Positions 1 to 64,000 of a DNA stretch of 64,000 nt are shown here, one piece after another (the first letter of the stretch is position 1; every line of letters begins with the position of its first letter). Made by a program: the position numbers and the translations under genes. Below the pieces are notes generated by a model. It made no database searches. It was not told where the DNA came from and saw nothing but the letters and a program-made list of their open reading frames with translations. The stretch comes from Verrucomicrobiota bacterium (lineage in GTDB: Bacteria > Verrucomicrobiota > Verrucomicrobiia > Limisphaerales > Palsa-1400). The DNA lies in the NCBI GenBank assembly GCA_049513975.1, contig JBEKVM010000001.1, forward strand, positions 7,836 to 71,835. The letters run 5' to 3'.

Positions 1-124
1 TCCCGTGAATCGCGTTTGCCCCGGACATCAGCGGCGTATGCAGCACCGTCGGCACCCGCGCGATCACTTCCACGCCCGTAAAGATGGCGAGGATGAAAAT
101 ATAAATCATGGCCAATGTGCTCAT
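1..124 (-). CDS. pntAB: NAD(P) transhydrogenase subunit alpha part 2 (PntAB), 5' portion; gene runs off left edge
   Basis: Manual minus-strand translation MSTLAMIYIFILAIFTGVEVIARVPTVLHTPLMSGANAIHG, a hydrophobic PntAB-type N-terminus. Its ATG overlaps the pntAA stop (ATGA at 121-124). Confidence 0.8.
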   Translation of the reverse strand, partial: MSTLAMIYIFILAIFTGVEVIARVPTVLHTPLMSGANAIHG

Positions 125-1233
125 GGGGCCTTTCGGGTGATTTCGCCGCCATGCGTGATGCAGGTCCCGGCGAAAATTTCATTCTTCCAGTCCATCGTAA
201 AACCTTTTTCGTTGGTGATTTCCAAAATAAAATTGGCCAGGTTCCGCGCGAACATCCGGCTGGCATCCAGCGGCATGCGCGCGGCCAGGTTGGTCGGGCC
301 GATAATGGTCACCCCGTGGGCAACAACCGTTTGACCGGCCTGGGTCAACTCGCAATTGCCCCCGCTCTCCGCCGCCAGATCCACAATCACCGAGCCGGGC
401 TTCATGTCCGCCACCATTTCCTTGGTGATCAGGCGCGGCGCCGGTTTGCCCGGCACCTGCGCCGTGCTGATGATGAAATCCGCCACCTTGGCCCGCTCGT
501 GCAGCAGTTGCCGCTGTTTGGCCAGCGTCTCCGCCGAAACCTCCCTGGCGTATCCGCCCTTGTCTTCCAGATTCTCCGCGTTGGCAATTTCCACAAAAGT
601 CGCCCCCAGGCTCTTGATCTGCTCCTTCACCGCCGCCCGCACGTCAAAGGCCTCCACCACCGCCCCCATCCGCCGCGCCGTGGCGATGGCTTGCAGGCCC
701 GCCACACCCGCCCCCAGTATCAACGCCTGCGCCGGACGAATCGTCCCCGCCGCCGTCGTCAGCATGGGCAGAAATTTGGGAAGCGCATCCGCCGCCAGCA
801 CCACCGCCTTGTAACCGGCGATCGTCGCCATGCTCGACAGCGTGTCCATGCTTTGCGCCCGCGAAATGCGCGGAATGGCATCCAGGCTGAAGCTGGTGAT
901 CCGCCGCCGCGCCAGCACCTGGACCAGTTCGGCATTGCGCAGCGGCGCCAAAAAGCCGATCAGCCCCTTGCCCTCGGGCATCCCCGCCGCCTCCTCCGCC
1001 GTCACGGCCCGCACCCGCAACAGGCAGTCCGCGGCGGACGCCAACCCGGCGGCATCGGCCGCCATTTGCGCCCCGGCGGCCGCGAACTCCGCGTCGGGAA
1101 TGGACGCCGCCCGGCCCGCGCCGCATTGCACCGACACGGCATGCTGCTTTTTGAGCAACATTTTGACCGCATCGGGAACCAGCGCGACCCGGGTTTCGCC
1201 ATCCTTCGTTTCGTCAAAAACAGCAAATCGCAT
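121..1233 (-). CDS. pntAA: NAD(P) transhydrogenase subunit alpha part 1 (alanine dehydrogenase/PNT family)
   Basis: 370-aa ORF with Rossmann motif ILGAGVAGLQAIATARRMGA and full-length PntAA-like sequence. The plus-strand ORFs overlapping it are shadows. Confidence 0.9.
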   Translation of the reverse strand: MRFAVFDETKDGETRVALVPDAVKMLLKKQHAVSVQCGAGRAASIPDAEFAAAGAQMAADAAGLASAADCLLRVRAVTAEEAAGMPEGKGLIGFLAPLRNAELVQVLARRRITSFSLDAIPRISRAQSMDTLSSMATIAGYKAVVLAADALPKFLPMLTTAAGTIRPAQALILGAGVAGLQAIATARRMGAVVEAFDVRAAVKEQIKSLGATFVEIANAENLEDKGGYAREVSAETLAKQRQLLHERAKVADFIISTAQVPGKPAPRLITKEMVADMKPGSVIVDLAAESGGNCELTQAGQTVVAHGVTIIGPTNLAARMPLDASRMFARNLANFILEITNEKGFTMDWKNEIFAGTCITHGGEITRKAP

Positions 1234-1447
1234 CTGTCAATCCTGGACAACCAAAAATCAGGCGGGGATGGTAACCAACTCGAACCCCTTTTCAAATCAT
1301 TTGTGGCGCGTGCCTGGAGTATTAGCGTTGTGTGTCCATTCCATCAAATTCCCTAACCCACCCGCCTAAACCCGATCCTCCGCACGGTCCATGAACCTGC
1401 CGCTGTCCGACAGACCTCCGTGGAACAATTCGCGTCCGTCTCCTGTT

Positions 1448-1482
1448 CCCTCTCCGCTCCCATCCGATGGGAGGGGAGAGGG
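1448..1482. repeat. REP-like hairpin (family E: CCCTCTCC...GGAGAGGG)
   Basis: ccctctccgctcccatccgatgggaggggagaggg is a nested perfect inverted repeat. A second family member lies at 55858-55882. Confidence 0.8.
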
Positions 1483-1568
1483 TTAGGGTGAGGTGAGGGT
1501 TCATCGGAAGCGCGCCTCGAGGCCTGCGTCCCCCCGCCATTCGCGCACGCCTGCCTTTCTGAATATCC

Positions 1569-1624
1569 TTGCAAATCCCCCGCAAAATGTTGAACTGGAA
1601 CCGTTCTGGCCTGGCGTTTTTGCT
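1569..1624 (+). promoter_or_regulatory. Conserved 56-nt upstream motif, copy a (TTGCAAATCC...TGTTGAACTG.AACCG...CCTGGCGTTTTTGCT)
   Basis: Near-identical to 4040-4095. Lies 175 nt upstream of the TPR lipoprotein start. Confidence 0.5.
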
Positions 1625-1798
1625 TTTCATCTCCGCCGTGTGCCCGGTTTGCGGCGCCAAACCAACGCCGGGTTTGAATTGTCCGCAGGATGTCTTTGAA
1701 TTGACTTCATCGTTTTTCAGTCAAACCTGCCGACGGCCACGTATTAATCCGTCATCATGGACCATCAACTGCGCAACTTGAACTTGGAAGGAAACAAT

Positions 1799-3892
1799 AT
1801 GAGCCACGCCATTAAATTCCTGCTGCGCACCGCCATGTTTCTGACCCTGGCCACCATCTCCTGTTCTCACAGGCCGGTTGATTACTTCAATGGCGGCGTT
1901 GGCAGGCAAGCCAAGGGCGATTGGGACGGCGCCATCGCCGACTTCACCAAAGCCATCCAACTCCATCCGGAGGATGCGGATGCCTACGGCGCACGCGGCA
2001 ACGCCAGGCAGGCCAAGAGCGACTGGGACGGCGCCATCGCGGACTACGACCAAGCCATCAGGCTTAAACCACAGTTTGCGCTGGCCTACGACGCCCGCGG
2101 CCTGGCCAGGCAGGCCAAAGGCGACTGGGACGCCGCCATCGCGGATTACGACCAAGCCCTCAAACTCGATCCGAATGATGCGCTCGCCTGCGACGCCCGC
2201 GGCCATGCCAGGCAAGCCAAAGGCGACCTGGACGGCGCCATTGCGGAATACACCAAAGCCATCGCTCTCAAACCGGATTTGCCCGCTCCCTACAACAATC
2301 GGGCCGTGGCCAGGAAAGCCAAAGGCGACTTGGACGGCGCGCTGGACGATTTCACCAAAGCCATCGCCCTCAAACCCGATTATGCGGTCGCCTACAGCAA
2401 TCGTGGCAATGCCAGGCAAGCCAAAGGCGACCTGGACGGCGCCATCGCCGACCAGACCAAGGCCATCGCGCTCAAACCCGATTATGCCCTGGCCTACAAC
2501 AATCGCGGCCTGGCAAGGCAAGCCCAAGGCGACCTGACCGGCGCCATCGCCGACGACACCAGAGCCATCCAACTCAAACCGGCGGATGCGGAGGCCCTCT
2601 TCAATCGCGGCAATGCCAGAAAAGCCAAGGGCGACCTGGAGGACGCCATCGCCGACTACACCCAGGCCATCCAACTCAAGCCGGATTTTATGCACGCCTA
2701 CTACAATCGCGGCGTCGGCAAACAAATCCAGGGCGACCTCGACGGCGCCATCGCCGACTACACCAAAGCCATGCAACTCAAACCCGATTATGCGCCGGCC
2801 TGCTACAATCGCGGTGTGAGCAAGCAAGCCAAAGGCGACTTGGACGGCGCCATCGCCGACTACACCCGGGCCATCCAACTCAAACCCGATTCCGCGGCGG
2901 TTTACAACAATCGCGGCAATGCCAGGAAAGCCCAAGGCGACCTCGACGGCGCCATTGCGGATTATACCCAAGCCATCCAACTCAAACCCGATTATGCGTT
3001 TGCCTTCCACAATCGCGGCCTGGCCAGGCAAGCCAAAGGCGATTGGGACGGCGCCATCGCGGATTCCACCAAAGCCATCCAACTCAAACCGGATGACGCG
3101 ACCGCGTTCTACATTCGCGGCACGGCCAGGCTGGCCAAACGCGACTGGGATGGCGCCATCGCCGACTGCACCCTGGCCATCCAATTCAAACCCGATTTGG
3201 CCGATGCCTGGCACTCTCGCGGCGGCGCCAGGCTGGTCAAAGGCGACCTGGACGGTTCCATCGCCGACTTCACCAAAGCCATCCAACTCAAACCCAATGA
3301 CGCGAGCGCCTACAACAATCGGGGCCGCGCCAGGAATGCCACGGGCGACGTGGAAGGCGCCGGCGCCGATTACGCCAAAGCCATCGAGCTGAATCCAAAA
3401 TATGCCTGGGCCTGGCACGATCGGGGCTGCCTCCGTTATGACGCTCGTGATTTTACCGCCGCTTTGGCTGATTTTCGCAAGGCCCTGGAGTGCGATTCCT
3501 CCAACGATTATGCCCGCTTCCGCCTCTGCCTGACACGCGCCTGGCTGGGCGAGCCGGCCGCCGCCGCCACCGAGTTGCAAACTTATCTGGCCGGCCCCGC
3601 CAACGCCCAGCCGGACCGATGGCCTTCCAAGATGGGCCTTTTCCTGGCCGGTCCGCTCGCCGAACCGGAATTCCTGGCCGCCGCCAGGAATGCGGACCCG
3701 TCGGTGGAGGCCAGGCAATTATGCCAGGCGTATTTTTACGCGGGTTCAAAGCACCTCCTGGCCGGCGACAAGTCCGCGGCCATGGATTATTTCCAAAAAT
3801 CCATCGCCGCCCATGAAACTTCCTGCCTCGAATACGCTAGCGCCGTGGCCGCCTCGAAATCCTTGAAAGAACAGAAGAACCAAGATCCTTAG
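1799..3892 (+). CDS. TPR-repeat lipoprotein (about 16 tandem 34-aa TPR units)
   Basis: ATG at 1799 preceded by GGAAGGAAA. Signal/lipobox-like MSHAIKFLLRTAMFLTLATISCS. Repeated unit xNRGxARQAKGDLDGAIADYTKAIQLKPDYAxAY. Confidence 0.85.
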   Translation: MSHAIKFLLRTAMFLTLATISCSHRPVDYFNGGVGRQAKGDWDGAIADFTKAIQLHPEDADAYGARGNARQAKSDWDGAIADYDQAIRLKPQFALAYDARGLARQAKGDWDAAIADYDQALKLDPNDALACDARGHARQAKGDLDGAIAEYTKAIALKPDLPAPYNNRAVARKAKGDLDGALDDFTKAIALKPDYAVAYSNRGNARQAKGDLDGAIADQTKAIALKPDYALAYNNRGLARQAQGDLTGAIADDTRAIQLKPADAEALFNRGNARKAKGDLEDAIADYTQAIQLKPDFMHAYYNRGVGKQIQGDLDGAIADYTKAMQLKPDYAPACYNRGVSKQAKGDLDGAIADYTRAIQLKPDSAAVYNNRGNARKAQGDLDGAIADYTQAIQLKPDYAFAFHNRGLARQAKGDWDGAIADSTKAIQLKPDDATAFYIRGTARLAKRDWDGAIADCTLAIQFKPDLADAWHSRGGARLVKGDLDGSIADFTKAIQLKPNDASAYNNRGRARNATGDVEGAGADYAKAIELNPKYAWAWHDRGCLRYDARDFTAALADFRKALECDSSNDYARFRLCLTRAWLGEPAAAATELQTYLAGPANAQPDRWPSKMGLFLAGPLAEPEFLAAARNADPSVEARQLCQAYFYAGSKHLLAGDKSAAMDYFQKSIAAHETSCLEYASAVAASKSLKEQKNQDP
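1886..3517 (+). repeat. Tandem 102-bp coding repeats (TPR units) with high DNA-level identity
   Basis: 34-codon periodicity is visible in all three plus-frame ORFs and in the 665-aa antisense shadow ORF. Confidence 0.85.
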
Positions 3893-3950
3893 CGACTTTC
3901 TCGCGAGCGCGGCCAGCCCGTTCAGCGGGCCTGCCTGCTATTGTCTTCCG

Positions 3951-4000
3951 GGGAGCGCACGCGCCCCCGCGTGCCGAGGGCCGCGCCTCGCGGCCCGCAT
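3951..4000. repeat. REP-like double hairpin (family C), terminator-like position
   Basis: gggagcgcacgcgcccccgcgtgccgagggccgcgcctcgcggcccgcat. Near-identical copy at 34082-34131. Both lie just after stop codons. Confidence 0.8.
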
Positions 4001-4039
4001 CCCATCCGTCCTTCGAGAAGCCTGCCCTGCCGAAAACAG

Positions 4040-4095
4040 TTGCAAATCCCGCCCAATCTGTTGAACTGAAACCGTGCTGACCTGGCGTTTTTGCT
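4040..4095 (+). promoter_or_regulatory. Conserved 56-nt upstream motif, copy b
   Basis: ttgcaaatcccgcccaatctgttgaactgaaaccgtgctgacctggcgtttttgct aligns with 1569-1624. Lies 63 nt upstream of the GTG start at 4158. Confidence 0.5.
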
Positions 4096-4157
4096 CTGCC
4101 GGGTGGCAGGTTGCCAACGCCAAGCCAACCCGTTTTTCGATTAAATCTGGGAAGCCT

Positions 4158-5231
4158 GTGAAAAAGTACCTTCTGCTGGGTCTGTTGATTTTCTGCACCG
4201 ATCTGTGGCAATCCTCCGGCGCGGTGCTATCCACGACGAATAGCGGAATCTATCTGGCTATTGGGTCCTGGCAGCCACAATCGGGCGCGCCTCTTGATGA
4301 AAATGCGCCTCTCCAGTTTGACCAAAATTTCGTCTGGGAAGCATTCAGCACCGCAGGCGCCGTTCGACTCAATTACCCGAAGCCAGAATTCGGGATAAGA
4401 GTAAAACTGCTTGACCCGGATGGAAAAGAGTCTCCGAAGACCGCTCTGGGGAAAGAATACGGCTCCAAATTCGACGGCGTGCGAACTTATGAGGATGTCA
4501 TAAGTGGCACAAGCATGGGTGGCATGGATGCGCGAGAAAAATACGTCGAACGCGGTCGGGGCTTCAGCGGTGGCAATCTTCCCGCCCCGCGAGATTTGTT
4601 TCAGATGGAGAAGACCGGGATTTACACCCTCCAAATTGAAATGCTGGTGTTTCGGATCATCGAAACAACAGCGACCCATTGGGACAGGGCACTTCTTCGC
4701 TTTCCGCCGATGAAGATCAAGGTGGAGAAGCCGCTGACCGCCCCTTTCTTCGCCTTCTCCGCCACCAACCACGGAGTTTGCCTCTCCATCATCGGAACCA
4801 AATCAAACGGTTTGGCCGGATTTGATGACGGTCTGAGATGGCGTCCCACTGGAGAGGATAATATCATGTTGAACGCTCTTGATTTGTCCTCCGCCTTTAA
4901 GCTCAAGCTGCATGCACCGGATGGCAAAGAGGTTCCCAAAACCGCTCTTGGCCAGACCATCGGCGTCAACTTCGACGCCGTGCGAACCTTTGGGAAATTG
5001 CCGCCAGGCACAAAACTCACATACCTCGACATAATGTCCGGTATGCCTTTTCACGTCCCGGAGCAGCCATTTCCCGTCCTCAAGGATTGCTTCGCGATGG
5101 ACAGGCCCGGGATTTATACGCTTGAACTGCAAATGCAACTCTTCCGGATTATTGACAAACCACCTTACGGACCCGAACCAGAAGAACTTCTCCGCTTTCC
5201 GCCCATGATCCTCAAAGTGAACCGCCCGTAA
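4158..5231 (+). CDS. Exported hypothetical protein with two tandem ~165-aa homologous domains
   Basis: GTG start giving VKKYLLLGLLIFCTDLWQSSGA (signal-like). Internal duplication: LLDPDGKESPKTALGKEYGSKFDGVRTY...GIYTLQIEMLVFRIIE...LLRFPPMKIKVEKP versus LHAPDGKEVPKTALGQTIGVNFDAVRTF...GIYTLELQMQLFRIID...LLRFPPMILKVNRP. Confidence 0.6.
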   Translation: MKKYLLLGLLIFCTDLWQSSGAVLSTTNSGIYLAIGSWQPQSGAPLDENAPLQFDQNFVWEAFSTAGAVRLNYPKPEFGIRVKLLDPDGKESPKTALGKEYGSKFDGVRTYEDVISGTSMGGMDAREKYVERGRGFSGGNLPAPRDLFQMEKTGIYTLQIEMLVFRIIETTATHWDRALLRFPPMKIKVEKPLTAPFFAFSATNHGVCLSIIGTKSNGLAGFDDGLRWRPTGEDNIMLNALDLSSAFKLKLHAPDGKEVPKTALGQTIGVNFDAVRTFGKLPPGTKLTYLDIMSGMPFHVPEQPFPVLKDCFAMDRPGIYTLELQMQLFRIIDKPPYGPEPEELLRFPPMILKVNRP

Positions 5232-5506
5232 GCACATTCCCTGGGCGCCTCAACCAGGTAATCTGCCAGCGTGCGCGTCCGTATCCGTCCCATTTGTCCC
5301 CTTCCTCCCATTCGTCCCTTCCCTTCGTTCCTTGGCCGTCTTGGTGCCTGCGGGCGGTCCTTTTCATCCGAATCATTAGCCTCGGAATTGAACCACGGAT
5401 AAGCCAGATGGTACGGATAAAAAAGGCTCATTTCCATCCGTGAAATCCTGAAATCCGTGGTAACAATTCTTTCCATCAGCGTTCTGTCAAAACCCTTCTT
5501 TTCTGA

Positions 5507-5535
5507 ATCTGCGTCAATCTGCGTGATCTGCGGGC
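5507..5535. repeat. REP-like element (family D, half copy)
   Basis: atctgcgtcaatctgcgtgatctgcgggc matches both arms of the 43739-43815 hairpin. Confidence 0.75.
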
Positions 5536-5560
5536 AAAAGAATCCGTCTTCATCTCTAAT

Positions 5561-5587
5561 CCCACCACTCCACCACTCCAACACTCC
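5561..5587. repeat. ACTCC-type short tandem repeat
   Basis: cccaccactccaccactccaacactcc. Same family as 5830-5900 and 51427-51581. Confidence 0.7.
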
Positions 5588-5829
5588 GCGTTCTCACCCC
5601 TCCTTTGGCAGCCAAACCCGCCTTTCCCACAAACTATTTTCACTTTTGCAAATCCACTTTTTTGGGGGCAAAACCGCTTTTACCGAGTCTTTACAAGGCT
5701 TTTTTCGCGGTCAAAAACCCCGTTTCGGGCATGCATTTTGTACCCACGGTGGGCAGTCGTTTTTCCAAATCCATGCTTTAATAGTACCGTGAATGCTAAA
5801 TTATCATTAAAAGCGCCTGAAGCCGTCCC

Positions 5830-5900
5830 AACACTCCATCACTCCATCGCTCCAACACTCCATTCCCCTCCACCATTCCCCTCCTCCACCACGCCACCCG
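5830..5900. repeat. ACTCC-type short tandem repeat
   Basis: caacactccatcactccatcgctccaacactccattcccctccaccattcccctcctccaccacgcc. Confidence 0.7.
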
Positions 5901-6057
5901 GCGTTCGCGGTTCAGATCGGCCGCCGGTCATTTTCAGTTATTTTCACCTAGTTTCACCTGGTTTCACTTGTTTTCAGCTATTTTCAGTTCCGGGACCGGG
6001 GGGGGCTGTGCGCACAGAACACTTGACCCCAATTCCCCGCGGTTTACGCTCCTCCCC

Positions 6058-8091
6058 ATGAACCCAATCAGGAACCCAAACCCTTCCATCGTCGGCTGTC
6101 AGAAGAACCTCTTCCGCACGTTGGCATTTCTTCTCTCCGCCGCCTCCGCCTTCCCCCAAGGACGCGGCGGCAACCCGGCCCAGATTGAATACGTCCGCTC
6201 CAATTACACCAAATTCGAATACCACATCCCCATGCGCGACGGCATCAAACTGTTCACCTCCGTCTATGTGCCCAAGGACACCAACCAGCCCTGGCCAATC
6301 ATGTTGCAGCGAACCCCGTACGGCGTCGGCCCCTACGGCCCTGACGCCTACCGCGGCTCCCTCGGCCCCTCCGATTTGTTCACCAGGGAGGGATTTATCT
6401 TCGTTTATCAGGATGTCCGCGGACGCGGGCAATCCGATGGCGTCTTTGACGATCCACCGGCCCACAAGCTCCACTTCAGCGGCCCCACCGACGCCGACGA
6501 AAGCACCGACGGCTACGACACCATTGACTGGCTGGTGAAAAACATCCCCAACAACAATGGCCGCGTCGGCACCTGGGGCATCTCCTATCCCGGCTTCTTT
6601 TCCGCCTTCACCCTCATCAACGCCCATCCCGCCCTCAAAGCCGCCTCCCCGCAAGCGCCCATGGCCGATGTCGGCGATGGCGATGACGCCTATCATAACG
6701 GCGCTTTCTTCCTGGCCGAAAATTTTGATTTCTACGTCAGCTTCAAACCCAAACCATCCGCGCACCCGGCCCCCGCGTGGCAGACGGGGCGCTTCCCAAA
6801 AGGCGCGACGGTTTTAATGCGCCGCGCCCCCGCTGCTCCCGCGCCGCCGGCTGAACGCTTCAGCATGGGAACGCGCGACGAATACGACTTCTTTCTTCAT
6901 ATGGGAACCCTCGCTGACGCCGAGGAAAAATACTTCAAACACCAAAACGAATTTTGGTCCACCCTCGTCAAGCACTACACCTACGACAAGTTCTGGTCCT
7001 CCCGCGCCCTCGCCCCGCAAATGCACCACCTCACCGCCGCCACCCTCGTCGTGGGCGGCTGGTTCGACGCCCAGGATCTGGGCGGCACGCCCAAGCTCTT
7101 CCAGGCCATTGCCAAAGACGCCAGCGCCCCCCCCGCCACCCTGGTCATGGGGCCGTGGTCCCACGGCAGTTGGTCGCGCGGCAATGGCGACCGCCTGGGC
7201 AATCTGCGATTCACCGAGAAAACCGGGCCTTTCTATCGTGAGCAAATCGAATTCCCCTTCTTCCTCCAGAATCTCAAAGGCAAGGGCGGCGGCCTCAAGA
7301 CAGAAACCGATGCCGCCATTCCAAAAGCCTGGGTTTTCGCCACCGGCAGCGACCAGTGGCACCGTTTTGACACTTGGCCTCCCGCCAATGCCGTCCGCCG
7401 CTCCCTCTATCTGGAGGCGGCCGGCAAACTTTCCTTCACCGCTCCCGCTGGCGCCGGCGACCAGTTCGACGAATATATCAGCGATCCGGCCAATCCGGTC
7501 CCCGTCACCAAGGAAATCGGCGTGAACCTGGGCGGCGACTACATGACCTACGATCAGAGTTTCGCCTCCAAGCGGTCCGATGTGCTCACCTATCAAACGG
7601 AGCCGCTGGAACACCCCCTCACCATCGCCGGGCCGGTCACTCCCGTCTTGCGCGTCTCCACCTCCGGCACCGATTCCGATTTCGTGGTCAAACTGATTGA
7701 TGTTTATCCAAACGACGATCACGGTCCCAAGGCGGATCAGGCGGGCGCCGCGACCAATGCGGGTGTCGCTTCCTTGGCCGGCTATCAACAATTGGTGCGC
7801 GGCGAGCCTTTCCGCGGCAAATTCCGCAACAGCAGGTCCAAACCCGAGCCCTTCAAACCCGGCCAGCCCGCCAAAATCCAATTCCCCATGCCCGATGTCA
7901 TGCACACCTTCCTGCCCGGACACCGCATCATGGTGCAAATCCAAAGCTCCTGGTTCCCTCTGACCGATCGCAATCCCCAGAAGTTCCTCTATATTCCCGA
8001 CGCCAAAGCCTCTGATTTCCAGAAAGCCGTCCAGCGCGTCTATCGCGGTGGCCCCGACGGCACCCGCCTGGACCTGCTCGTCACCGAGTAA
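6058..8091 (+). CDS. CocE/NonD family hydrolase (S15 X-Pro dipeptidyl-peptidase-like)
   Basis: Start at MNPIRN with a signal-like segment. YHIPMRDGIKLFTSVYVPK...PIMLQRTPYG...GISYPGF and a C-terminal beta-sandwich region are typical of the family. Confidence 0.85.
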   Translation: MNPIRNPNPSIVGCQKNLFRTLAFLLSAASAFPQGRGGNPAQIEYVRSNYTKFEYHIPMRDGIKLFTSVYVPKDTNQPWPIMLQRTPYGVGPYGPDAYRGSLGPSDLFTREGFIFVYQDVRGRGQSDGVFDDPPAHKLHFSGPTDADESTDGYDTIDWLVKNIPNNNGRVGTWGISYPGFFSAFTLINAHPALKAASPQAPMADVGDGDDAYHNGAFFLAENFDFYVSFKPKPSAHPAPAWQTGRFPKGATVLMRRAPAAPAPPAERFSMGTRDEYDFFLHMGTLADAEEKYFKHQNEFWSTLVKHYTYDKFWSSRALAPQMHHLTAATLVVGGWFDAQDLGGTPKLFQAIAKDASAPPATLVMGPWSHGSWSRGNGDRLGNLRFTEKTGPFYREQIEFPFFLQNLKGKGGGLKTETDAAIPKAWVFATGSDQWHRFDTWPPANAVRRSLYLEAAGKLSFTAPAGAGDQFDEYISDPANPVPVTKEIGVNLGGDYMTYDQSFASKRSDVLTYQTEPLEHPLTIAGPVTPVLRVSTSGTDSDFVVKLIDVYPNDDHGPKADQAGAATNAGVASLAGYQQLVRGEPFRGKFRNSRSKPEPFKPGQPAKIQFPMPDVMHTFLPGHRIMVQIQSSWFPLTDRNPQKFLYIPDAKASDFQKAVQRVYRGGPDGTRLDLLVTE

Positions 8092-8098
8092 CCGGCCG

Positions 8099-8142
8099 CA
8101 ATCCTAATCCCAATCCTAATCTTAATCTTAATCCTAATCTCA
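8099..8142. repeat. Hexanucleotide microsatellite (AATCCT/AATCTT)n
   Basis: caatcctaatcccaatcctaatcttaatcttaatcctaatctc. Same repeat at 15175-15273 and inside the helicase CDS at 55328-55356. Confidence 0.85.
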
Positions 8143-8144
8143 AA

Positions 8145-9293
8145 TTGTATTCCATCCTCGCTTACATGGCCGCGGCCGGCGTGGGGGCGCTTCTTGCCTG
8201 GCTCCTCACTCGCGCCCCGGAATTGCGCGGCTGGCGCCTGTCCCAGCTCCTCCTCGTCCCCGGCGCCTTCGTGTTGGCCTGCTGGGTGCTGCGGCAAACC
8301 GGCGGCCGGCCCGACATGGGCGCCGGCATCATCCTCATCGTAATAATAGTATTGACAGCATTCCTCCTCGCCCCCAACATCGCCTTCTACTGCGGAGCCG
8401 GCCTCTCCAACTTCCTCGACCCCATGGATTGGACGCCCGCCGAAGAAATCGCCCTGCGCCCCATCCGGCGGTTGATTGACCGCGATCAATACTACCAGGC
8501 CTTGGGCGACTTGGACGCCCTGCTTAAAAAACACAAGCCCACTTACGAGAGCCTTCTCCTCCACGCCAAACTCCTCCACCACTTCGGCCGGGTGGACGAG
8601 ACCGTGGCCGCGCTGCTCCAGACGATCGCACTTTGCCAAAGCACCGCGCAGCAACTGACGGTCCTGGAACTTCTCGCGGTCCTGGAGGAGCGTCATCAGA
8701 GCCCGCGCAAACCGCTTGCCCCGGGAACCCGGCCGATCCAGATTTACCACCGGCTGGTCCTGTTCCCCATCGCCGCCCAGGACCGGCTGCTCCACAAGGA
8801 AATTCCGGCCGGCGTCTATGAGGTTGAGGAAACCTTCCATCGCAACCACCGCTGGCTGAAACTGGCGGGAGAGGATTGGGGCAACGCCGCCATGTGCTGG
8901 GAGGCCGTCCTGCAAATTCATCCCCCGGATCCCGCCCCTCCGCAAAAGGGTTTCCTCTGGCAGATGGCCCGGATCAACCAGGCCATCACCCTCGCCCTCA
9001 AAGGCAAGCCCCGCCTCCAGTCCCAGGCCGAGGCCGGCCAACTTCTCAAGCAAGCCGGCCAATTCATCCGGCGGGAAGACTGGCGGTCAGCCCTTCCCCT
9101 TCTCCAAAAAGCATCCGCCTGCGACCCGGACAATTACGAAATCGCCTATCGCTGGGTGCAAGCCGTGCGCCACATCGCCGACGACCGCGCCACCGCCCGC
9201 GCTGTCAACACCGTCCTCGCCCAAAGCCAATGGTCCGCCGACGAACAAGAAATGCTCCGCCAATTGCAACACCCCATCGCCCCCAAAAAATAA
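8145..9293 (+). CDS. Hypothetical membrane protein with TPR-like helical C-terminal region
   Basis: 382-aa ORF with 2-3 N-terminal hydrophobic helices followed by helical repeats. No family recognised. Confidence 0.55.
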   Translation: MYSILAYMAAAGVGALLAWLLTRAPELRGWRLSQLLLVPGAFVLACWVLRQTGGRPDMGAGIILIVIIVLTAFLLAPNIAFYCGAGLSNFLDPMDWTPAEEIALRPIRRLIDRDQYYQALGDLDALLKKHKPTYESLLLHAKLLHHFGRVDETVAALLQTIALCQSTAQQLTVLELLAVLEERHQSPRKPLAPGTRPIQIYHRLVLFPIAAQDRLLHKEIPAGVYEVEETFHRNHRWLKLAGEDWGNAAMCWEAVLQIHPPDPAPPQKGFLWQMARINQAITLALKGKPRLQSQAEAGQLLKQAGQFIRREDWRSALPLLQKASACDPDNYEIAYRWVQAVRHIADDRATARAVNTVLAQSQWSADEQEMLRQLQHPIAPKK

Positions 9294-9410
9294 CCCGTTG
9301 GGATTACAAATCCCGCAGGGGTTTTATGCTTGAAAGCTTGCCGTAAAATGCCGGCGTGAACCATAGTACAAATGTTCGATGGCCGGTGAGGAAGACTTTG
9401 TGTATCGTTT

Positions 9411-9436
9411 GCGGCGGTCATAGACCGCCGCTACAG
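9411..9436. repeat. REP-like hairpin (family A: GCGGCGGTC-ATA-GACCGCCGC)
   Basis: gcggcggtcatagaccgccgctacag. Other copies at 44443-44468, 55158-55183 and 55776-55800. Confidence 0.85.
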
Positions 9437-9446
9437 AAGAGTTGCC

Positions 9447-11315
9447 ATGAGATCTATTTTTACGCGCCGGCCGCGGTCGCGGCCTTTTCTGGCCGCCGCC
9501 CTGTTGCTGGCCGGCTGGCCGGCTGGGTTTTTCAGCGCGGCGCCGGCGCAGACGGCGGAAGAGGCGGTCCCGGCGCCGGAGTTTGCCATGCCGGGCAAAG
9601 ACAGCCCGGAGTCGGCCTGGTGGCGCAATTCGATGAAGACGCACGACAAGCGGATGGAGTGGTGGCGCGAGGCGCGCTTCGGAATGTTCATGCACTGGGG
9701 CGTTTATTCGAGCCTGGGCAATGAATACAAGGGCCGCAAGGGCGGGACTTACGCCGAGCATATCATGCGGATTTTGAAGATTCCCATCGCGGAATATCGC
9801 GCGGAAGTGGCTGGCCGTTTCTTTCCCAGCAACTTCAACGCCGACGCCTGGATCAGCCTGGCCAGCCAGGCGGGGATGGGCTATCTGGTCATCACCGCCA
9901 AGCATCACGACGGCTTCGCCATGTGGCCGACCAAGGTCAATGATTACAACGTGATGGACGCCACGCCCTGGCATCACGACCCGATGAAGGATTTGCGGGC
10001 GGCGTGCCAGAAGTACGGGGTGAAGTTCGGATTCTATTATTCCCACGCGATGGATTGGGGCCATTCCAACGCCCCCGGCAACAACTGGGAACTGCACAAT
10101 CCGTCCTCCAACAACTGGTGGGAGACTCAGCCGGAGTTCGAGGCCAGGGCCGGGAAATATGTGGACGAAAAGGCCATTCCCCAATTGCTGGAGTTGATCA
10201 AGAATTACGACCCGGATATTTTTTGGTTTGACGTCCCTTCCCATCTCCCGCCGTCGGAAAATTACCGCATCATGAAAGCTGTGCGCCAGGCATCACCGCG
10301 CGTGGTGATCAACGGACGGCTGGTGCGGGGCTGGGGCGACTACGATTCGACCACGGACAGGCCGGCGGAATTTCCGCCCCATGCGGGCGATTGGGAAGGC
10401 ATTCCCACGACGGACGAATCCTATGGCTGGAGCAAATTTGACATTTCGCACAAGCCGCCCTCGCACTTCATCCAGTTGCTGGCCAAGGCGGCGGCGCGCG
10501 GTGGGAACATCCTCATGAACATCGGCCCGATGGGCGACGGCAACATTGACCCCAAGGACGTCGCCATCCTCAAGGGCATCGGCGACTGGTGGCGGGTCAA
10601 CGGGGATTCCATCCGCGGCACGGCGCGCACGCCGCTGGCGGCGCAGGCGTGGGGCGAATCCACCCGCAAGGGCAGCACGCTTTACCTGCACGTTTTCAAC
10701 TGGCCGGCCGACGGGCAGTTGGTCGTCGGCGGATTGAAGTCGAACGTGAAGAATGTCACCGTGCTGGCCACCTCGCAGGCCATCCCGCTGGCCATCCGCC
10801 GTTTGAACCCGTTTGATATCAGCATCGAAGGCCTGCCCGCCGCCGCCCCGGACAAGGCGGATTCCGTGCTGGCGCTGGAATGCGAGGGCGACATCGTGAC
10901 GGACACTAATCTCCTGCTGCAATCGGCGGTGGCCGCCAATATCTTGCGCGCGTTCGATGGCGAACTGCGCGGCAAAGGGCTTAAATTTGGCCCGGGCAAA
11001 AAAACCGACGCCTATGTGGAGAATTGGAGGCAAACCAATGAATTTGTGGCGTGGCCGGCGCGGCTGGCGGCCCCGGCCAGTTTTGACGTCGGTGTACTTT
11101 ACGACGCGCCGGCTGGCTCGGCGGGCGGGACTTTCGCGGTCAACATCGCCGGGCAGAACTTGGCGGGGACGGTCCTCACGGGCACGAATGTGTCCGCGAC
11201 GCTCGGTCGTGTCCGGTTGGAACCGGGGACGCTTGAGATTCAATGGCAGGCCGGAACCATCCGGGGCGGGGAGTTGATGCGTCCGCGCAGTTTAGTATTG
11301 ACTCCAGCCCCTTGA
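9447..11315 (+). CDS. Alpha-L-fucosidase (GH29) with C-terminal accessory domains
   Basis: Signal peptide, then WWREARFGMFMHWGVYS and ITAKHHDGFAMWPT, which are typical GH29 motifs. Confidence 0.85.
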   Translation: MRSIFTRRPRSRPFLAAALLLAGWPAGFFSAAPAQTAEEAVPAPEFAMPGKDSPESAWWRNSMKTHDKRMEWWREARFGMFMHWGVYSSLGNEYKGRKGGTYAEHIMRILKIPIAEYRAEVAGRFFPSNFNADAWISLASQAGMGYLVITAKHHDGFAMWPTKVNDYNVMDATPWHHDPMKDLRAACQKYGVKFGFYYSHAMDWGHSNAPGNNWELHNPSSNNWWETQPEFEARAGKYVDEKAIPQLLELIKNYDPDIFWFDVPSHLPPSENYRIMKAVRQASPRVVINGRLVRGWGDYDSTTDRPAEFPPHAGDWEGIPTTDESYGWSKFDISHKPPSHFIQLLAKAAARGGNILMNIGPMGDGNIDPKDVAILKGIGDWWRVNGDSIRGTARTPLAAQAWGESTRKGSTLYLHVFNWPADGQLVVGGLKSNVKNVTVLATSQAIPLAIRRLNPFDISIEGLPAAAPDKADSVLALECEGDIVTDTNLLLQSAVAANILRAFDGELRGKGLKFGPGKKTDAYVENWRQTNEFVAWPARLAAPASFDVGVLYDAPAGSAGGTFAVNIAGQNLAGTVLTGTNVSATLGRVRLEPGTLEIQWQAGTIRGGELMRPRSLVLTPAP

Positions 11316-11361
11316 TACCCGGCGCAAGGCTGCCCGGAAACCAGAGTAAAATTTTTCCAGC

Positions 11362-12447
11362 ATGAAAACTTCCAGAAGAGAGTTCCTCAAAACCATGGCG
11401 GCGGCGGGTTTGGGCGCGGCGGCCTCTGCGGCGGCGGGCGCGGAGCAACGTGCCCTGCCGGAAGCCTCGGCCTCCAAGCTGCCTCCGTGGCGCGGGTTCA
11501 ACCTCTTGAACAAGTTCAACGGACGAAATGATCCTTTCGCGGAGCGGGATTTCGAGTGGCTGGCCGAACTGGGTTTCAATTTTGTCCGGCTGCCCATGGA
11601 TTATCGGATGTGGATTGAGGGCGGCGATTGGACCAAGTTCCGCGAAACCACCCTCAAGGAGATTGATCACGCGGTGGAACTCGGCGCCCGTCACGGCATC
11701 CATGTCTGCCTGAATTTCCACCGCGCCCCCGGCTATACGGTGGCCCAACCGCCGGAGGAAAAATCGCTCTGGTCGGACGATGAAGCCTTGCGGGTGTGTG
11801 CCTCGCACTGGGCGCATTTCGCGGAGCGTTACCAGGGCGCCTCCAATCGCCAGCTCAGCTTCGACTTGTTCAACGAACCGCCCAAACTGGAACCGCAAAC
11901 CTACCGGCGCGTGGTCAGCCGCGTTTGCGACGCCATTCGCCAGCGGGACCCCGCGCGCTTGATCATCTGTGACGGACGCGACTGGGGCAACACCGCTCCG
12001 ACCGAACTCGCCGGGGTGGGAGTGGCCGCCGCCACGCGCGGTTATGCGCCCATTCATGTTTCCCATTACCGCGCCAGTTGGATGAACGGGGCGGACCGCT
12101 GGCCGGAGCCAACCTGGCCCATCGAAGAGGACGGCGTTCATTGGGACAAGGCGACGCTCCAATCCCGCCAAATCGCCCCCTGGAAACGACTGGAAACACA
12201 AGGCGTCGGCGTGATGGTAGGGGAATTTGGCGCTTACAACAAAACGCCCCACCCCGTCGTCCTCGCCTGGATGCGGGACTGTGTGGATTTGTGGACGGGG
12301 GCGGGCTGGGGCTGGGCCTTGTGGAATTTCACGGGGGCATTCGGAATTATTGACAGCGACCGGGCCGACGTTGCCTATGAAAACTGGCATGGCCACAAGC
12401 TGGATCGGGAGATGCTGGCGCTGGTGCAAGGCCGCAAGCGGGCCTGA
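11362..12447 (+). CDS. Glycoside hydrolase family 5 (cellulase-like), Tat signal
   Basis: MKTSRREFLKTMAAAGLGAAA twin-arginine signal. GFNFVRLPMDY and FDLFNEPP are GH5 motifs. Confidence 0.8.
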   Translation: MKTSRREFLKTMAAAGLGAAASAAAGAEQRALPEASASKLPPWRGFNLLNKFNGRNDPFAERDFEWLAELGFNFVRLPMDYRMWIEGGDWTKFRETTLKEIDHAVELGARHGIHVCLNFHRAPGYTVAQPPEEKSLWSDDEALRVCASHWAHFAERYQGASNRQLSFDLFNEPPKLEPQTYRRVVSRVCDAIRQRDPARLIICDGRDWGNTAPTELAGVGVAAATRGYAPIHVSHYRASWMNGADRWPEPTWPIEEDGVHWDKATLQSRQIAPWKRLETQGVGVMVGEFGAYNKTPHPVVLAWMRDCVDLWTGAGWGWALWNFTGAFGIIDSDRADVAYENWHGHKLDREMLALVQGRKRA

Positions 12448-12537
12448 GGCCCGGGGGAGCGGCGTGAGCCGGGTTCACTTTTCGCTATTCCCAATTCGCC
12501 ATTCTCCCTGCTAACCTCCCCGCGCCATCATCAGGCT

Positions 12538-13311
12538 ATGCTTGCAAAACGCGTCATTCCATGTCTGGACGTGCATGACGGGAAAGTCACCCGCGGCGTC
12601 CAGTTCGGCAGGGCCGAAGCCGGCGAACTGCGCGACGTCGGCGACCCCGTCGAACTCGCCGTCCGCTACAACGAACAGGGGGCCGATGAAATGGTCTTCT
12701 TCGACATCACCGCCAGCGCCCACGGACGCGCCTCCCTCATCGCCGTGATCGAACGCGCCGCCGACCAGTGCTTCATGCCCCTGACCGTCGGCGGCGGCAT
12801 CCGCTCCGTCGCGGACATGCATGCCATGCTCAAGGCCGGCGCGGACAAAACCAGCATCAACTCCTCCGCTCTCGCCACTCCCGATCTCATCACCCGCGGC
12901 GCGGAAAAATTCGGCAGCCAGTGCATTGTCGTTTCCATTGACGCCAAAAAGACCGGGCCGGACCAGTGGTCGGTTTTTTCGCACGGGGGACGCCGGGCGA
13001 CGGGCCTGGACGCGGTGGCCTGGGCCAAAAAGGCGGTGGCGCTGGGCGCGGGTGAAATTGTATTGAACAGCATTGACGCCGATGGGACCAAGGCCGGCTT
13101 TGATCTGCTCATCACCCGGCGCGTCAGCGAGGCGGTCGGCGTGCCGGTGGTGGCCAGCGGCGGGGCGGGGAGCCTGGAGCACATGGCGGCGGTGCTGCTG
13201 GAAGGCAAGGCCGACGCCGTGCTGGCCGCCGGCATTTTTCATTCCGGCGAATTCACCGTGGGCGACGTGAAAAAGTTTTTGGCCGGGAAAAATATTCCGG
13301 TGCGGCTCTGA
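12538..13311 (+). CDS. hisF: Imidazole glycerol phosphate synthase cyclase subunit HisF
   Basis: [23 protein letters not shown]...LTVGGGIRS...[13 protein letters not shown], full-length HisF pattern. Confidence 0.95.
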
Positions 13312-13638
13312 AAATATGGAGGCCAATAAAATGAACTGGGCGGAGGTCCGGCGGCTTGCGAAACTGCCGGAATATCGTAATGTTGCAGAGTGCGTGAAAT
13401 TGGTGAAAGAAGTCGCCGATGAACTCAAAATTAAAAGTCCCTTGCATTCCGATTGAAGGCGCAATCAGCTACGAAGACTGGCTGAAAGGACGACGCCATC
13501 GTCGTGAATTGGGCAACCGGGTCGCCCCCGAAATCCTCCGGCGCCGGAGCAGTTCCAGCGACCGGCGGTTGAAGAAACTGTTCAAGGGCGAACGCGGCCT
13601 GCCCTTCACCCCCACCGAAAAACTTTGAGCGGCAGACA

Positions 13639-13690
13639 TCCTGGGCGACGCGAAACAATTTTTGGCGAAAAAAATTCCGGTGGGATTGTG
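13639..13690 (+). repeat. Second, diverged copy of the hisF 3' end
   Basis: ctgggcgacgcgaaacaatttttggcgaaaaaaattccggtgggattgtga (LGDAKQFLAKKIPVGL*) versus the hisF end at 13258-13311 ([17 protein letters not shown]). Confidence 0.7.
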
Positions 13691-13750
13691 AACACCCCGT
13701 TTGATGAAATCCGCGCCCGGCACAAGATTCCCCGCGGCAAGAAATGAATT

Positions 13751-14107
13751 ATGAATCAATTGACTGAATCCCGCTGGCTGCCGTTCGTATTATTGACTTG
13801 CTCGAACGTCTTTATGACCTTCGCCTGGTACGGGCATTTGAAATTCAAGGACCGCCCGCTTTGGCTGGTGATTATGGCCAGTTGGGGCATTGCGTTTTTT
13901 GAGTACCTGTTGATGGTGCCGGCCAATCGCTGGGGCAGCAACGTCTGGTCGCCCGTCCAGCTTAAAATCGCACAGGAAATCATCACCCTCGCCGTCTTCA
14001 GCGCCTTTGCCATTTTGTATCTCAAGACCGCCATCCGCTGGAACCACCTCGTCGCCTTCGCCCTCGTCGTCGCCGCCGCCGGCTTTGCTTTTCTTCCCAA
14101 AGACTGA
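13751..14107 (+). CDS. DMT-superfamily small membrane protein (DUF486-like)
   Basis: 118 aa, four hydrophobic helices, FMTFAWYGHLKF motif. Confidence 0.7.
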   Translation: MNQLTESRWLPFVLLTCSNVFMTFAWYGHLKFKDRPLWLVIMASWGIAFFEYLLMVPANRWGSNVWSPVQLKIAQEIITLAVFSAFAILYLKTAIRWNHLVAFALVVAAAGFAFLPKD

Positions 14108-14162
14108 GCCGGCTTCCAGCCAACCAGGATTATCCACTCGCGGCAAAGCCTCAGTCTTCGGT

Positions 14163-14217
14163 GGTAGGGCGCGCACTCCGTGCGCGCCGCGGTGGGCAGC
14201 GGAGTGCCCGCCCTACC
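14163..14217. repeat. REP-like element (family B: GGTAGGGCG...CGCCCTACC)
   Basis: ggtagggcgcgcactccgtgcgcgccgcggtgggcagcggagtgcccgccctacc. A longer copy lies at 24860-24950. Confidence 0.8.
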
Positions 14218-14219
14218 CT

Positions 14220-15170
14220 TCACGCCCTGGGATGGGCCTGGTCGTAAGCGCGCTTGAGGCGTTCGGTGGTCAGGTGGGTATAGACCTGCGTCGTCACCAG
14301 GTGCGCGTGGCCGAGCAACTCCTGCACGCTGCGCAAATCGGCCCCGGCATCGAGCAGGTGCGTGGCGAAGCTGTGGCGCAATTTGTGCGGCGTGATTTTT
14401 GGGTCCAGCCCGGCGGCGCGGAGATATATTTTCAAGCGCAACTGCACCGTGCGCGGCGTGAGCGGCGACACTTTATGCGGGCGGGCGAGGAAAACCGGCA
14501 TGGCGCCGGCGGGGTCATAACCCCGGTGTTTCCAATAGGCGCGAATGGCTTCCAGCGCCGGAGCGCCGATGGGCGCAAGCCGTTCCTTTTTTCCCTTGCC
14601 GCGCACGCGCACCAACTGGCCGGGCCAGTCCACATCCTCCGCGCGAAGCTGGCACAACTCGCTCACGCGCAGGCCGCACGAGTAAATCACCTCCAAAATG
14701 GCGGCGTCGCGGAAATACGTGCTCGCCTCCGCCTTCTTTTTCGCTTCCGCTTCGCGCTGCAATTCCTGGCCGGGTGCCCGCAGCAGCTCTTCCAGTTGCG
14801 GCACGGTCAAAAAGCGCGGCAGCCGTTTTTCCCGGGCGGGAAGCGAGAGCTTGCGGATGGGCGAAACGGCGGCGGCGCCATTGCGGATGAGAAACTTGTA
14901 AAAGGAACGCAGCGCGGAGAAGCGGAGTTGCACGGCGGCGCGGCTCAACTGGCCGCGGCCGAGGAAGCGGAGAAAATCCCGGAAATCATCCCGGCCCAGC
15001 GCGTTCCAATCCGGCGGCGCGCGCCGCTGCTGCAGGAACCAGCCGGTGAATTCCAGCAGCGCCTGCCGGTAATTCCTTTCCGTATAAACCGAGGCCCCTT
15101 TTTCGGCGAGAAGATGGCGCAGGAATTTCGAAATCCAAGGATCCATTTTTGGCTCTGGCGGCTCGTTCAT
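14220..15170 (-). CDS. xerC: Tyrosine site-specific recombinase, XerC/XerD type
   Basis: 316 aa. N-terminal SAM-like core-binding domain (YRQALLEFTGWF) and C-terminal R...HKLRHSFATHLL...LGHAHLVTTQVYTH catalytic motifs. No IntI-specific extra segment seen. Confidence 0.8.
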   Translation of the reverse strand: MNEPPEPKMDPWISKFLRHLLAEKGASVYTERNYRQALLEFTGWFLQQRRAPPDWNALGRDDFRDFLRFLGRGQLSRAAVQLRFSALRSFYKFLIRNGAAAVSPIRKLSLPAREKRLPRFLTVPQLEELLRAPGQELQREAEAKKKAEASTYFRDAAILEVIYSCGLRVSELCQLRAEDVDWPGQLVRVRGKGKKERLAPIGAPALEAIRAYWKHRGYDPAGAMPVFLARPHKVSPLTPRTVQLRLKIYLRAAGLDPKITPHKLRHSFATHLLDAGADLRSVQELLGHAHLVTTQVYTHLTTERLKRAYDQAHPRA

Positions 15171-15174
15171 CTGG

Positions 15175-15273
15175 CTTAATCTTAATCCTGATCTTAATCC
15201 TAATCCTAATCTTAATCTTCAAACGCAGGAAGGGGATTAAGATTAAGATTAAGATTAAGATTAGGATTAAGAG
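15175..15273. repeat. Long inverted repeat built from the hexanucleotide microsatellite (about 40-bp arms)
   Basis: cttaatcttaatcctgatcttaatcctaatcctaatcttaatctt / ggattaagattaagattaagattaagattaggattaagagg, lying between divergent xerC and radC. Confidence 0.85.
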
Positions 15274-15343
15274 GGGATCCCGCCTTTTGCCCCGATCAAC
15301 GCGGGAATCTTATTGACGAATCTCTGTTTGGGAGCTTACAACG

Positions 15344-16075
15344 TTGCCCAGAATGAGCGATGGCATCCGTATCAAGGACCTGCCTGAAAATGAACGGCCG
15401 CGCGAACGGCTGGCCGAATTGGGGGCGCAGGCGCTGCGGGATGCGGAGTTGATCGCCATCCTCTTGCGCACCGGCACCAAGGGCCGGTCCGCCGTCCAGA
15501 TCGCCGATGAGTTGGTGCATCGCTTCGGCACGCTCCAGGCCCTGGCCCGCGCCTCCCTGGAAGATTTGCGCGCGATCAAAGGCATCGGGCGGGACAAAGC
15601 CATCGCCCTCAAAAGCGCCTTCACCCTCGCGGCCCGCATGGCGCAGGAATTGCAGGGCGAAGCCCCCCTGCTCGACACCCCGGAACTGGTCGCCGATTTC
15701 CTGCGCGATGAAAACCGGGACTACGACGTGGAACATTTCCAGGCCGTGCTCTTGAATTCGCGCCGCAAACTCATCAAGGTGGAGCAAATTTCCCAGGGGT
15801 TGGTGGACAGCATTTTGGTCCATCCGCGCGAAGTGTTCCGGGGCGCCATTGCCGCCAACGCTTCTTCGCTCGTCCTGGTGCATAACCATCCCAGCGGCGA
15901 CCCCACCCCCTCGGAGTCCGACATCCGCGTGACGCGCGACCTGATCCGGGCGGGGCAACTGCTGAAAATCGAGGTAGCCGACCATATTATTCTGGGCCAC
16001 CGCACCACCGGCAACAGCAAGGGCTATTTTTCCATGCGCGAGATGGGCTTGTTTTTTGCCGCGGCGCCGCCTTAA
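15344..16075 (+). CDS. radC: RadC-family JAB-domain protein
   Basis: IKDLPENERPRERL...LLRTG and the HNHPSGDPTPSESD JAMM motif. Confidence 0.85.
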   Translation: MPRMSDGIRIKDLPENERPRERLAELGAQALRDAELIAILLRTGTKGRSAVQIADELVHRFGTLQALARASLEDLRAIKGIGRDKAIALKSAFTLAARMAQELQGEAPLLDTPELVADFLRDENRDYDVEHFQAVLLNSRRKLIKVEQISQGLVDSILVHPREVFRGAIAANASSLVLVHNHPSGDPTPSESDIRVTRDLIRAGQLLKIEVADHIILGHRTTGNSKGYFSMREMGLFFAAAPP

Positions 16076-18111
16076 CGAATTGTCACTGGACAAACGGCCG
16101 ATGCGGTCTTGGCCGGATCGCTTTCGGATGTGGCGGTGAGGGTGATGGTCCCGGAAGATGCCGCGTTGGCGGCGCGGGTGACAAAAACCGCGATGGAGGC
16201 GCTCTCTCCAAACTTCACGGCGGCCAGGCCGTTGCGCAATTGGGCGGTCCATCCTTCTCCCTGCGCGGAGACGGCAAGGCGGTAGATGTCCGAATTCAAC
16301 CAGGCGGTGGCGTCCTGCGGATGGGACGACGGGTCGGTGGCAGCGGCGGACCCGGTGTTTTTCAGGGTGAAAACGCAGGGAAAACGGGGGGTGGAGACGG
16401 CCAGCGCGGCCGGGCCCGCCAGCGCCACCCCGCGCTGCTGCGGCCCCGACCCGTCCAGCGAGCGCGCGCCCAAAGTGTAGGTGCGGACTCCCTGGGCGTC
16501 GGTTTTGAGGTCAATGACGTAGAAGTGGAGGCGGTTGGGGGTGTCCTCATATTCGTATTGACTGCCGGAGTTGAGTCCGGCGTGAAAAAGGGCGTCGTTC
16601 AACTGGCGGTAATCGGCAATGGTGCGCATGACCGGCTCGCCGTTGGGCCGCTTGAAGTCCAGCTTGTTCATGTCTTCGGGGTGGGCGTCAATCACCCAGT
16701 TGAAACAGTTGAAGCCGTTGGTGCCGCCGTTCTGGCCTTCCCGGTCCTTGTTTTTGGCGATGAGAACGCCGCTGTCCGGGCAAAAGGAATCGTAGCCGAT
16801 GCGCTGCACCGTCTCCAGGCTGTAGAAATTGTAGGCCGGCCGGCCGGGGGAAAGCGCGTTGGTGGCCGGGTCGTCCGGCAGCGTGCGGTCCTGCGGCGCC
16901 TCGCCGTCCAGCCGGACGACCAGGCCGCTGAAGGAATTGGAGCCGCGGGCGACTTCGCGCGCCACGACATCCGCCACGGCCAGTCCCGCCGCCGCCAGGC
17001 CGCTGCGGTTGAGGCGCAGGACGTCATTGGTGTCAATAAATTTGAAATTGAGCTTCTGGCGCACCATCAATCCGGCGGGCATGGAGCCGCCCTCCATCAC
17101 CGGCACGAGCCAGCGGCGATGCGGGCCGCCGGGGCCGTTGAAAGAACCGCGGTCCATGATGTCCCAGGGACCGGCCCCGGCCCGGCGGTAGGGGGTGACG
17201 TAAGGATTATTATTGTTGTCGCCCACGCGAAAGGCGAAATGGGAAATCTCGTGGCGGATGGAGCCGGAACATTCGCCCTGGATGATGGAAGACTCGCTCC
17301 AGAGCATTTCCGCCGCCTTCCAGCTCGTCCAGGGCACATAGCGGCTGACCACCCACCGGGGCAGGTTCGTGTCCGGGTTGCCAAATTCCGGGGTGATGTC
17401 GTCGCGGGTTTGGAATTTCATTTCGCCAAATTCCTGCCAGAGACAGGTTTCGTCGTAGCCGGCGAAGATGCGGAGCACGATGTCGAAATTAGTGCCCACA
17501 TTGGTTCCCGCGTCGGCCCGCCAGAGCGCATCCACAGCCCCGGTCAACCCGCCCCTGCGGGCGGGGGCGTATCCCGAGGGCATGGCGCCGCGCTGATTGC
17601 CGGCCAGGCCGTATTGGAACATTTTTTCGGGCATGTGATACGGGCCAAACGGGGTCGTGGTCACGCCCATCCGGCCGCGGGATTGCTCCATCCAATACTC
17701 GTGGAGGGTGTGGCCGCGGTTGACCGCCTGGGGCTTGTTCCAGAAATCCGCGTAGAACTTCGCCACCGCGACGCGCGGCACCGGGTCAATTTGCGGGTTG
17801 CCGAAAAGGTCGGAATGTTTGGGCAGGGTCATGACAAAGGGCTGGTCGTCGAAATCGGCCAGCAACACGGCGATGCGCATGAGCTTGACCGTCGGCTTCC
17901 TCTCCGGGTCGGCCCAGTTGACGCCCGGAATGGGACGATAACCGGCCCAGGTCATGTCATCCTGGTCCTCGACTTTTTGGGGGTCAATGGCCGCCAGGCT
18001 GGGGGCCTCGCCGCCGGCTTTGGGTTGGGACGGATGGGCGCAGGACAACCCGAAAAGGAGGCCAAACGTCAAATAGAAGAATGGAAAACAAGGCCGGGGA
18101 TGCTTTTTCAT
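16072..18111 (-). CDS. Exported lipoprotein, putative M6 (immune inhibitor A)-like metallopeptidase
   Basis: MKKHPRPCFPFFYLTFGLLFGLSC lipobox. A single HEISH (HExxH) followed by GPWDIMDRG, similar to the M6 pattern. Family assignment is tentative. Confidence 0.5.
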   Translation of the reverse strand: MKKHPRPCFPFFYLTFGLLFGLSCAHPSQPKAGGEAPSLAAIDPQKVEDQDDMTWAGYRPIPGVNWADPERKPTVKLMRIAVLLADFDDQPFVMTLPKHSDLFGNPQIDPVPRVAVAKFYADFWNKPQAVNRGHTLHEYWMEQSRGRMGVTTTPFGPYHMPEKMFQYGLAGNQRGAMPSGYAPARRGGLTGAVDALWRADAGTNVGTNFDIVLRIFAGYDETCLWQEFGEMKFQTRDDITPEFGNPDTNLPRWVVSRYVPWTSWKAAEMLWSESSIIQGECSGSIRHEISHFAFRVGDNNNNPYVTPYRRAGAGPWDIMDRGSFNGPGGPHRRWLVPVMEGGSMPAGLMVRQKLNFKFIDTNDVLRLNRSGLAAAGLAVADVVAREVARGSNSFSGLVVRLDGEAPQDRTLPDDPATNALSPGRPAYNFYSLETVQRIGYDSFCPDSGVLIAKNKDREGQNGGTNGFNCFNWVIDAHPEDMNKLDFKRPNGEPVMRTIADYRQLNDALFHAGLNSGSQYEYEDTPNRLHFYVIDLKTDAQGVRTYTLGARSLDGSGPQQRGVALAGPAALAVSTPRFPCVFTLKNTGSAAATDPSSHPQDATAWLNSDIYRLAVSAQGEGWTAQLRNGLAAVKFGESASIAVFVTRAANAASSGTITLTATSESDPAKTASAVCPVTIR

Positions 18112-18154
18112 GGCTTTTATTGGATGGCCGTGCCGCTGATTCGGGGACGGGCCT

Positions 18155-19630
18155 TCACGGCTGCGGGGCGGGCGGCGCGTAATAGTCAATCATTCTTTGC
18201 AAGGCCCATTTGCAAACGGCGCAAAACTGGTCGTTTGGCCGCATGGCGTTCATGATGCAGTTTTCCTGCGAGCGATACATGCCGGTTTTCAGATACCCCG
18301 CGCCCTCGAAGGCGCCGACGCGGTCGGGCAAGGCGGCGATTTTGGCCTGGATCTCAGCCTGGCGCGCCTTGACGCCGGCGTCCAGGGCCTGGAGCTGGGC
18401 GTCGCTCATGCCGTTGGTAAGATTGCGCAATTCCTGCCGCAGCGCGGTGATCGCCGTCCGGGCGGGCGGGGTGGGCAGGGCGACTCCGGGGGTGAGGAGC
18501 GCTTTCCATTTGATGTTGGCGGGGTCGAGCATTTCGGTGATGTTCGGATCATTGGGTTCGACGCCTTTGGGGTACATGTCATTGTAGGAGACGTTGCCCT
18601 GGTATTCGTCGGCGAGGAAGGCAAAGGCGTGGCCGAGTTCATGGATGAAGACCAACTGGCTGCGCTGGTTGTCCACGGAAGTGATGCAATAATCCAGGCA
18701 GATGCTGCCGCCGCCGTAGCGCGTCGTATTGACAAGAACGATGATGGTGTCGTAAGGCACCTGGGCGGCCATGCGGTGCATGGCAAAGCTGTCCTGCACC
18801 AGCAGGTAACGGTCTTCCTCGAAGGAATTGTAGGAGGCGTTGAGGCTGGTGTTTTTGTAACGGCGCTGCAGCGGTTCGTCCATGCCCCGCTCCGGCGAAG
18901 CGCGGAAAACGGCGTTGATGTTGAATCTGTCCTTGTTGGTCTTGTAAGGCTCCATGCTGAAGAGGAAGGCGGTCATGCGCTCGGCGTCCTTTTTGAATTT
19001 GTCCTTGTCCTCCGCGGTGTAGCCCTCGGCCAAAAAAACGAAGTCCACCTTGTCGTGCGGATCGCCGGTTTTCTGGATTTCAAACACGGTGTCGCCCATG
19101 TTCACATTTTCGCGGATGATATGATAATCATTGGGATCCACCGTGGTGATGTAAAGGGGAACGGGCACATTGAACTTGTCGCGGCGTTCCACCACCACCA
19201 GCACCGGTTTTTTCGGACAAGGAAAGCGCAAGACCGTCTCGTAGGCGCGCTTGACGCCGTCCAGGGCGGGCTGGGTGGTTTTGTATTCGGCGAACAGGGG
19301 ATTGAAGCCGCGGGAATAAATGAGGCGGTTGGAGTTCCTGTCATAGACCTTCAGGCAATAATGCCCTATTTCAAAGGGCTGGATGAGCGAGCGCGGATTC
19401 TCCGGCCAGACCGGCTCCTGATAAATGGCGTGTTCGGTGATGATTTCATTGGTGGCGTCGCCGATCTCGTAAATCTCCAGGCGCAAGGCGGCGTTGGTAA
19501 AGTAATCGTCGAACACCACGGGGGCCGGTTGGGCCGCCACCCGGACGGCCAGACCGCAAAGCAGGGCCAGGACAACCAGCAGGGACGTTGTGGCGCCGGG
19601 AATCCGGCGGTTTGGGATGTTTTTCATCAT
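18155..19630 (-). CDS. Peptidase M64 (IgA peptidase-like) family protein
   Basis: FIHELGHAFAFLADEY zinc motif. Signal peptide MMKNIPNRRIPGATTSLLVVLALLCGLAV. Confidence 0.8.
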   Translation of the reverse strand: MMKNIPNRRIPGATTSLLVVLALLCGLAVRVAAQPAPVVFDDYFTNAALRLEIYEIGDATNEIITEHAIYQEPVWPENPRSLIQPFEIGHYCLKVYDRNSNRLIYSRGFNPLFAEYKTTQPALDGVKRAYETVLRFPCPKKPVLVVVERRDKFNVPVPLYITTVDPNDYHIIRENVNMGDTVFEIQKTGDPHDKVDFVFLAEGYTAEDKDKFKKDAERMTAFLFSMEPYKTNKDRFNINAVFRASPERGMDEPLQRRYKNTSLNASYNSFEEDRYLLVQDSFAMHRMAAQVPYDTIIVLVNTTRYGGGSICLDYCITSVDNQRSQLVFIHELGHAFAFLADEYQGNVSYNDMYPKGVEPNDPNITEMLDPANIKWKALLTPGVALPTPPARTAITALRQELRNLTNGMSDAQLQALDAGVKARQAEIQAKIAALPDRVGAFEGAGYLKTGMYRSQENCIMNAMRPNDQFCAVCKWALQRMIDYYAPPAPQP

Positions 19631-19772
19631 AAAACTCAGTTCACAGGCCAGGGCCACGGCCAGGGCCGGCGCCCTGCCGCGGGCAAGTTCATCCGGTTAC
19701 AAAAGCAGACTTGCCGCCCCCCGTCGAGATTTTTCCCGCGGCCCAAATTTTCGCCCGGGGCCGATTCAAAAT
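19542..19772. repeat. Segment A: M64 gene 5' end plus upstream region, duplicated at 21601-21825
   Basis: Aligned by eye over about 225 bp, with a few substitutions and one short indel. Confidence 0.85.
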
Positions 19773-19925
19773 GTCCCCCCAACCCTTCATTGCCCTAGAG
19801 GTGAGGGCGGTGGAATCCATGTTGGGAAGGGTGTTTGCACGCAGCCACAGGGCGCGAGCTGGAACCCGGCGACTTCACGACGAGGCTGACTGGTGGGCCT
19901 TCGGCGACTGTGAGAGGTTTGAGGC

Positions 19926-20050
19926 AAAATCAACAATGGGATTTTTTAACAGGAGGGCGCAGAGGAAGCAGAGGTTTTCTTTTTTCGTTCTCCGTTTTCT
20001 CCGTTCTCTCCTGTTCCAAATTCCTGCGTTCAAGCTCCGCGTTGGTTTTT
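19926..20050 (+). repeat. Mosaic-leader sub-module Q (partial P end plus Q) joined directly to H1
   Basis: aaaatcaacaatgggattttttaacaggagggcgcagaggaagcagaggttttcttttttcgttctccgttttctccgttctctcctgttccaaattcctgcgttcaagctccgcgttgg matches 23120-23235 and 25335-25450. Confidence 0.8.
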
Positions 20051-20052
20051 GA

Positions 20053-20135
20053 GGCTCCACCTTAACTTTGCCCAATTTGGATTTGAATCATGGCCGTCTT
20101 TGAGCAGCATGGGAGAAAGTTATAGTTTGAGTCCT
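20053..20135 (+). repeat. H1: ~84-bp imperfect-palindrome element
   Basis: Core cttaactttgcccaatttggatttgaatcatggccgtctttgagcagcatgggagaaagttatag. The outer arms are not self-complementary. Confidence 0.85.
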
Positions 20136-20165
20136 TCGCTGGTTTGACTCTTTTCAGGCACATCA

Positions 20166-20699
20166 TCATTTGTTAAGTCTCTCTTTGAAGAACAGCCGAG
20201 TTGTTTTTACTGGATGTTGAAGGAACAGTATCTTCCACGGATACACTTTTCTATCAGGATCAACACCGATACTCAACAGCCATTGCCGCCGAAACTCCAA
20301 TTGCTCCTTAAGAGAGCAAGGGTCAACATCCTGACCTGAGTCAAATATTGACACCAAATCCTTCATATCGCCCTTCTTTCCAAGATAACATCTATATGCC
20401 ATTTCGCCATTTCCCATGCTTGCACCCATTCCTGATGATGACACATTTCTACTATTACCATAGCACCGCAATAATTGACTTTCCTTTTCCAACTCACTGC
20501 GGATATAATTTAATGCAACTAAATAACTGGTGGCGGCACGGGAAATCTCGCGATTCGCGAATCGTAATGTTATCTGCACGAGCTTGGTATCGTCCGGGCT
20601 TTGGCCCCACAGCAGTAATGTGCCTCCCGTAATTGACTTGTCAGACATCAAGATATCAACGGGTTTCGCAATCGGCTCAGTAATAGTTTGAGATTTCAT
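20166..20699 (-). CDS. Hypothetical protein, low-GC orphan, antisense to the array
   Basis: 177 aa from the ATG at 20699 (the track's 180-aa version uses a TTG start). Two hand-counted 60-nt lines are 37% and 42% GC. No family recognised. Confidence 0.55.
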   Translation of the reverse strand: MKSQTITEPIAKPVDILMSDKSITGGTLLLWGQSPDDTKLVQITLRFANREISRAATSYLVALNYIRSELEKESQLLRCYGNSRNVSSSGMGASMGNGEMAYRCYLGKKGDMKDLVSIFDSGQDVDPCSLKEQLEFRRQWLLSIGVDPDRKVYPWKILFLQHPVKTTRLFFKERLNK

Positions 20700-20778
20700 A
20701 CCAATCAAGTTATTTCTTGCAAGTAGGAGCTGCTGATGCTGTTGTGCTTCCAGATGTTCCGATGCAAACGTTCAAAGC

Positions 20779-20860
20779 GGTCAGACCATAACTGTGCCCA
20801 ATTTGGACTTGAATCATGGCCGTCATTGAGCACGATCGGACAAAGTTATAGTTTGATCCC
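20779..20860 (+). repeat. H2: imperfect-palindrome element
   Basis: ggtcagaccataactgtgcccaatttggacttgaatcatggccgtcattgagcacgatcggacaaagttatagtttgatcc. Confidence 0.85.
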
Positions 20861-20920
20861 TTCGACGTCGCATCCACTTTTTAAGCGTGATTATGAGGCA
20901 TTTTTACCGCCATTCGCCGC

Positions 20921-21184
20921 CGCAAGCAAGGTTTTTCGCATCCATCAAATGGGTCAAACTATCGGGCGTGTTGCCCAAATCGAAAGCTGGAGAAAAGCGT
21001 TGCCGGACGGGTCCGATGTCTGCATGAATTTGTGAACAGAAGCAGGTTTGGATAATGCTGCGACCGAGGACGGTCGCACTCCGCGAACACAGGCACCTCG
21101 CTGTCCGCTCGCCGGCCTAATCGGCCAAAATCAACAAACGGATATTTTAACAGGAGGGCGCAGAGGAAACAGAGGTTTTCTTTC
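20921..21184 (+). repeat. Mosaic-leader sub-modules S-tail plus P (third copy)
   Basis: cgcaagcaaggtttttcgcatccatcaaa...ttgcccaaatcgaaagctggagaaaagcgttgccggacgggtccgatgtctgcatgaatttgtgaacag...ataatgctgcgaccgaggacggtcgcactccg aligns with 22921-23170 and 25165-25380. Confidence 0.85.
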
Positions 21185-21442
21185 TGCTTCCTCGACGTTT
21201 TCAGTGGACGCCCCCGGAAGGGTGAAAGGATTGGGAGCGCGACCGTCCCGGTCGCTGTGGGGCGCGTCTCGCGCCCCACCTCTTGGCCGATTGCTTCCCA
21301 TAGGCTCAGTTTCGGACGGGCCGCCTTCAAGGAGAAGCTCAGCCGGAATGTGTTTGGCGGGACGCCAAACACGGCGTGCGAGACGCACGCGCTCCCCGAA
21401 TCAGCCGTTGCCCGATCAGATCCACTGAAAACGTCGGGGAAC
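21185..21442. mobile_element. MITE-like 258-bp insertion interrupting the P/Q junction
   Basis: Terminal inverted repeats ttcctcgacgttttcagtgga (21188-21208) and tccactgaaaacgtcggggaa (21420-21440), with a 16-bp perfect core. Flanked by gttttctttc / gttttcttttc direct repeats. Absent from the two other P-Q copies. Confidence 0.7.
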
Positions 21443-21514
21443 CTGTTTTCTTTTCTCGTTCTCCGTTCTCTCCCGTTCAAGATTCCTGCGTTGGAACTCC
21501 GCGTTAGATTTTCA
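21443..21514 (+). repeat. Mosaic-leader sub-module Q joined directly to H3
   Basis: gttttcttttctcgttctccgttctctcccgttcaagattcctgcgttggaactccgcgttagatttt. Confidence 0.8.
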
Positions 21515-21594
21515 GGGTCACCCTTAACTTTGCCCAAATTGGACTTGAATCATGGCCGTCTTTGAGCAGGATGGGACAAAATTATGGGTGACCC
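21515..21594 (+). repeat. H3: imperfect-palindrome element
   Basis: gggtcacccttaactttgcccaaattggacttgaatcatggccgtctttgagcaggatgggacaaaattatgggtgaccc. The arms are self-complementary. Confidence 0.85.
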
Positions 21595-21600
21595 GTTTGA

Positions 21601-21825
21601 CGGACGGCCAGACCGCAAAGCAGGGCCAGGACAACCAGCAGGGACGTTGTGGCGCCGGGAATCCGGCGGTTTGGGATGCTTTTTATCATAAAACTCAGTT
21701 CACAGGGCATTGCCGGGGCCGGCGCCCTCCCGCGGGCAAGTTCATCCGGTTACAAAAGCAGACTTGCCGGCCCCCGTCGAGATTTTTCACGCGGGCCAAA
21801 TTCTCGCCCGGGGCCGATTCAAAAG
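21601..21825. repeat. Segment A': duplicate of the M64 5' end/upstream region, with an orphan 34-codon signal-peptide remnant on the minus strand
   Basis: Minus-strand ATG at about 21690 gives MIKSIPNRRIPGATTSLLVVLALLCGLAVRQTGHP*, which terminates at the H3 boundary. Confidence 0.85.
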
Positions 21826-21983
21826 AAGACTCGCCAATATCGCATGGCAAAAAGCGGTCACTTCTTCCCTCTCCCTTCCGCCGCAATCATGTTCAGCTTG
21901 GCGATCACCCGGAACCCACGCCGAAAAAGGTCAAGCCTTGCAAGTCGGCAGTTACCAAAAATAAAAATGCCCAAGAATAAAAA

Positions 21984-22012
21984 TTGACAAACCGGTTCAA
22001 TGTGCTGATATT
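21984..22012 (+). promoter_or_regulatory. Candidate sigma70-type promoter for the Ig-like gene
   Basis: TTGACA (21984-21989), a 17-nt spacer, then GATATT (22007-12), in an AT-rich stretch about 100 nt upstream of the start. Confidence 0.4.
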
Positions 22013-22108
22013 TGCGCCTGGAGGGTCAAAGGCAAAATTTAAAATGAAACACGAATCTCATCCAGGTTGCTGCCTTGGCATTTGCTTTCGGCAACCAAAT
22101 CCAGTTAC

Positions 22109-22705
22109 ATGCTTATGAAGACACGTCAACGCGCCCGTCTGCTTCTCACCATCCTCATGTCAGTGGCCTCGCTTGCCATTTCCACGGTTCGCCTGCGGGC
22201 GCAACCCACCATCGCAGCGCAACCAACAAACCAATCGGTTCTGTTGGGCGGCGCCGGCAGTTTTTCGGTCGCCGCCACCGGAACGGGGAGCCTTTCGTAT
22301 GTGTGGCAATTCGAGGGCACCAATACCACCAACACCGGGCCCTCCCTGTCCATTCCGGTGGTTCACCACGCCGATGTCGGATCTTACGATGTGATCGTCA
22401 CCGATCAAACCGGTAGCGTGACCAGCTCCGTTGTTAAGCTAACCCCTGCCGGACCGCGTCCGATCATCACACTCGTCACCAATACGCCGGACTACAATGT
22501 GATTGACCTGCAATACACTGTGGCGCCCAACGGCCAATTCCAACTGTTTGTTGCCCATGATTTGACGCCGCCCATTCAATGGTTTGGGCCGGCCTACATC
22601 CGCCAGTCCGGTGGCGCCAGCAACTACAACTGGAGCTACGCCCGGGGCACCAACTACACCGAATACTATCCCAAGACTTTTTGGCGCCTGGATCCCTATC
22701 CCTGA
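22109..22705 (+). CDS. Exported Ig-like (I-set type) domain protein
   Basis: Signal MLMKTRQRARLLLTILMSVASLAISTVRLRA. PTIAAQPTNQSVLLGGAGSFSVAATGTGSLSYVWQF...ADVGSYDVIVTD is a typical Ig I-set pattern. C-terminus ...FWRLDPYP. Confidence 0.65.
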   Translation: MLMKTRQRARLLLTILMSVASLAISTVRLRAQPTIAAQPTNQSVLLGGAGSFSVAATGTGSLSYVWQFEGTNTTNTGPSLSIPVVHHADVGSYDVIVTDQTGSVTSSVVKLTPAGPRPIITLVTNTPDYNVIDLQYTVAPNGQFQLFVAHDLTPPIQWFGPAYIRQSGGASNYNWSYARGTNYTEYYPKTFWRLDPYP

Positions 22706-22725
22706 CCGTCAAAGGGCTCATCAAA

Positions 22726-22808
22726 GGCGTCAAACCGTAACTTTTCCCAATTTGGACTTGAATCATGGCCGTCTTTGAGCAGGATGGGACAAAGTTAAGG
22801 GGGACCCC
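22726..22808 (+). repeat. H4: imperfect-palindrome element, 20 nt after the stop of the Ig-like gene
   Basis: ggcgtcaaaccgtaacttttcccaatttggacttgaatcatggccgtctttgagcaggatgggacaaagttaagggggacccc. Its right outer arm matches the reverse complement of the H3 left arm (13/14) rather than its own left arm. Confidence 0.85.
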
Positions 22809-23368
22809 TTCAACAGCGAGACGGAGCCGTTGCGGTTTGAAGCGCTTGAAACCAAGACTGACCGGCGAGGGCGCCGGTCAGCACACGCGAGGGCGCGTAT
22901 GCTCCCCGCGCATTCCCCTTCGCAAGCAAAGTTTTTCGCATCCATCAAACTATAGGGCGTGCTGCCCGAATCGAAAGCTGGAGAAAAGCATTGCCGGACG
23001 GGTCCGATGTCTGCAGGAATTTGTGAACAGAAGCAGGTCTGGATAATGCTGCGACCGAGGACGGTCGCACTCCGCGAACACAGGCACTTCGCTGTCCGCT
23101 CCCCGGCTTAATCGGCCAAAATCAACAAACGGATTTTTAACAGGAGCGCGCAGAGGAAACAAAGGTTTTCTTTTTTCGTTCTCCGTTTTCTCCGTTGTCT
23201 CCTGTTCAAAATTCCTGCGTTAAAGCTCCGCGTTGGATTTAATTGGCAAGAGCTACTGATTGAGCCGTTCGAGGAAAAAGGACTTGCAAACCTGTGGAGA
23301 AGGAGGAGAATCACGAAAAAGGCCCACCCTGGTCGTGGGCAAGAATCCAAATGGGAAATGTCAAAAAA
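22809..23368 (+). repeat. Mosaic non-coding leader S-P-Q-R, copy 1 (~560 bp)
   Basis: Collinear and over 90% identical by eye with 25089-25585, apart from an 85-bp segment missing in copy 2. Confidence 0.85.
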
Positions 23369-23401
23369 TGCTTCACCACCATCGCAGGAGGGCGCCGCCA
23401 A

Positions 23402-24721
23402 ATGACGCTTCGGAAATTATCGAGTTGTTGTTTCATTGGTGTAGCGGGGATGATTTTCGCCAATGTGGGATTGGCCGATGAATTGCAAAGTGCGTCCCGT
23501 CCGATCGTTTTAAAGGCCGCCCACATTTTCGATTCTGTCTCCGGAAAATTGGAGGAGCCGGGCGTCGTCGTCGTCGCGGGCACAAAAATCCAGGCTGTCG
23601 GCAGCGGCGCCAAGATTCCCGGCGAGGCGAAGGTGATTGACCTCGGCGATGCCACATTGATGCCCGGTTTTATTGATGCCCACGTTCATCTGTCGTTCGA
23701 GATGAGCGACAAATGGTATGAAGATTGGTACGCGGGGATGATGCGCTTTCCTGCCGAGCAGGCGCTGTACGGCGCGCACTATGCCAAGGTCACCCTCGAG
23801 GCGGGTATAACTACGGTCCGCGATCTCGGCTCGGATGACTATGTATCGCTGGGACTGAGAAACGCGATCAAAGCCGGCATGATCCCGGGTCCGCGGATGC
23901 TGGTGGCGAATTACGCGATCGGAGCGACCGGTGGCCACGCCGACCAGGACCCCGTGCCGCCGCACCGGCTCGCCCCGGCAGGTCCCATCCAAGGAGTGTG
24001 TAACGGCCCCGATGAATGCCGGGCTGCCGTGCGCTACCAGATGAAATATGGCGCTGACGTCATTAAATTCATGCCTTCGGGTGGAGTTCTTTCCCTTTCC
24101 GATCCCGTGGACACACCCGAACTTACCCAGGAGGAAATGAACGCAATCGTGTCCGAAGCCCATGCCTGGAAACGCAAAGTGGCCGCCCACTGCCACGGCG
24201 ATCTGGCGGCCAAAATGGCCATTGCCGCCGGTGTGGACTCCATCGAGCACGGCACCTTCCTGCAGGATGACACGCTGCGGGAAATGAAGAACAAGCATGT
24301 GTACTTGGTTCCTACGCTCTTCGCTCTTTATTGGGTGGGCCAGAAGGCCGACACTTACCCGCCGGTCATCGCTGAAAAGGCTCGAGCAGCATCCGCGCAG
24401 AGCCAGAAGATGTTTCAGCACGCGGTCGAAATTGGGGTTCCGATTGCGATGGGCACGGATGCCGCGGTCGAGCCGCACGGCATGAACGCACGGGAGTTTT
24501 CGCTGATGACGGCTAACGGGCTGGAGCCAGCTCAGGCGCTGCTGGCGGGCACGGCGAAAGGCGCCGACTTGCTTGGCATCTCTGATCAAACAGGAACTCT
24601 ACAGCCAGGGAAGTATGCCGACATCGTGGCTGTTGCCGGCAATCCTCTTCTCAACATCAAAACCACGGAGCATCCGATACTGGTAATGAAGGAAGGGGTC
24701 ATCTACATGGGCAGCAAGTAA
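23402..24721 (+). CDS. Exported amidohydrolase-superfamily metallo-hydrolase
   Basis: Signal MTLRKLSSCCFIGVAGMIFANVGLA. LMPGFIDAHVHL metal-binding motif, AHCHG, and GTDA near the C-terminus. An alternative in-frame start lies at 23351. Confidence 0.85.
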   Translation: MTLRKLSSCCFIGVAGMIFANVGLADELQSASRPIVLKAAHIFDSVSGKLEEPGVVVVAGTKIQAVGSGAKIPGEAKVIDLGDATLMPGFIDAHVHLSFEMSDKWYEDWYAGMMRFPAEQALYGAHYAKVTLEAGITTVRDLGSDDYVSLGLRNAIKAGMIPGPRMLVANYAIGATGGHADQDPVPPHRLAPAGPIQGVCNGPDECRAAVRYQMKYGADVIKFMPSGGVLSLSDPVDTPELTQEEMNAIVSEAHAWKRKVAAHCHGDLAAKMAIAAGVDSIEHGTFLQDDTLREMKNKHVYLVPTLFALYWVGQKADTYPPVIAEKARAASAQSQKMFQHAVEIGVPIAMGTDAAVEPHGMNAREFSLMTANGLEPAQALLAGTAKGADLLGISDQTGTLQPGKYADIVAVAGNPLLNIKTTEHPILVMKEGVIYMGSK

Positions 24722-24743
24722 CTGCCCGAGGGGATCTATCAAA

Positions 24744-24825
24744 GGGTTCAAACCATAACTTTGCCCAAATTGGACTTGAATCATGGCCGTCTTTGAGGAG
24801 GATGGGACGATGCTGTTTTTTGACC
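24744..24825 (+). repeat. H5: imperfect-palindrome element with a degenerate right arm, 22 nt after the amidohydrolase stop
   Basis: gggttcaaaccataactttgcccaaattggacttgaatcatggccgtctttgaggaggatgggacgatgctgttttttgacc. Confidence 0.8.
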
Positions 24826-24859
24826 GCCTTGCCTGCAAGGCCAGGCGTCGGTCATGGAT

Positions 24860-24950
24860 GGTAGGGCGCGCAGTCCTCTGCGCGCCGCACGACGGTAGTG
24901 CGACGTTGATTCCAAAGTCCGACGGCGGGCAGCGGAGTGCCCGCCCTACC
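24860..24950. repeat. REP-like element (family B, long form)
   Basis: ggtagggcgcgcagtcctctgcgcgccgc...gggcagcggagtgcccgccctacc. Confidence 0.8.
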
Positions 24951-25004
24951 TTTCCCCGCCCACTCATTTTTGTTGAATTTTGGGCGGTGTCTTAATTGGT
25001 CCAA

Positions 25005-25088
25005 GTGGTCAAACCATAACTTTGCCCAAATTGGACTTGAATCATGGCCGTCTTTGAGGAGGATGGGACACAGTTATCGGTTGACCCC
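25005..25088 (+). repeat. H6: imperfect-palindrome element
   Basis: gtggtcaaaccataactttgcccaaattggacttgaatcatggccgtctttgaggaggatgggacacagttatcggttgacccc. Confidence 0.85.
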
Positions 25089-25585
25089 CTTCAGGAGCCC
25101 CCGCCGACCACACAGCGAGATGGAGCCGTTGCGGTTTGAAGCGCTTGAAACCAAGACTGACCGGCGAGGGCGTGCTGCCCGAATCGAAAGCTGGAGAAAA
25201 GCATTGCCGGACGGGTCCGATGTCTGCATGAGTTTGTGAACAGAAGCAGGTTTGGATAATGCTGCGACCGAGGACGGTCGCACTCCGCGAACACAGGCAC
25301 TTCGCTGTCCGCTCGCCGGCCTAATCGGCCAAAATCAGCAAACGGATTTTTAACAGGAGCGCGCAGAGGAAACAGAGGTTTTCTTTTTTCGTTCTCCGTT
25401 TTCTCCGTTGTCTCCTGTTCAATATTCCTGCGTTAAAGCTCCGCGTTGGATTTAATTGGCAAGAGCTACTGATTGAGCCGTTCGAGGAAAAAGGACTTGC
25501 AAATCTGTGGAGCAGGAAGAAAATCACGAAAAAGGCCCACGCAGTTCGCGGGCGAGAATCAAACTGGGAAATCCCAGAAAAACCT
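25089..25585 (+). repeat. Mosaic non-coding leader S'-P-Q-R, copy 2 (~500 bp)
   Basis: Same order of sub-modules as copy 1. Ends exactly at the ATG of the FG-GAP gene. Confidence 0.85.
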
Positions 25586-27766
25586 ATGTCACACAAACTT
25601 TTCGAGGCGCTCTTGGCCCTGGCGGTGGGACTATTGATTTCGGTCAGCACGTTTCGCGCCGCCGCTCAGGCGCCCTTCACCAACCAGCCGGTCCCCGCGT
25701 TTCTCCAAGTGCCCGTTGCGTTCGGGAGCGCGGCGTGGGGTGATTACGACAACGATGGCAGGCTCGACTTGCTTCTTATCGGCACGACGAATGTGGCCGT
25801 CCCGGTCGGACAGCTTGAGTATGGGTTGGTGCAGTTGTGGCACAACGATGGCAACGGCCAGTTCCATTTGGTCTCCATCCCCGCGCCCGGAGTGCTGGCA
25901 GGCACGGTGGCGTGGGTGGATTACGACAACGACGGATACCTGGATTTCATGATAGCGGGTGAGCCTGACGATGGCTCTTCGCCCGTGGTCCTGTTGTACC
26001 ACAATCAACACGATGGCACATTCACGAATGTGCCGATTCCGGGCCTGGTTTCCTCCATATTGACCGGCCAGTACTGGGGAACACCGTTGTTTTCGTGGGG
26101 GGATTATGATCACGACGGGCGGCCGGACCTTGCGATTATATCTTCCAGTACCAACTCGTATCCCGGGCTCGTGCAGGTGTGGCATAACGATGGCGGCGGC
26201 GCTTTTTCCCAGGTTCCGCTATCATTGACAATCCCAAACGGCTCGACCGTGCAATGGGCAGACATGGATGGCGACGGCTGGATTGACCTGGTTGTTGCCG
26301 GCGCCAGCACGAATGGCGGAAGCGTGTTTCCAGTGGAGATATTCCACAACAATTTCACCAACAATGCCTACCCGCTATTCACGCCGGTGACGTCAATTCT
26401 TCTTGGCCCAAACGCTTCGGCTGCCAAGACATTCAGTCTGGCCATTGCGGACTACAATAACGACGGGCTTCTGGATCTGGTGGCGGGGATTGGTCTCCAG
26501 TCCGGCGGCAACGCCAGCGCGAGTCTCGAATTCAACGTTGGCGCCAACCAATATACCAACAACGGAACGATGATCCCCGGCTCTTTAGGCAAGGTTTTTT
26601 TTGCGGTTGGCGATTACGACAATGATGGGCTTCCTGACCTCGCGGAAATGGACTTCAGTTCCGGCGGTTTCGCAGGATTACTGCTCAATAACGGTGACGA
26701 CAGCTTCAGCACGAACGGGCTTGCGGGTCTGCCGGCAGGGAGCGACCCATTCGTGACTTTTGCAGATTACGACAATGACGGGCGGTTGGACCTGTTTACC
26801 ATGTCAGGCGCCAGTCCACTGCAGCTTTGGCACAATCAGACGCCAGTGACCAACACGCCGCCAACGGCGCCGACCGGGCTGTATGCGATTCCGTTCACGA
26901 ATGGCGCGCAGCTTTCGTGGAATCCGGCCACGGACGCGCAGACGCCTTCTCCAGGGCTGAGCTACAACTTGCGCGTTGGCACTGTTCCCGGCACGGACAA
27001 TTACATCGCAGCCGAGGCGGACCTGTCCACCGGCTGGCGGCGCGTCGTGCAACGGGGAGCGATCCAGGGGACGAACTACGAGCTGACGCAGATGCCACCC
27101 GGAATTTATTACTGGAGCGTGCAAGCGATGGATGCCGCTTTCGCCGGCGGAGCTTTTGCGGCGGAAGGCACGTTCGCCATTCCTGGACTTGCGATCACGC
27201 CGGCCTACAGCGATAACATCACCGCCACTTCAGCGGTCCTGTATTGCTCTGTCAGCAGCGGAGGGACGACCGCGACCGGGTATTTCCAGTGGGGCTTGAC
27301 CACTTCTTACGGGAACACGACGGCGGCACAGTCGCTGGGATCGAGCATCGGCACGGCGCCGTTTCATCAGGGCATTACCGGATTGCAACCGGCGACCTAT
27401 TATCACTTCCGGGGGGTTGTTACCAACGGCGCGACGAGCGTTTATAGTCCTGATACCGTTCTTTACACGGACCCTACGATACTCATTGGCGATTTGACCG
27501 GGAGCGGGCAAATTAGCGGCAGCGAAGCCGGAATGGTGCTGTCGAATTACTTTGTTTCCAGCGGCCTTGTGCTGACAAACCCCGCGTCGCTGGGCGGCGG
27601 AAACTTCCAGTTTGGCCTTGGCGCGATATCGGGGTGGAGCTTCAACGTGCAGGCCAGTTCGGATCTGACGACGTGGAGCAACCTGCCAACGAGCGCGACG
27701 CCGTTCTACGAGTTTTTCGACCCGGAGGCAACCAATTCGCCGTACCGCTTTTATCGGGTGCGCTGA
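25586..27766 (+). CDS. Exported FG-GAP/VCBS repeat protein with FN3-like domains
   Basis: Signal peptide. At least 7 Ca-binding FG-GAP motifs (WGDYDNDGRLDLL, WVDYDNDGYLDF, WGDYDHDGRPDLA, WADMDGDGWIDLV, IADYNNDGLLDLV, VGDYDNDGLPDLA, FADYDNDGRLDLF). C-terminus ...SPYRFYRVR. Confidence 0.85.
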   Translation: MSHKLFEALLALAVGLLISVSTFRAAAQAPFTNQPVPAFLQVPVAFGSAAWGDYDNDGRLDLLLIGTTNVAVPVGQLEYGLVQLWHNDGNGQFHLVSIPAPGVLAGTVAWVDYDNDGYLDFMIAGEPDDGSSPVVLLYHNQHDGTFTNVPIPGLVSSILTGQYWGTPLFSWGDYDHDGRPDLAIISSSTNSYPGLVQVWHNDGGGAFSQVPLSLTIPNGSTVQWADMDGDGWIDLVVAGASTNGGSVFPVEIFHNNFTNNAYPLFTPVTSILLGPNASAAKTFSLAIADYNNDGLLDLVAGIGLQSGGNASASLEFNVGANQYTNNGTMIPGSLGKVFFAVGDYDNDGLPDLAEMDFSSGGFAGLLLNNGDDSFSTNGLAGLPAGSDPFVTFADYDNDGRLDLFTMSGASPLQLWHNQTPVTNTPPTAPTGLYAIPFTNGAQLSWNPATDAQTPSPGLSYNLRVGTVPGTDNYIAAEADLSTGWRRVVQRGAIQGTNYELTQMPPGIYYWSVQAMDAAFAGGAFAAEGTFAIPGLAITPAYSDNITATSAVLYCSVSSGGTTATGYFQWGLTTSYGNTTAAQSLGSSIGTAPFHQGITGLQPATYYHFRGVVTNGATSVYSPDTVLYTDPTILIGDLTGSGQISGSEAGMVLSNYFVSSGLVLTNPASLGGGNFQFGLGAISGWSFNVQASSDLTTWSNLPTSATPFYEFFDPEATNSPYRFYRVR

Positions 27767-27864
27767 GTGCAGCAGGAGTGGCGCGGCGCGAGGACTTGGA
27801 GAGTTTGTCAGCAATTGTTGGCCAGTCGCAATGCCGTTGAATATTTCGAACTGAGTTCGTCAAC

Positions 27865-27948
27865 GGGGTCAAACTAAAACTTTGCCCAAATTGGACTTGA
27901 ATCATGGCCGTCTTTGAGGAGGATGGGAAAAAGTTATGGTTTGACCCC
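27865..27948 (+). repeat. H7: imperfect-palindrome element
   Basis: ggggtcaaactaaaactttgcccaaattggacttgaatcatggccgtctttgaggaggatgggaaaaagttatggtttgacccc. Confidence 0.85.
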
Positions 27949-27966
27949 TACGATGACCCCTACGAC

Positions 27967-28062
27967 GAGGAAAATGGACTTGCAAGTCTGTGGAGAAGGA
28001 GGAGAATCGCGAAAAAGGCCCACCGTGGCCGTGGGCAAGAATCGAAATGGGAAATGTCAAAT
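27967..28062 (+). repeat. Leader sub-module R, copy 3 (R only)
   Basis: cgaggaaaatggacttgcaagtctgtggagaaggaggagaatcgcgaaaaaggcccaccgtggccgtgggcaagaatcgaaatgggaaatgtcaaa. Confidence 0.85.
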
Positions 28063-28069
28063 TGACCCC

Positions 28070-29302
28070 TTGCGGCAAAAAATCTTAACGACTTTGGCTG
28101 TCGTGCTGGTCGCAGGGCTTGTCGCGGGCATTATTGCGTCGCGGCGGGCTTCCCCAACATTGCCGGCTCCTCTCCTCCTGCCCATGAGCCTGGGCAGGAG
28201 CAATGCGGCGTTGGCGGTTTATCCCGGTGCCACTGGGGCCATGTTTGTCTTGCCCGATGGATCGCTGTGGCAGTGGGGAACCGGCGTTAAACATCCGGAT
28301 GGACTTCCAGAACTTTTCGACGATCGGCATCGTTGGGCCAAAGCCTTCAACCGGTCAGGTGGCTGGCTGGCGCAGGAGACTAATGGCAATGTTTGGGAGC
28401 TGCGGCCAGGCCCAAGGCATTTGGTTCCCTTGTCCGTCACAAATCAGGATTGGGTCGAATTGACCGGAGGGGTGATGTACACTTTAGGGCTGCAAAGGGA
28501 CGGAACCATTCTGGGTTGGGAGTTGAATTCTGGCCCGGCGGGCAAAACTAATGCGATCACCGAAGTGGCAACGAATTTCCTTTGGCGCGGCATTTCCGCG
28601 TCTGGACCATTTTGCATTGGCGTGTCGAGCGATGGAATGCTTTGGACTTGGGAACGCCGGGGATTGTCTCCTTTGACCTTTACACAGCCGCTGCAGGCGA
28701 CATCGAATACCAATTGGATCGGCGTGGCTGGCGGACAATATGCGTGGTCCAGTTCGGGCGAATTGTGGGGAGCACCCGTTGCCCGCCTCAATTCTCCAAA
28801 AGCGATTCAGGGACGCTTTGCCTTGGGATCCATTGTGCATGAGATTCGTTCTGACGGCAGTCTTTGGGCGATCGGAGCGCCAGGGCCGCCCACGTCCCGG
28901 CCAATGGCCGGCGGAGGCATTTCCACTTCGTTTGGCGTTTCTGGCAGGTCGGTATCTGGCTCTCGTGCTGCTCTGAATGGGCGTGGCCCAGCGCCTGGTT
29001 TTGGCAAATTTCAATGGCGGAGGGTAGGAGAACGGTCGGACTGGGTTTCGATCTGGGGCTCGGACGGAACCTATTATGGCCTGACTTCCGATAGCACGGT
29101 TTGGGTTTGGGGAGCCGATTGGGGGCAGAAGCCAATTCAAACATCGCAGGACACGCTTGCCCACGCATGGGATGAGATTCGCGATCATATTCAAGCTTCG
29201 CCGGGCGGAGCCGGGCCAATGGCGGGACGAGCAATGATGCTGACTCAGCCATATCAAGACGCACCTCGCCCGTTAATGCGCTTCAAGCCAGTCAGCAAGT
29301 GA
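28070..29302 (+). CDS. Membrane-anchored RCC1-like beta-propeller repeat protein
   Basis: Repeats DGSLWQWG, DGTILGWE, DGMLWTWE, SGELWGAP, DGSLWAIG, DSTVWVWG. The start is uncertain. TTG at 28070 gives (M)RQKILTTLAVVLVAGLVAGIIASRR; ATG at 28184 is the alternative. The track start at 27914 reads through the non-coding R and H7. Confidence 0.65.
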   Translation: MRQKILTTLAVVLVAGLVAGIIASRRASPTLPAPLLLPMSLGRSNAALAVYPGATGAMFVLPDGSLWQWGTGVKHPDGLPELFDDRHRWAKAFNRSGGWLAQETNGNVWELRPGPRHLVPLSVTNQDWVELTGGVMYTLGLQRDGTILGWELNSGPAGKTNAITEVATNFLWRGISASGPFCIGVSSDGMLWTWERRGLSPLTFTQPLQATSNTNWIGVAGGQYAWSSSGELWGAPVARLNSPKAIQGRFALGSIVHEIRSDGSLWAIGAPGPPTSRPMAGGGISTSFGVSGRSVSGSRAALNGRGPAPGFGKFQWRRVGERSDWVSIWGSDGTYYGLTSDSTVWVWGADWGQKPIQTSQDTLAHAWDEIRDHIQASPGGAGPMAGRAMMLTQPYQDAPRPLMRFKPVSK

Positions 29303-29304
29303 GC

Positions 29305-29431
29305 GTTAACAGCCCGTTAAAAAAGGCCCGGTGAGGCACCGGGCCTACAACAGATGCACGCTTTGCGAGGGAAATGTAGGCCGCGTGCCCTCACGCGGCG
29401 GGAGTGGAGCCTTTTTTTGACGGGCTGTTAA
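29305..29431. repeat. 22-bp inverted repeats bracketing a terminator-like stem and a REP
   Basis: gttaacagcccgttaaaaaagg / cctttttttgacgggctgttaa. Inner perfect stem ggcccggtg-agg-caccgggcc at 29325-29345. Confidence 0.75.
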
Positions 29432-29436
29432 AGTCA

Positions 29437-29520
29437 AAGGGGTCACCATGACTTTGCCCAAATAGGACTGGAATCATGGCCGTCTTTGAGCCGGATGGGA
29501 CAAAGCTATAGTTTGACTTT
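29437..29520 (+). repeat. H8: imperfect-palindrome element, most diverged
   Basis: aaggggtcaccatgactttgcccaaataggactggaatcatggccgtctttgagccggatgggacaaagctatagtttgacttt. Confidence 0.8.
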
Positions 29521-29583
29521 GAAGTTATACTTTGATGACCCCTTTGACCTTTGACCCCTTTGACGGGTCCAAAAAGGGAAAGG

Positions 29584-30438
29584 TCAGAGGTTTTGCGCGT
29601 AGGCGATGAACTTGCGGTAGCCGGCCAGAATGGACTGCAAGGCGGCCGCAAAAGCATACTCCGTCAGAAACGCCGGACGGCCTTTGGGCGCCTCCAGGAT
29701 GATTTCAAACGGGCGCGGCCGGACCACCGGCGGGGCGCTGAGAACGCCGGGGAAGGAATCGCGAACGACGGAGTTGCGGGCCGGGAAACCATCAATCAGC
29801 CCCCGTTTGTCCAGCGGCAGAAACGCATCCGCCGCCTTGAGCGCCGGCTCGATGAGATTCCTGGCCAGGGTCGCTCCGTTGACAATGCCGTAGAATCCGT
29901 CACTGGTGTCATCCACATGCAAGGATATGATTCCATGAAAGGAATGCGAGACCAGTTCCGCCTGCAACAAACCCACTTCCGGCTCGCTGGACTTGCTCCA
30001 GAATTCACGGTTCAAATCCTTCCCCCGGCGCGACTGGCGGGTGTTGTCCTCGAAGCCGGTCGGATTGCAAACCGGATAGATCGTCAGGCAGTAACCCGCG
30101 GCCAATTCGGCGTAGGTTTCCAAATACTGTAGAAATCGAACCGCGGCATAGGCCCCTTCCGATTCATCCCCGTGAATCGCGGCAAAGATTCCGATCCGAA
30201 TCGGCGTGTCTCCGCTCTTGGGGCCGATGAACAGATAACGCGGGAGAACATAGCATTCGCCGTCCACTTCAAAGCGCGCGTCGCGATTGACGAGGAGGTT
30301 TGGCGAATGGGCCGCAAGCTGCTCCAAGGGCGCCAACAAGTCGGCGATGGAGCGCCGGGTCACCTCTCTAAGTTTTCCAGTCTTTGCCACGGCGGCGGGC
30401 CGGACCACACTCAATGAATTGCTCATCATGTTCTTCAT
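29584..30438 (-). CDS. M14-type zinc carboxypeptidase / succinylglutamate desuccinylase-aspartoacylase family protein
   Basis: IGIFAAIHGDESEG (Zn ligands H, E), YPVCNPTGFE, DLNREF, GIISLHVD. Confidence 0.75.
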   Translation of the reverse strand: MKNMMSNSLSVVRPAAVAKTGKLREVTRRSIADLLAPLEQLAAHSPNLLVNRDARFEVDGECYVLPRYLFIGPKSGDTPIRIGIFAAIHGDESEGAYAAVRFLQYLETYAELAAGYCLTIYPVCNPTGFEDNTRQSRRGKDLNREFWSKSSEPEVGLLQAELVSHSFHGIISLHVDDTSDGFYGIVNGATLARNLIEPALKAADAFLPLDKRGLIDGFPARNSVVRDSFPGVLSAPPVVRPRPFEIILEAPKGRPAFLTEYAFAAALQSILAGYRKFIAYAQNL

Positions 30439-30439
30439 T

Positions 30440-30600
30440 CAAACGACGTCACAATACAACAAATCTCTACTATGTCAATAGATTTAGTTATCTTTCTGTC
30501 TAAAACATTGTAATATCCTGTACAACAAACATTTACAAATATTAAAATCATATCAAGAATATGATTCTGCAATAATTACCGCCATATCAGACAACATTAT
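30440..30600. promoter_or_regulatory. AT-rich island upstream of the M14 gene, with short palindromes
   Basis: One hand-counted 60-nt line is 25% GC. Palindromes atcatatcaagaatatgat and ctatgtcaatag. Confidence 0.5.
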
Positions 30601-30655
30601 TAAACCGTCAAAGACCTTCGATGGGGAGCGGCCGCGCCTGGCGGGCAGTGGTCGG

Positions 30656-30785
30656 CTCCTCCGCCGACCACACAGCCCGATGGAGCCGTTGCGGTTTGAA
30701 GCGCTTGAGACCAAGACTGACCGGCGAGGGCGCCGGTCAGCACACGCGAGGGCGCGTATGCTCCCCGCGCATTCCCCTTCGCAAG
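30656..30785 (+). repeat. Leader sub-module S, terminal copy upstream of the DUF4175-like gene
   Basis: ctcctccgccgaccacacagcccgatggagccgttgcggtttgaagcgcttgagaccaagactgaccggcgagggcgccggtcagcacacgcgagggcgcgtatgctccccgcgcattccccttcgcaag aligns with 22815-22925 and 25095-25165. Confidence 0.85.
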
Positions 30786-30884
30786 AACAGTGTCGAGCTG
30801 CGCCAAATGCCGGTTTTTGTTGAATTTTGCAACTTGAACGTTGGGGTTTACCGTCTAACCTAATGTGTGCGCCGCGCACGCGTC

Positions 30885-33800
30885 ATGCCGCAAAACGACA
30901 ATTATACGCTGGTGGATTTGCCCGAGGGCTTGCGCCGGCAGTTTGAAAAAGCCGGGCAACGCCTCTGGCGCGTGGAAACCACGACGGCGGTGTGCGGGGT
31001 CGCGGCCAGCCTCCTCTTTTCCGTGCTGGCCGTTTTTATGTCCGACCGGCTTTGGGCAACCCCGGTCTGGCTGCGGGTCTTTATTTTCCTGTGCGGCCTG
31101 GGCGGCGCCACGGCGGCCATCCTGGCCTGGGCGCGCCATTGGGTTTGGCGCCGGCGCGACATGCGGGCGCTGGCCACTTTGGTGCAAAAGAAATACCGGC
31201 GCCTGGGCGACCGGCTGCTGGGCATCGTGGAGCTGGCCAACGAACAGCAGCATTTGCCTAATTTTTCCCCCGCCCTCTATCACGCCGCCATCGCCCAAGT
31301 GGCGGAGGAGGCCCGAAAATTCGATTTCCAGCAAAGCGTCAATGTGCGCCCCGCCAAAAACATGGGTTGGACGGCGGCGGGCTTGTCGCTCCTGTTGCTC
31401 GCCTCCTCCCTGGCGCTGCCGCAGGCCAGTTGGAACGCCTTTTTGCGCTGGATCGAGCCGGGCGCAAACGTGCCGCGCTACACCCTGGTCGTGCTGGACG
31501 GATTTGCGCAGAAGCTGATCGTGCCGCACGGGGAGCCTTTTGAGGTTTCCGGCACGGTTCGCTACCTCTCCTTTTGGAAGCCGTCCCAAGTTTTTGCCTG
31601 GTTCGGGCGGCAGCCCAAAACCCAATCCACCGTCCGGTCGGGCACGGTCCGCCTACAGATTGCGGGACAGGTGGAGAATGGCGTTTTGAAGGTGCGGGTG
31701 GGCGACGCCCTGGCGGAGGTGACCATCCTGCCCAACCACCGCCCTTCCTTGCAGCAACTTGCCGCCTCGATTCACTTGCCCGATTATTTGCGCTATCCCG
31801 ACCTGTCCGAGGCGGTGCAGAGCGGGACGTTTCGGGCGCTGGAGGGCAGCCGCGTCGGTTTTGTCGGCACGGTCAGCCGTCCGCTGGCGGCGGCCTCGAT
31901 GCAAGGCGGCGGCCGGAGTCTGGCGGCGCTGAAAGTGCAAGGCCCGACTTTTTCCAGCCCGCCCGCCGAAACGGAGGGAGCTGGCGAACTGGTTTTCAAT
32001 TGGCGCGACCAACTGGGTCTGACCAATGCGGCGCCCTGGCGGCTTTCCTTGCAGCGGCAAAGCGACCAGCCGCCGCAGGCCGACCTTCCCGACCTGCCGC
32101 GGGCCACGGCCATGCTGGCGACGGACGTGATGCATATTCGCGCCCAGGCCCAGGATGATTTCGGCGTGCGCGATCTGGGTTTGATCTGGGGGGTTGATTC
32201 CGATGGCGGGCAGACGGACCCGATGTCAACGGAGATCAAGGCCGAAATATCTTCCGCCCAGGAGAAGAGGGTGGAGGAGGTTTTTCTGTGGAGTCCCGCC
32301 CTCTATCGCATCCCGGCGGACTCGACCGTGGAATTGCAGGGGTTTGCCCGCGATTATTTTCCCAAACGGGAGCGCGCCCGCACCGCCTCTTATTTCATCC
32401 GTGTTCTCAGCCCGGAAGCGCACGCCGAAATGTTGCGCCAGAACCTGGAGGCCCTCATGGCCCAGATCGAGGACATTACCCGGCTGCAGGAAAAAATCGT
32501 GTCGGACACCACCGATGTCAAAGAATCCGCCAAGGACCTGCCCGGCGCGCAACAATCTGCCCGCCTCACCCAGAGCCATGAAGAGCAACTGCAAAACGCC
32601 CGGCGGCTGGACGAATTGAGCCGCCAGGGCGAAAACACCGTGCGCGAAGCCATGAAGAATTCGCTGATTCCCGAGGACACCATCCGCCAGTGGAGCCAGA
32701 CGTTGCAACAGTGGGAGAAGTTGTCCGGGGAGAAAATGCCGGAGGCCGCCCGCGCCATGCAGGCCGCCGCGCAAGATGCCAAGGCCGGGGCACAGTCGCA
32801 AAGCACCCCGTCGCAACCGCAGAATTCCCAGTCGCAGCAGCAAAATGCCAAGGCACAGGAGGAGGATGCCAAGCGGCTGGAGCAGGAGCTGGCTGACGCC
32901 GAGAAACGCGCCGAGGAAGTGCTGGAGGCACTTCGGAAGATGGAGCAAAACGCCAACCAAAACCTCGATAAGTTGCAGGCCCTCACCCTGGCCCAACGCT
33001 TGCGCCGGGTCGGCGACGAGGAACAAGGTTTGGGCGGGCAGTTGACCACCAACCTGGCCGACACCATCGGCCTGCCCCCCCAGGAATTGCCGGAAAAATT
33101 CAAGCGGCTCAACACCAGCTACGTCAAGCGCCAGGGCGGCGCCCATGACGAATCGGCCGCCTTGCAGGCTGAAATCAGCCGCTTTTTTGAGCGCACCCAA
33201 AAACCCAATTACGGCAAGGTCAGCCAGGACATGAAGGATTCCCACGCCTCGGACGAGTTGGACCGGATGGGCGGACTGATCCAAAGCAACATCACCATCC
33301 AAACCTCGCTGGACCTGACCAACTGGTCCGGACGTTTTCAGAAATGGGCCGAAGACCTCGAACCCAAAGAGCAAGCCGGCCAGGGCGGCGGCGGTCAAGG
33401 CCCGCCCCCGCTGGATCTGACCAAGCAGTTGATCGCCCTGCTGCGCCTCCGGGAAAGGCAATCCACCCTGCGCGACCAGACCGGCGTGCTGGAATGGAGC
33501 AAAGAGACCACGCCCGATTACAAGGAGCAGGCCGCAGCCCTCGCCACCACCCAGGGAAACTTGGGCCAGGCCCTGGACCTCATTCACCAGGCCACCCCCG
33601 TCCCGGCCTTTGACCCGCCCTTCCATCAGGTCGGCACCGCCATGGAGGAGGCCCAGGCGCTTCTGGCCAAACCTCAGACCGACGCAGTTACCGACGGCAC
33701 CGAGGCCAGGTCCGTGGATGCGCTTTCCGATTTGATCAACCTCATCAATGAAGCCGGCCAACGCGGCCAGCAGCAACAGCAGGAACAGGCCGGCGACGCC

Positions 33801-34079
33801 AGCGCCGAAGAAATGGCCTTTCTGACCCGCATGATGCGCAGTGGCAACCCGAACGGTCCTCCAGGCATGCAACCGCCGGGGCCGGGCGGCTCCGGCCGCG
33901 GCAACCTCTCCGGCGGAACCACCGACCAGAACGGCCGCCCCATGGGCGGCGACGCGTCAGGCCGGGGCGCGGCCGGGCGCAACGTCATCAAAGCGGAGGG
34001 CGTCATCCAGAATGCCCCCGTCGAGTTCCGCGACGCCCTGGAGAACTACTTTCACAACATCGAAAAACCAAACCCCTGA
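30885..34079 (+). CDS. Large membrane protein with Q-rich coiled-coil region (DUF4175-like)
   Basis: Two N-terminal TM helices, Ig-like middle with a DDFGV motif, a low-complexity QSQ/AQ-rich helical region, and C-terminal PVEFRDALENYF. Start is ATG 30885 or GTG 30867. Family call is from memory of the architecture only. Confidence 0.6.
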   Translation: MPQNDNYTLVDLPEGLRRQFEKAGQRLWRVETTTAVCGVAASLLFSVLAVFMSDRLWATPVWLRVFIFLCGLGGATAAILAWARHWVWRRRDMRALATLVQKKYRRLGDRLLGIVELANEQQHLPNFSPALYHAAIAQVAEEARKFDFQQSVNVRPAKNMGWTAAGLSLLLLASSLALPQASWNAFLRWIEPGANVPRYTLVVLDGFAQKLIVPHGEPFEVSGTVRYLSFWKPSQVFAWFGRQPKTQSTVRSGTVRLQIAGQVENGVLKVRVGDALAEVTILPNHRPSLQQLAASIHLPDYLRYPDLSEAVQSGTFRALEGSRVGFVGTVSRPLAAASMQGGGRSLAALKVQGPTFSSPPAETEGAGELVFNWRDQLGLTNAAPWRLSLQRQSDQPPQADLPDLPRATAMLATDVMHIRAQAQDDFGVRDLGLIWGVDSDGGQTDPMSTEIKAEISSAQEKRVEEVFLWSPALYRIPADSTVELQGFARDYFPKRERARTASYFIRVLSPEAHAEMLRQNLEALMAQIEDITRLQEKIVSDTTDVKESAKDLPGAQQSARLTQSHEEQLQNARRLDELSRQGENTVREAMKNSLIPEDTIRQWSQTLQQWEKLSGEKMPEAARAMQAAAQDAKAGAQSQSTPSQPQNSQSQQQNAKAQEEDAKRLEQELADAEKRAEEVLEALRKMEQNANQNLDKLQALTLAQRLRRVGDEEQGLGGQLTTNLADTIGLPPQELPEKFKRLNTSYVKRQGGAHDESAALQAEISRFFERTQKPNYGKVSQDMKDSHASDELDRMGGLIQSNITIQTSLDLTNWSGRFQKWAEDLEPKEQAGQGGGGQGPPPLDLTKQLIALLRLRERQSTLRDQTGVLEWSKETTPDYKEQAAALATTQGNLGQALDLIHQATPVPAFDPPFHQVGTAMEEAQALLAKPQTDAVTDGTEARSVDALSDLINLINEAGQRGQQQQQEQAGDASAEEMAFLTRMMRSGNPNGPPGMQPPGPGGSGRGNLSGGTTDQNGRPMGGDASGRGAAGRNVIKAEGVIQNAPVEFRDALENYFHNIEKPNP

Positions 34080-34081
34080 CC

Positions 34082-34131
34082 GGGAGCACACGCGCCCCCG
34101 CGTGTCGCGGGCCGCGCCTCGCGGCCCGCAT
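34082..34131. repeat. REP-like double hairpin (family C) between convergent genes
   Basis: gggagcacacgcgcccccgcgtgtcgcgggccgcgcctcgcggcccgcat. Confidence 0.8.
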
Positions 34132-34150
34132 TCGGCGCGCAGCGCCGACA

Positions 34151-34534
34151 CTACATCGCCCCGTCTGCGAAATCACTTCCCGCGGCGGCGGCCGGCTTTG
34201 CCGCCTGACATTTCTTCTCCGACTTCAAACGGCGCAAGATCGCCTCGGCAGTAAAGTGTTCCAGCCATAACCGCTCGCGCGTGGCGGTGGCCCATTCGTT
34301 TGGCTCGTTGCCATAAACCAGGTCAATGTCGCGGATGCTTTGCAGACTCTCCTCCATGTCGTCCCTCAACCGCCGCTCCGCATCCGGCAGGTCGCGCATC
34401 GCCGCCACGGAACGCTCCACAAACCCCGCGTCCACCAGACCCGGCCTCGCCCAATCCCCGGCTGGAATGTGAAACGGACCGCGCGGCGGCGGCAAGGTGA
34501 ATTCCAGTTGTGCCGCATTTTTCATGTTTTCCAA
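34151..34534 (-). CDS. Hypothetical 127-aa protein, translationally coupled to the upstream RM enzyme gene
   Basis: Its start overlaps the methyltransferase gene stop by 13 nt. No recognisable motif. Confidence 0.5.
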   Translation of the reverse strand: MENMKNAAQLEFTLPPPRGPFHIPAGDWARPGLVDAGFVERSVAAMRDLPDAERRLRDDMEESLQSIRDIDLVYGNEPNEWATATRERLWLEHFTAEAILRRLKSEKKCQAAKPAAAAGSDFADGAM

Positions 34535-37500
34535 TCGAATGTGTTCGCCTTCACGCTCCGGTAATTGGCATCCAGTTCCGGCTGGAGCAGAATCAGCGCC
34601 GCGATGCGCCGGGCCGTATGCGTCACCTCGCGCGCTTCGTCCGGCGTGAGCGCGCGGCCCAGCAAGCCAAATTCACGATAGCTCAACCACTTCTTAATGA
34701 CCTGATAACCGCCGATGGTGTAGTCCCAGACCTTTTCCGGCACATTGCTCCAACAAGCCGAGTTGTTCAGATAAATGTCGTGCGTGACGGTGCCAAGCAT
34801 TGTAGCGGCGTCTCTATGAGCGCCGCCATCCACCCGGCCGTCACCGACCGCCGCTGCCGCCGCCAATTCCTCCGCCGAGTAGCTTCGTGTTTGCATCTTG
34901 CCCTTGCCCGGCATCGTCACCCCGTTCTGCCCCGCGTGCCCCCAGCCGGCGGTGAGGGAAAGGTTTGCAGTCGAGGACAACACGGCAATCGTCTTCAGTT
35001 CCGGGCGAACATTTCCGTTGGCAACGCCGGCCAACGGCGTTTCGGTGTCGAGCAACGCGGCAATTTGTTTGCCCAATTCCGCCGAGGCCAGCAAAAGGGC
35101 CTTGGAATCGGGCAACGGAATGCGCGGCCAATCCTGCCGGATGCCGTCAGCATTTTCCGCGAGGTACGCCGGCGAATAACCGATGGCAAGCGCATGCATC
35201 CAAATCAATGCCGCCATGTCTGCATCATCGGGATTCTTGATGCCGAAGTTGGCAAGATAGGCGCGGGCGGCAACTGATAGGTTGGCGGTAATTTTCTCCC
35301 TGCCCGCTTTGTAAGCAGGAGCAGCCTCTTCGAGTACGCTGGCCATCTCGCCGTTGCCATCGTCTTTTTTGTTTGGCTTGCCTTTCGCCGCCGCGCGCAG
35401 TCGCATTGGAATTGCCACAGCATCAGGCGTCAAATAATGATCGTCACACAAACAGGCTGTGTAACTCATTGGCGCGCCTTCAGGGCTCCGGGGGCAATTC
35501 ATGCGGGTGAGTAGAAACGAGTTTCCTTTCCAAGATTGCTTCCAAAGCGTTGGCCGCGGCTCATTCCACAGCGGGCGTTCCGAACTGTAGTAGCACCAGC
35601 GCGTGTCAAACGGGCGGAGCGCATAACGAAGTAGATGGTTCGGTTCAAAATCTTCCGCAGCCCTCACTTTCTCTCTGGCCTTCTTCGCGTCAAATCGGGC
35701 GGCGTCTTCCGTCAGCCCGGTTTTCAAAGCCTTCAAATCGTCCCAAGAAAAATTCGGGTCGTAATAATCGCGCAGGCGTTTTTCTAGAGCCGCGCGATCG
35801 AAATCAATCAGGGCACCTGCCCTCTTTTCCATCAAACCATTGCTCGGAGTTTCGACGCCAAGTTCGGTCAAACGCGCCCACCCGTGATAATCTCCAGCGA
35901 CATCAGAAGGGCAAAAAGAAAAACGATTGTTCTTCTCCGGTACAATTTTTTCATACTGCTTGGCAAATTCCGTCGCCTTCAAGCTGTCGAGCATCTCCGC
36001 GCGCTTTTCCGCGCCCCAGAACTGACGAAAGAAAACCCGAGGCTGCTTGGTCCGTTTCGGTTTCCGCACCATTAATCCAATCGCTGTCCCGACGCGGATG
36101 CCTTCGCGGTTGTATTCGGTCGAAAAAACCGACGGGTCGGGTTTGCCCTCCGGCGTGAGTTTGCCGGTTTCACGACTGTCGCCATTCAAACAATCAAACC
36201 AAAGTGAATCGAATTCTTTCAGGAACCGCCGGCGCATGACTACGAAAGACGGGTCGCCCAAGTACGAAAAGTTGGAGATGAAGCAGACGATGCCTTTGCC
36301 GGTCTTTTCTGCGATGCGTCGCTCCGCCAAGCGAAAGAAACGAACGTAAAGATCATCGAGATTGAACTTCTTGATGCCCCATTCCTGGATCAAACCTTCT
36401 TTGTATGGCTCGACCAAGCCTTGCTCCTCCGCCGGGCTGATGCCCGCGTAGGCGTTGTAGGGTGGATTGCCGAGAACGACCAGAATCTTCTCAAGCTTCA
36501 CTCTGCCCGCGCCTGTGCGCTCGGCTTCCAGTTCCGGCCAGTTGGCGAGCTTGGGATTCTCTCCGGCAAAATCCCAGCCGGTGAGCGCATTGGTCAGAAA
36601 AATTCCGGCGCGTTCGTTTTTCGCATCATCCAGCGGCACGGCGAGGTTTTGCAACAGCAACCCCATTTGCAAATGAGCCACCACGAAAGGCGCAGGCATG
36701 ATTTCAAAACCAAAGACACGATTTTGCGCGGCTTCTTTCACTGCGAGTTCCGCCAGCGCCCCTTCGCCTTGTTCTTCTTTGAGAGTGCGGGCAATTACTC
36801 GCAACACCTCCACCAGATATTTGCCGGTGCCGCAGCAAGGGTCGAGCACGAACACGCGCGGGTCGGCCAGGCCGCCGGGGATGTCCAGTTCCTCCCGCAA
36901 CACCCTGTCCACCCGCGCCACCTGATATTGCACAATCTCCGGCGGCGTATACCACACTCCCAGTTGCTTGCGCAGTTCGGGATCGAAGGCTTCCAGGAAC
37001 GGTTCGTAGAAATACTGCACGGCGTGGTCTTCCACAAACCGTTCAAAGAACGCGGCATGGTCAACCCGGTTGAGCGCGGCCGCCGTCCAGTCGAGAACTT
37101 CCACCAGTCCGAGCGGGCCGAGCTTGGCCGGCGTGGCCACCTGATCGAACAAAGCGGAAATCATCGGCACATGGAGCGTCCAGGCGGCGGATTTCCAATC
37201 GAAATCGTTTTTGCGTTGCGGTTTTTCCTTGCGCCAGAGCACCCACGCGGAAAAGACGCCGTAAAATAAAGTTTGGACCAGGGTGGAGCGGAAGAAGTGT
37301 TCGCCCTTCGCCGCCTCGAACTTCATCCCCAGCGCTTCTTCCAAAGCGGTGCGCACCGCGGCCAGCGCCGGCAAATCCCCCGCGCCCTCGACCCGCGACC
37401 GGGCATCGCGTGCGTAGGAGGCCAGGAAAAAAGCCACGTCCTTGGGGTTCTTTAATTCCGCGTTGGACAGGAGAACGCGCTTGAGGAATTCAGCAAAGCG

Positions 37501-38004
37501 TTCGCCGAGTTCGTTGGCGGCTTTGCGCGGCTGCGCGGCAATCTCCCAGAAAGTTCTTTCGTCGGGAGCAAGCCGGAACGATTCCAGCCGGATGGGCTGG
37601 CCGTTGTCACCGCGTTTCAGGAGCAGAAAACTTCGGTAGTTCGTCACCAGCACCAGCCCGTAACGCATCACATAGGCGCGGACTTGCTTGGTGCCCGCGA
37701 TGTCTTCAACCTCGGCATCGGTGGCCTTGACTTCGATGACGCCGCGCGAGGGCAGCGGGATTCCCAGGAGCGGAGCTTCTTCGTCCGTGTTCTCGAGTTG
37801 GTCGGCAGTGAACAGCCCGCCGTCCGGCAGTCCCGCGCCGCTGTTCTTCACATGGATGAAACAGCGGACTTTGGGTTTAAGCGTGTGACCGACGGCATTG
37901 AGGAGATTGGCCAGCGCGCCGTAGCCGGAAGTTTCCTTGACGACCGCGCCGGAGGAACGAATGGCGCGCAATTCGCCGAGGTAGGTTTCGAGGGCGTCGG
38001 TCAT
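34522..38004 (-). CDS. MmeI-like (type IIL/IIG) single-chain restriction-modification enzyme: PD-ExK nuclease, gamma-class N6-adenine methyltransferase and target-recognition domain
   Basis: N-terminal PDGGLF...GVIEVKAT...YGLVLVTNYRSFLLL (compare MmeI D..IEMKS..YVLVCDFQRFRL). SAM motif VLDPCCGTGKYL, catalytic GNPPYNAY, C-terminal WDYTIGGYQVIKKWLSYRE. Start is ATG 38004 or 38049. Confidence 0.8.
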   Translation of the reverse strand: MTDALETYLGELRAIRSSGAVVKETSGYGALANLLNAVGHTLKPKVRCFIHVKNSGAGLPDGGLFTADQLENTDEEAPLLGIPLPSRGVIEVKATDAEVEDIAGTKQVRAYVMRYGLVLVTNYRSFLLLKRGDNGQPIRLESFRLAPDERTFWEIAAQPRKAANELGERFAEFLKRVLLSNAELKNPKDVAFFLASYARDARSRVEGAGDLPALAAVRTALEEALGMKFEAAKGEHFFRSTLVQTLFYGVFSAWVLWRKEKPQRKNDFDWKSAAWTLHVPMISALFDQVATPAKLGPLGLVEVLDWTAAALNRVDHAAFFERFVEDHAVQYFYEPFLEAFDPELRKQLGVWYTPPEIVQYQVARVDRVLREELDIPGGLADPRVFVLDPCCGTGKYLVEVLRVIARTLKEEQGEGALAELAVKEAAQNRVFGFEIMPAPFVVAHLQMGLLLQNLAVPLDDAKNERAGIFLTNALTGWDFAGENPKLANWPELEAERTGAGRVKLEKILVVLGNPPYNAYAGISPAEEQGLVEPYKEGLIQEWGIKKFNLDDLYVRFFRLAERRIAEKTGKGIVCFISNFSYLGDPSFVVMRRRFLKEFDSLWFDCLNGDSRETGKLTPEGKPDPSVFSTEYNREGIRVGTAIGLMVRKPKRTKQPRVFFRQFWGAEKRAEMLDSLKATEFAKQYEKIVPEKNNRFSFCPSDVAGDYHGWARLTELGVETPSNGLMEKRAGALIDFDRAALEKRLRDYYDPNFSWDDLKALKTGLTEDAARFDAKKAREKVRAAEDFEPNHLLRYALRPFDTRWCYYSSERPLWNEPRPTLWKQSWKGNSFLLTRMNCPRSPEGAPMSYTACLCDDHYLTPDAVAIPMRLRAAAKGKPNKKDDGNGEMASVLEEAAPAYKAGREKITANLSVAARAYLANFGIKNPDDADMAALIWMHALAIGYSPAYLAENADGIRQDWPRIPLPDSKALLLASAELGKQIAALLDTETPLAGVANGNVRPELKTIAVLSSTANLSLTAGWGHAGQNGVTMPGKGKMQTRSYSAEELAAAAAVGDGRVDGGAHRDAATMLGTVTHDIYLNNSACWSNVPEKVWDYTIGGYQVIKKWLSYREFGLLGRALTPDEAREVTHTARRIAALILLQPELDANYRSVKANTFDWKT

Positions 38005-38199
38005 GTCTTCCGCAAATGATTCTGAAATTCCCGCTTCATGTCCACGCAAAAGCGCGTCCTTCCCCTTCTACGGTCGCATTTAATCGTCCCCCCCATCTTT
38101 TTTGCTGCTTTCCCCGGCGCGCCGGCCTAAAATGTGAAAGTGAGGTTGAAGAAATGTGGTTTCAACGTAGCTTAAGTTTTGCAGGCTGAGAATTGAATC

Positions 38200-39186
38200 T
38201 TGAACTTTAAACCCGCCATCCTTCTCGCGCTGGCGTGCCTGGCCCCCGCCGGCGCGCTCGCGCAACAGCTCTTCACCGGCTCGGCCGAGATTTTGCCCGA
38301 ACAGGTGGACCGCATGTATCTCAAAGGCCTGGATTACCTGGCCCGCACCCAGGCGCCGGCCGGCAATTGGCCGGATGCAACCGGCGGGCCTGCGGCCATC
38401 GCCGGCCTGGCGCTGGTCAGCGTCCTGGCCCACGGGGATGACCCCAACTACGGCCCCTACTCGCTGACGATCCATCGCGGGCTGGATTATCTATTGAAGC
38501 ATCAGGACCAAAGGACCGGCTACATCGGCCCCAGCATGTACAATCACGGCTTTGCCACTTTGGCCCTGGCGGAATCTTACGGCGCGGTCAACGACGACCG
38601 GCTGGGGCCGGCATTGCAGAAGGCCCTGCGGCTCATCCTCACCTCTCAGGAGGCCAACGGCGCCAAGGCCTGGCGTTATTCGCCCGAATCCCGGGACGCC
38701 GACACCACGGTGAGCGGCGCGCAAATGGTGGCGCTGATGGCGGCGCGCAACGCCGGGATTCCGGTCCCCGAAAAAAGCATCCAGGACGGCCTGCGGTTCT
38801 ATTTCTCCGTCCAGACGCCGGATGGCGGCATCGGCTATGTTTCCCCCCAGGGTCCCAACGCCACCCGCACCGCCATCGGCTGTCTGGTCATGGCGCTGGC
38901 CAAGGAAAAGAACTCCACCGCCTTCCAGTCCGCCTTCCAATTTCTGAGGAACGCGGGCAACGACATGCAATATCCCGCCTATTTTCGCTACTACGCTTCC
39001 CAGGCTTACTTTCACGCCTCGCCGGAACAGTGGAACAATTGGAACCACGACAACATCAAAACCCTGCGCGCCAGCCAAAACGCGGACGGGAGCTGGGACG
39101 GGGCGTTCGGGAGCACTTTTAACACGGCCGGCTCGCTGCTGTCCCTGGCGTTGAATTATCGCTACCTGCCCATCTATGAGCGCTGA
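38200..39186 (+). CDS. Exported prenyltransferase/squalene-oxidase repeat (terpenoid cyclase fold) protein
   Basis: TTG start with signal NFKPAILLALACLAPAGALA. Repeated GxW/alpha-alpha toroid motifs (PAGNWPD, GAKAWRY, DGGIGY, ADGSWDG). Confidence 0.75.
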   Translation: MNFKPAILLALACLAPAGALAQQLFTGSAEILPEQVDRMYLKGLDYLARTQAPAGNWPDATGGPAAIAGLALVSVLAHGDDPNYGPYSLTIHRGLDYLLKHQDQRTGYIGPSMYNHGFATLALAESYGAVNDDRLGPALQKALRLILTSQEANGAKAWRYSPESRDADTTVSGAQMVALMAARNAGIPVPEKSIQDGLRFYFSVQTPDGGIGYVSPQGPNATRTAIGCLVMALAKEKNSTAFQSAFQFLRNAGNDMQYPAYFRYYASQAYFHASPEQWNNWNHDNIKTLRASQNADGSWDGAFGSTFNTAGSLLSLALNYRYLPIYER

Positions 39187-40684
39187 CCGATCTGCGCATT
39201 TGCTCCTGGCGCTTTGCTTCAGCATGGCGACGGCCGCTCCGGCCTCGGATGATCTGTTGCAATTCCTCGACGGGGCGGTTCTGCACGGGGCTTTGCAAAG
39301 CGTGGATGCCTCGCACGGGCTGCGCTGGCAGCATCCCGATGCGAAAACGCCGTTTGATTTAATGCCCGCGCATGTGGATTACGTGCGCTTTCCGCAGGCC
39401 AAATCGCTGGCCCTGACCCCCTCCTGCCATATTCGGTTCGCCGGCGGCGACGATTTGTTCGGCTCTCTCATTTCCCTGGATGGGCAGACCATGCAATTCA
39501 GCACCTGGTTTGGCGGAACGATGAAAATCCCGCGCGCGGCCATCCAAACCATCACCTTTCTGCCCAAAAACTATTCCATCGTTTATGAAGGGCCGGCCGA
39601 TGCGTCCGAGTGGACCATCTCTACCGCCAGGCAAAATATCCGCCTCGGCGGCGTCAACGGGCGCATTCTCAACGGCAACATCGTGATCATGGGAGGCGGC
39701 CAGTTGGTGATTGGCGGGAACACCTACACCGCCGCGCAACAAGGGCCGCCCAACTGGACTTATCGGGACGGATCTTTTGTCACCGCCGGGGCCGCCATTT
39801 TGGGCCGCAATTTCAACCTCACCGGCTCTTCCACCATTGAATTCGATCTGGCCTGCGACGGCCCTTTTAATCTGACCCTGGGCCTCTACAGCGCGTCGCT
39901 GGAGCGGGTCGAGGCGCAGTACACCGTCCCGCGCAACGCCACTGCTGTCAACAATACTTCAATCGTGGTCGAGCTGGACAACGGCCAAATTTCCCTGCTC
40001 CGCGCCGGGCGCGGCTGGGAGCCTAATGCCCAGCACACTGGAGCCCTGACGAATTTTGAGACCCGCGGCAAACCGGCCCGCGTCACCCTCAATTGCAACG
40101 CGGAGGAAGGCAGCCTGGCCGTGCTGGTGGATGGCGCGGAAGTGAGACGCTGGACGGACCTGGGCAACTTCAACGACTTTGGAACCGGCTTTGTCGTGCA
40201 AAACCAGCCCACCGGCAGCACGGTCAAGTTGAGCCGTTTCAAAATCAGCAAGTGGCAGGGCCGGTATGAACCGGCCATCGCCGCCGCCGGCGCCACCAAT
40301 GCCGACCTGCTTTCCTTCATCAACCGCGACAAGGCCGGCGGAAGAATCGAAGGCATCACCGGCGGGAAGCTGGACGTGGACCTGGGTGGAAACATCCTGC
40401 ACATCCCCTGCGAGCGGGTGCGGCAGATTGATTTTGCCCAGTCCAGCGCGGTGGCCGAACCCCGCGGCCCGTGGGAGGTGCGCGCCGTCTTCCCGGGCGG
40501 CGGCAGTGTTTCCTTCCAATTGGAAAAGTGGGACGACACCGCCATTGCCGGGCACAGCGCGCTGTTCGGCGCCGTGGCCTTCCAACCCGGCTCCATCCGT
40601 CAAATGGAGTTTAATCTGGACCGGCCCAGAACCGGACCCGCCGCCGCCTCCCCGGAGAACGAATTCGATGCGCTGGACCAATAA
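39176..40684 (+). CDS. Exported hypothetical protein (paralogue 1 of a tandem pair)
   Basis: Signal peptide MSADRSAHLLLALCFSMATAAPA. Shares an N-terminal module and a jelly-roll-like module with the next gene. Confidence 0.6.
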   Translation: MSADRSAHLLLALCFSMATAAPASDDLLQFLDGAVLHGALQSVDASHGLRWQHPDAKTPFDLMPAHVDYVRFPQAKSLALTPSCHIRFAGGDDLFGSLISLDGQTMQFSTWFGGTMKIPRAAIQTITFLPKNYSIVYEGPADASEWTISTARQNIRLGGVNGRILNGNIVIMGGGQLVIGGNTYTAAQQGPPNWTYRDGSFVTAGAAILGRNFNLTGSSTIEFDLACDGPFNLTLGLYSASLERVEAQYTVPRNATAVNNTSIVVELDNGQISLLRAGRGWEPNAQHTGALTNFETRGKPARVTLNCNAEEGSLAVLVDGAEVRRWTDLGNFNDFGTGFVVQNQPTGSTVKLSRFKISKWQGRYEPAIAAAGATNADLLSFINRDKAGGRIEGITGGKLDVDLGGNILHIPCERVRQIDFAQSSAVAEPRGPWEVRAVFPGGGSVSFQLEKWDDTAIAGHSALFGAVAFQPGSIRQMEFNLDRPRTGPAAASPENEFDALDQ

Positions 40685-42131
40685 GCCCTTCCGAAACATC
40701 CGGTTTAAGCCCTTCCGAAACATCCGGTTTAAGCCATTATTCTCCGCTTGCCTCTTGCTGGCCGCGCCCCTGCCCGCCCCCGCCGCGGATTCGACCAACT
40801 CCGCCCGCGACACCCTGCTGCTGTGCAACGGCGACTCGCTGGACGGGAGTTTGCTCTCCATTGAAGCGCGCCATGGTCTGCTCTGGAAACATGCGGACGT
40901 GGCCGAACCGGTTGAATTCAAGCTGGAGCGCGTTTCCCAACTGGACCTCCACCCGCCCGCACCCCCGGACCGGGGCACCAACTATCCCTGCAAAGTGTCC
41001 CTGACCCAGGGCGACGCGCTGGAGGGAAGCCTGGTTTCCTGCACGCGGGACACCCTTTGCCTCCAGACCTGGTATGCCGGTCAACTAAAAATTCCGCGCA
41101 AACAAGTGCAATCCATTTATTTCTTCCCAACCACGCCGGATCTCTTCACGCTCACCGGGCCGGAGGGCTGGGCCCAAGGCGCGGTGACGGGGGCATTGGC
41201 CGGGGTGGGGCCGGGCATCGAGGCGGGCCAATGGACCTTTCGCGATGGGGCGTTTTATGCCGGCAAGTCCGCTTCCATCGCCCGCGACCTCAAGTTGCCG
41301 GACACGGCCGACCTCCAGTTCGACCTGGCCTGGACCGGGAGCCTCACCCTTTCCGTCGCCCTCTATACCGATTCACTTCAGCCGGTCCTCATCGCCGACA
41401 AGGATGCCGCGCCTAAATTTGGCGCCTTCTACAGCATGCGCTTTCAACCCTTGTTTGTTGACGTGGCGCGGATCAAGCAGAAGGTGGAGGTGGTTTACTT
41501 TCCGCCGGCGGTCGTGCCCGCCTTTTCTCAAACCAACCGCGTCCACATTGATATCCGCGCCCGCAAGAAGTCCAACACCCTGGCGCTGATGGTGGATGGG
41601 CAGTTGCTCCAGGTCTGGAACGACACCAATGGATTTGTCGGAGAAGGCACCGGCGTGCGCTTCGTCCACAACGGCATGGGCCAGGTCAAAGTCAGCAACC
41701 TCCGCCTGGCCCCTTGGGACGGCGTTTGGGAGGCCGATCAAACCAACATCCCCCCCTCCGACCAGGATGTCGCCTGGCTCACCAACGCCACCACCCTGGC
41801 CGGCGTGATGGAATCGCTGGCCGACGGCAAGCTGACGCTGCGCGGCAAACGGGACAAAGTGGAGATTCCGCTCGGGCGGGTGCAACGCCTGGCCTTCGCG
41901 CCGACGCAGGAGGAGCCGGCCAAGGAATTGCCCGGGACCGTCCATGCCGTTTTCGCGCATGGCGGCCCGGTCACTTTTCAATTGGAAAGCTGGGCGGCCG
42001 ACGGAGTGACCCTGCGCAGTCCTGTTTTTGGCCAGGCCAAGTTCGACCCGAACGCCTTCCGGCGGCTGATCTTTCGCCCCCTGGACGCCGCCGCCGGCGA
42101 TGCCACCAACAACGGAACCGGTTTGCGTTAG
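40668..42131 (+). CDS. Exported hypothetical protein (paralogue 2)
   Basis: ATG at 40668 overlaps the upstream stop. MRWTNKPFRNIRFKPFRNIRFKPLFSACLLLAAPLPAPA signal. DSLDGSLLSIEARHGLLWKH versus DGAVLHGALQSVDASHGLRWQH in paralogue 1. Confidence 0.6.
   Translation: MRWTNKPFRNIRFKPFRNIRFKPLFSACLLLAAPLPAPAADSTNSARDTLLLCNGDSLDGSLLSIEARHGLLWKHADVAEPVEFKLERVSQLDLHPPAPPDRGTNYPCKVSLTQGDALEGSLVSCTRDTLCLQTWYAGQLKIPRKQVQSIYFFPTTPDLFTLTGPEGWAQGAVTGALAGVGPGIEAGQWTFRDGAFYAGKSASIARDLKLPDTADLQFDLAWTGSLTLSVALYTDSLQPVLIADKDAAPKFGAFYSMRFQPLFVDVARIKQKVEVVYFPPAVVPAFSQTNRVHIDIRARKKSNTLALMVDGQLLQVWNDTNGFVGEGTGVRFVHNGMGQVKVSNLRLAPWDGVWEADQTNIPPSDQDVAWLTNATTLAGVMESLADGKLTLRGKRDKVEIPLGRVQRLAFAPTQEEPAKELPGTVHAVFAHGGPVTFQLESWAADGVTLRSPVFGQAKFDPNAFRRLIFRPLDAAAGDATNNGTGLR
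40685..40732 (+). repeat. Perfect 24-bp tandem duplication inside the signal-peptide coding region
   Basis: gcccttccgaaacatccggtttaa x2, encoding (K)PFRNIRF twice. Confidence 0.9.
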
Positions 42132-42271
42132 CTTGTATGCGTCTAAGCGGCCACGTCTTGCGCGTCGCCCATGCCATAGCTCCAAAATCACTTCCGCGCT
42201 CGTTTGTTGCCGAGGCGACCAAGGGTATCAATCGGGCGCCAGCCCAACCCATTGGCGGTGTGTTGGGCCGA

Positions 42272-43639
42272 TTACCGGTGCGGCATATCCGGACGAACAG
42301 CGTCGGTGGTAACATTGATGTTCAAACGATTCGAGGCGATCGAGGGCGCGACCCCGAGCGAACGCCGCACTTCCGCCGGAAGCTCCCACAGCCGATAGGG
42401 CGTTTCATCCATTTTCGCTTTGAACGTTTTGCCGAGAGACGTCCAATGCCTCGCCACCGGGGCCAGGAAGTTGCCGATTCTCCGTCGCGCCACGCCCGGT
42501 TGGGTGCCAAGGCGGCTCCCCCAAGTCCACAGCCCCCCGTCCTCAGTCAAAACTAAAGCTGTTTGCGGAGGGAATTTGCTGCCACGGGAGCTTTTTGGCG
42601 GCGCATCGGACCATGCTGCAAACCAGGACGGAAGGCATTCTGGCGAAACCGCATTGGTACCGTTGATCATCCTGCACACCCACCAACTGCCGTCTTGTTT
42701 GGCGGCGAAATACGAAGGCCATCTGACCTCGATTGCCTTCCAGTCGTGATCCCGTCCGATTTGTGCCATCGTCTCTGACCGAGAGATGGAAATCGTTTTC
42801 CGCCAGATCGTTCCGTCCGACTTGAGCGCCATCATTTCAAACTCAGCGGCCGCGACCATCACCCAGTTTGTCCCGGGGTCGAGTTGTCGGGGCGTGGTTT
42901 GGACCTTGCCATCGATATCTCCCCAAGCCCAGAGGGTGCCGTTTGTCTTCACCGCAAAGCTTGTCTGTTGGCTGGCTGCGATGGTCTGCCAATCGTAATC
43001 CGAGCCGATCCTCGTAGGGATTCTCAGTGGTTGGGTCGTGCCGTCGCCCAGTGCGCCCCTGTCATTATAGCCCCATGCCCAAAGTGAACCGTCATTTTTC
43101 AACGCCAGGCATTGGCGCACGCCCGCCGCCGCTTGAATCCAATTGGTTGCGGTGCCGATGCGTGTCGGCGTTGAATAATCTCCGTTAGTGAGTTGCTGAG
43201 TCAAACCCCAACCCCAAAGCGAGCCGTCGTCCTTCAGGCCGAGCGCTTGCACCCTGCTCCCCGTCAGCTTCAACCAACCGCTGTCCGACCCGAACTGCCG
43301 GGGAGTTGCGGTCAGGGCAAAACTACACGCCGGACCGGATAGTCCCCAGCCCCAGAGAGAACCATCCGGCGCGAGAAGCCATGCCTCACCGACACCTACA
43401 ATCACGGAAAGTTGCGGCCTGACCTTTCCCGCCGGCAATGCTCTCCCCACCCAAATCCCCGTGGACTGCGGCCAATATTCCAACGCCAGCAGCACGATGA
43501 GAACAACAGCGGTCACCGCTGCGCATCGTGTGAGCCGTTTTCTGAGAGCCGGTCGCACACCACCGACACTATCCTCACCCGTTCCCACAGGCAAGCCGCC
43601 TGTCCGTAACCTTGGAGATGCGAAAGTGTGCAAGTGCAA
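42272..43639 (-). CDS. Membrane-anchored RCC1-repeat beta-propeller protein
   Basis: DGSLWGWG, DGSLWGWG, DGSLWAWGYNDRGALGDG, NGTLWAWG, DGTIWRK, GGLWTWG. The start is uncertain (TTG 43639 or GTG about 43558), and no ATG precedes the TM helix. Confidence 0.7.
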   Translation of the reverse strand: MHLHTFASPRLRTGGLPVGTGEDSVGGVRPALRKRLTRCAAVTAVVLIVLLALEYWPQSTGIWVGRALPAGKVRPQLSVIVGVGEAWLLAPDGSLWGWGLSGPACSFALTATPRQFGSDSGWLKLTGSRVQALGLKDDGSLWGWGLTQQLTNGDYSTPTRIGTATNWIQAAAGVRQCLALKNDGSLWAWGYNDRGALGDGTTQPLRIPTRIGSDYDWQTIAASQQTSFAVKTNGTLWAWGDIDGKVQTTPRQLDPGTNWVMVAAAEFEMMALKSDGTIWRKTISISRSETMAQIGRDHDWKAIEVRWPSYFAAKQDGSWWVCRMINGTNAVSPECLPSWFAAWSDAPPKSSRGSKFPPQTALVLTEDGGLWTWGSRLGTQPGVARRRIGNFLAPVARHWTSLGKTFKAKMDETPYRLWELPAEVRRSLGVAPSIASNRLNINVTTDAVRPDMPHR

Positions 43640-43738
43640 GTATCAGTTCCCACTTTTTAAACGCTCGAAAATGAAATGTAGGTGAATGCAAGTCCTCCGG
43701 GCCTTGCCCCGCAGCAACTCCAGGAAGAAAGGCTTTTG

Positions 43739-43815
43739 CCCGCAGATCACGCAGATGAACGCAGATGAAGACTTTTTATTTTCCCTATCTGCGTCAATCT
43801 GCGTGATCTGCGGGC
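43739..43815. repeat. REP family D full hairpin (about 29-bp arms)
   Basis: gcccgcagatcacgcagatgaacgcagat ... atctgcgtcaatctgcgtgatctgcgggc. Confidence 0.85.
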
Positions 43816-43845
43816 CATTCCGGATTCAGGCTCGGGTGGCGCGGC

Positions 43846-44424
43846 TCACTGGCGGCGGCGCCACCAGAACATCCGCTCCAGATTGGTCCGGTTCGGGTAG
43901 GAACGCGGGACCCATTCCTCCAGCAAAGCAAAATGGGGCGAAAACCGCGTCCAGATTTCGGCCCGGGTCGTGCCAAAGGGCGGACCTTCCGTGTCAGGAA
44001 TCAAATAGTTGACGGCCAGGTAGTCGCCGCCGGGCTTGAGCCAGCGGCGGACCGCCGCCACATAATCCTCGCGGCGGCCGGGATCAATCGCGCAAAAAAG
44101 CGTATGCTCAAAAATCCAATCGAACGGCCGCGGAGGCGCGTCGCTCAAAAAATCGCCCAGGATGAATGCGGCGGACAAGCCGGCGGCGCGCGTCTTTTCC
44201 GCCGCCAGACGGACCGCGCTGGGAGAAATGTCGCAGCCCGTCGCGGCAAAGCCCGCCCCGGCCCAGACGCGCGCATCGTGGCCGGTGCCGCAGCCCGGCA
44301 CCAGAACCGTGCCGCGCTCCAACCGGGGCCGGGCCGCCAAGAAATCCACCAGCCCGGGCGCGGCCTCGCCCTTTTCCCACGGCATGTCGCCGGTCTGATA
44401 ACGTTCTTCCCAATCGGTTGGCAT
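43846..44424 (-). CDS. SAM-dependent methyltransferase, TPMT/halide methyltransferase-like
   Basis: WEERYQTGDMPWEKGE and VLVPGCGTGHDA motif I. Confidence 0.75.
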   Translation of the reverse strand: MPTDWEERYQTGDMPWEKGEAAPGLVDFLAARPRLERGTVLVPGCGTGHDARVWAGAGFAATGCDISPSAVRLAAEKTRAAGLSAAFILGDFLSDAPPRPFDWIFEHTLFCAIDPGRREDYVAAVRRWLKPGGDYLAVNYLIPDTEGPPFGTTRAEIWTRFSPHFALLEEWVPRSYPNRTNLERMFWWRRRQ

Positions 44425-44442
44425 GGGGATTGCCTGAATTCA

Positions 44443-44468
44443 GCGGCGGTCATAGACCGCCGCTACAG
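44443..44468. repeat. REP-like hairpin (family A)
   Basis: gcggcggtcatagaccgccgctacag. Confidence 0.85.
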
Positions 44469-44472
44469 GCTG

Positions 44473-45198
44473 CTACGGCGCGGCGATGGTTCCATCAATC
44501 AACTCCACCACGCGCGGGGCGCGCGCGGCGATCCTGGCGTCATGCGTGGCCATGATCAGCGTGGCCCGCCGCTCCTCGCGCAAGGCGCAGAGCAAATGGA
44601 TGATCTCCTCGCCGGTGTGCGAATCCAGGTTGCCGGTGGGTTCATCGGCCAGGATCAAATCCGGCTGGTTGACGAGGGCGCGGGCGATGGCGACCCGCTG
44701 TTGTTCGCCGCCGGACAATTCGTAGGGCCGGTGTTCCAGGCGCCCGCCCAACCCCACCCGCTGGAGCAGCTCGCGTCCCCGCGCCGCCGCTTCCTGGCGG
44801 GGGATCCGCGCCATCCGCGCCGGGAGGGAGACATTTTCCAGCGCGCTCAAATCGGGCAGCAAATGGTAGGCCTGAAAAACAAACCCGACGCGGCGGTTGC
44901 GCAGGCGGGCCAAGGCCCGCGCCGGCAGGGCGCGGAGATCCGATCCGTCAAATATAATTTCTCCGGCGTTGGGGAGGTCCAGCCCGCCCAGCAGGTGCAG
45001 CAGCGTGCTTTTCCCCGCCCCGGACGCGCCGCGCAGGGCGAGGAACTCGCCGCGCTGCACCGTCAGCTCAATGTCGCGCAGCACTTCCAGCCAGCGCCGG
45101 CCCATGAGATAGGACTTGCGCACCCCGCGCGCCGTGAGGATCGGTCCGCGCGCCGTGCCGGGCGCGACGGCCTGCGGTTGCGGGCAGGCCTCATTCAT
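44473..45198 (-). CDS. lolD: ABC transporter ATP-binding protein, LolD/MacB-type
   Basis: Walker A GASGAGKST, signature LSGGEQQRVAIARAL, Walker B LILADEPTGNLD. Confidence 0.85.
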   Translation of the reverse strand: MNEACPQPQAVAPGTARGPILTARGVRKSYLMGRRWLEVLRDIELTVQRGEFLALRGASGAGKSTLLHLLGGLDLPNAGEIIFDGSDLRALPARALARLRNRRVGFVFQAYHLLPDLSALENVSLPARMARIPRQEAAARGRELLQRVGLGGRLEHRPYELSGGEQQRVAIARALVNQPDLILADEPTGNLDSHTGEEIIHLLCALREERRATLIMATHDARIAARAPRVVELIDGTIAAP

Positions 45199-46465
45199 GG
45201 CGGAGAGCCTCCACCGGTTGCAGGCGGCTGGCCTTCCAGGCGGGAAACAGCCCGGCCAAAACACAGGCGCAAAAGGCCGTCCCGCAAATCAACAAAATGT
45301 CGCCGGTCTCAATCGAAGAGGGCAGATCATAGACCTGGTAGATGTCGGCGGGGAGCAACTGGGTATGGGTGACATCGCGCATGAAATGAAGAAACTCATT
45401 GCGATAATGCAAGGCCAGGCTGGCCAGGCCAAACCCGAGGCCGACGCCCAGGATGCCAACCACCACGCTTTGGCTGAGGAACAGCCAGAGCACCTGGCCG
45501 TTGCTGGCGCCCAGCGCCTTGAGAATCCCGATCTCGCGGGTTTTTTGGACGACGAACGTAATCTGGCTGCTCACAATCCCAAACGCCGCCACGATCATGA
45601 TAAAAAACAGGAGGATGAACATCATGTTCTTTTCCACCGCCAGCGCGTTGAAAATATCGGGCGAATCCTCGCGCCAGGTCACCAGGCGCAGCGGCTCCTT
45701 GAGCGCGGCCTGCAATGCGCCGGCCACGGTGTCCACCCGAAATTCGTCCCGCAATTTCACCTTGATTCCGGTCACCCCGTCCTCCGGCAGATCCAAGACG
45801 CGGGCTGCGTCTTCCAGCGACGCCACCACATGGGTTCTGTTATAGGCGGGAAAACCCACGTCAAAAATCCCCCGCACCGTAAAATCCGACGGCAGGACCG
45901 CCTCCTCTGTGTTCTTCTTCCTGGCGGCGTCGGCCATTTTTTTCAGGCTGCGCCCCGAATACAGCGCCAGACGGTCGCCCACCTGGAGGTGCAGATAATC
46001 GGCCAGGTTGCTCCCCACCAGCAACCCCTTGTCCTGCACATTGTATTCGCCCCGGACAATGTTGGTGGCCAGCACCGTGACGCGGCCCTCGGTATTCGGG
46101 TCAATTCCATCCAGAATCCCGGCGGCATAGTTCGAGTCATCCGCACTTTGCTCCGTTTGCATCACGACCTCGCCGACAATAAACGGCGCCGCGCCGACCA
46201 CCTCGGGCTGGCTGGTGATTTCCTTGAGCAACAGCGGGAAATTGGTCATGGCGGAGAGGTCGGCGTTGTAAACCTTGAGATGCGCGTTGTAGCCCAGGAT
46301 GCGGCTGCGCCATTCTTGGTCAAAACCGCTCATGACCGAGATGACCACGATCAACACGGCCACCCCCAGCAAAACCCCGATGACCGAGATGACGGTGATG
46401 ACCGAAACAAACGTCCGCCGCGGACGCAAGTAGCGCAAAGCCAAAAATGCCTCAAATGGCGGCAT
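45191..46465 (-). CDS. Lipoprotein-releasing system permease (LolC/LolE, FtsX-family)
   Basis: 424 aa with MacB-PCD and FtsX topology. FEAFLALRYLRPRR N-terminus. Overlaps lolD by 8 nt. Confidence 0.85.
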   Translation of the reverse strand: MPPFEAFLALRYLRPRRTFVSVITVISVIGVLLGVAVLIVVISVMSGFDQEWRSRILGYNAHLKVYNADLSAMTNFPLLLKEITSQPEVVGAAPFIVGEVVMQTEQSADDSNYAAGILDGIDPNTEGRVTVLATNIVRGEYNVQDKGLLVGSNLADYLHLQVGDRLALYSGRSLKKMADAARKKNTEEAVLPSDFTVRGIFDVGFPAYNRTHVVASLEDAARVLDLPEDGVTGIKVKLRDEFRVDTVAGALQAALKEPLRLVTWREDSPDIFNALAVEKNMMFILLFFIMIVAAFGIVSSQITFVVQKTREIGILKALGASNGQVLWLFLSQSVVVGILGVGLGFGLASLALHYRNEFLHFMRDVTHTQLLPADIYQVYDLPSSIETGDILLICGTAFCACVLAGLFPAWKASRLQPVEALRHE

Positions 46466-46470
46466 CCGAT

Positions 46471-47058
46471 CTAGGATCCTGGTTGTCCCGGCAGATTATC
46501 AATGTAGCGAAACGGTTCGCCAAAACGGCCGTAATCAAATTTATTGGTGCTGTAATCATCCGCGTCCACCACCCGCAGAAAACGGTAGCGCAAAACCACC
46601 GTTCCGTCCTCCACCTTTTCCGGCACGCCATAGACGATGGCCAGCTTGCCGGGGCCGGCGTAGCTTTCCGCCTCCGCGCTGCCGGCCTCCGGCTCGTTGC
46701 GGCGCAAGACCCAATCGGTGCGGAAAAGGCCCTCGCCGCGCGGCGAGATGTTCAGCAGCACCTCTCCGAAGTAACGGTCCTCCTCCCAGTCAAAATAATG
46801 ATGCTCGAACGTCGTCACCGCATGAATCAAGCCGTCTGTTCCCGTTTCCGCCTCGGTGTGCAGGATGATCCCGGCCCAGCCCACCCCGGCGTTGGTGTAT
46901 AATTCCAGGTTCTGGCGGACGTCGCCCGGATAAACATCGAGCATGTCCTTGTTCATTTCCGTGGTCTCCGGCTTGCTTGCGGCGCGATAGAACACATTGG
47001 AAGCGCAGGCGAAAAGAAAGGGCACGGCGGCCAGGAGCAGGGCGATAAGGCGGTTCAT
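46471..47058 (-). CDS. Hypothetical lipoprotein
   Basis: MNRLIALLLAAVPFLFAC lipobox. Last gene of the lol cluster. Confidence 0.6.
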   Translation of the reverse strand: MNRLIALLLAAVPFLFACASNVFYRAASKPETTEMNKDMLDVYPGDVRQNLELYTNAGVGWAGIILHTEAETGTDGLIHAVTTFEHHYFDWEEDRYFGEVLLNISPRGEGLFRTDWVLRRNEPEAGSAEAESYAGPGKLAIVYGVPEKVEDGTVVLRYRFLRVVDADDYSTNKFDYGRFGEPFRYIDNLPGQPGS

Positions 47059-47264
47059 AAATTTGTTCTGATTCCGGCAAAACCAGCGCGAGGACCGGCG
47101 GCAGTGAGTTGCCGCGCGACCGGCCGGTTTCGACGTGGGTAAGCCTACCGCATCGCCCCTGATATTTCCACCAATCTTTTTTGAGGCGTCCGGGCCGCAT
47201 CCGGGGCTGACGAAGCACTTGCGGAAAATGCTCAGGCTGGAGTAGATTGAGTCATATCTTGGGA

Positions 47265-47573
47265 ATGAAACTGCAATATGACAACGAAGCTGTGCGTCGC
47301 TTCTGCCGGGAACGCGGCATTGCCAGACTGGAGGTTTTCGGTTCGGCGTTGCGCGAGGACTTCCGAGCCGACAGCGATGTGGATTTGCTCTGTACCCTCA
47401 AGACGGACGATGACTGCACCCTTTTGGGTTGGGCTGACATGCAGTTCAAATTGACAGAGATTTTTGGCCGGCCGGTTGATTTAGTGAGTCGCTGGGCCAT
47501 TGAGCGCAGCCGGAATCCTTACCGCCGCCATGCGATTCTTTCAACGGCCACGCCCATTTATGTCGAGGGATAA
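47265..47573 (+). CDS. mntA: MNT-type nucleotidyltransferase antitoxin (type VII TA)
   Basis: LEVFGSALREDFRADSDVDLL (GS...DxD nucleotidyltransferase motif). Confidence 0.8.
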   Translation: MKLQYDNEAVRRFCRERGIARLEVFGSALREDFRADSDVDLLCTLKTDDDCTLLGWADMQFKLTEIFGRPVDLVSRWAIERSRNPYRRHAILSTATPIYVEG

Positions 47574-47922
47574 AACGTATCTCGCCGATATTCTCTACGC
47601 CGCGCAGGCCATCGGCCGGTTCCTCAACGGCGTTGCAAAGGAGCAGTTCCTGGGCAACGAGGAAAAATACGAAGCCGTCAACCGCAAGTTTGAGATCATT
47701 GGTGAAGCGGCCCGGAGACTCTCGCCTGAAGCCCGGCAGGAATTCCCGGACATTCCCTGGAAACTGGTGACCGCCATGCGCAATATTCTCATTCATGATT
47801 ATGACGATGTGAATTTGAATTTGGTGTGGCAAACTGCCCAAAATGATCTTCCACCACTGATTGCCAAGTTGGAAGCTCATCTGGCAAAGATGCCGCCGGA
47901 TGACGGCGGCAACGGTTGTTGA
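47560..47922 (+). CDS. hepT: HepT (DUF86) RNase toxin
   Basis: RNILIHDY is the Rx4HxY motif. Overlaps the MNT gene by 14 nt. Confidence 0.85.
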   Translation: MSRDKTYLADILYAAQAIGRFLNGVAKEQFLGNEEKYEAVNRKFEIIGEAARRLSPEARQEFPDIPWKLVTAMRNILIHDYDDVNLNLVWQTAQNDLPPLIAKLEAHLAKMPPDDGGNGC

Positions 47923-47927
47923 TTCCA

Positions 47928-48791
47928 TCAATGGCCGTTTCGGCTTTTGGGCATCAAGGCCCGCAACGTGGCCAGGTTTTCCACGTCTTCGTGCAGGTCT
48001 TCCGATTTGGGGGTTTCCAGGCAGGCGGGGGATTCCCGAAAACGCACGTCGTTGACGATGTGGCGGAAGCCTTTCAAACCAATCTTGCCCTTGCCGATGT
48101 GCTCGTGACGATCCACCCGCGAGCCAAGGCCGGTTTTGGAATCGTTGAGGTGAAAGGCCAGAATTTCCTTCCGGCCGATCAGCTTGTCCACCTTCGCCAG
48201 GGCCGCGTCCCAGCCCTTCCCGGTCCGCAAATCGAATCCCGCCGCGAAAAAGTGGGCGGTGTCCAGGCAAAGGCCCAGCCTCTCCGGCTGCCGGACCGCA
48301 TCGAAAATTGCCGCCAGGTGCTCGACTTTGTGGCCCAGGCAGGTGCCCTGTCCGGCCGTGTTTTCCAAGGCCAGGCGCACGCCCGAGTTTTTCGTTTTTG
48401 CCAGGACCTCATCCAGTCCCGCCACGATGAGTTCCAGCCCGCGCTTCTCGCCCGCGCCCAGATGAGCGCCCGGATGCAGGACCAAAAACGGCAGCCCGAG
48501 CGCGGCGGCGAAGGAGATTTCCTGCAACAACGATTGCAGCGATCGGGCGCGGTTGGGCGAAGGCGGTCCGCCCAGGTTGATGAGATAGCTGGCGTGGCCG
48601 AAGACCGCCTTGAAGCCGGCGCGCGCCCGTTCCGCGGCAAAAGCCGCCGCCTCGTCCGGCGCCGGCGGTTTGCCCAGCCACTGCATGTTATTCTTGACAA
48701 AAATCTGGACGACTTCGCAGCCGATGGACGCCCCGCGCTCCAGCGCCGTGCGAACTCCCCCAGCCGTGGAACAGTGCGCGCCGAAAATCAT
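47928..48791 (-). CDS. nfo: Deoxyribonuclease IV (endonuclease IV)
   Basis: MIFGAHCSTAGG...VLHPGAH...LENTAGQG...CLDTAHFFAAG...FHLNDSK, a full Nfo pattern. Confidence 0.9.
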   Translation of the reverse strand: MIFGAHCSTAGGVRTALERGASIGCEVVQIFVKNNMQWLGKPPAPDEAAAFAAERARAGFKAVFGHASYLINLGGPPSPNRARSLQSLLQEISFAAALGLPFLVLHPGAHLGAGEKRGLELIVAGLDEVLAKTKNSGVRLALENTAGQGTCLGHKVEHLAAIFDAVRQPERLGLCLDTAHFFAAGFDLRTGKGWDAALAKVDKLIGRKEILAFHLNDSKTGLGSRVDRHEHIGKGKIGLKGFRHIVNDVRFRESPACLETPKSEDLHEDVENLATLRALMPKSRNGH

Positions 48792-48875
48792 GCGGGAATA
48801 CTGAATGAAAGGAGGGTTTGCGCAATGGGGTTTTTAACATTTGACAGGGTTCACCCAATGTATTACATATCAGGC

Positions 48876-49118
48876 ATGGTAAGAACGCATATAACAAGTA
48901 AGGGGCAAACGACCATTCCTGCGCAATTTCGGAAGAAATGGAAAAGCTCCCAAGTGTTTTGGGAATCGGGACCCGGCGGATCGGCGGTGGTGCGGCCGGT
49001 TCCCGGCGCGATGTCCTTGTTGGGAATTGCCAACAATGGCTGGCGGCGCGATCCGCGCGAAATGGAAAAGGCCGGCGAGGCCATCGCCGGTGATTCGGGC
49101 GAAGGGGCGGCGGAATGA
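48876..49118 (+). CDS. vapB: AbrB/MazE-fold antitoxin (VapB-like)
   Basis: MVRTHITSKGQTTIPAQFRKKW SpoVT/AbrB motif. Its stop overlaps the vapC start (ATGA). Confidence 0.7.
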   Translation: MVRTHITSKGQTTIPAQFRKKWKSSQVFWESGPGGSAVVRPVPGAMSLLGIANNGWRRDPREMEKAGEAIAGDSGEGAAE

Positions 49119-49549
49119 CCCGGCGCGTTCATCTGGACGCCAACATCATCCTGCGATTTTTGCGCAATGACGATCCGCAGCAATCTCGCACCGCGGCGGA
49201 ACTGTTCAAACAGGCCGAGAAGAAGGAACTGCAATTGCTCGCCTCGCCGGTGACGATCATGGAGGTTTTCTACGTCCTCGCCCGGGCTTACGGCATGCCG
49301 CGCCCGGAGGTGGCCCGGATTTTGCAAACGCTGATTGGGTCCGGTCTGGCGCTGTGCGAAGACGGGGGCATTGCGCTGGATGCCTTGCGGCGAATCACCA
49401 GCAACAAAACCTCGTTTGGCGACGCTTACCTGATGGCGGCAGCCGCCCAGGCAAACGAGGAGATCGTGACCTTCGACCAGGGCATACTGGCATCAAAGGA
49501 CGTACGACTTTACCCGCTCAATTCCATCTCAAAGAGTTCCAAGAAATAG
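49115..49549 (+). CDS. vapC: PIN-domain ribonuclease toxin VapC
   Basis: VHLDANIILRFL...D...FGDAYL..., with PIN acidic residues in the expected order. Confidence 0.85.
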   Translation: MTRRVHLDANIILRFLRNDDPQQSRTAAELFKQAEKKELQLLASPVTIMEVFYVLARAYGMPRPEVARILQTLIGSGLALCEDGGIALDALRRITSNKTSFGDAYLMAAAAQANEEIVTFDQGILASKDVRLYPLNSISKSSKK

Positions 49550-49620
49550 CGGACGCGCCCTTTGACACAGAAGCGGCCTGATTCGGTTTCAGGAATCGCA
49601 TACTGAATCTGGATGGTTTA

Positions 49621-50184
49621 ATGTACGAGCGGATGGTTCGTCGAATGACTGATATGCCACGTTGGAATGGACATTGCTTGCTCCATATGCTCTGGCTGGG
49701 CTTGTTGCTTTTGTCAGCTTGCTCGACGCAGCCCGGAGCCCCAATTGATCCGAGCCGCTTCCCGTTCCTCCGCGCCGCCGACCAGACAAAGGTTGTTGTT
49801 TGGCGCCAGGAACTCGGCCCCGATTTTTCTGTTTTCTATGGGCATTTCAAGCAAAGCAGAACCTCTGGGTTTGGATTCTACAGAGGGGGGTTTCCGGATT
49901 TCCACCCGGGTTCTAACGCCAGGATTGTCAGCGGACGGTTGGGGGCTTTCCCCGTGGATTGGCATGAGACTTCCGCAGGCGACCCAGCCGTAATCGAACG
50001 AGAGGCAGTGTTTGATTACAGAACACAAATTAGAAAAATTGGGGATAGGGAATTCAAAGGAACGGTAAAAATTCATATCTGGGTTTACGGAAGCAGCGCC
50101 AGGGAGGTAGGTGAATTGACCGATTATCTTGGCGGGCTGGCTATATTTGCCTCAAAACCCGAAGACGTGGTATATCGGAGGTAG
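49621..50184 (+). CDS. Hypothetical lipoprotein
   Basis: LWLGLLLLSAC lipobox. Visibly lower GC than its neighbours. Start uncertain. Confidence 0.45.
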   Translation: MYERMVRRMTDMPRWNGHCLLHMLWLGLLLLSACSTQPGAPIDPSRFPFLRAADQTKVVVWRQELGPDFSVFYGHFKQSRTSGFGFYRGGFPDFHPGSNARIVSGRLGAFPVDWHETSAGDPAVIEREAVFDYRTQIRKIGDREFKGTVKIHIWVYGSSAREVGELTDYLGGLAIFASKPEDVVYRR

Positions 50185-50208
50185 AGCAAAACTCCTTGAA
50201 CCGCAGAG

Positions 50209-51414
50209 CTAAAGCTTCTCCGGGGATTGCAGCAACGACGCCACCCGCGCCAGCAGGCGGCCGGCGGCGCCGCCGTCGAGCACGCGGTGGTCGAAACTCA
50301 ACGTCAAATTCGCCTCTGTTACCGGGACGAATTGCTGCTTCTGCTCGTCCCAGCAGGGAACTTTTTTGCCCGCGCCCACGCCCAGCACCAGGGTTTGTTC
50401 GGGCAGCGGAATGGGCGTGGCCCAGGTCAGGCCGAAGGTGCCGAAATTAGTGACCGTGGCAATGGAACCGCCGGTGGCGTCGTTGGGCAGGCGGCGTTGC
50501 CGGGCCAGTTTGACCAGCTCATTGTAACGCCCCACCAATTCCTCCAGCCGACGGGTGTCGGCGTGGCGCAGCACCGGCACGAGCACGCCCTCCTCCGCCT
50601 CCACCGCGAAACCGATATCAATGGCCGGGGGATGGACAATTTGATTGCCAATCAAGCGGCCGGCTGGGGCGCTGTTTTCCGCCAGGGCCAGGGCCAGCGC
50701 CCGCAAAACATAGAGGGCCGGCCCGGCTTTGACGGCGCTGCTGTTGCGATGGGCCATCATCGCCTCCAGGTTGCACGGCAGCGCCACCGTGGCCAGGGGC
50801 CGCGTCCAGCTCCGCCGCATAGCGTCCGCCACCGCCACGCGCATACTGGAGGCACTGGTTAGTTTGTGCTGCTTCAAGTGCTCCAAAAATTTCTCAAAAT
50901 CCTGGATGGTCACCCGCCCCGCCGCGCCGCTCCCGGCCACCCCCGCCAAATCCGCCGCGTGCAAACCCAGTTCCGCCATGCGCGCTTTCATCCGGGGCGA
51001 CATATAACTGGCTCCCGCCGCGTTGGCCGGCACCGGCAATCCGCGCACGGTCGGTTGCACGCTTCGTTTCCTCCCCTCCTCGCCGGTCTCCGCCTCGCCG
51101 GCGGCGCCCGGTCCGGTCGGGCCGCCCACGTTGGCGCCGTGTTGATCCAGTCCCAGGCGCCGGGCGTCCTCGTCCGTCACCTCCAAATAGCCCAGCACCG
51201 CGCCGACCGGATAGCTTTCATTGAGTTTGACCAGGAGCCGGTCCACTTTTCCGGGGCAGGGCGAGGAAACATTCATGGTCGCCTTGTTCGTTTCCACTTC
51301 GATCACATCCTGGTCCACGGCGACTTGATCGCCCACCCGGATATGAAAGGCAACGACGGTGGCTTCGGCGATGGCTTCGCCCAACTGCGGCATGATGATG
51401 GGAATTTGCGGCAT
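50209..51414 (-). CDS. 2-oxoacid dehydrogenase E2 (dihydrolipoamide acyltransferase)
   Basis: Lipoyl domain with VIEVETNKATMNV, then a catalytic domain ending SFDHRVLDGG. Start at MPQIPIIMPQLGE; the longer track ORF reads through the ACTCC repeat. Confidence 0.85.
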   Translation of the reverse strand: MPQIPIIMPQLGEAIAEATVVAFHIRVGDQVAVDQDVIEVETNKATMNVSSPCPGKVDRLLVKLNESYPVGAVLGYLEVTDEDARRLGLDQHGANVGGPTGPGAAGEAETGEEGRKRSVQPTVRGLPVPANAAGASYMSPRMKARMAELGLHAADLAGVAGSGAAGRVTIQDFEKFLEHLKQHKLTSASSMRVAVADAMRRSWTRPLATVALPCNLEAMMAHRNSSAVKAGPALYVLRALALALAENSAPAGRLIGNQIVHPPAIDIGFAVEAEEGVLVPVLRHADTRRLEELVGRYNELVKLARQRRLPNDATGGSIATVTNFGTFGLTWATPIPLPEQTLVLGVGAGKKVPCWDEQKQQFVPVTEANLTLSFDHRVLDGGAAGRLLARVASLLQSPEKL

Positions 51415-51426
51415 GGTCAGCGGGAT

Positions 51427-51581
51427 GGAGTGATGGGGTGGTGGAGGGGGGCAATGGAGTGATGGAGGCGCCGGGTGGAGTGATGGAGTGGTGGAGTGAT
51501 GGGAAGAAAATCCCAATACTCCAGCACTCCAACACTCCGTTGGTGTTTCCTGGCTCCGCCACTCCACCACTCCACCACTCC
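51427..51581. repeat. Inverted array of ACTCC-type repeats between the E1beta and E2 genes
   Basis: ggagtgatggagtggtggagtgatgg ... actccagcactccaacactcc ... ccactccaccactccaccactcc. Confidence 0.8.
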
Positions 51582-51601
51582 GTTTGTCTGGGTTGTCTTC
51601 T

Positions 51602-52567
51602 TCACATTCGCAACAGGTTGCGCGCGGCGGCGGCGATGCTCCGCACCGTCGGCCGATGCACGGTCCACAAACTGGGATGATAGGGAATGGGCGTGTCCTT
51701 GGAATTGAGCCGTTGCGGCGGCGCGTCCAGCAGACCGAATCCTTCCGTCGCGACCCGCGCCATGACCTCCGCGGTCACCCCGCCCCACGGCCACGCTTCG
51801 CCCACGCACAACAACCGTCCCGTGCGGGCCACCGACGCCATGACGGTATCCGTGTCCAGGGGTTTGATGGAACGCAGGTCCACCACTTCGATTTCCGCCC
51901 CTTCGCCGGCCAGCTCCTCCGCCGCCGCCAGCGAATCCTGCACCATGGCGCTGTAAGCCACGACGGACAAATCGCGCCCGGGACGCGCGATGCGCGCCTT
52001 GCCGACGGGCATCGCTTCGGTCGGCAAAGCCTCCGCCTTGCAATGGTAATAAAGATATTTGTGCTCGCAAAAGATCACCGGATCATCAATCGCCACCGCT
52101 TCCAGCAGCATGCTGTAGGCGTCTTCCGCCGTGGCGGGGGTCATCACGATCAACCCGGGGAAATGGGCGTAAACCGCCTCCAGGCTCTGGCTGTGGAACG
52201 GCCCGCCGCCCGCCGTGCCGCCGGAGGGCATGCGGATGGTGATGGGACACGGCACCTGCGAGCGCCAAAAAAGCGTGGCGGCCTGGTTGACGATTTGCGT
52301 CAAACCCGGCGCGGAAAAATCGGCAAATTGCATTTCGATAATGGGGCGCATTCCCTCGATGGCCGCGCCGATGGCCGCCCCGACAATCGCATCCTCGCTG
52401 ATGGGCGCATCGAGCACGCGGCCGGGAAATTCCAGGGCCAGATTCTTGGTCGCCTTGAAGGCGCCGCCAAACGCGCCCACATCCTGCCCATAGATAAAGA
52501 CGCGCGGATCATCGGCCAGCGCCTTGGCCTGCGCGGCGCGGATGGCTTCCAGATAAGTGATGCTCAC
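51602..52567 (-). CDS. 2-oxoacid dehydrogenase E1 component beta subunit
   Basis: GTG start after GGAGG, overlapping the E1alpha stop (GTGA). SITYLEAIRAAQ...VFIYGQDVG... Confidence 0.85.
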   Translation of the reverse strand: MSITYLEAIRAAQAKALADDPRVFIYGQDVGAFGGAFKATKNLALEFPGRVLDAPISEDAIVGAAIGAAIEGMRPIIEMQFADFSAPGLTQIVNQAATLFWRSQVPCPITIRMPSGGTAGGGPFHSQSLEAVYAHFPGLIVMTPATAEDAYSMLLEAVAIDDPVIFCEHKYLYYHCKAEALPTEAMPVGKARIARPGRDLSVVAYSAMVQDSLAAAEELAGEGAEIEVVDLRSIKPLDTDTVMASVARTGRLLCVGEAWPWGGVTAEVMARVATEGFGLLDAPPQRLNSKDTPIPYHPSLWTVHRPTVRSIAAAARNLLRM

Positions 52568-53616
52568 AACGCCTCCAACACAGGATAATTCTCGAATCGT
52601 TCCATGAGATGCCGCGAGGCCAGCGGGCGCCAATCCTCCCGGTAAGGGTCCGGCGCCGGTTCCCTTTGCACCACCGCCAGGGTTTCTTCCAGCAATTGGG
52701 CCTGCTCCAGGCGCAGACGCCGGGTGGCGGCCTTGTCGGCCCAGCCTTGCCGCCACAAATGCTCCTCCGCCACCTGCAGACAATCGCGCCCCAGCGGGGA
52801 GGCCTTCAACTGCGGGTCAATATAGTGCGCGTCATCATGCTCGCCGTGGCCGCAGAGCCGCAGCAATTGCGCCACCACCAATTGCGGCCCGCGCCCCTGC
52901 CTAGCCCGCGCCACCGCCTGGCCCACCGTTTGCAAACAGGCCTGCAAATCCGTCCCGTCCACCTCCTGCCCGGTGACGCCGTAACCGGCCGCCTTGTCCA
53001 CCAAACGGGCGCAGGCAAACTGCCGGTGATTGGGGGTGGAATAGGCATATTGATTGTTGGCCACCACCAGCACCAGCGGTAACTTTTCCACCGCGGCCTG
53101 GTTCAGCCCTTCATGAAACGAACCGGTGGAAGTGCCGCCATCGCCGAGGCAGGCCGCGCCCACATGCCCGGACATGTTCTTAAAGCGCTTTCCCATCAAC
53201 ACGCCGTTCACCACCGAAATCATCGCCCCCAAGTGACTGATCATGGGCAACACGCCGTGGCGGGGACTGCCCCGATGCACGTTGCCATCCCGCGCACGCA
53301 TCGGGCCGAGAGGCGACCCCAGATAAGTGCGCACGGCTTCCAGAATGGGTTCGCCGAAGGCCAGGCGCCCGGCCCCATCGCGAATGAGCGGGGCAAACAC
53401 GTCGCCCTTTTTCAGAGCCAGCCCCAGGGCCACGCTCAAGGCCTCCTGGCCCCGGCCCAGAAAGACGCCGCCTTGAATTTTGCCCCCGCGGTACAAGCTC
53501 GCCATCTTCTCATCCATCAGCCGGGCGAGGAGCATGAACCGAAACCCCTGCAAAAACTGATCGCGGAAAGACGTGGCAGCGGCCAGCGCATCCTGGCTTT
53601 CCAATGTCTGCAACAT
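52564..53616 (-). CDS. 2-oxoacid dehydrogenase E1 component alpha subunit (TPP-binding)
   Basis: Start at MLQTLES. GDGGTSTGSFHEGLN and VVANNQYAYSTP are TPP motifs. Confidence 0.85.
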   Translation of the reverse strand: MLQTLESQDALAAATSFRDQFLQGFRFMLLARLMDEKMASLYRGGKIQGGVFLGRGQEALSVALGLALKKGDVFAPLIRDGAGRLAFGEPILEAVRTYLGSPLGPMRARDGNVHRGSPRHGVLPMISHLGAMISVVNGVLMGKRFKNMSGHVGAACLGDGGTSTGSFHEGLNQAAVEKLPLVLVVANNQYAYSTPNHRQFACARLVDKAAGYGVTGQEVDGTDLQACLQTVGQAVARARQGRGPQLVVAQLLRLCGHGEHDDAHYIDPQLKASPLGRDCLQVAEEHLWRQGWADKAATRRLRLEQAQLLEETLAVVQREPAPDPYREDWRPLASRHLMERFENYPVLEAL

Positions 53617-53764
53617 GCCGGTTATATAAGCTGGCCTGGCCCCCTGGCGCAATCTTCTTTCATTGCCAACAAATCTTGTCGAAGAAAAAAATTCCTTCGT
53701 GTTCCTCCTTTCCCAGCCTATCCTGTCCAGCGGGAAATCGCATTTATCTGTGCGCCCCTGAATT

Positions 53765-55762
53765 ATGACACCAAAATCATTCGCGGAACTGGGCCTTTCG
53801 GAAGAATTGCTCAAAGCCATCCATAAACTGGGCTTCGAGCAAGCCGCCCCCATCCAGGCTGAAGCCATTCCGCCCCTCCTCGCGGGCAAGGATGTCGTCG
53901 GCCAGTCCCAGACCGGCTCCGGCAAAACCGCCGCCTTCGCCGCCCCGGCCATTGAAAAAGTGGATGTCTCCAAGCGCGACACCCAAATTTTGATTCTTTG
54001 CCCGACGCGCGAGCTGGCCATGCAAGTTTCCGAAGAGGTCCACAAACTGGCCCTCTTCAAACGCGGCCTCCACGCCCTGCCCATTTACGGCGGGCAATCC
54101 TACGACCGCCAGCTTTTCGGCCTGCGCCAGGGCGCGCACATCGTCATCGGCACGCCGGGGCGCGTCATGGACCACATGCGGCGCGGCACGCTCAAGCTCG
54201 CCGCCGTCAAAATGGTCATCCTCGACGAAGTGGATGTGATGCTCAACATGGGTTTCCGCGACGACATCGAACTCATCCTCCAAGCCACCCCCAAAACGCG
54301 CCAGACCGTTTTTTTCTCCGCCACCATCCCGCGTCCCATCCAGCAATTGATCGAAAAATACGCGCGCGACCCGCAACAGGTGCGCATCGAACAAAAAGCC
54401 CTCACCGTCCCGACGGTCGAACAGGTTTATTACGAAGTGGACCGCCGCTACAAAATTGATTTGCTGATGCGGCTGATTGACCTGCACGACCTCAAGCTGG
54501 GCATCATTTTTTGCAACACCAAACGCATGGTGGACGACCTGGTGGATCACCTCAACGCCCAGGGATATTCCGCCGACCGCCTGCACGGCGACATGACCCA
54601 GATGATGCGCGACCGCGTCATGAACAAATTCCGCAAATCCGGCCTGGAGTTCCTCGTGGCCACCGACGTCGCCGCGCGCGGCATTGACGTGGACGACGTG
54701 GAGGTGGTGTTCAATTACGATCTCCCTTACGACGGCGAGGATTACGTCCATCGCATCGGGCGCACCGGACGCAAAGGCCGCAGCGGGCGGGCCATCTCCT
54801 TCGCCTCCGGGCGCGAGGTTTTCGCCATCCGCAACATCGAGCGTTACACCAACGTGCGCATCCAGCGCGGCCAGCCGCCCACGGCGCACGCGGTGGAGGA
54901 GGCGCGGGCCGGTGTTTTTGTTGACAAGCTGCGCGCCACCCTCAAAGGCGGCGAATTCAAGCGCCACGATCAACTCATCGAACGTTTGCTCGAGGAAGGC
55001 TTTGCCTCCACCGACATCATCTCCGCCCTCATCAACCAAATCCAAGGCGGCGATGCCGCGCCCGCCAAACCCGCGCCGCGCCCGATCGAGCCACCGCGTC
55101 CAGACCGCCCGGAGCCTGCGCCCCATCGCGACCGGCCTTTGGACCGCCCCCGCTCTCCTGTAGCGGCGGTCTATGACCGCCGCACGACTGCACCCCAATC
55201 CCACCTTCGCCCCAGTCACCCGGCGGTGCCACATCGTCCGGCCAGCCCGCCTCGTCCTGAGAACTTCCCGTCTCCAACCGCTCCCGTTTCGGTTCCAAAA
55301 CCGGCGTCCAAACCAGCCTCCCCTGCCAATCCTGATCTTAATCCTAATCTTAATCCGCTTCCGAAACCCGCCTCCAAACCGCTTATCCCAGTCCCGAATC
55401 TGCATTCCGCAAGGAGTGCAATCCCGAAGGCTTTCGGGGCAAGTCCGCAATCCGCCGCTGCCGCGCCAACCTCCCAGCCCATCGAACCACGCCCTGCTTT
55501 CAAGCCGAAAACCAAGCGCGTGGCCCAACCCTTTCAGACCCGCCTCTGGATGAATGTCGGCGAAGAAAACGGCGTGGTCCCCATTGACATTGTCAACACT
55601 ATCGCTGGCGAAACCGGCCTGCCCGGCAACATCGTCGGCACGGTGGACATCCGCGGGCGGCATCTCTTTGTGGACGTCGCCGCCGAGCACGCCAACGCCA
55701 TCATCGCCAAGTTGAACCGCACCCAGATCAAAGGCCACAAACTCAAAGTCAAGGCGGCGTGA
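53765..55762 (+). CDS. DEAD-box ATP-dependent RNA helicase with a long low-complexity linker and a DbpA-type C-terminal RNA-binding domain
   Basis: Q motif GFEQAAPIQ, AQTGSGKT-like SQTGSGKT, DEVD, SAT, HRIGRTGR. C-terminal ...VDIRGRHLFVDV... Confidence 0.9.
   Translation: MTPKSFAELGLSEELLKAIHKLGFEQAAPIQAEAIPPLLAGKDVVGQSQTGSGKTAAFAAPAIEKVDVSKRDTQILILCPTRELAMQVSEEVHKLALFKRGLHALPIYGGQSYDRQLFGLRQGAHIVIGTPGRVMDHMRRGTLKLAAVKMVILDEVDVMLNMGFRDDIELILQATPKTRQTVFFSATIPRPIQQLIEKYARDPQQVRIEQKALTVPTVEQVYYEVDRRYKIDLLMRLIDLHDLKLGIIFCNTKRMVDDLVDHLNAQGYSADRLHGDMTQMMRDRVMNKFRKSGLEFLVATDVAARGIDVDDVEVVFNYDLPYDGEDYVHRIGRTGRKGRSGRAISFASGREVFAIRNIERYTNVRIQRGQPPTAHAVEEARAGVFVDKLRATLKGGEFKRHDQLIERLLEEGFASTDIISALINQIQGGDAAPAKPAPRPIEPPRPDRPEPAPHRDRPLDRPRSPVAAVYDRRTTAPQSHLRPSHPAVPHRPASPPRPENFPSPTAPVSVPKPASKPASPANPDLNPNLNPLPKPASKPLIPVPNLHSARSAIPKAFGASPQSAAAAPTSQPIEPRPAFKPKTKRVAQPFQTRLWMNVGEENGVVPIDIVNTIAGETGLPGNIVGTVDIRGRHLFVDVAAEHANAIIAKLNRTQIKGHKLKVKAA
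55158..55183 (+). repeat. REP family A copy embedded in-frame in the helicase CDS
   Basis: ctgtagcggcggtctatgaccgccgc is translated as PVAAVYDRR. Confidence 0.85.
55328..55356 (+). repeat. Hexanucleotide microsatellite embedded in-frame in the helicase CDS
   Basis: aatcctgatcttaatcctaatcttaatcc is translated as NPDLNPNLNP. Confidence 0.85.
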
Positions 55763-55775
55763 TGGATAAAATGCA

Positions 55776-55800
55776 GCGCGGCCTATGACCGCCGCTAGAG
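55776..55800. repeat. REP family A, degenerate copy just after the helicase stop
   Basis: gcgcggcctatgaccgccgctagag. Confidence 0.7.
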
Positions 55801-55857
55801 CAATTTCATGAAAGCTGTAGCTGCACGGAAGCCGACCGAACGGCCTCCTCTCCCCGG

Positions 55858-55882
55858 CCCTCTCCTCCTGAGGAGGAGAGGG
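55858..55882. repeat. REP-like hairpin (family E)
   Basis: ccctctcctcctgaggaggagaggg is a perfect palindrome. Confidence 0.85.
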
Positions 55883-55953
55883 AGGAGCTTCGTTTTGGCC
55901 ACATCATTTTTTAATCCGCTCTATATCGCCCAAGTTCACCCCAAGGTGCCGCC

Positions 55954-56295
55954 ATGAACAGCGAAACCCCGCCCCCGCCAGTCGAGCGTTTGTTTCCCCT
56001 CGTGCTGAGATCCCGCCTTCTGCTCGTCGGTCGCGAGACCATCCGGCGCAGCAAGAGCCAGCTCCATTTCGTGCTCATCACCCGCGACATTTCCGAAAAC
56101 AGCCGCGCAGAAATGCTCAAGACCTTCCTGCACTACCCGGTGGTGCAGCATTACACCGCGGCGGACCTGGAGGAACATTTCGCCCTCAAGGGAACCAAAG
56201 TGATCGGTTTCAAAAAGTCCGCCCTCGCCCAATCCATCTACGCCGAACTCAAGCCCCACCGCATCAACAAACCCTTCGTGAAACCAGCACCGTGA
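55954..56295 (+). CDS. L7Ae/L30e/YlxQ-like small RNA-binding protein (tentative)
   Basis: 113 aa. The LVGRETIRRS...LHFVLITRDISEN...VIGF pattern resembles YlxQ/L7Ae-fold proteins. Confidence 0.5.
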   Translation: MNSETPPPPVERLFPLVLRSRLLLVGRETIRRSKSQLHFVLITRDISENSRAEMLKTFLHYPVVQHYTAADLEEHFALKGTKVIGFKKSALAQSIYAELKPHRINKPFVKPAP

Positions 56296-56300
56296 GAAGT

Positions 56301-57716
56301 CTATCTTCTCAAAACCTCCAAAACCAAAACCCAGTCATCATCCCCGTCCGCATTGTGCCGCGGCGGAATAAAAACATGTCTGCCCGAATTGGCGAAGGGC
56401 GAGCCTGCAATCGCGGAGTAGCGCCCGCAACTCGGATCATACCATTGCGCCGCGGCCGGCCCGCGCAACTGCGTCAGATCCACCGTGATGGGCCGGAACG
56501 TCGGCAGATAGGCCAGCGCCAGACTCCCGTCCGGCGTGCGCCCCGCCGTCACATAATCGCTGGTCATGTTGAAATGATTGCCTTCCGTCGTCGTGCCGTC
56601 GAACGTCCCGTATCCAGCCGTCACCACCTTGTGTGCCTGGTCGGGAACCAGGTCGAACCACGCGCGCGCCTCCAACAACGCCTTCACATAAGCCATCTGG
56701 ATCGCGCCCGGAGTATCCAGGTTGGTCTTCCAACCCGCTTTGAACGGCCAGGTGAATCCGTTCCCATACATCTGCCCCGTCGCCCCGCTTAGGTTCGCCC
56801 AATACTCCTGCCGCCGCAGCGTCGCCGGGGTGCTCTCCCGCTCGAACTCGTAGTCCGACTCAATCAGGCACACGGGCATGAAGTTGGAGCGGTTGTAATC
56901 CTTCAATACCTGCGCGTAAGTGGGATAATAGGTGTAAGAGGCGCACAAGCCGATGATCGGCGCCCAGTTGGGATCGTCCAGCGAACCGCTCACCTCGAAA
57001 TCCAATTCAATCGTGTGCAGATGCCGCGCGTCTTTGTCTTTGATGCCCCGGGCCACCGCCGTCACCGCCGCGTCGTTGGCCGGGTCGCGCCACTTCTGGT
57101 AATCGTTGCCGTGCAACCAAAGAAGATTGTCGAACCCCTGATAACGGCCGCCCACATACCGCCCAAATTCGCGGCATCCGGCCGGGCCGTTTTGCGTCAT
57201 CACCTTCAAAAAATCGCCCGTCTCAATCGGATCCAGCATCACCAGCAGCCCGTGCCTTGCCGCCAACTGGACCATGCGGTCGCACCGGTCGAAATAAGCC
57301 GGGTTGGGCGTCGCCAGATCGTCCGCCGTCGTGAAAGGCACAATCCCGTCATAAGTGCTGCCATCCGGCCGCCCGCCCGTGTACGGTTTGCACAACAGAT
57401 TGATCCAAAGGGTGTTGAACCCGTGCCCCTGCCGATTGGCAAAAAACGCTTCCGCCTGCTCCTCCGAAAGATTGACCAGCAGCGCCTGCGGGGACTCCCC
57501 GGCGATGAGGAAAGGCGCGTTCTTTTGATCCACCAGATAGCGCCCGTTGTCACTGACCTTCAACGGATACGCCGGCATGGCCGCTTGGCCGGGGGCCGCC
57601 TGTTCCGCCCCCCGCGCCGGACCAATCCCCGGCAAAACCGCGAACACGATCGCGACCCGCGCGACACTCTGGATGCCGGCTCGCCTCAGCGGCCGCAACC
57701 ACGGATCAAAAAGCAT
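56301..57716 (-). CDS. Exported glycoside hydrolase-like protein (DUF4038 / GH140-like TIM barrel)
   Basis: Start at MLFDPWLRPLRRAG. FLIAGESPQALL...GFNTLWINLL...LVMLDPIE...WANLSGATG. Confidence 0.6.
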   Translation of the reverse strand: MLFDPWLRPLRRAGIQSVARVAIVFAVLPGIGPARGAEQAAPGQAAMPAYPLKVSDNGRYLVDQKNAPFLIAGESPQALLVNLSEEQAEAFFANRQGHGFNTLWINLLCKPYTGGRPDGSTYDGIVPFTTADDLATPNPAYFDRCDRMVQLAARHGLLVMLDPIETGDFLKVMTQNGPAGCREFGRYVGGRYQGFDNLLWLHGNDYQKWRDPANDAAVTAVARGIKDKDARHLHTIELDFEVSGSLDDPNWAPIIGLCASYTYYPTYAQVLKDYNRSNFMPVCLIESDYEFERESTPATLRRQEYWANLSGATGQMYGNGFTWPFKAGWKTNLDTPGAIQMAYVKALLEARAWFDLVPDQAHKVVTAGYGTFDGTTTEGNHFNMTSDYVTAGRTPDGSLALAYLPTFRPITVDLTQLRGPAAAQWYDPSCGRYSAIAGSPFANSGRHVFIPPRHNADGDDDWVLVLEVLRR

Positions 57717-57814
57717 GTGGCATTGAATGCTTCCGCCTAAGGAGCCGTCAAGAAATAAACTTGACTGGGGCCTTTCACCTGGAACAACGCCGCGAATCAA
57801 TCGCCATTGGGACT

Positions 57815-59413
57815 TTAAGCGGCGGCCCTGGGACTGGCGCGGGCCAGCGGCACGCGCGGGTTGGTCTGAGAAAAATAATTGGCCGACCATTCGTTCGCAA
57901 ACAACACCACCGCGTTTTGGCCCGGGTCATAAGCCAGCTTCGCCCCCGTCGGCAGGGAAATCGCGTCCAGATCGGATTCTGTCATCCCCGCCGGCAGCCA
58001 GCGCGCCACCGTCCACGGGGCCGCTTCCAGCCGCGAGGGCGCCCCGTATTCGTGTTGCAGGCGAAATTGCACGACCTCGAATTGCAGCGGGCCAACCGCC
58101 CCCAACAGCGGCAGCTTGCTCGCGGCCTGGCGCAAAAACAGTCCCTGAACCACCCCTTCCTGCATCAGTTGCGCCAGCCCCTGGCGAAATTGTTTGTAGC
58201 GCGCCGTATTCGGATTGTGCAGATACGCAAACGCCTCGGGCGGGAAGCGCGGAATCTCCTGGTAAAGTATGCCGGGATCCGCCGTCAGCGTGTCGCCGAT
58301 GCCGAAACTGTCGTGGCCCACCAGGCCGATGACATCCCCCGGCCAGGCCTCGTCCACCGTCTCGCGCTCCTGGCCGAAGAGCTTGTGCGAGCTGGACAGC
58401 CGCACCTTTTTTTCCGAGCGGGAATGATGCACCGTCATGTCGCGCTCGAATTTTCCCGAACAGACGCGGACAAAGGCGATCCGATCCCGGTGCCGCGGGT
58501 CCATGTTCGCCTGGATTTTGAAAATGAAGCCGGAGAAAAGCGGACTCTCCGGCGCGATGGCAACGCCCGCCATCACCCGCGGCTTGGGCGGGGGCGAGTG
58601 CCGGAGCAGGGCGTCCAGGAGCAATTGCACGCCAAAATTATTGACAGCGCTGCCGAAAAACACGGGCGTGGTCAAACCCGCCAGGACCGCCTCTTCCTCG
58701 AACTCGCGCCCCGCCCCTTCCAGCATTTCCAATTCTTCCAGCGTGCGGCGGCAGGTCGCCTCGTCCAGTTTCCCCCGCACCGCCGGATCATCCGCCTGCC
58801 CGACCATCACCGGCGCCCGGTATTGGCCGCCCGCCGTGCGCTCGAACAGGTGCATCGCCCGGGTGGGCCGGTCGTAAACGCCGCGGAACTCCAAGCCGTT
58901 GCCGATGGGCCAGTTCACCGGGAATGCCCCGATGCCCAGCACGCGCTCCAGCTCATCGAGCAAGGCCAGCGGGCTTTTCATGGGACGATCGCATTTGTTC
59001 ATGAAGGTAAATATCGGCACCCCGCGCTGGCGGCAGACCTCGAACAATTTGCGCGTCTGCGGTTCGATCCCCTTCGCCGCGTCAATCACCATCACCACCG
59101 AATCCACCGCCGTCAGCACCCGGTAGGTGTCCTCCGAAAAATCCTTGTGGCCGGGCGTGTCCAGCAAATTAAGCCGGCAGCCGTGGTAATCGAATTGCAG
59201 CACCGTCGAGCTGATGGAGATGCCGCGCTGTTTTTCCAGCTCCATCCAATCCGAGGTGGTGGCGCGCTGGTGTTTGCGGGCCGTGACCGAGCCGGCCAGT
59301 TGCACCGCGCCGCCATAAAGCAGCAGCTTCTCCGTCAGCGTCGTCTTGCCCGCATCGGGATGCGAGATAATGGCAAACGTTCTGCGCTTTTGAATTTCGT
59401 GTGTAATACCCAC
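57815..59413 (-). CDS. prfC: Peptide chain release factor 3
   Basis: GTG start. RRTFAIISHPDAGKTTLTEKLLL, DTPGHKDF, NKCDR, full length. Confidence 0.95.
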   Translation of the reverse strand: MGITHEIQKRRTFAIISHPDAGKTTLTEKLLLYGGAVQLAGSVTARKHQRATTSDWMELEKQRGISISSTVLQFDYHGCRLNLLDTPGHKDFSEDTYRVLTAVDSVVMVIDAAKGIEPQTRKLFEVCRQRGVPIFTFMNKCDRPMKSPLALLDELERVLGIGAFPVNWPIGNGLEFRGVYDRPTRAMHLFERTAGGQYRAPVMVGQADDPAVRGKLDEATCRRTLEELEMLEGAGREFEEEAVLAGLTTPVFFGSAVNNFGVQLLLDALLRHSPPPKPRVMAGVAIAPESPLFSGFIFKIQANMDPRHRDRIAFVRVCSGKFERDMTVHHSRSEKKVRLSSSHKLFGQERETVDEAWPGDVIGLVGHDSFGIGDTLTADPGILYQEIPRFPPEAFAYLHNPNTARYKQFRQGLAQLMQEGVVQGLFLRQAASKLPLLGAVGPLQFEVVQFRLQHEYGAPSRLEAAPWTVARWLPAGMTESDLDAISLPTGAKLAYDPGQNAVVLFANEWSANYFSQTNPRVPLARASPRAAA

Positions 59414-59485
59414 AAGGAATCAACAAAATAGCACAGATTTCCGCCGGTACAAGCCCTGAAAACGCGCCCTGAAAACGGCGTCCAG

Positions 59486-59665
59486 TCAGGGTTTTCGAGA
59501 CGCGCTTTTCCCGGCGTCTAAGTCAAGATGAAATTTGTGCAAAAAACGAAGCACGACCGGAGCCATGATGATGCCCATGAAGAGGATTTGATTGGAAGCG
59601 GCATAGTGTGGCTGACGCCTGCCGATCACATCAAATACCACATTGGCATCAACCAGGACAATCAT
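59486..59665 (-). pseudogene. Truncated PIN-domain toxin remnant (59 codons)
   Basis: Manual translation MIVLVDANVVFDVIGRRQPHYAASNQILFMGIIMAPVVLRFLHKFHLDLDAGKSASRKP*. A PIN N-terminus, then loss of similarity. ATGA overlap with the upstream small ORF. Confidence 0.5.
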
Positions 59666-59889
59666 GAGCCGTGTTTGCGTTTAAGATAAGTGCTGCGGGG
59701 GTCACCCGGCCGGGAAAGCGGTTTGAGCGCCGGCCCGGGCCAGTAATCGTCCGCCCCGGCTCCGACAGAGGGAGCCGCCAGCAACTGGGCCTCAATGACG
59801 GCGGAAAGGCTCTTGCCGGATTCCGCGGCAAGTTGTCTGCCCCTGGCGACCGATTCGGCCGAGAGCGATAGATTTTTGCGCAGTTTCAT
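59662..59889 (-). CDS. Putative small antitoxin (RHH-like) paired with the PIN remnant
   Basis: MKLRKNLSLSAESVARGRQLAAESGKSLSAVIEAQLL. Start chosen at the internal ATG of the 128-aa track ORF. Confidence 0.45.
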   Translation of the reverse strand: MKLRKNLSLSAESVARGRQLAAESGKSLSAVIEAQLLAAPSVGAGADDYWPGPALKPLSRPGDPRSTYLKRKHGS

Positions 59890-59962
59890 CCCCGGAATAA
59901 AGAGCGGTGAATGCGCATACGCAAATTCAATGCGCATGAGGCCCGTCCAACCGCCATCGCTT

Positions 59963-60940
59963 CTATTTGTCCAGAAAGAGAAGGTTTTCCGCATTGTGCC
60001 GCGCGCCTTGGACGGCCCCGGCAAGTTGTCGCAGGATCTCGCTCTCATCGGGAGACAGATGGATGTGCGCGGCCTGCGCGTTTTCCTCGAGGTGGCGGCG
60101 GCTTTTCATGCCGGGGATGGGCACGATGTCGCCGCCTTGTTGCAGGAGCCAGGCCAGGGCAATCTGCGTGGGCCGCGCCTTTTTCCGCAAGGCGATCTCC
60201 TCCAGTTTCCCCGTCAAGGCGAGATTCTTTTCGAGATGGCCGGCTTGGAAGCGGGGCAGGGTCCTGCGGTAATCGCCGGGGGCCAGATCGCGCCATCCTC
60301 TCAGCCCGCCGCCCAGCAGCCCGCGGCCCAAGGGACTGAACGCCACAAAGCCAATGTTCAGTTTCCGGCAAACCGGCAGGATGTCCTGTTCCACCCCGCG
60401 AGTGAGCAGTGAATACTCCGATTGCAGGGCGGTGATGGGATGGACGGCGTGGGCGCGTTGCAGGGTTTCAGCCGAGGCTTCGGACAGGCCGAGGTGGCGG
60501 ACTTTGCCTTCCTTCACCAACGCGGCCATGGCCGCCACGGATTCTTCAATGCGCACGCTCTGGTCCACCCGGTGTTGAAAATAAAGGTCAATGTAATCTG
60601 TTTTCAGACGCTGGAGACTGGCATGGCAGGCTTCTTTTATATACGACGCGCCGCCGCAAATCTCCAGCGCCTCTTGCTCGTTGCCCCGGAAACCGAACTT
60701 GGTGGCGATCACGGCTTGTCCGCGACGGCCTTGCAGCGCCTCGCCCAGCAGCATTTCGTTCCGGCCCGCGCCGTAAATATCGGCGGTGTCGAAGAAATTG
60801 ATTCCCAGGGCCAGGCCCTGATGGACGGTGGCGATGGATTCCGCGCGGTCCGCCTTGCCATAAGCGCCTGACATCCCCCAACAGCCCAGGCCCATGGCCG
60901 GCACGGCCAGTCGCAGCGCGCCTAAGAATCTGGTGTCCAT
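59963..60940 (-). CDS. Aldo/keto reductase
   Basis: Start at MDTRFLG. LGCWGMSGAYG, FFDTADIYG, DLYFQHRVD, GLSEAS, PIPGMKSRRHLEEN. Confidence 0.85.
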   Translation of the reverse strand: MDTRFLGALRLAVPAMGLGCWGMSGAYGKADRAESIATVHQGLALGINFFDTADIYGAGRNEMLLGEALQGRRGQAVIATKFGFRGNEQEALEICGGASYIKEACHASLQRLKTDYIDLYFQHRVDQSVRIEESVAAMAALVKEGKVRHLGLSEASAETLQRAHAVHPITALQSEYSLLTRGVEQDILPVCRKLNIGFVAFSPLGRGLLGGGLRGWRDLAPGDYRRTLPRFQAGHLEKNLALTGKLEEIALRKKARPTQIALAWLLQQGGDIVPIPGMKSRRHLEENAQAAHIHLSPDESEILRQLAGAVQGARHNAENLLFLDK

Positions 60941-61209
60941 TCGCAAACACTCATTACCAGCTTTCGCCTGAATTCCATAGCACGAAGAGCAATGCCCCGG
61001 TCCTGGGTGGCTGGACGCCCGCTCCGTGCCCGCCCCGCCTGAGACGACCCGCTCAAAACCTATCCGCTGCCACGAAGAAGTTTGGGCGGGTCCCGCCTTT
61101 TCGGTTCCTCGTAACCGGCCGCCCTGTTCAGGCGTCTGTCCGTTTGACACACATGAAATCCGCCGGTGTCAAGATTAACGAACCCATCCAAATTGGAAGC
61201 TCAAAAATT

Positions 61210-61542
61210 ATGAAAAAACATCTCGCCATTCTTTGCCTCGCCTTCATCGGTTTTCTCAGTCTGGTGACGCTGACCGCCACGCGCGCCGCCGTGGAACCTG
61301 TTCCCGCCTCATTCCAATACGCCACCATCCGTTGGGGCGGGCGCGAGAACATGCATGTGGTCCGGCCGGACGGCAAAGTAGAACTCTACGGCGCGCGGCT
61401 GGCACGGGAAGTAGTGCCGGAAGGGACGGACCAACGCGCCTTTTTCATGAATCTGGTCATGAATTCGCTGGCCAGGGAGGGCTACGAATTCGCCGGCATG
61501 ACCGACGATCAGATCGTGATGAAAAAAGCCGCGCGGCGCTGA
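61210..61542 (+). CDS. Small exported hypothetical protein
   Basis: MKKHLAILCLAFIGFLSLVTLTATRA signal peptide. 110 aa. Confidence 0.5.
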   Translation: MKKHLAILCLAFIGFLSLVTLTATRAAVEPVPASFQYATIRWGGRENMHVVRPDGKVELYGARLAREVVPEGTDQRAFFMNLVMNSLAREGYEFAGMTDDQIVMKKAARR

Positions 61543-61636
61543 ATGGAACCGTTTTTTCTCCTGACGATTTATCAGATTGGCGATAAAATTTTTCAAAATC
61601 GCTTGCTTTGCGGCACCTGCATTTTAATTTCGCAAG

Positions 61637-64000
61637 ATGTTGGAATCGTTGACCGTTTCGTCCCCGCCCGCCGCGCCCGCCGCGGACAGCGCCTCCTTTT
61701 CTCGCTACCCCGCCGATTCGTTCGTTGATCGCCACATCGGACCCGGCGCGATTGAAACGGCGAAGATGCTCGACGGGCTTGGTTTCGCCGACCTGGACTC
61801 GTTTATTGCCCGGGTCGTGCCGCCGTCCATTCGCCTCGCCCGCCCGCTGCGCCTGCCGGACGGCCGCAGCGAACAGGCGGTCCTGGCCGAATTGCGCGCC
61901 CTCGCCGGCCAAAACCAGGTTTTCCGTTCGTTCATCGGGATGGGTTATTCGGATTGCCTCACCCCGCCGGTCATCCAGCGCAACATTTTGGAAAATCCCG
62001 GCTGGTACACGCCTTACACGCCCTATCAGGCCGAGATTTCCCAGGGCCGGCTCGAGGCGCTCTTCAATTTCCAGACGCTCACCAGCGATTTGACCGCCCT
62101 GCCCATCGCCAATGCCTCCCTCCTGGATGAAGCCACCGCCGCCGCCGAAGCCCTGCACTTGTGCCATAACGCCAAACCGGAGCGCACCGCCTTCTTTGTC
62201 TCCCAATCCTGCCATCCGCAAACCATTGAAGTGGTGCGGACCCGGGCTCTTGCGCTGGGCCTGGAAATCCTGGTGGGCGACCACGAAACATTTCAATTCA
62301 GCGACAAAGTTTTTGGCGCGCTGGTGCAATATCCGGCCACCGACGGGGCGATTTTCGATTACGAAAATTTCGCCCGCCAGACCCACGCCGCCGGGGCCTT
62401 GCTCGTCGTGGCGGCTGATTTGCTCGCGCTCACCTTGTTGCGCCCGCCGGGGGAATTCGGCGCCGACGTGGCGGTGGGCAGCGCCCAGCGTTTCGGCGTT
62501 CCGCTGGGCTATGGCGGCCCTCATGCCGCTTTCTTTGCCACCAGCGACGCCTGCAAGCGCCTCATCCCCGGCCGGCTGGTCGGCCAATCCAAGGACGCGC
62601 AAGGCCGCCCCGCCCTGCGCCTGGCCCTGCAAACGCGCGAGCAGCACATCCGCCGGGAAAAAGCCACCAGCAACGTCTGCACCGCCCAGGCCCTGCTGGC
62701 CAACATCGCCTCCATGTACGCCGTCTATCACGGGCCGGAAGGGCTGAAGAGAATCGGCCGCCGCATTCATTTGTTGACCACCGTCCTGGCCAACGGATTG
62801 GCCCAACTCGGTTTGGAAACCAGCCGCTCCGGCAGCGGGCTGTTCTTCGACACCCTGCGCGTCGGCCTGGGCGACCGGAGCAGCGCCGACCTCGCCAAAC
62901 TGGCGGAAGCGCACCGCATGAATTTCCGGGTCTTCGACCCGCACACCATTGGCATCTCGCTCGATGAAACGACCACGGAAAAGGATGTGGCCGACATCCT
63001 GGCCGTCTGCAACGGGGGCCAGCCGCCCGCCTTCTCCCTCGCGCCATTGGCCGCCGGGCTTTCCCCCGCCTACCCCGCTCCCCTGGCGCGCGCCACGCCG
63101 TTTTTGCGCCAGGCGGTGTTCAACCAATGCCATTCCGAGACGGAAATGCTGCGCTACATCCGCCGGCTGGAAGCGAAGGATTTATCGTTGACAACTTCCA
63201 TGATCCCGCTCGGCTCCTGCACCATGAAGCTCAACGGCACGGCGGAAATGCTGCCCGTCTCCTGGCCGGAACTGGCCCGGCTCCATCCCTTCGCCCCCTT
63301 GCACCAGACCCGCGGCTGGCAGTCCCTTTTCCGCCAGCTCGAGGAGTGGCTGGCGGAGATCACCGGTTTTGCCGGCGTTTCCCTCCAGCCCAATTCCGGC
63401 GCCCAGGGCGAATACACCGGCCTGCTCGTCATCCGCAAATACCATGAAACGCGCGGCCAGGCCGGCCGCAACGTCTGCCTCATCCCGGCCTCCGCCCACG
63501 GCACCAATCCGGCCAGCGCCGCCATGGCCGGCTTGAAAATCGTCTCCGTGGCCTGCGATGCCCAGGGCAACATTGACCTGGCCGATTTGCGCGCCAAGGC
63601 CCAGGCCCGCGCCGGCGATCTCGCCGCCCTCATGGTCACTTATCCCTCCACCCACGGCGTCTTCGAGGAGGGCATTGTGGAGATTTGTAAAATTATACAT
63701 GACTGCGGCGGCCAGGTCTATATGGACGGCGCCAACATGAACGCGCAGACCGGCCTCTGCCGCCCGGCGGACATCGGCGCCGACGTTTGCCATCTCAACC
63801 TGCACAAAACCTTCTGCATCCCGCACGGCGGGGGCGGACCGGGCATGGGGCCGATTTGCGTGGCCGAACATCTGGTCCCGTTCCTCCCCGGCCACCCGGT
63901 GGTCAACTTGGGCGGTGAAGACCCCATTGGCGCCGTGGCCGCCGCCCCCTGGGGCAGCGCCGGCATTCTCATGATCCCGTGGGTTTACATCGCCCTCATG
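61637..64000 (+). CDS. gcvP: Glycine dehydrogenase (decarboxylating), P-protein; 3' end beyond the window
   Basis: Not in the ORF track because there is no stop in the window. Manual translation MLESLTVSS...FVDRHIGPG...[43 protein letters not shown]... and the PLP site [19 protein letters not shown] at about 63790. Confidence 0.95.

Follow-up and report, generated by a model that had tools for sequence, protein, structure and literature searches.

A lineage-specific palindromic repeat in a hypervariable gene island of a Verrucomicrobiota bacterium

Several described systems resemble the array of repeats, here called H, that punctuates one gene island of this peat bacterium. Among them are integron attC sites, as found in chromosomal arrays and in the attC clusters without an integrase (CALINs). 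In these systems, as at our locus, imperfect palindromes of ~100 bp lie in the same orientation between single, often orphan genes, some units carry no gene, some genes are reversed, and gene content differs among close relatives. As in CALINs, no integrase adjoins the H array. High conservation is common among the attC sites of a single chromosomal integron (PMC5027507). The Vibrio VCRs are homogeneous within an array, as is H.

REP/BIME sequences and their RAYT partners offer a second comparison, since REPs are also intergenic palindromes, are often located just past stop codons, and are possible recombination substrates. In contrast to REPs, which measure 20 to 40 nt and occur in hundreds of copies genome-wide, H is ~100 nt long and has fewer than ~10 copies at one locus in one orientation. 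The window, by which we mean the entire 64-kb stretch of DNA analyzed here, showed no RAYT or IS200/IS605 gene. The pattern that would mark an ordinary REP in the preliminary description of this DNA, namely hundreds of scattered copies, is absent. H, being scarce and restricted to a single locus, therefore does not qualify as an ordinary REP.

Miniature elements such as Correia, ERIC, RUP, and the Tn3-derived TIMEs are similar to H in size, terminal inverted arms, and lineage-specific sequence, and H is found together with other MITEs and IS elements. Finally, the locus is similar to flexible genomic islands of the replacement or additive kind, with conserved flanks (an M64 peptidase gene and a DUF4175-like gene) and a content that the three related species do not share at all. 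Low-GC foreign genes and debris of IS elements and MITEs are further points of likeness. Unlike such islands, this one is further subdivided by a direct repeat of its own in two of the three species, giving it a cassette-like fine structure and strain-level shuffling of units.

Anatomy and distribution of the H repeat

A search with a 32-nt core returned exactly eight plus-strand matches, where none is expected by chance, in agreement with the eight same-orientation elements originally reported, and repeat grouping places H1 to H8 in a single eight-member family (D1). These copies (n = 8, same strand) form an imperfect palindrome of ~100 nt and span positions 20048 to 29521 (Table 1). A profile search of both strands of the 64-kb window found no further copy; eight copies are present within 9.5 kb and none in the remaining 54 kb.

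Table 1. Positions of the H copies, genes, and other repeats in the window.
Feature	Position	Strand	Remarks
XerC/D-type tyrosine recombinase gene	14220..15170	-	not an integron integrase
M64 peptidase gene	18155..19630	-	conserved left flank
D5 leader module	19925..20049	+	also 23117-23253, 25330-25466; split copy 21126-21183 plus 21446-21511
H1	20048..20142	+	after a D5 module; fold z +0.09
Orphan gene	20166..20699	-	177-180 aa, 43% GC, no family match
H2	20771..20870	+	core and profile search; fold z -0.5
M2, MITE-like insertion	21184..21445	.	21-bp terminal inverted repeats; inside a D5 copy
H3	21514..21605	+	left flank D5 in common with H1; fold z -3.4
M64 peptidase gene stub, duplicated	21601..21824	-	~30 codons and promoter region
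Ig-like gene	22115..22705	+	
H4	22719..22818	+	20 nt past Ig-like gene; right flank D4 in common with H6
D4 leader module	22810..22949	+	also 25089-25172, 30625-30785; tail alone 20911-20949
Long shared leader	22954..23368	+	truncated MITE M1, D5, H remnant, D6
H remnant (putative)	23241..23275	+	read from sequence, compared with other copies
Amidohydrolase gene	23351..24721	+	
H5	24738..24839	+	22 nt past amidohydrolase gene; fold z +0.95
H6	24997..25095	+	orthologue of relative's copy Re
FG-GAP repeat gene	25586..27766	+	
H7	27857..27957	+	best-preserved palindrome of all; D6 module directly after; fold z -2.8
D6 leader module	27966..28061	+	also 23270-23365, 25483-25578
353-aa gene (formerly "RCC1-like")	28241..29302	+	no Pfam match
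H8	29433..29521	+	between convergent genes; fold z -4.6
AstE/AspA-like (M14-type) gene	29584..30438	-	upstream region 27-30% GC
Short palindrome CGTCAAAGACCTTCGATG	30606..30630	+	at D4 start; present in relative too
~1065-aa gene	30867..34079	+	conserved right flank; orthologue has weak DUF4175 match

The core reads AAC-TTTGCCCA-(35 to 36 nt)-TGGGaCAAA-GTT, with a constant bulged A and a near-invariant loop, all as previously claimed. The inner stem with 10 to 20 bp of outer stem proposed alongside it is too short, as the arms of the palindrome measure ~30 nt and are composed of GTCAAAGG-GGTCAAACCATAAC-TTTGCCCA and the complement. The asymmetric core (60 nt) hardly varies among copies, and variation is located in the outer arms. 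These arms had been described as mosaic, with some fitting a neighboring copy better than their own. They instead fall into two types separated by a mere 1- to 2-nt indel (GGTTTGACC versus GG(G)TGACC), and an all-against-all arm comparison reveals no neighbor-to-neighbor pattern.

Individual copies depart from this plan in various ways. The right arm of H5 has decayed (GCTGTTTTTTGACC), and the right side of H8 is prolonged to ~29570 by extra TTTGAC-type repeats. The putative H remnant lacks the core and keeps a left flank of H6 type (TTAATTGGCAAGAG) and a vestige of the right arm (TGATTGAGCC); a second remnant of equal form is present at ~25454 to 25488. The short palindrome downstream of H8 is made up of the outermost motifs of the H arms without an intervening H.

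Among 185,579 species genomes, an H 20-mer was found in one relative only, which carries five copies at the same locus and one elsewhere. All eight true H matches in metagenomes map to this array, and viral or plasmid matches to H are lacking. The copy at the relative's second locus lies upstream of a Fic gene, in a block that also contains MITE and D5-like sequence.

Duplicated modules and gene turnover in the island

H is one among several repeat families in a mosaic island that also holds leader modules, two MITEs, and two 5′ gene stubs, as well as a strain-specific IS481 element. The M64 peptidase, Ig-like, amidohydrolase, FG-GAP, and XerC/D-like labels given earlier to genes in the window are supported; the "RCC1-like" gene is without a Pfam match. 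The reported spacing between stop codons and the H copies that follow them (20, 22, 98, and 134 nt) is confirmed by the open reading frame table and the sequence. A low-GC stretch (~19925 to ~20975) covers D5, H1, the orphan gene, and H2. The interval between H2 and H3, previously regarded as gene-free, is filled with transposon debris.

Signatures of duplication are found throughout. The long leader is 94.7% identical to positions 25167 to 25582 and recurs in part at 20907 to 21183. Three leaders share the same truncated MITE, which retains only its left terminal repeat and is present as a complete version in L002. Therefore, the three leader copies arose by segmental duplication. Several H copies likewise have flanks in common (D5 for H1 and H3, D4 for H4 and H6, D6 for H7 and Ra), and every D6 copy contains a terminator-like hairpin on the minus strand. 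The M64 stub, which begins exactly at the right edge of H3, is 93% identical to positions 19542 to 19771. The other 5′ stub, from the amidohydrolase gene, is in L001, and the relative retains only the leader and first 20 to 37 codons of this gene. Three units of the relative start at an identical GTGCC/GGTGTCAGTCC microhomology junction.

The interval from the M64 peptidase gene to the DUF4175-like gene is a gene-turnover hotspot in three related species, with content that is completely different in each. Left synteny with two other species stops at ~19747 to 19775, and right synteny starts again at 30625 (L015) or 30824 (L028). The third species, L028, has both conserved flanks around a different 6.5-kb insert that contains neither H nor other repeats. 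Thus, gene turnover in the island does not require H. A second variable spot nearby carries a restriction enzyme gene. H5 and H6 are orthologous to copies Rd and Re of the relative, and the H5-spacer-H6 segment is 91.6% identical between the two species, versus ~90% for the flanks. This similarity suggests that H evolves like its surroundings.

The cassette-like layout is upheld. Among strain variants, some are set apart by exactly one H-to-H unit, and the junction falls within H. Under the parental alleles assumed for the hybrid H copies, the junction lies in the stretch from the left AAC to loop position 66 in L006, and within AGGATGGGA in L005, a haplotype in which the unit with the FG-GAP gene is missing at this position. 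The junctions in H differ in position and are located left of GTT, and one further variant has its crossover in D4 rather than in H. Only one of the four between-species breakpoints is at an H edge; the others are in the interior of the amidohydrolase reading frame, 26 nt into the MITE, and at D4.

Alternative explanations for H

H might act as an RNA 3′ hairpin, either a REP-like mRNA stabilizer or a terminator/insulator of the upstream gene, that was copied along with genes and leaders. H4 and H5 begin 20 to 22 nt past stop codons, a gap of 24 nt separates the end of H1 from the stop of the orphan gene on the minus strand, and intact copies are very stable, as exemplified by the H7 RNA (-40 kcal/mol, z -3.1). 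However, folding is better than in shuffled sequence for only three copies, H3, H7, and H8 (z -2.8 to -4.6), and no better for the other five of the eight elements described as hairpins (H1, H2, H4, H5, and H6; z +0.95 to -0.95). Moreover, stem changes are uncompensated: paired cells amount to 81.5%, a value reached in 191 of 500 shuffles and in line with the 81.0% after shuffling, and most mispairs disrupt pairing on both strands (45, versus 23 G.T and 16 A.C). Neither folding nor wobble pairs exhibit strand bias, and G.U pairs are not favored on the transcribed strand. No T-run follows H, a terminator scan gives none at H, and Rfam has no match to it. The orientation of H is constant regardless of the direction of neighboring genes, and two H intervals have no gene. 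We therefore judge an RNA role of this kind unlikely as an explanation for H.

The size of H (~100 nt) and its inverted terminal arms of ~30 nt around a unique center are also what a non-autonomous transposon (MITE) would have, if its transposase were encoded elsewhere and its insertion strongly preferred this locality. Two true MITEs and IS elements share the island, and the copy at the relative's second locus is ~110 nt from an IS4-family element. Unlike MITEs, H reveals no target-site duplication at any boundary tested and no clean empty site on reading the sequence, has very few copies in a single orientation at a single locus rather than dispersed ones, and matches no parent IS; its arms are unlike the ends of the IS4 element. 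The flanks common to H copies indicate duplication, not insertion. A transposon origin is thus rather improbable.

Still more doubtful is an integron-like or new hairpin-specific cassette site, recognized by a recombinase encoded elsewhere or by the nearby Xer-type enzyme on a folded strand. Such a system would accommodate the presence of one gene or none per H interval, the uniform orientation, wholly different genes behind the same repeat in two species, haplotypes one H-to-H unit apart, and a reordered unit suggested by L003 plus L005. The bulged A of every copy, the low-GC stretch framed by H copies, and a conservation of H that matches attC homogeneity in chromosomal integrons (PMC5027507) are likewise in its favor.

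The proposed likeness to the attC R′′ and R′ boxes does not hold, however, as none of the eight copies fits RYYYAAC or GTTRRRY, three lack GTT, and the GTT/AAC triplet is not conserved. Unlike attC, H has no unpaired central spacer, and it carries one bulged base in place of two to three spaced extrahelical bases, on the arm opposite to theirs for this gene orientation; pairing runs through and past the "boxes". Neither strand is favored, and H lacks the bottom-strand advantage of attC. As originally noted, no integrase is linked: IntI is absent, and the sole tyrosine recombinase gene in the window, of XerC/D type, is conserved beside the H-free island of L028. H units bear long shared leaders (400 to 650 nt), unlike integron cassettes, and metagenomes gave no pool of H-linked genes. 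Given these features, the uncompensated stem changes, the varying crossover positions, the between-species breaks mostly outside H, and the H-free turnover in L028, an integron attC identity is not supported. The interpretation in the preliminary description is thus upheld in part: the cassette-like layout, the hypervariability, and the strain variants one H-to-H unit apart agree with it, and its attC/integron reading lacks support.

Least probable of all is a DNA-level protein-binding site, operator or architectural, that regulates island genes through iterated TCAAA/TTTGA half-sites: the arms are built of repeated (G/A)TCAAA motifs at ~7- to 12-bp spacing that extend beyond the core in H4 and H8 and are found in both species at 30606 to 30630, where there is no H, and sequence is conserved without structural covariation, but no candidate regulator was found, the motif-bearing arms are the least conserved part of H, and a promoter scan gave no consistent result.

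Local duplication and portable homology

We consider it probable, though well short of certain, that H is a repeat specific to its lineage and confined to its locus, which spread through local duplication and provides portable homology for homologous and illegitimate recombination. H would be a young repeat of ~100 bp with a palindromic consensus, living almost only in the hypervariable, non-coding-rich island between the M64 peptidase and DUF4175-like genes. It would have spread via local segmental and tandem duplication with adjoining leader modules, neither as a free mobile element nor in the form of integron cassettes. Its uniform orientation may be explained by this joint duplication with the leaders.

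Some observations weigh against duplication. A cassette system would equally give at most one gene per interval, one shared orientation, and a repeat that is followed by different genes in two species. A selected position is suggested by three genes whose ends are 20 to 24 nt away from an H. The near-invariant 60-nt core with variable outer arms is not predicted by simple neutral decay. A low-GC foreign stretch is present between H copies, and the second-locus block of H, MITE, and D5-like sequence near the Fic gene is unexplained by local duplication alone.

Under the duplication reading, H would have no dedicated function of its own, although it may secondarily act as a 3′ hairpin for upstream genes. 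Direct copies of H and of the other repeats would then serve as portable homology, with RecA-type recombination and replication slippage as the probable agents. Homologous recombination between copies would delete, duplicate, or reorder the genes between them, and illegitimate, microhomology-mediated joins, which the long palindrome may promote as a fragile site, would add or replace genes. The outcome would be an island with the look of a cassette array that operates without a dedicated recombinase.

Anatomy and distribution of the H repeat

The eight same-orientation hairpin elements noted in the preliminary description are borne out by three kinds of search. A 32-nt core sequence has exactly eight matches in the window, all on the plus strand, where none is expected by chance; a repeat search of the window groups all eight copies (H1 to H8) as a single family; and a profile search of the 64-kb window reveals no ninth copy. 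The distances from upstream stop codons to H, as well as the labels of the genes concerned, also stand as first described, except that the gene called "RCC1-like" has no Pfam match.

Copies of the H repeat in the window (extents from a profile built on 14 aligned copies) and the interval between the M64 peptidase and DUF4175-like genes in three species
Feature	Position	Strand	Core match	Interval length	Interval content
H1	20048-20142	+	20067
H2	20771-20870	+	20793
H3	21514-21605	+	21529
H4	22719-22818	+	22742
H5	24738-24839	+	24760
H6	24997-25095	+	25021
H7	27857-27957	+	27881
H8	29433-29521	+	29453
Window interval	19775-30625			10.85 kb	six genes
L015 interval (H-bearing relative, main locus)				5.4 kb	amidohydrolase stub, 317-aa orphan, LRR_5 gene, DUF1905/OmdA gene
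L028 interval (third species)				6.5 kb	seven ORFs, no clear family matches

The repeat is about 90 to 105 nt long and has a palindromic consensus. In the 14-copy alignment, an asymmetric core of about 60 nt is nearly invariant and consists of AAC-TTTGCCCA, a loop of 35 to 36 nt, and TGGGaCAAA-GTT, with a right-arm bulged A (top strand) in every aligned copy. The palindrome reaches about 30 nt per arm through outer arms (GTCAAAGG-GGTCAAACCATAAC and its complement), which vary more than the core. Two "mosaic" types of outer arm had been distinguished, but these are only 1- to 2-nt indel variants, and an all-against-all comparison of arms, which asked whether the right arm of each copy pairs with the left arm of the next, gives no neighbor pattern of the sort expected of chimeric arms.

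As single-stranded DNA, H3 (z −3.4), H7 (z −2.8), and H8 (z −4.6) fold better than shuffled sequence, and the remaining five of the eight copies do not. When both strands are folded, neither is consistently favored, whether by DNA folding energies over the eight copies or by RNA folds of three. We also evaluated a hand-specified stem of 24 pairs, using a slid partner and 500 shuffles as controls. Pairing is observed in 81.5% of stem cells versus 31 to 52% with the slid partner. The shuffled mean is 81.0%, and 191 of the 500 shuffles reach the observed value. Thus, the palindrome belongs to the consensus and is not kept up copy by copy.

An exact 20-mer scan of one genome per species (185,579 species) located H in a single organism, a Verrucomicrobiae MAG with six copies, rather than the hundreds of copies scattered genome-wide that would mark an ordinary dispersed repeat. 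Five of the six lie in one orientation at the syntenic locus. The sixth, on another contig (L002), is the only H found outside the main locus; it is situated upstream of a Fic-family gene, with an IS4-family transposase gene (DUF4372 and DDE_Tnp_1) at a distance of about 110 nt, and H recurs there in a block together with the MITE M1 and a D5-like leader module. A scan of metagenomes yielded 12 loci, eight of which are 98 to 100% identical to the window array; the other four (L010, L011, L013, and L014) are chance 20-mer matches in which the hairpin context is absent. Within the window population, every detected copy belongs to a single array, and viral and plasmid collections contain zero matches to H. 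This narrow distribution suggests that H is rare, young, and tied to one locus, and that it is neither a scattered REP or MITE nor part of a wide cassette pool.

Comparison of H with integron attC sites

An attC site is an imperfect hairpin of 57 to 141 bp that carries, in top-strand view, an R″ box (RYYYAAC) and an R′ box (GTTRRRY), with the AAC/GTT triplet conserved in all sites (PMC5027507). Each arm includes an unpaired central spacer of 5 to 6 nt with R and L boxes on either side, the bottom strand bears two to three extrahelical bases on its L″ side, with a 6-bp stem separating the first from the last, and this strand folds better and forms more G:T pairs than the top (PMC5027507). The size and imperfect hairpin of H fit this description, but these features are not specific to attC. 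Neither 7-mer box is matched by any of the eight H copies. Indeed, GTT is missing in H3 (ATT), H5 (GCT), and H8 (GCT), H8 also has GAC for AAC, and the window contains zero RYYYAAC-N40-130-GTTRRRY pairs on both strands. No unpaired central spacer is found in the consensus or the folds, wherein AAC/GTT pairing runs unbroken into TTTGCCCA/TGGGaCAAA. Whereas attC has two to three spaced extrahelical bases, H has a single bulged A, which is on the opposite arm given the plus-strand genes. Similarly, in place of the bottom-strand G:T excess of attC, the H stems contain 23 G.T mispairs on the top strand and 16 A.C mispairs (equivalent to bottom-strand wobbles), along with 45 non-wobble mispairs that disrupt both strands.

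A complete integron encodes an IntI integrase with a specific extra domain, and a CALIN is defined by at least two attC sites in the absence of an integrase. The window lacks IntI: its sole tyrosine recombinase is of XerC/D type, with 296 bits versus XerC, and falls far short of the integron integrase family at 116 bits (cut-off 265), in two separate stretches. Because CALIN status needs genuine attC sites, and H differs from these sites as described, the array does not qualify as a CALIN on these features. The reading of this region as a cassette array survives in part: both the repeat and its cassette-like behavior are genuine, but H does not pass these tests for an integron.

Duplication, turnover, and crossovers in the array

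Several repeat families besides H are present, all within 19.5 to 31 kb. Unrelated genes have long leaders in common (22954-23368 versus 25167-25582, 94.7% identity), which are composed of the shared modules D4, D5, and D6 and a truncated M1. A complete M1 of about 150 nt, with 23-bp terminal inverted repeats (TATAGGGCGTGTTGCCCAAATCG), is found at L002 (1750-1896), where it occupies a TA of an H right arm. The window carries three identically truncated M1 copies (20963, 22954, and 25167) that retain the left terminal repeat only, and the occurrence of this one truncated form in triplicate is direct evidence of segmental duplication. Another insert of MITE-like form, M2 (21184-21445; 21-bp terminal inverted repeats at 21188-21208 and 21421-21441), interrupts a copy of the D5 leader, with TTTTCTTT apparently on each side. 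Gene stubs are also present. An M64 peptidase stub (21601-21824) that includes the promoter and about 30 first codons begins at the H3 edge, and in the relative an amidohydrolase stub consists of the leader and the first 20 to 37 codons followed by unrelated DNA. Flank sharing among H copies is one-sided, involving the left flanks of H1 and H3 and the right flanks of H4 and H6 and of H7 and Ra, a copy from the relative.

Other features of the array were recorded in passing. Minus-strand terminator-like hairpins with T-runs occur at 23322-23340, 25535-25553, 28018-28036, and 29324-29346; three of these are inside D6 leaders of plus-strand genes, and the fourth is beyond H8, downstream of a minus-strand AstE-like gene. 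The region's best sigma-70-like promoter match falls in a segment of 27 to 30% GC (30440-30620; genome 60%) upstream of the minus-strand AstE/AspA-like gene. GC-rich inverted repeats unlike H (for example, GGTAGGGCGCGCAGTCCTCTGCGCGCCG ... CGGCGGGCAGCGGAGTGCCCGCCCTACC) are located in gene-free intervals at 24860-24950 and 21233-21396, and the H5-H6 spacer, with one such repeat, is conserved across both species.

Contigs of relatives were reached through M64 peptidase homologues. Both flanks of the interval are common to the three species, and the intervening content is entirely different in each. The L028 interval contains neither H nor other repeats and yet has been turned over, which indicates that the interval is a turnover hotspot with or without H. 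Four breakpoints separate the window from L015: one in the amidohydrolase ORF, one at an H left edge, one within M1 (26 nt in), and one at D4. H thus accounts for a single breakpoint of the four. Three units of L015 start at one microhomology junction (GTGCC joined to GGTGTCAGTCC), and in one case the unit truncates the right arm of an H; such junctions are a signature of tandem duplication via illegitimate joining. Between species, the orthologous H5-spacer-H6 segment is 91.6% identical versus about 90% for the flanks, so H is not unusually conserved. Elsewhere in the alignment with the sister species, a 4-kb insertion (34082-38130) holding a gene for a 1160-aa Type ISP restriction-modification protein forms a second variable spot beside the array, just past the DUF4175-like gene, and, upstream of the Xer gene, the alignment has a gap of about 430 nt (13318-13747) between genes.

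Several strain variants have junctions within these repeats. L004 and L005 are identical from an IS481 end via the H6 left arm and core to GGATGGGA, after which L004 has the right arm of H6 followed by the FG-GAP leader, and L005 that of H7 followed by the next gene. The two are genuine haplotypes, set apart by a single H-to-H unit. An assembly chimera in L005 is largely rejected, given the private SNPs shared with L004 up to GGATGGGA and the only 9 nt in common with a window-type H7 at the switch. The switch occurs within AGGATGGGA, in the 9 nt that immediately precede the right arm. L006 ends in a hybrid of H3 (left) and H5 (right) whose switch falls after the left AAC and before loop position 66; with this hybrid at the contig end, an assembly chimera is possible. 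In L003, the left side of H7 is joined to the right side of H5, and in L032 a crossover in the D4 repeat has removed the amidohydrolase gene, H5, and H6. An IS481-family element (394-aa rve-type transposase) in the H5-H6 spacer at about 24936 is present or absent by strain, being carried by the peat strain loci L003, L004, and L005; since L003 and L004 have different outer flanks, there may be two copies of the IS, or the rearrangement may be a larger one.

Cassette exchange swaps units exactly at a crossover fixed between G and TT. No such fixed point is seen in the L005 and L006 hybrids, in which the partner's bases already appear left of GTT (parental alleles inferred). Homologous recombination, unlike a site-specific enzyme, is expected to give varying switch points and to act on several repeat families.

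Origin of H and its implications

We lean toward the view that H, a palindromic repeat specific to this lineage, was duplicated locally and serves as portable homology. H would have multiplied within the island through local duplication, with leader modules copied along, and this history would explain why the copies are clustered, point in one direction, and have flanks in common. The copies would now provide homology for recombination, wherein exchange between direct copies would delete, duplicate, or reorder units, and illegitimate joins would import or replace genes. The enzymology is presumably that of RecA-type recombination and replication slippage, with a possible contribution from palindrome fragility. 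H is best described as a new, private addition to the bacterial intergenic palindromic repeats, located in a flexible genomic island.

Four alternatives are kept open by the fact that the core is better preserved than the arms, that three genes end 20 to 24 nt from an H, that a low-GC stretch is bounded on its sides by H copies, and that the H block recurs at the Fic locus. H may act in RNA as a 3′-hairpin. RNAalifold on 14 copies neither recovers the long hairpin nor detects covariation, Rfam 15 gives no match in the whole window at gathering threshold and chance-level matches only in a permissive search of 19.0 to 31.5 kb (a SorX-like terminator at 25.9 bits versus a threshold of 46.6, and noise), and scans show no promoter or terminator within H. 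H may also have a protein-binding role, or may be of MITE origin. MITEs have terminal inverted repeats with a target-site duplication, dispersed copies, and a related autonomous IS; H has inverted arms, but inspection revealed neither a target-site duplication nor a clean empty site for it. The IS4 element beside the L002 copy is rejected as the parent of H because its ends mismatch the H arms, and Tn3-like GGGGTC ends with a 5-bp duplication are not seen.

The fourth alternative, which we regard as quite improbable, is that H is the site of an undescribed hairpin or palindrome recombination system of Verrucomicrobia that moves single-gene units with their leaders. If true, this system would be a functional analogue of integrons with another site grammar and a recombinase that is encoded elsewhere or is a co-opted Xer; the H-bounded presence/absence and reordering among peat strains would be its footprint, and H would represent a second kind of cassette platform.

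Other identities are rejected. A dif site has two arms around a 6- to 8-bp center. Although the H stem includes CATAA/TTATG, no such two-arm site is present, the Xer gene is conserved beside the H-free island of L028, and no GC-skew switch marks a replication terminus. REP and BIME elements are palindromes of 20 to 40 nt, are scattered as tens to hundreds of copies, and are often accompanied by RAYT, whereas H is about 100 nt long, lies in one array in the window population, and has six copies in the relative's genome (genome-wide, by the exact 20-mer scan); the ORFs scanned near the array include no HUH-type transposase. A small ORF within H is rejected because the ATG in the loop opens a different frame in each copy.

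Returning to local duplication of a private repeat, the locus provides a worked example of an integron-like picture without an integron, with hairpins in one orientation, single-gene units, and gene differences between sister species. On a modest balance of probability, this picture arose here from such duplication and ordinary recombination in a turnover hotspot. The example calls for caution when attC-like arrays or CALINs are called on the basis of structure in poorly studied phyla. With several co-existing haplotypes, these peat Verrucomicrobia constitute a compact natural setting where gene shuffling by repeats could be measured directly.

Follow-up and report, generated by a model that had tools for sequence, protein, structure and literature searches.

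Why does near-identical non-coding DNA stand directly in front of genes that encode unrelated proteins? This question is raised by the window (the whole 64,000-nt stretch of DNA analysed here), in which a long mosaic leader made of modules S, P, Q and R precedes one gene for an amidohydrolase and another for an FG-GAP repeat protein, and R without the other modules precedes a third gene (Table 1). The first-pass annotation offered two readings, namely a shared promoter with a structured 5' untranslated region (UTR) that places secreted proteins under one control, or a portable promoter cassette that travels with a repeat named H. We show here that module R represents the outermost ~90 nt at the right end of an insertion sequence (IS) of the IS1380 family, right inverted repeat included, and that it is portable for this reason.

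The two long leader copies are indeed collinear, with 96-100% identity from 22831/25113 through S, P, Q and a linker to the TTGCAAA of R, and the deletion in copy 2 lies between two AGGGCG microrepeats, as had been described; the sub-modules also recur separately at the places reported earlier. All three window copies of R keep only positions 182-272 of the IS tail, a segment that comprises an A-tract, TTGCAA, a 16-nt spacer, GA(G/A)AAT, a GC-rich hairpin and the inverted repeat. In the nhmmer alignment, copy 1 covers exactly these model positions and its final bases are the IS tip, ...GGGAAATGTCA. The tip motif occurs three times in the window against 0.04 expected, which excludes chance. The spaced hexamers cTTGCAA and GAGAAT noted at first are present, copy 2 reading GAAAAT instead, and the hairpin with a loop that differs in every copy was found in all three. 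All three stubs start at the same tail position with CGAG preceding, and the identical 5' break, between CGAG and GAAAA, is seen in a related metagenome contig (L004).

Module R is non-coding. The likely downstream starts lie ~39, 10 and 11 nt past the R end and are thus in three different frames; the likely amidohydrolase start is ATG 23402 (MTLRKL..., with a signal peptide), about 38-39 nt past the R1 tip. The long N-terminal extensions of the open reading frames are artefacts of open frames running into R, and the same caution applies in annotation to the small open reading frames called over R and H. The label 'RCC1-like' for the membrane-anchored product of the third gene has to be dropped, as no match and no family was found for it in Pfam or NCBIfam.

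Table 1. Positions of repeats, putative promoters and genes in the window
Feature	Position (nt)	Strand	Remarks
Q module	19926-20050 (repeat match 19943-20049)	+	abuts H1
H copies 1-3	20049-20135, 20772-20862, 21514-21597	+
S-tail, P and 5' half of Q	about 20921-21184	+	H core deleted between S and P
Second Q, 3' half	21443-21514 (repeat match 21459-21514)	+	abuts H3
H4	22721-22809	+	one of eight H copies
S-P-Q-linker copy 1	22810-23272	+	fills gap between H4 and R1
P MITE 5' terminal inverted repeat	22953-22970; also 20962-20979, 25166-25183	+	TAGGGCGTGCTGCCCGAA
R copy 1	23273-23363	+	orphan IS1380-family right-end stub; nhmmer against IS tail model
Putative outward promoter R1	23284-23311	+	-35 TTGCAA 23284-23289, 16-nt spacer, -10 GAGAAT 23306-23311
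Subterminal hairpin GCCCAC-N7-GTGGGC	R1 23322-23340; R2 25535-25553; R3 28018-28036	+
Amidohydrolase gene	23402-24721	+	Pfam PF01979 at 1.8e-50
H copies 5-8	24739-24828, 25000-25089, 27860-27949, 29434-29519	+
S-P-Q-linker copy 2	25090-25485	+	86-bp deletion in S, 18 extra 5' bases
R copy 2	25486-25577	+	orphan IS1380-family right-end stub, CCCAG-tip subtype
Putative outward promoter R2	25497-25524	+	TTGCAA, 16-nt spacer, GAAAAT
FG-GAP repeat protein gene	25586-27766	+	ATG 25586 about 9-10 nt past R2 tip
R copy 3	about 27966-28061 (27969-28059)	+	orphan IS1380-family right-end stub directly 3' of H7
Putative outward promoter R3	27980-28007	+	TTGCAA, 16-nt spacer, GAGAAT
Gene for membrane-anchored protein	28070-29302	+	likely TTG 28070 start, about 10-11 nt past R3 tip
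Solo S	30656-30785 (repeat match 30672-30791)	+	95% identity; upstream of 1070-aa gene 30867-34079

The parent IS is frequent in one group of peat-dwelling Verrucomicrobiae. A related metagenome contig (L065) carries a full element of ~1665 bp with matching inverted repeats and a 3' tail that ends in R, and the window copies are 88-94% identical to its positions 1597-1684/1687, copy 1 reaching 94%. The intact layout consists of a left inverted repeat (CCCGGATTTCCC...), one gene for a 456-aa DDE transposase, and a non-coding 3' tail of ~230 nt closed by the right inverted repeat, ...CCAAATGGGAAAT-NN-CA; the left repeat, CCCGGATTTC(C/T)C..., agrees with the R tip in reverse complement, C(G/T)GGGATTTCCCA.... 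The transposase frame (L065:560-1930, minus strand) scores 381 bits on the NCBIfam model NF033539 transpos_IS1380 (cutoff 180), matches Pfam PF13701 at 1e-128, and is 25% identical to the ISEcp1 transposase (tblastn, E = 7e-20).

Comparison among loci delimits the element at both ends. Homology reaches up to 1.6 kb upstream of R in a subset of loci, the left ends begin at the same position in L053, L060, L102 and L104, and conservation among R copies drops off sharply at the IS tip. Derivatives with internal deletions that retain both ends exist (L102, L038, L053) as a minority of copies. In L038 and L105, two metagenome contigs that show the same locus, a perfect 6-bp target duplication, GTTTAC, lies next to the left repeat and again next to the R tip, and it is the sole clean duplication; the others are an approximate ATTA in L053 and unclear ones with one mismatch each in L102 and L104, with none in L065, and the flanks are AT-rich (TTNAA-like). 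In the window, neither a transposase gene nor a left inverted repeat of this IS was found.

Peat-type metagenomes yielded about 90 distinct R copies, mostly solo stubs with varied 5' cuts; they were picked from metagenome contigs with a 20-base pattern, and some may be the same locus in different strains. The IS tip is reached by 87 copies, with the whole tail kept in 21/87 and a cut within the tail in 66/87. These cuts fall at tail positions 52-159 in 29 copies, at 160-184 in 35 and beyond 184 in only 2, the search pattern being able to detect cuts up to position 201. The 5' truncations almost never take out the A-tract or the TTGCAA -35 box, and the pile-up of 5' ends at 160-184 could in part consist of alignments that stop where IS subfamilies diverge.

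The next open frame downstream shares the strand of R in 67 copies and lies on the other strand in 9, against 37 and 27 for the upstream control, and gene starts lie mostly about -20 to +110 nt from the position used as the R end, ~7 nt past the IS tip. The expectation that copies elsewhere would sit upstream of genes is thereby borne out (67/76 point at a gene whose start is roughly 10-120 nt away). The idea of a regulon of secreted proteins finds no support, in that the linked genes encode a KaiC-like ATPase, a GT2 glycosyltransferase, an aldo-keto reductase, a xylose-isomerase-like protein, GH1 and GH2 hydrolases and others, which are mutually unrelated in function and include cytoplasmic enzymes. 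Over 61 solo copies the -35 box is 97.5% conserved and is the most conserved block left free by the search pattern; all of R is well conserved (82-97%), and the hexamers could owe part of their conservation to the copies being young and not to selection.

These observations bear on the proposed portable promoter cassette in two ways. A portable non-coding unit with promoter-like TTGCAA-16-GA(G/A)AAT before unrelated genes does exist, but its linkage with H does not hold, as H is absent from all other R loci (~95 loci, 0.55 Mb). The R hexamers match the E. coli consensus at 8/12 positions, which is below the threshold of a generic promoter scan, so that they were unlisted there. From this motif and by analogy with ISEcp1 and ISPme1, we infer that the IS tail carries a complete outward-facing promoter. 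It is quite likely that the R stubs are IS1380 right ends whose outward promoter reads the adjacent gene and became fixed after deletion of the IS, with S-P-Q as unrelated debris. In the intact IS, the tail promoter would probably drive the transposase gene across a circle junction. For an IS inserted a short way before a gene, this promoter would transcribe the gene, and subsequent deletion of the bulk of the IS would keep the promoter-bearing end ('promoter fixation'). In the window, transcription from R1 is predicted to start at about 23317-23319, and the predicted mRNAs, starting near 23318, 25531 and 28014, would each have a stem-loop near the 5' end and read into the amidohydrolase gene, the FG-GAP gene and the gene at 28070. 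Gene replacement behind a stub is seen in L004, where R and the first ~118 nt of the amidohydrolase region, a 5' remnant of that gene, stand before a different gene.

Alternatively, the stubs may be inert debris: IS1380 elements move 3'-adjacent DNA, so that the adjacency of R and a gene would record arrival and not expression, and the stubs would persist only through youth. We regard this as unlikely, although several facts agree with it. ISEcp1 and ISPme1 are documented to pick up 3'-adjacent DNA in a one-ended manner (PMC9330008). Comparison of the window with L004 shows a hypervariable locus, and its GC content is lower than that of the surroundings. Conservation is high over the whole of R, beyond the hexamers, and the hairpin shows no covariation. 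However, capture alone fails to predict the 67:9 co-orientation, the tips 10-40 nt from start codons, or 5' truncations that halt just before the A-tract and the -35 box. Moreover, the hairpin loop and post-hairpin region are relaxed in solo copies (82-86% conserved, against 92-93% in long copies), yet the -35 box is still at 97.5%.

The remaining part of the leader probably has a separate history. Copy 1 is divided into S (about 22810-22935), P (about 22951-23110), Q (about 23111-23245) and the linker (23246-23272), and the 18 extra bases at the 5' end of S in copy 2 are also present in the solo S at 30656. Between the two long copies, identity is 81% in H, 96-100% in S-P-Q, the linker and the 5' part of R, and 81% in the 3' part of R (~75 nt), that is, downstream of the -35 box. 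Since the flanking H and the 3' part of R reach only 81%, the near-identical tract is bounded by older repeats; it stops at H on its left side and at the -35 box of R on its right, and a recent event of gene conversion or recombination that involved two paralogous H...R intervals explains it best.

The modules S, P and Q had been taken for REP-type hairpins. The quoted palindromes are present (CTGACCGGCG-AGGG-CGCCGGTCAG in S, TGCGACCG-AGGA-CGGTCGCA in P), in copies too few for judging dispersal, and one S copy in L004 keeps its stem through a double change (CTGACAGGCG/CGCCTGTCAG). P, however, is the 5' part of a miniature element with terminal inverted repeats (MITE). A complete P MITE of ~143 bp, with 18/19 matching terminal repeats (TAGGGCGTGTTGCCCAAA) and TA on both flanks, lies at L005 1752-1894, where it interrupts the 3' arm of an H copy. 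None of the P copies in the window has the 3' repeat, and with only the 5' repeat kept they are truncated; because P is part of a MITE, the mosaic is nested mobile-element debris that goes beyond REP hairpins. S, P, Q and H were found only in this species and one related metagenome-assembled genome, and S, P and Q appear to be debris of small mobile repeats between H and R, unrelated to R.

The junction shared by the three window stubs is, in our reading, homogenised by conversion; alternatively, the truncated stub was itself copied. If so, the ~90-nt stub would be, in peat Verrucomicrobiae, a free-standing promoter cassette that spreads without a transposase gene and ties dozens of unrelated genes to a single IS-derived promoter with a 5' stem-loop leader, a domestication on the genome scale and no mere scatter of accidents, and the common CGAG-GAAAA break would be a trace of copying. 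Such spread could proceed by trans-mobilisation in which a surrogate left end is paired with the right inverted repeat, or by recombination between repeat-bounded intervals such as H...R. We hold domestication of this kind to be improbable.

The hairpin of R invites a different function. In the wider family it has a 7-bp stem and a 5-nt loop (GCCCACG CTGGT CGTGGGC); the R1 hairpin folded in isolation has a free energy of -10.8 kcal/mol, and on the minus strand the motif reads as a hairpin and then a T-run. It might thus act mainly as an intrinsic terminator of the minus strand, keeping transcription that arises outside from running into the IS in antisense to the transposase gene and serving as an insulator at the 5' end of genes in stubs. 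In a terminator scan each of the three copies is listed for the minus strand (e.g., GCCCACGACCAGGGTGGGC then CTTTTTCGTG), and the motif sits just inside the inverted repeat, a common site of such IS protection. On the other hand, single-side changes keep pairing about twice as often on the plus strand (46 vs 20 cells), the stem is only 6-7 bp, and no minus-strand gene runs into any of the three window copies, which makes this role as the main one a doubtful proposition.

The H repeats raise the question of whether the 20-30 kb region is an integron-like cassette array, with H as an attC-like site and H-S-P-Q-R as cassette-internal non-coding DNA. H is an imperfect palindrome of ~85 nt with the invariant core GAATCATGGCCGTC, which occurs eight times in the window against 0.01 expected and hence not by chance. 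The eight copies share one orientation and are confined, within the 64 kb, to a 9.5-kb stretch in which each gene is followed by one of them; a gene for a tyrosine recombinase is found at a distance of 5 kb, and the syntenic L004 locus has different genes and five H copies. Nevertheless, the recombinase is XerC/D-like (296 bits for XerC against 116 bits for the integron-integrase model TIGR02249, cutoff 265), and its gene, the only one for a tyrosine recombinase (14220-15170, minus strand), is separated from the H array by three genes. The centre of H (~40 nt) is conserved and unpaired, contrary to attC; its fold is weak or absent in 5/8 copies and a long stem is present in only 3/8, with DNA fold z-scores from +1.3 to -4.2, and neither a consensus structure nor covariation was found. 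Leaders of 500 nt are also atypical of cassettes, and an integron array is therefore very unlikely.

Least credible of all, and largely refuted by the continuity of R with a transposase gene and its place as the inverted-repeat end of an IS, is a host-encoded leader in which a shared promoter and a structured, riboswitch-like 5' UTR co-regulate exported proteins, since, against ~90 conserved copies directly upstream of genes and a stem that tolerates G-U wobble more on the plus than on the minus strand (46 vs 20 cells), the hairpin is 90.9% paired across 87 copies compared with 90.7% in shuffles (156/500 do as well), its covariation score is reached by 96/500 shuffles with only 3 double changes in 606 cells, Rfam gives no match in the 64 kb at gathering thresholds and none for S-P-Q-R and H at E <= 1, the three predicted 5' UTRs have fold z-scores of -0.03, -2.15 and -0.80, and the linked genes, some of them for cytoplasmic enzymes, have no function in common.

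The odd 'shared leader' is thus explained by insertion-sequence and MITE debris, with no need for a new regulatory RNA or regulon. To our knowledge, few cases of IS1380-type ends as fixed promoters are documented outside clinical plasmids; here, in an uncultured soil/peat lineage, about 66 of the 87 recovered copies are gene-facing stubs in which the promoter-like part survives. Should transcription be confirmed, the lineage would offer a clear case, from the environment, of insertion sequences rewiring expression at large scale, and R would be a candidate strong promoter for Verrucomicrobia genetics.

The closest known system is ISEcp1, whose outward promoter is found upstream of blaCTX-M, blaCMY and similar genes. 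By the transposase model it belongs to the same IS family, although the transposases are only 25% identical, and both elements have a single transposase gene, a 3' tail of 200-230 nt, an outward -35/-10 pair 50-100 nt inside the right inverted repeat, and a co-oriented neighbouring gene at a short distance past the tip. The left ends are similar as well (CCTAGATTCTAC in ISEcp1, CCCGGATTTCCC in the peat IS). As read from the ISEcp1 sequence, its TTGAAA-18-TACAAT occupies the interval 103 to 74 nt inward of the tip, in a tail of 207 nt, whereas the putative promoter of the peat IS, TTGCAA-16-GAAAAT, is found 79 to 51 nt inward of the tip, in a tail of ~230 nt, and is followed by a GC-rich hairpin between the -10 box and the inverted repeat. 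ISEcp1 resides on enterobacterial plasmids next to resistance genes, whereas its distant relative, with a promoter that is putative here, belongs to uncultured peat Verrucomicrobiae and is linked to ordinary metabolic and surface-protein genes.

The Correia elements of Neisseria, promoter-carrying MITEs, are short interspersed repeats that are found in 5' regions and are able to supply promoters and alter the expression of neighbours; they have both terminal inverted repeats and move as units, unlike the R stubs, which have one IS end only and varied 5' breaks. Putative mobile promoters have been defined as families of 50-100 nt, at least 80% identical, upstream of non-homologous genes, and ~7% of these families also matched IS elements (Matus-Garcia, Nijveen and van Passel 2012, PMC3488235). 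R fits this operational definition, but the category is descriptive and names no mechanism, whereas the source of R is an IS1380 right end and a likely mechanism can be named.

Strong and complete outward promoters are described for both ISEcp1 and ISPme1, which capture DNA adjacent to their own 3' ends (review, PMC9330008). ISPme1 of Paracoccus, also of the IS1380 family, mobilises variable 3'-adjacent DNA in its TMos modules (PMC9330008), and mobilisation of this type is a plausible route by which R-linked genes may have entered the hypervariable locus; a complete module with both repeats, transposase, captured gene, surrogate right repeat and target duplication was not found in the window. 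Furthermore, an ISEcp1 remnant of ~200 bp keeps its promoter upstream of blaOXA-232 (PMC9330008), and the R stubs are of the same kind, with the IS mostly deleted and the right end, with a promoter that is putative here, staying on the gene. They differ in being ~90 nt long and numerous (about 66/87), in truncations that halt just short of the A-tract and the -35 box, and in a retention for which antibiotic selection is not the explanation. With these differences, R matches a kind of event already known from ISEcp1, an IS1380 outward promoter that is fixed upstream of a gene.

The leader repeats reported by the first-pass annotation were recovered by a repeat scan of the window (see table), and the palindrome quoted for module S is present and perfect. 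By pairwise alignment, the two long copies of the leader share 96-100% identity across S, P, Q, the linker and the first part of R, the terminal module, as far as the end of its TTGCAAA; in copy 2, 86 bp between two AGGGCG repeats are missing and 18 bases are added at the 5' end. Over the final ~75 nt of R, identity between copies 1 and 2 is only 81%, the same value as for the copies of H, a repeat of about 85 nt, that lie to the left of both long tracts. Because the three likely downstream start codons fall in three different frames relative to R, R is not coding, in agreement with the first-pass annotation. An ATG inside R (MGNVK...) was considered as the start of an upstream ORF and rejected: it is absent from copy 2, and it heads the chosen downstream ORF in 17 of ~80 ORF-bearing copies, less than the one-third expected by chance.

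Positions of the repeats, R-derived elements and neighboring features in the window and at related loci (L numbers denote related loci; L004 belongs to a related MAG)
Feature	Location	Identity or count	Remark
Repeat family, 300 nt	22954, 25167; 20963	97% (first two); 71% (third)	repeat scan
S family	22813, 30672	95%	repeat scan
Q family	19943, 23134, 25347	93%	repeat scan
R family, 96 nt	23270, 25483, 27966		repeat scan
H family	20049-29519 (9.5 kb), all + strand	eight copies	~98 nt by repeat scan
Likely starts	ATG 23402, ATG 25586, TTG 28070		39, 10 and 11 nt beyond R end
Contigs sharing window junctions	L001-L003, L019, L036, L037, L098		several independent metagenomes
Module order	L004; L005; window copy 3		S-H-R; H-P-Q; H-R
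Complete P MITE	L005 1752-1894		TA flanks
Complete IS	L065		left end CCCGGATTTCTCAGATTC..., 456-aa ORF, ~215-230-nt non-coding tail
R, whole tail kept	tip-reaching copies	21/87	5' boundaries are local-alignment ends
R, 5' cut at 52-159	tip-reaching copies	29/87	as above
R, 5' cut at 160-184	tip-reaching copies	35/87	as above
R, 5' cut beyond 184	tip-reaching copies	2/87	as above; cuts detectable by search up to tail-model position 201
R stubs, close, opposite orientation	L059 671-700 (+), 2523-2552 (-)
R stubs, close, opposite orientation	L081 1840-1869 (+), 2756-2785 (-)
R hits, close together	L041	three
Duplicated M64 5' region	19542-19771, 21601-21824	93%	2 kb apart, adjoining H3
180-aa ORF	20166-20708 (-)		between H1 and H2
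Long palindrome, 120 nt	29303-29422		3' of third gene
Type ISP gene	34522-38049 (-)		just outside variable region
Tandem 102-nt (34-codon) repeats	1781-3510	fifteen; 63-76%	within long ORF, 1757-3892 (+) or 1721-3718 (-)
76-nt repeat	1549-1624, 4020-4095	82%	contains TTGCAAATCCC...
GC-rich double palindrome	3951-4000, 34082-34131	94%
CTGCGT-rich 40-mer	5496-5535, 43776-43815	90%

The distribution of R differs from that of the other modules. A metagenome collection was scanned with a 20-base pattern from the spacer and pre-hairpin region of R, leaving the -35 box, -10 box, hairpin and 3' end free, and 100 stretches were recovered (~90 distinct), mainly from peat and bog samples; all R copy counts rest on metagenome contigs picked by this pattern. 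Conservation of R stops abruptly ~70 nt downstream of the start of the search pattern. Among species-representative genomes, the H core matched only one, an uncultured Verrucomicrobiae MAG; its locus, L004, shares synteny with the window (RadC, M6-like protease, M64 peptidase) and differs from it in genes and in module order, with Q preceding S-H-R. In 0.55 Mb of R loci, H, S, P and Q were confined to this MAG and to contigs representing the window's own locus; R therefore does not travel with H, contrary to a possibility raised by the first-pass annotation. A scan of viral contigs gave no match to H.

At some R loci, homology reaches up to 1.6 kb further upstream, and L065 contains a complete element of ~1665 bp, of which R is the final portion of the tail, ending in ...GAATCCAAATGGGAAATCCCG. 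Its ORF is an IS1380-family transposase (NCBIfam NF033539, 381 bits with a cutoff of 180; Pfam PF13701, 1e-128) that shares 25% identity with the ISEcp1 transposase and 66% with a transposase-like sequence that carries no annotation in its Microvirga plasmid record. The left end of the IS matches the reverse complement of the R tip, and at one locus represented by two contigs (L038 and L105) an identical 6-bp duplication, GTTTAC, borders both the left end and the R tip, whereas the flanks of other copies are AT-rich and less clean. Internal-deletion derivatives that keep both ends are present at L102, L038/L105, L053, L104 and L029. R is therefore the IS's own right end, inverted repeat included, rather than a target beside which the IS inserts. 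In the window, neither a transposase-like sequence nor an IS left end was found, and the three R copies, which span tail-model positions 182-272, are orphan stubs. An assembly chimera is an unlikely origin of these stubs, since the arrangement recurs with identical junctions in several independent metagenomes and a GTDB MAG.

The IS tail was modeled over 274 positions, with the transposase stop near 43; the A-tract occupies 183-188 and TTGCAA 193-198, and the tip is position 272. Most R copies are stubs, truncated to different extents at their 5' side, in which the promoter-like portion is retained (see table). Some contigs have two or three R stubs close together and are candidate sites for stub-mediated inversions or composite units. 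In solo R copies (n=61), the -35 box is the best-conserved unconstrained block (97.5%), the A-tract and -10 box are ~91% conserved, and the hairpin loop and post-hairpin region are 82-86% conserved, versus 92-93% in long copies. The dominant downstream open frame shares the strand of R in 67 copies and runs against it in 9, compared with 37 and 27 for upstream control frames. Gene starts are mostly located from ~20 nt before to ~110 nt after the nominal R end, which is ~7 nt beyond the IS tip. The linked genes are mutually unrelated; their products include a pilin-like N-methyl protein, KaiC-like ATPase, periplasmic binding protein, GT2, aldo-keto reductase, GH2, GH1, GFO/IDH/MocA oxidoreductase, xylose-isomerase-like protein and C-type lectin, and a regulon of secreted proteins is not supported. 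Each window stub would supply a putative promoter for the gene behind it, and transcripts would start near 23318, 25531 and 28014 with a GC-rich stem-loop at the 5' end. The R hexamers match the E. coli consensus at only 8/12 positions, and a generic promoter scan did not list them. A sigma-54 reading of CTGG-N-TTGCA was set aside, as by direct reading the GG-GC spacing is 11 nt rather than the canonical 10.

The hairpin in R is stable when folded in isolation (-10.8 kcal/mol) and is 90.9% paired across copies. A covarying RNA structure, and with it the proposed structured 5' UTR, is not supported, because covariation in the hairpin does not exceed that of shuffles and no known RNA family (Rfam) was found for the leader. 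Single-side changes keep pairing more often on the plus strand (46 cells vs 20), which lends weak support to a role of the hairpin in the outward transcript. Read on the minus strand, it resembles an intrinsic terminator, and this could be the hairpin's role in the intact IS. Sub-threshold Rfam matches occur only at 29319-29373, outside the leader, within a near-perfect palindrome that forms terminator-like hairpins on both strands; the matches to SorX (E = 0.0095) and anti-hemB (E = 0.24) are probably due to chance.

Among the remaining modules, P derives from the 5' portion of a ~143-bp MITE, whose complete copy has terminal repeats matching at 18/19 positions and sits inside an H copy, in its 3' arm; in the window, every P has lost the 3' repeat. 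One S copy in L004 preserves its stem via a double change, and both long window copies have lost the H core that lay between S and P. Judged by identity, H is old, S-P-Q is young, and the sequence past the R -35 box is old again, a profile for which the best explanation is that two paralogous H...R intervals recently underwent gene conversion or recombination. Such an exchange would also homogenize the 5' junction of the stubs (CGAG|GAAAA). At L004 4786-4880, the 5' untranslated region and ~30 first codons of the amidohydrolase gene (~118 nt of the region) follow R, and an unrelated gene for a 317-aa secreted protein comes next, so genes behind a retained stub get replaced.

H copies occur nowhere else in the 64 kb, and this tight clustering is unusual for a MITE. 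They usually lie directly 3' of a plus-strand gene and have an invariant, unpaired ~40-nt center with the core GAATCATGGCCGTC and variable, partly complementary arms; a consensus RNA structure was sought for H and not found. Five further copies surround different genes in L004. An apparent 13-nt inverted match prompted a local-alignment test of H against the IS tail and left end, in which the scores were equaled by 117 to 415 of 500 shuffles, and the reading of H as a diverged IS1380 end, making H...R a two-ended mini-element, was rejected as unsupported. H as an integron attC was also rejected on every feature examined, as IntI, attC-like folding and covariation are absent; the nearby recombinase is XerC/D-like. 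Next to H3 lies a duplicate of the M64 peptidase gene's start, comprising its first ~38 codons and ~170 nt upstream, a sign of rearrangement where the variable region ends. The segment with the 180-aa ORF, at 45% GC versus ~60% elsewhere, gave no Pfam or NCBIfam match for its product and has the appearance of foreign DNA that entered between two copies of H. A large gene nearby, with N6_Mtase and Type_ISP_C domains, encodes a Type ISP restriction-modification enzyme according to the precomputed annotation of the source contig.

Further repeats are present in the window. The 76-nt repeat lies near the 5' ends of plus-strand ORFs at 1757 and 4074, is unrelated to R and may be another reused upstream module, and the double palindrome and the CTGCGT-rich 40-mer suggest other REP-like families in the genome.

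The IS1380 family is the standard example of IS ends with complete outward promoters. Its members ISEcp1 and ISPme1 drive and mobilize 3'-adjacent genes, and a ~200-bp ISEcp1 remnant retaining its promoter has been described as 'promoter fixation' (PMC9330008). Read directly from a plasmid record, the ISEcp1 right end has the hexamers TTGAAA-18-TACAAT, whereas the IS described here has TTGCAA-16-GA(G/A)AAT; the promoter lies 103 to 74 nt from the tip in ISEcp1, the predicted one 79 to 51 nt here, and the 3' tails measure 207 nt and about 215-230 nt, respectively. The R stubs also overlap in concept with the 'putative mobile promoters' of PMC3488235 and with the co-oriented intergenic IS1380 insertions reported to occur in excess (PMC9208149). 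The 'portable promoter cassette' of the first-pass annotation captured the essence, except that the unit is the orphaned right end of an IS1380-family element, with a predicted promoter. It is of a known kind, a remnant in which the outward promoter of an IS end, here putative, has become fixed; new are this member and the large number of its stubs in an environmental lineage.
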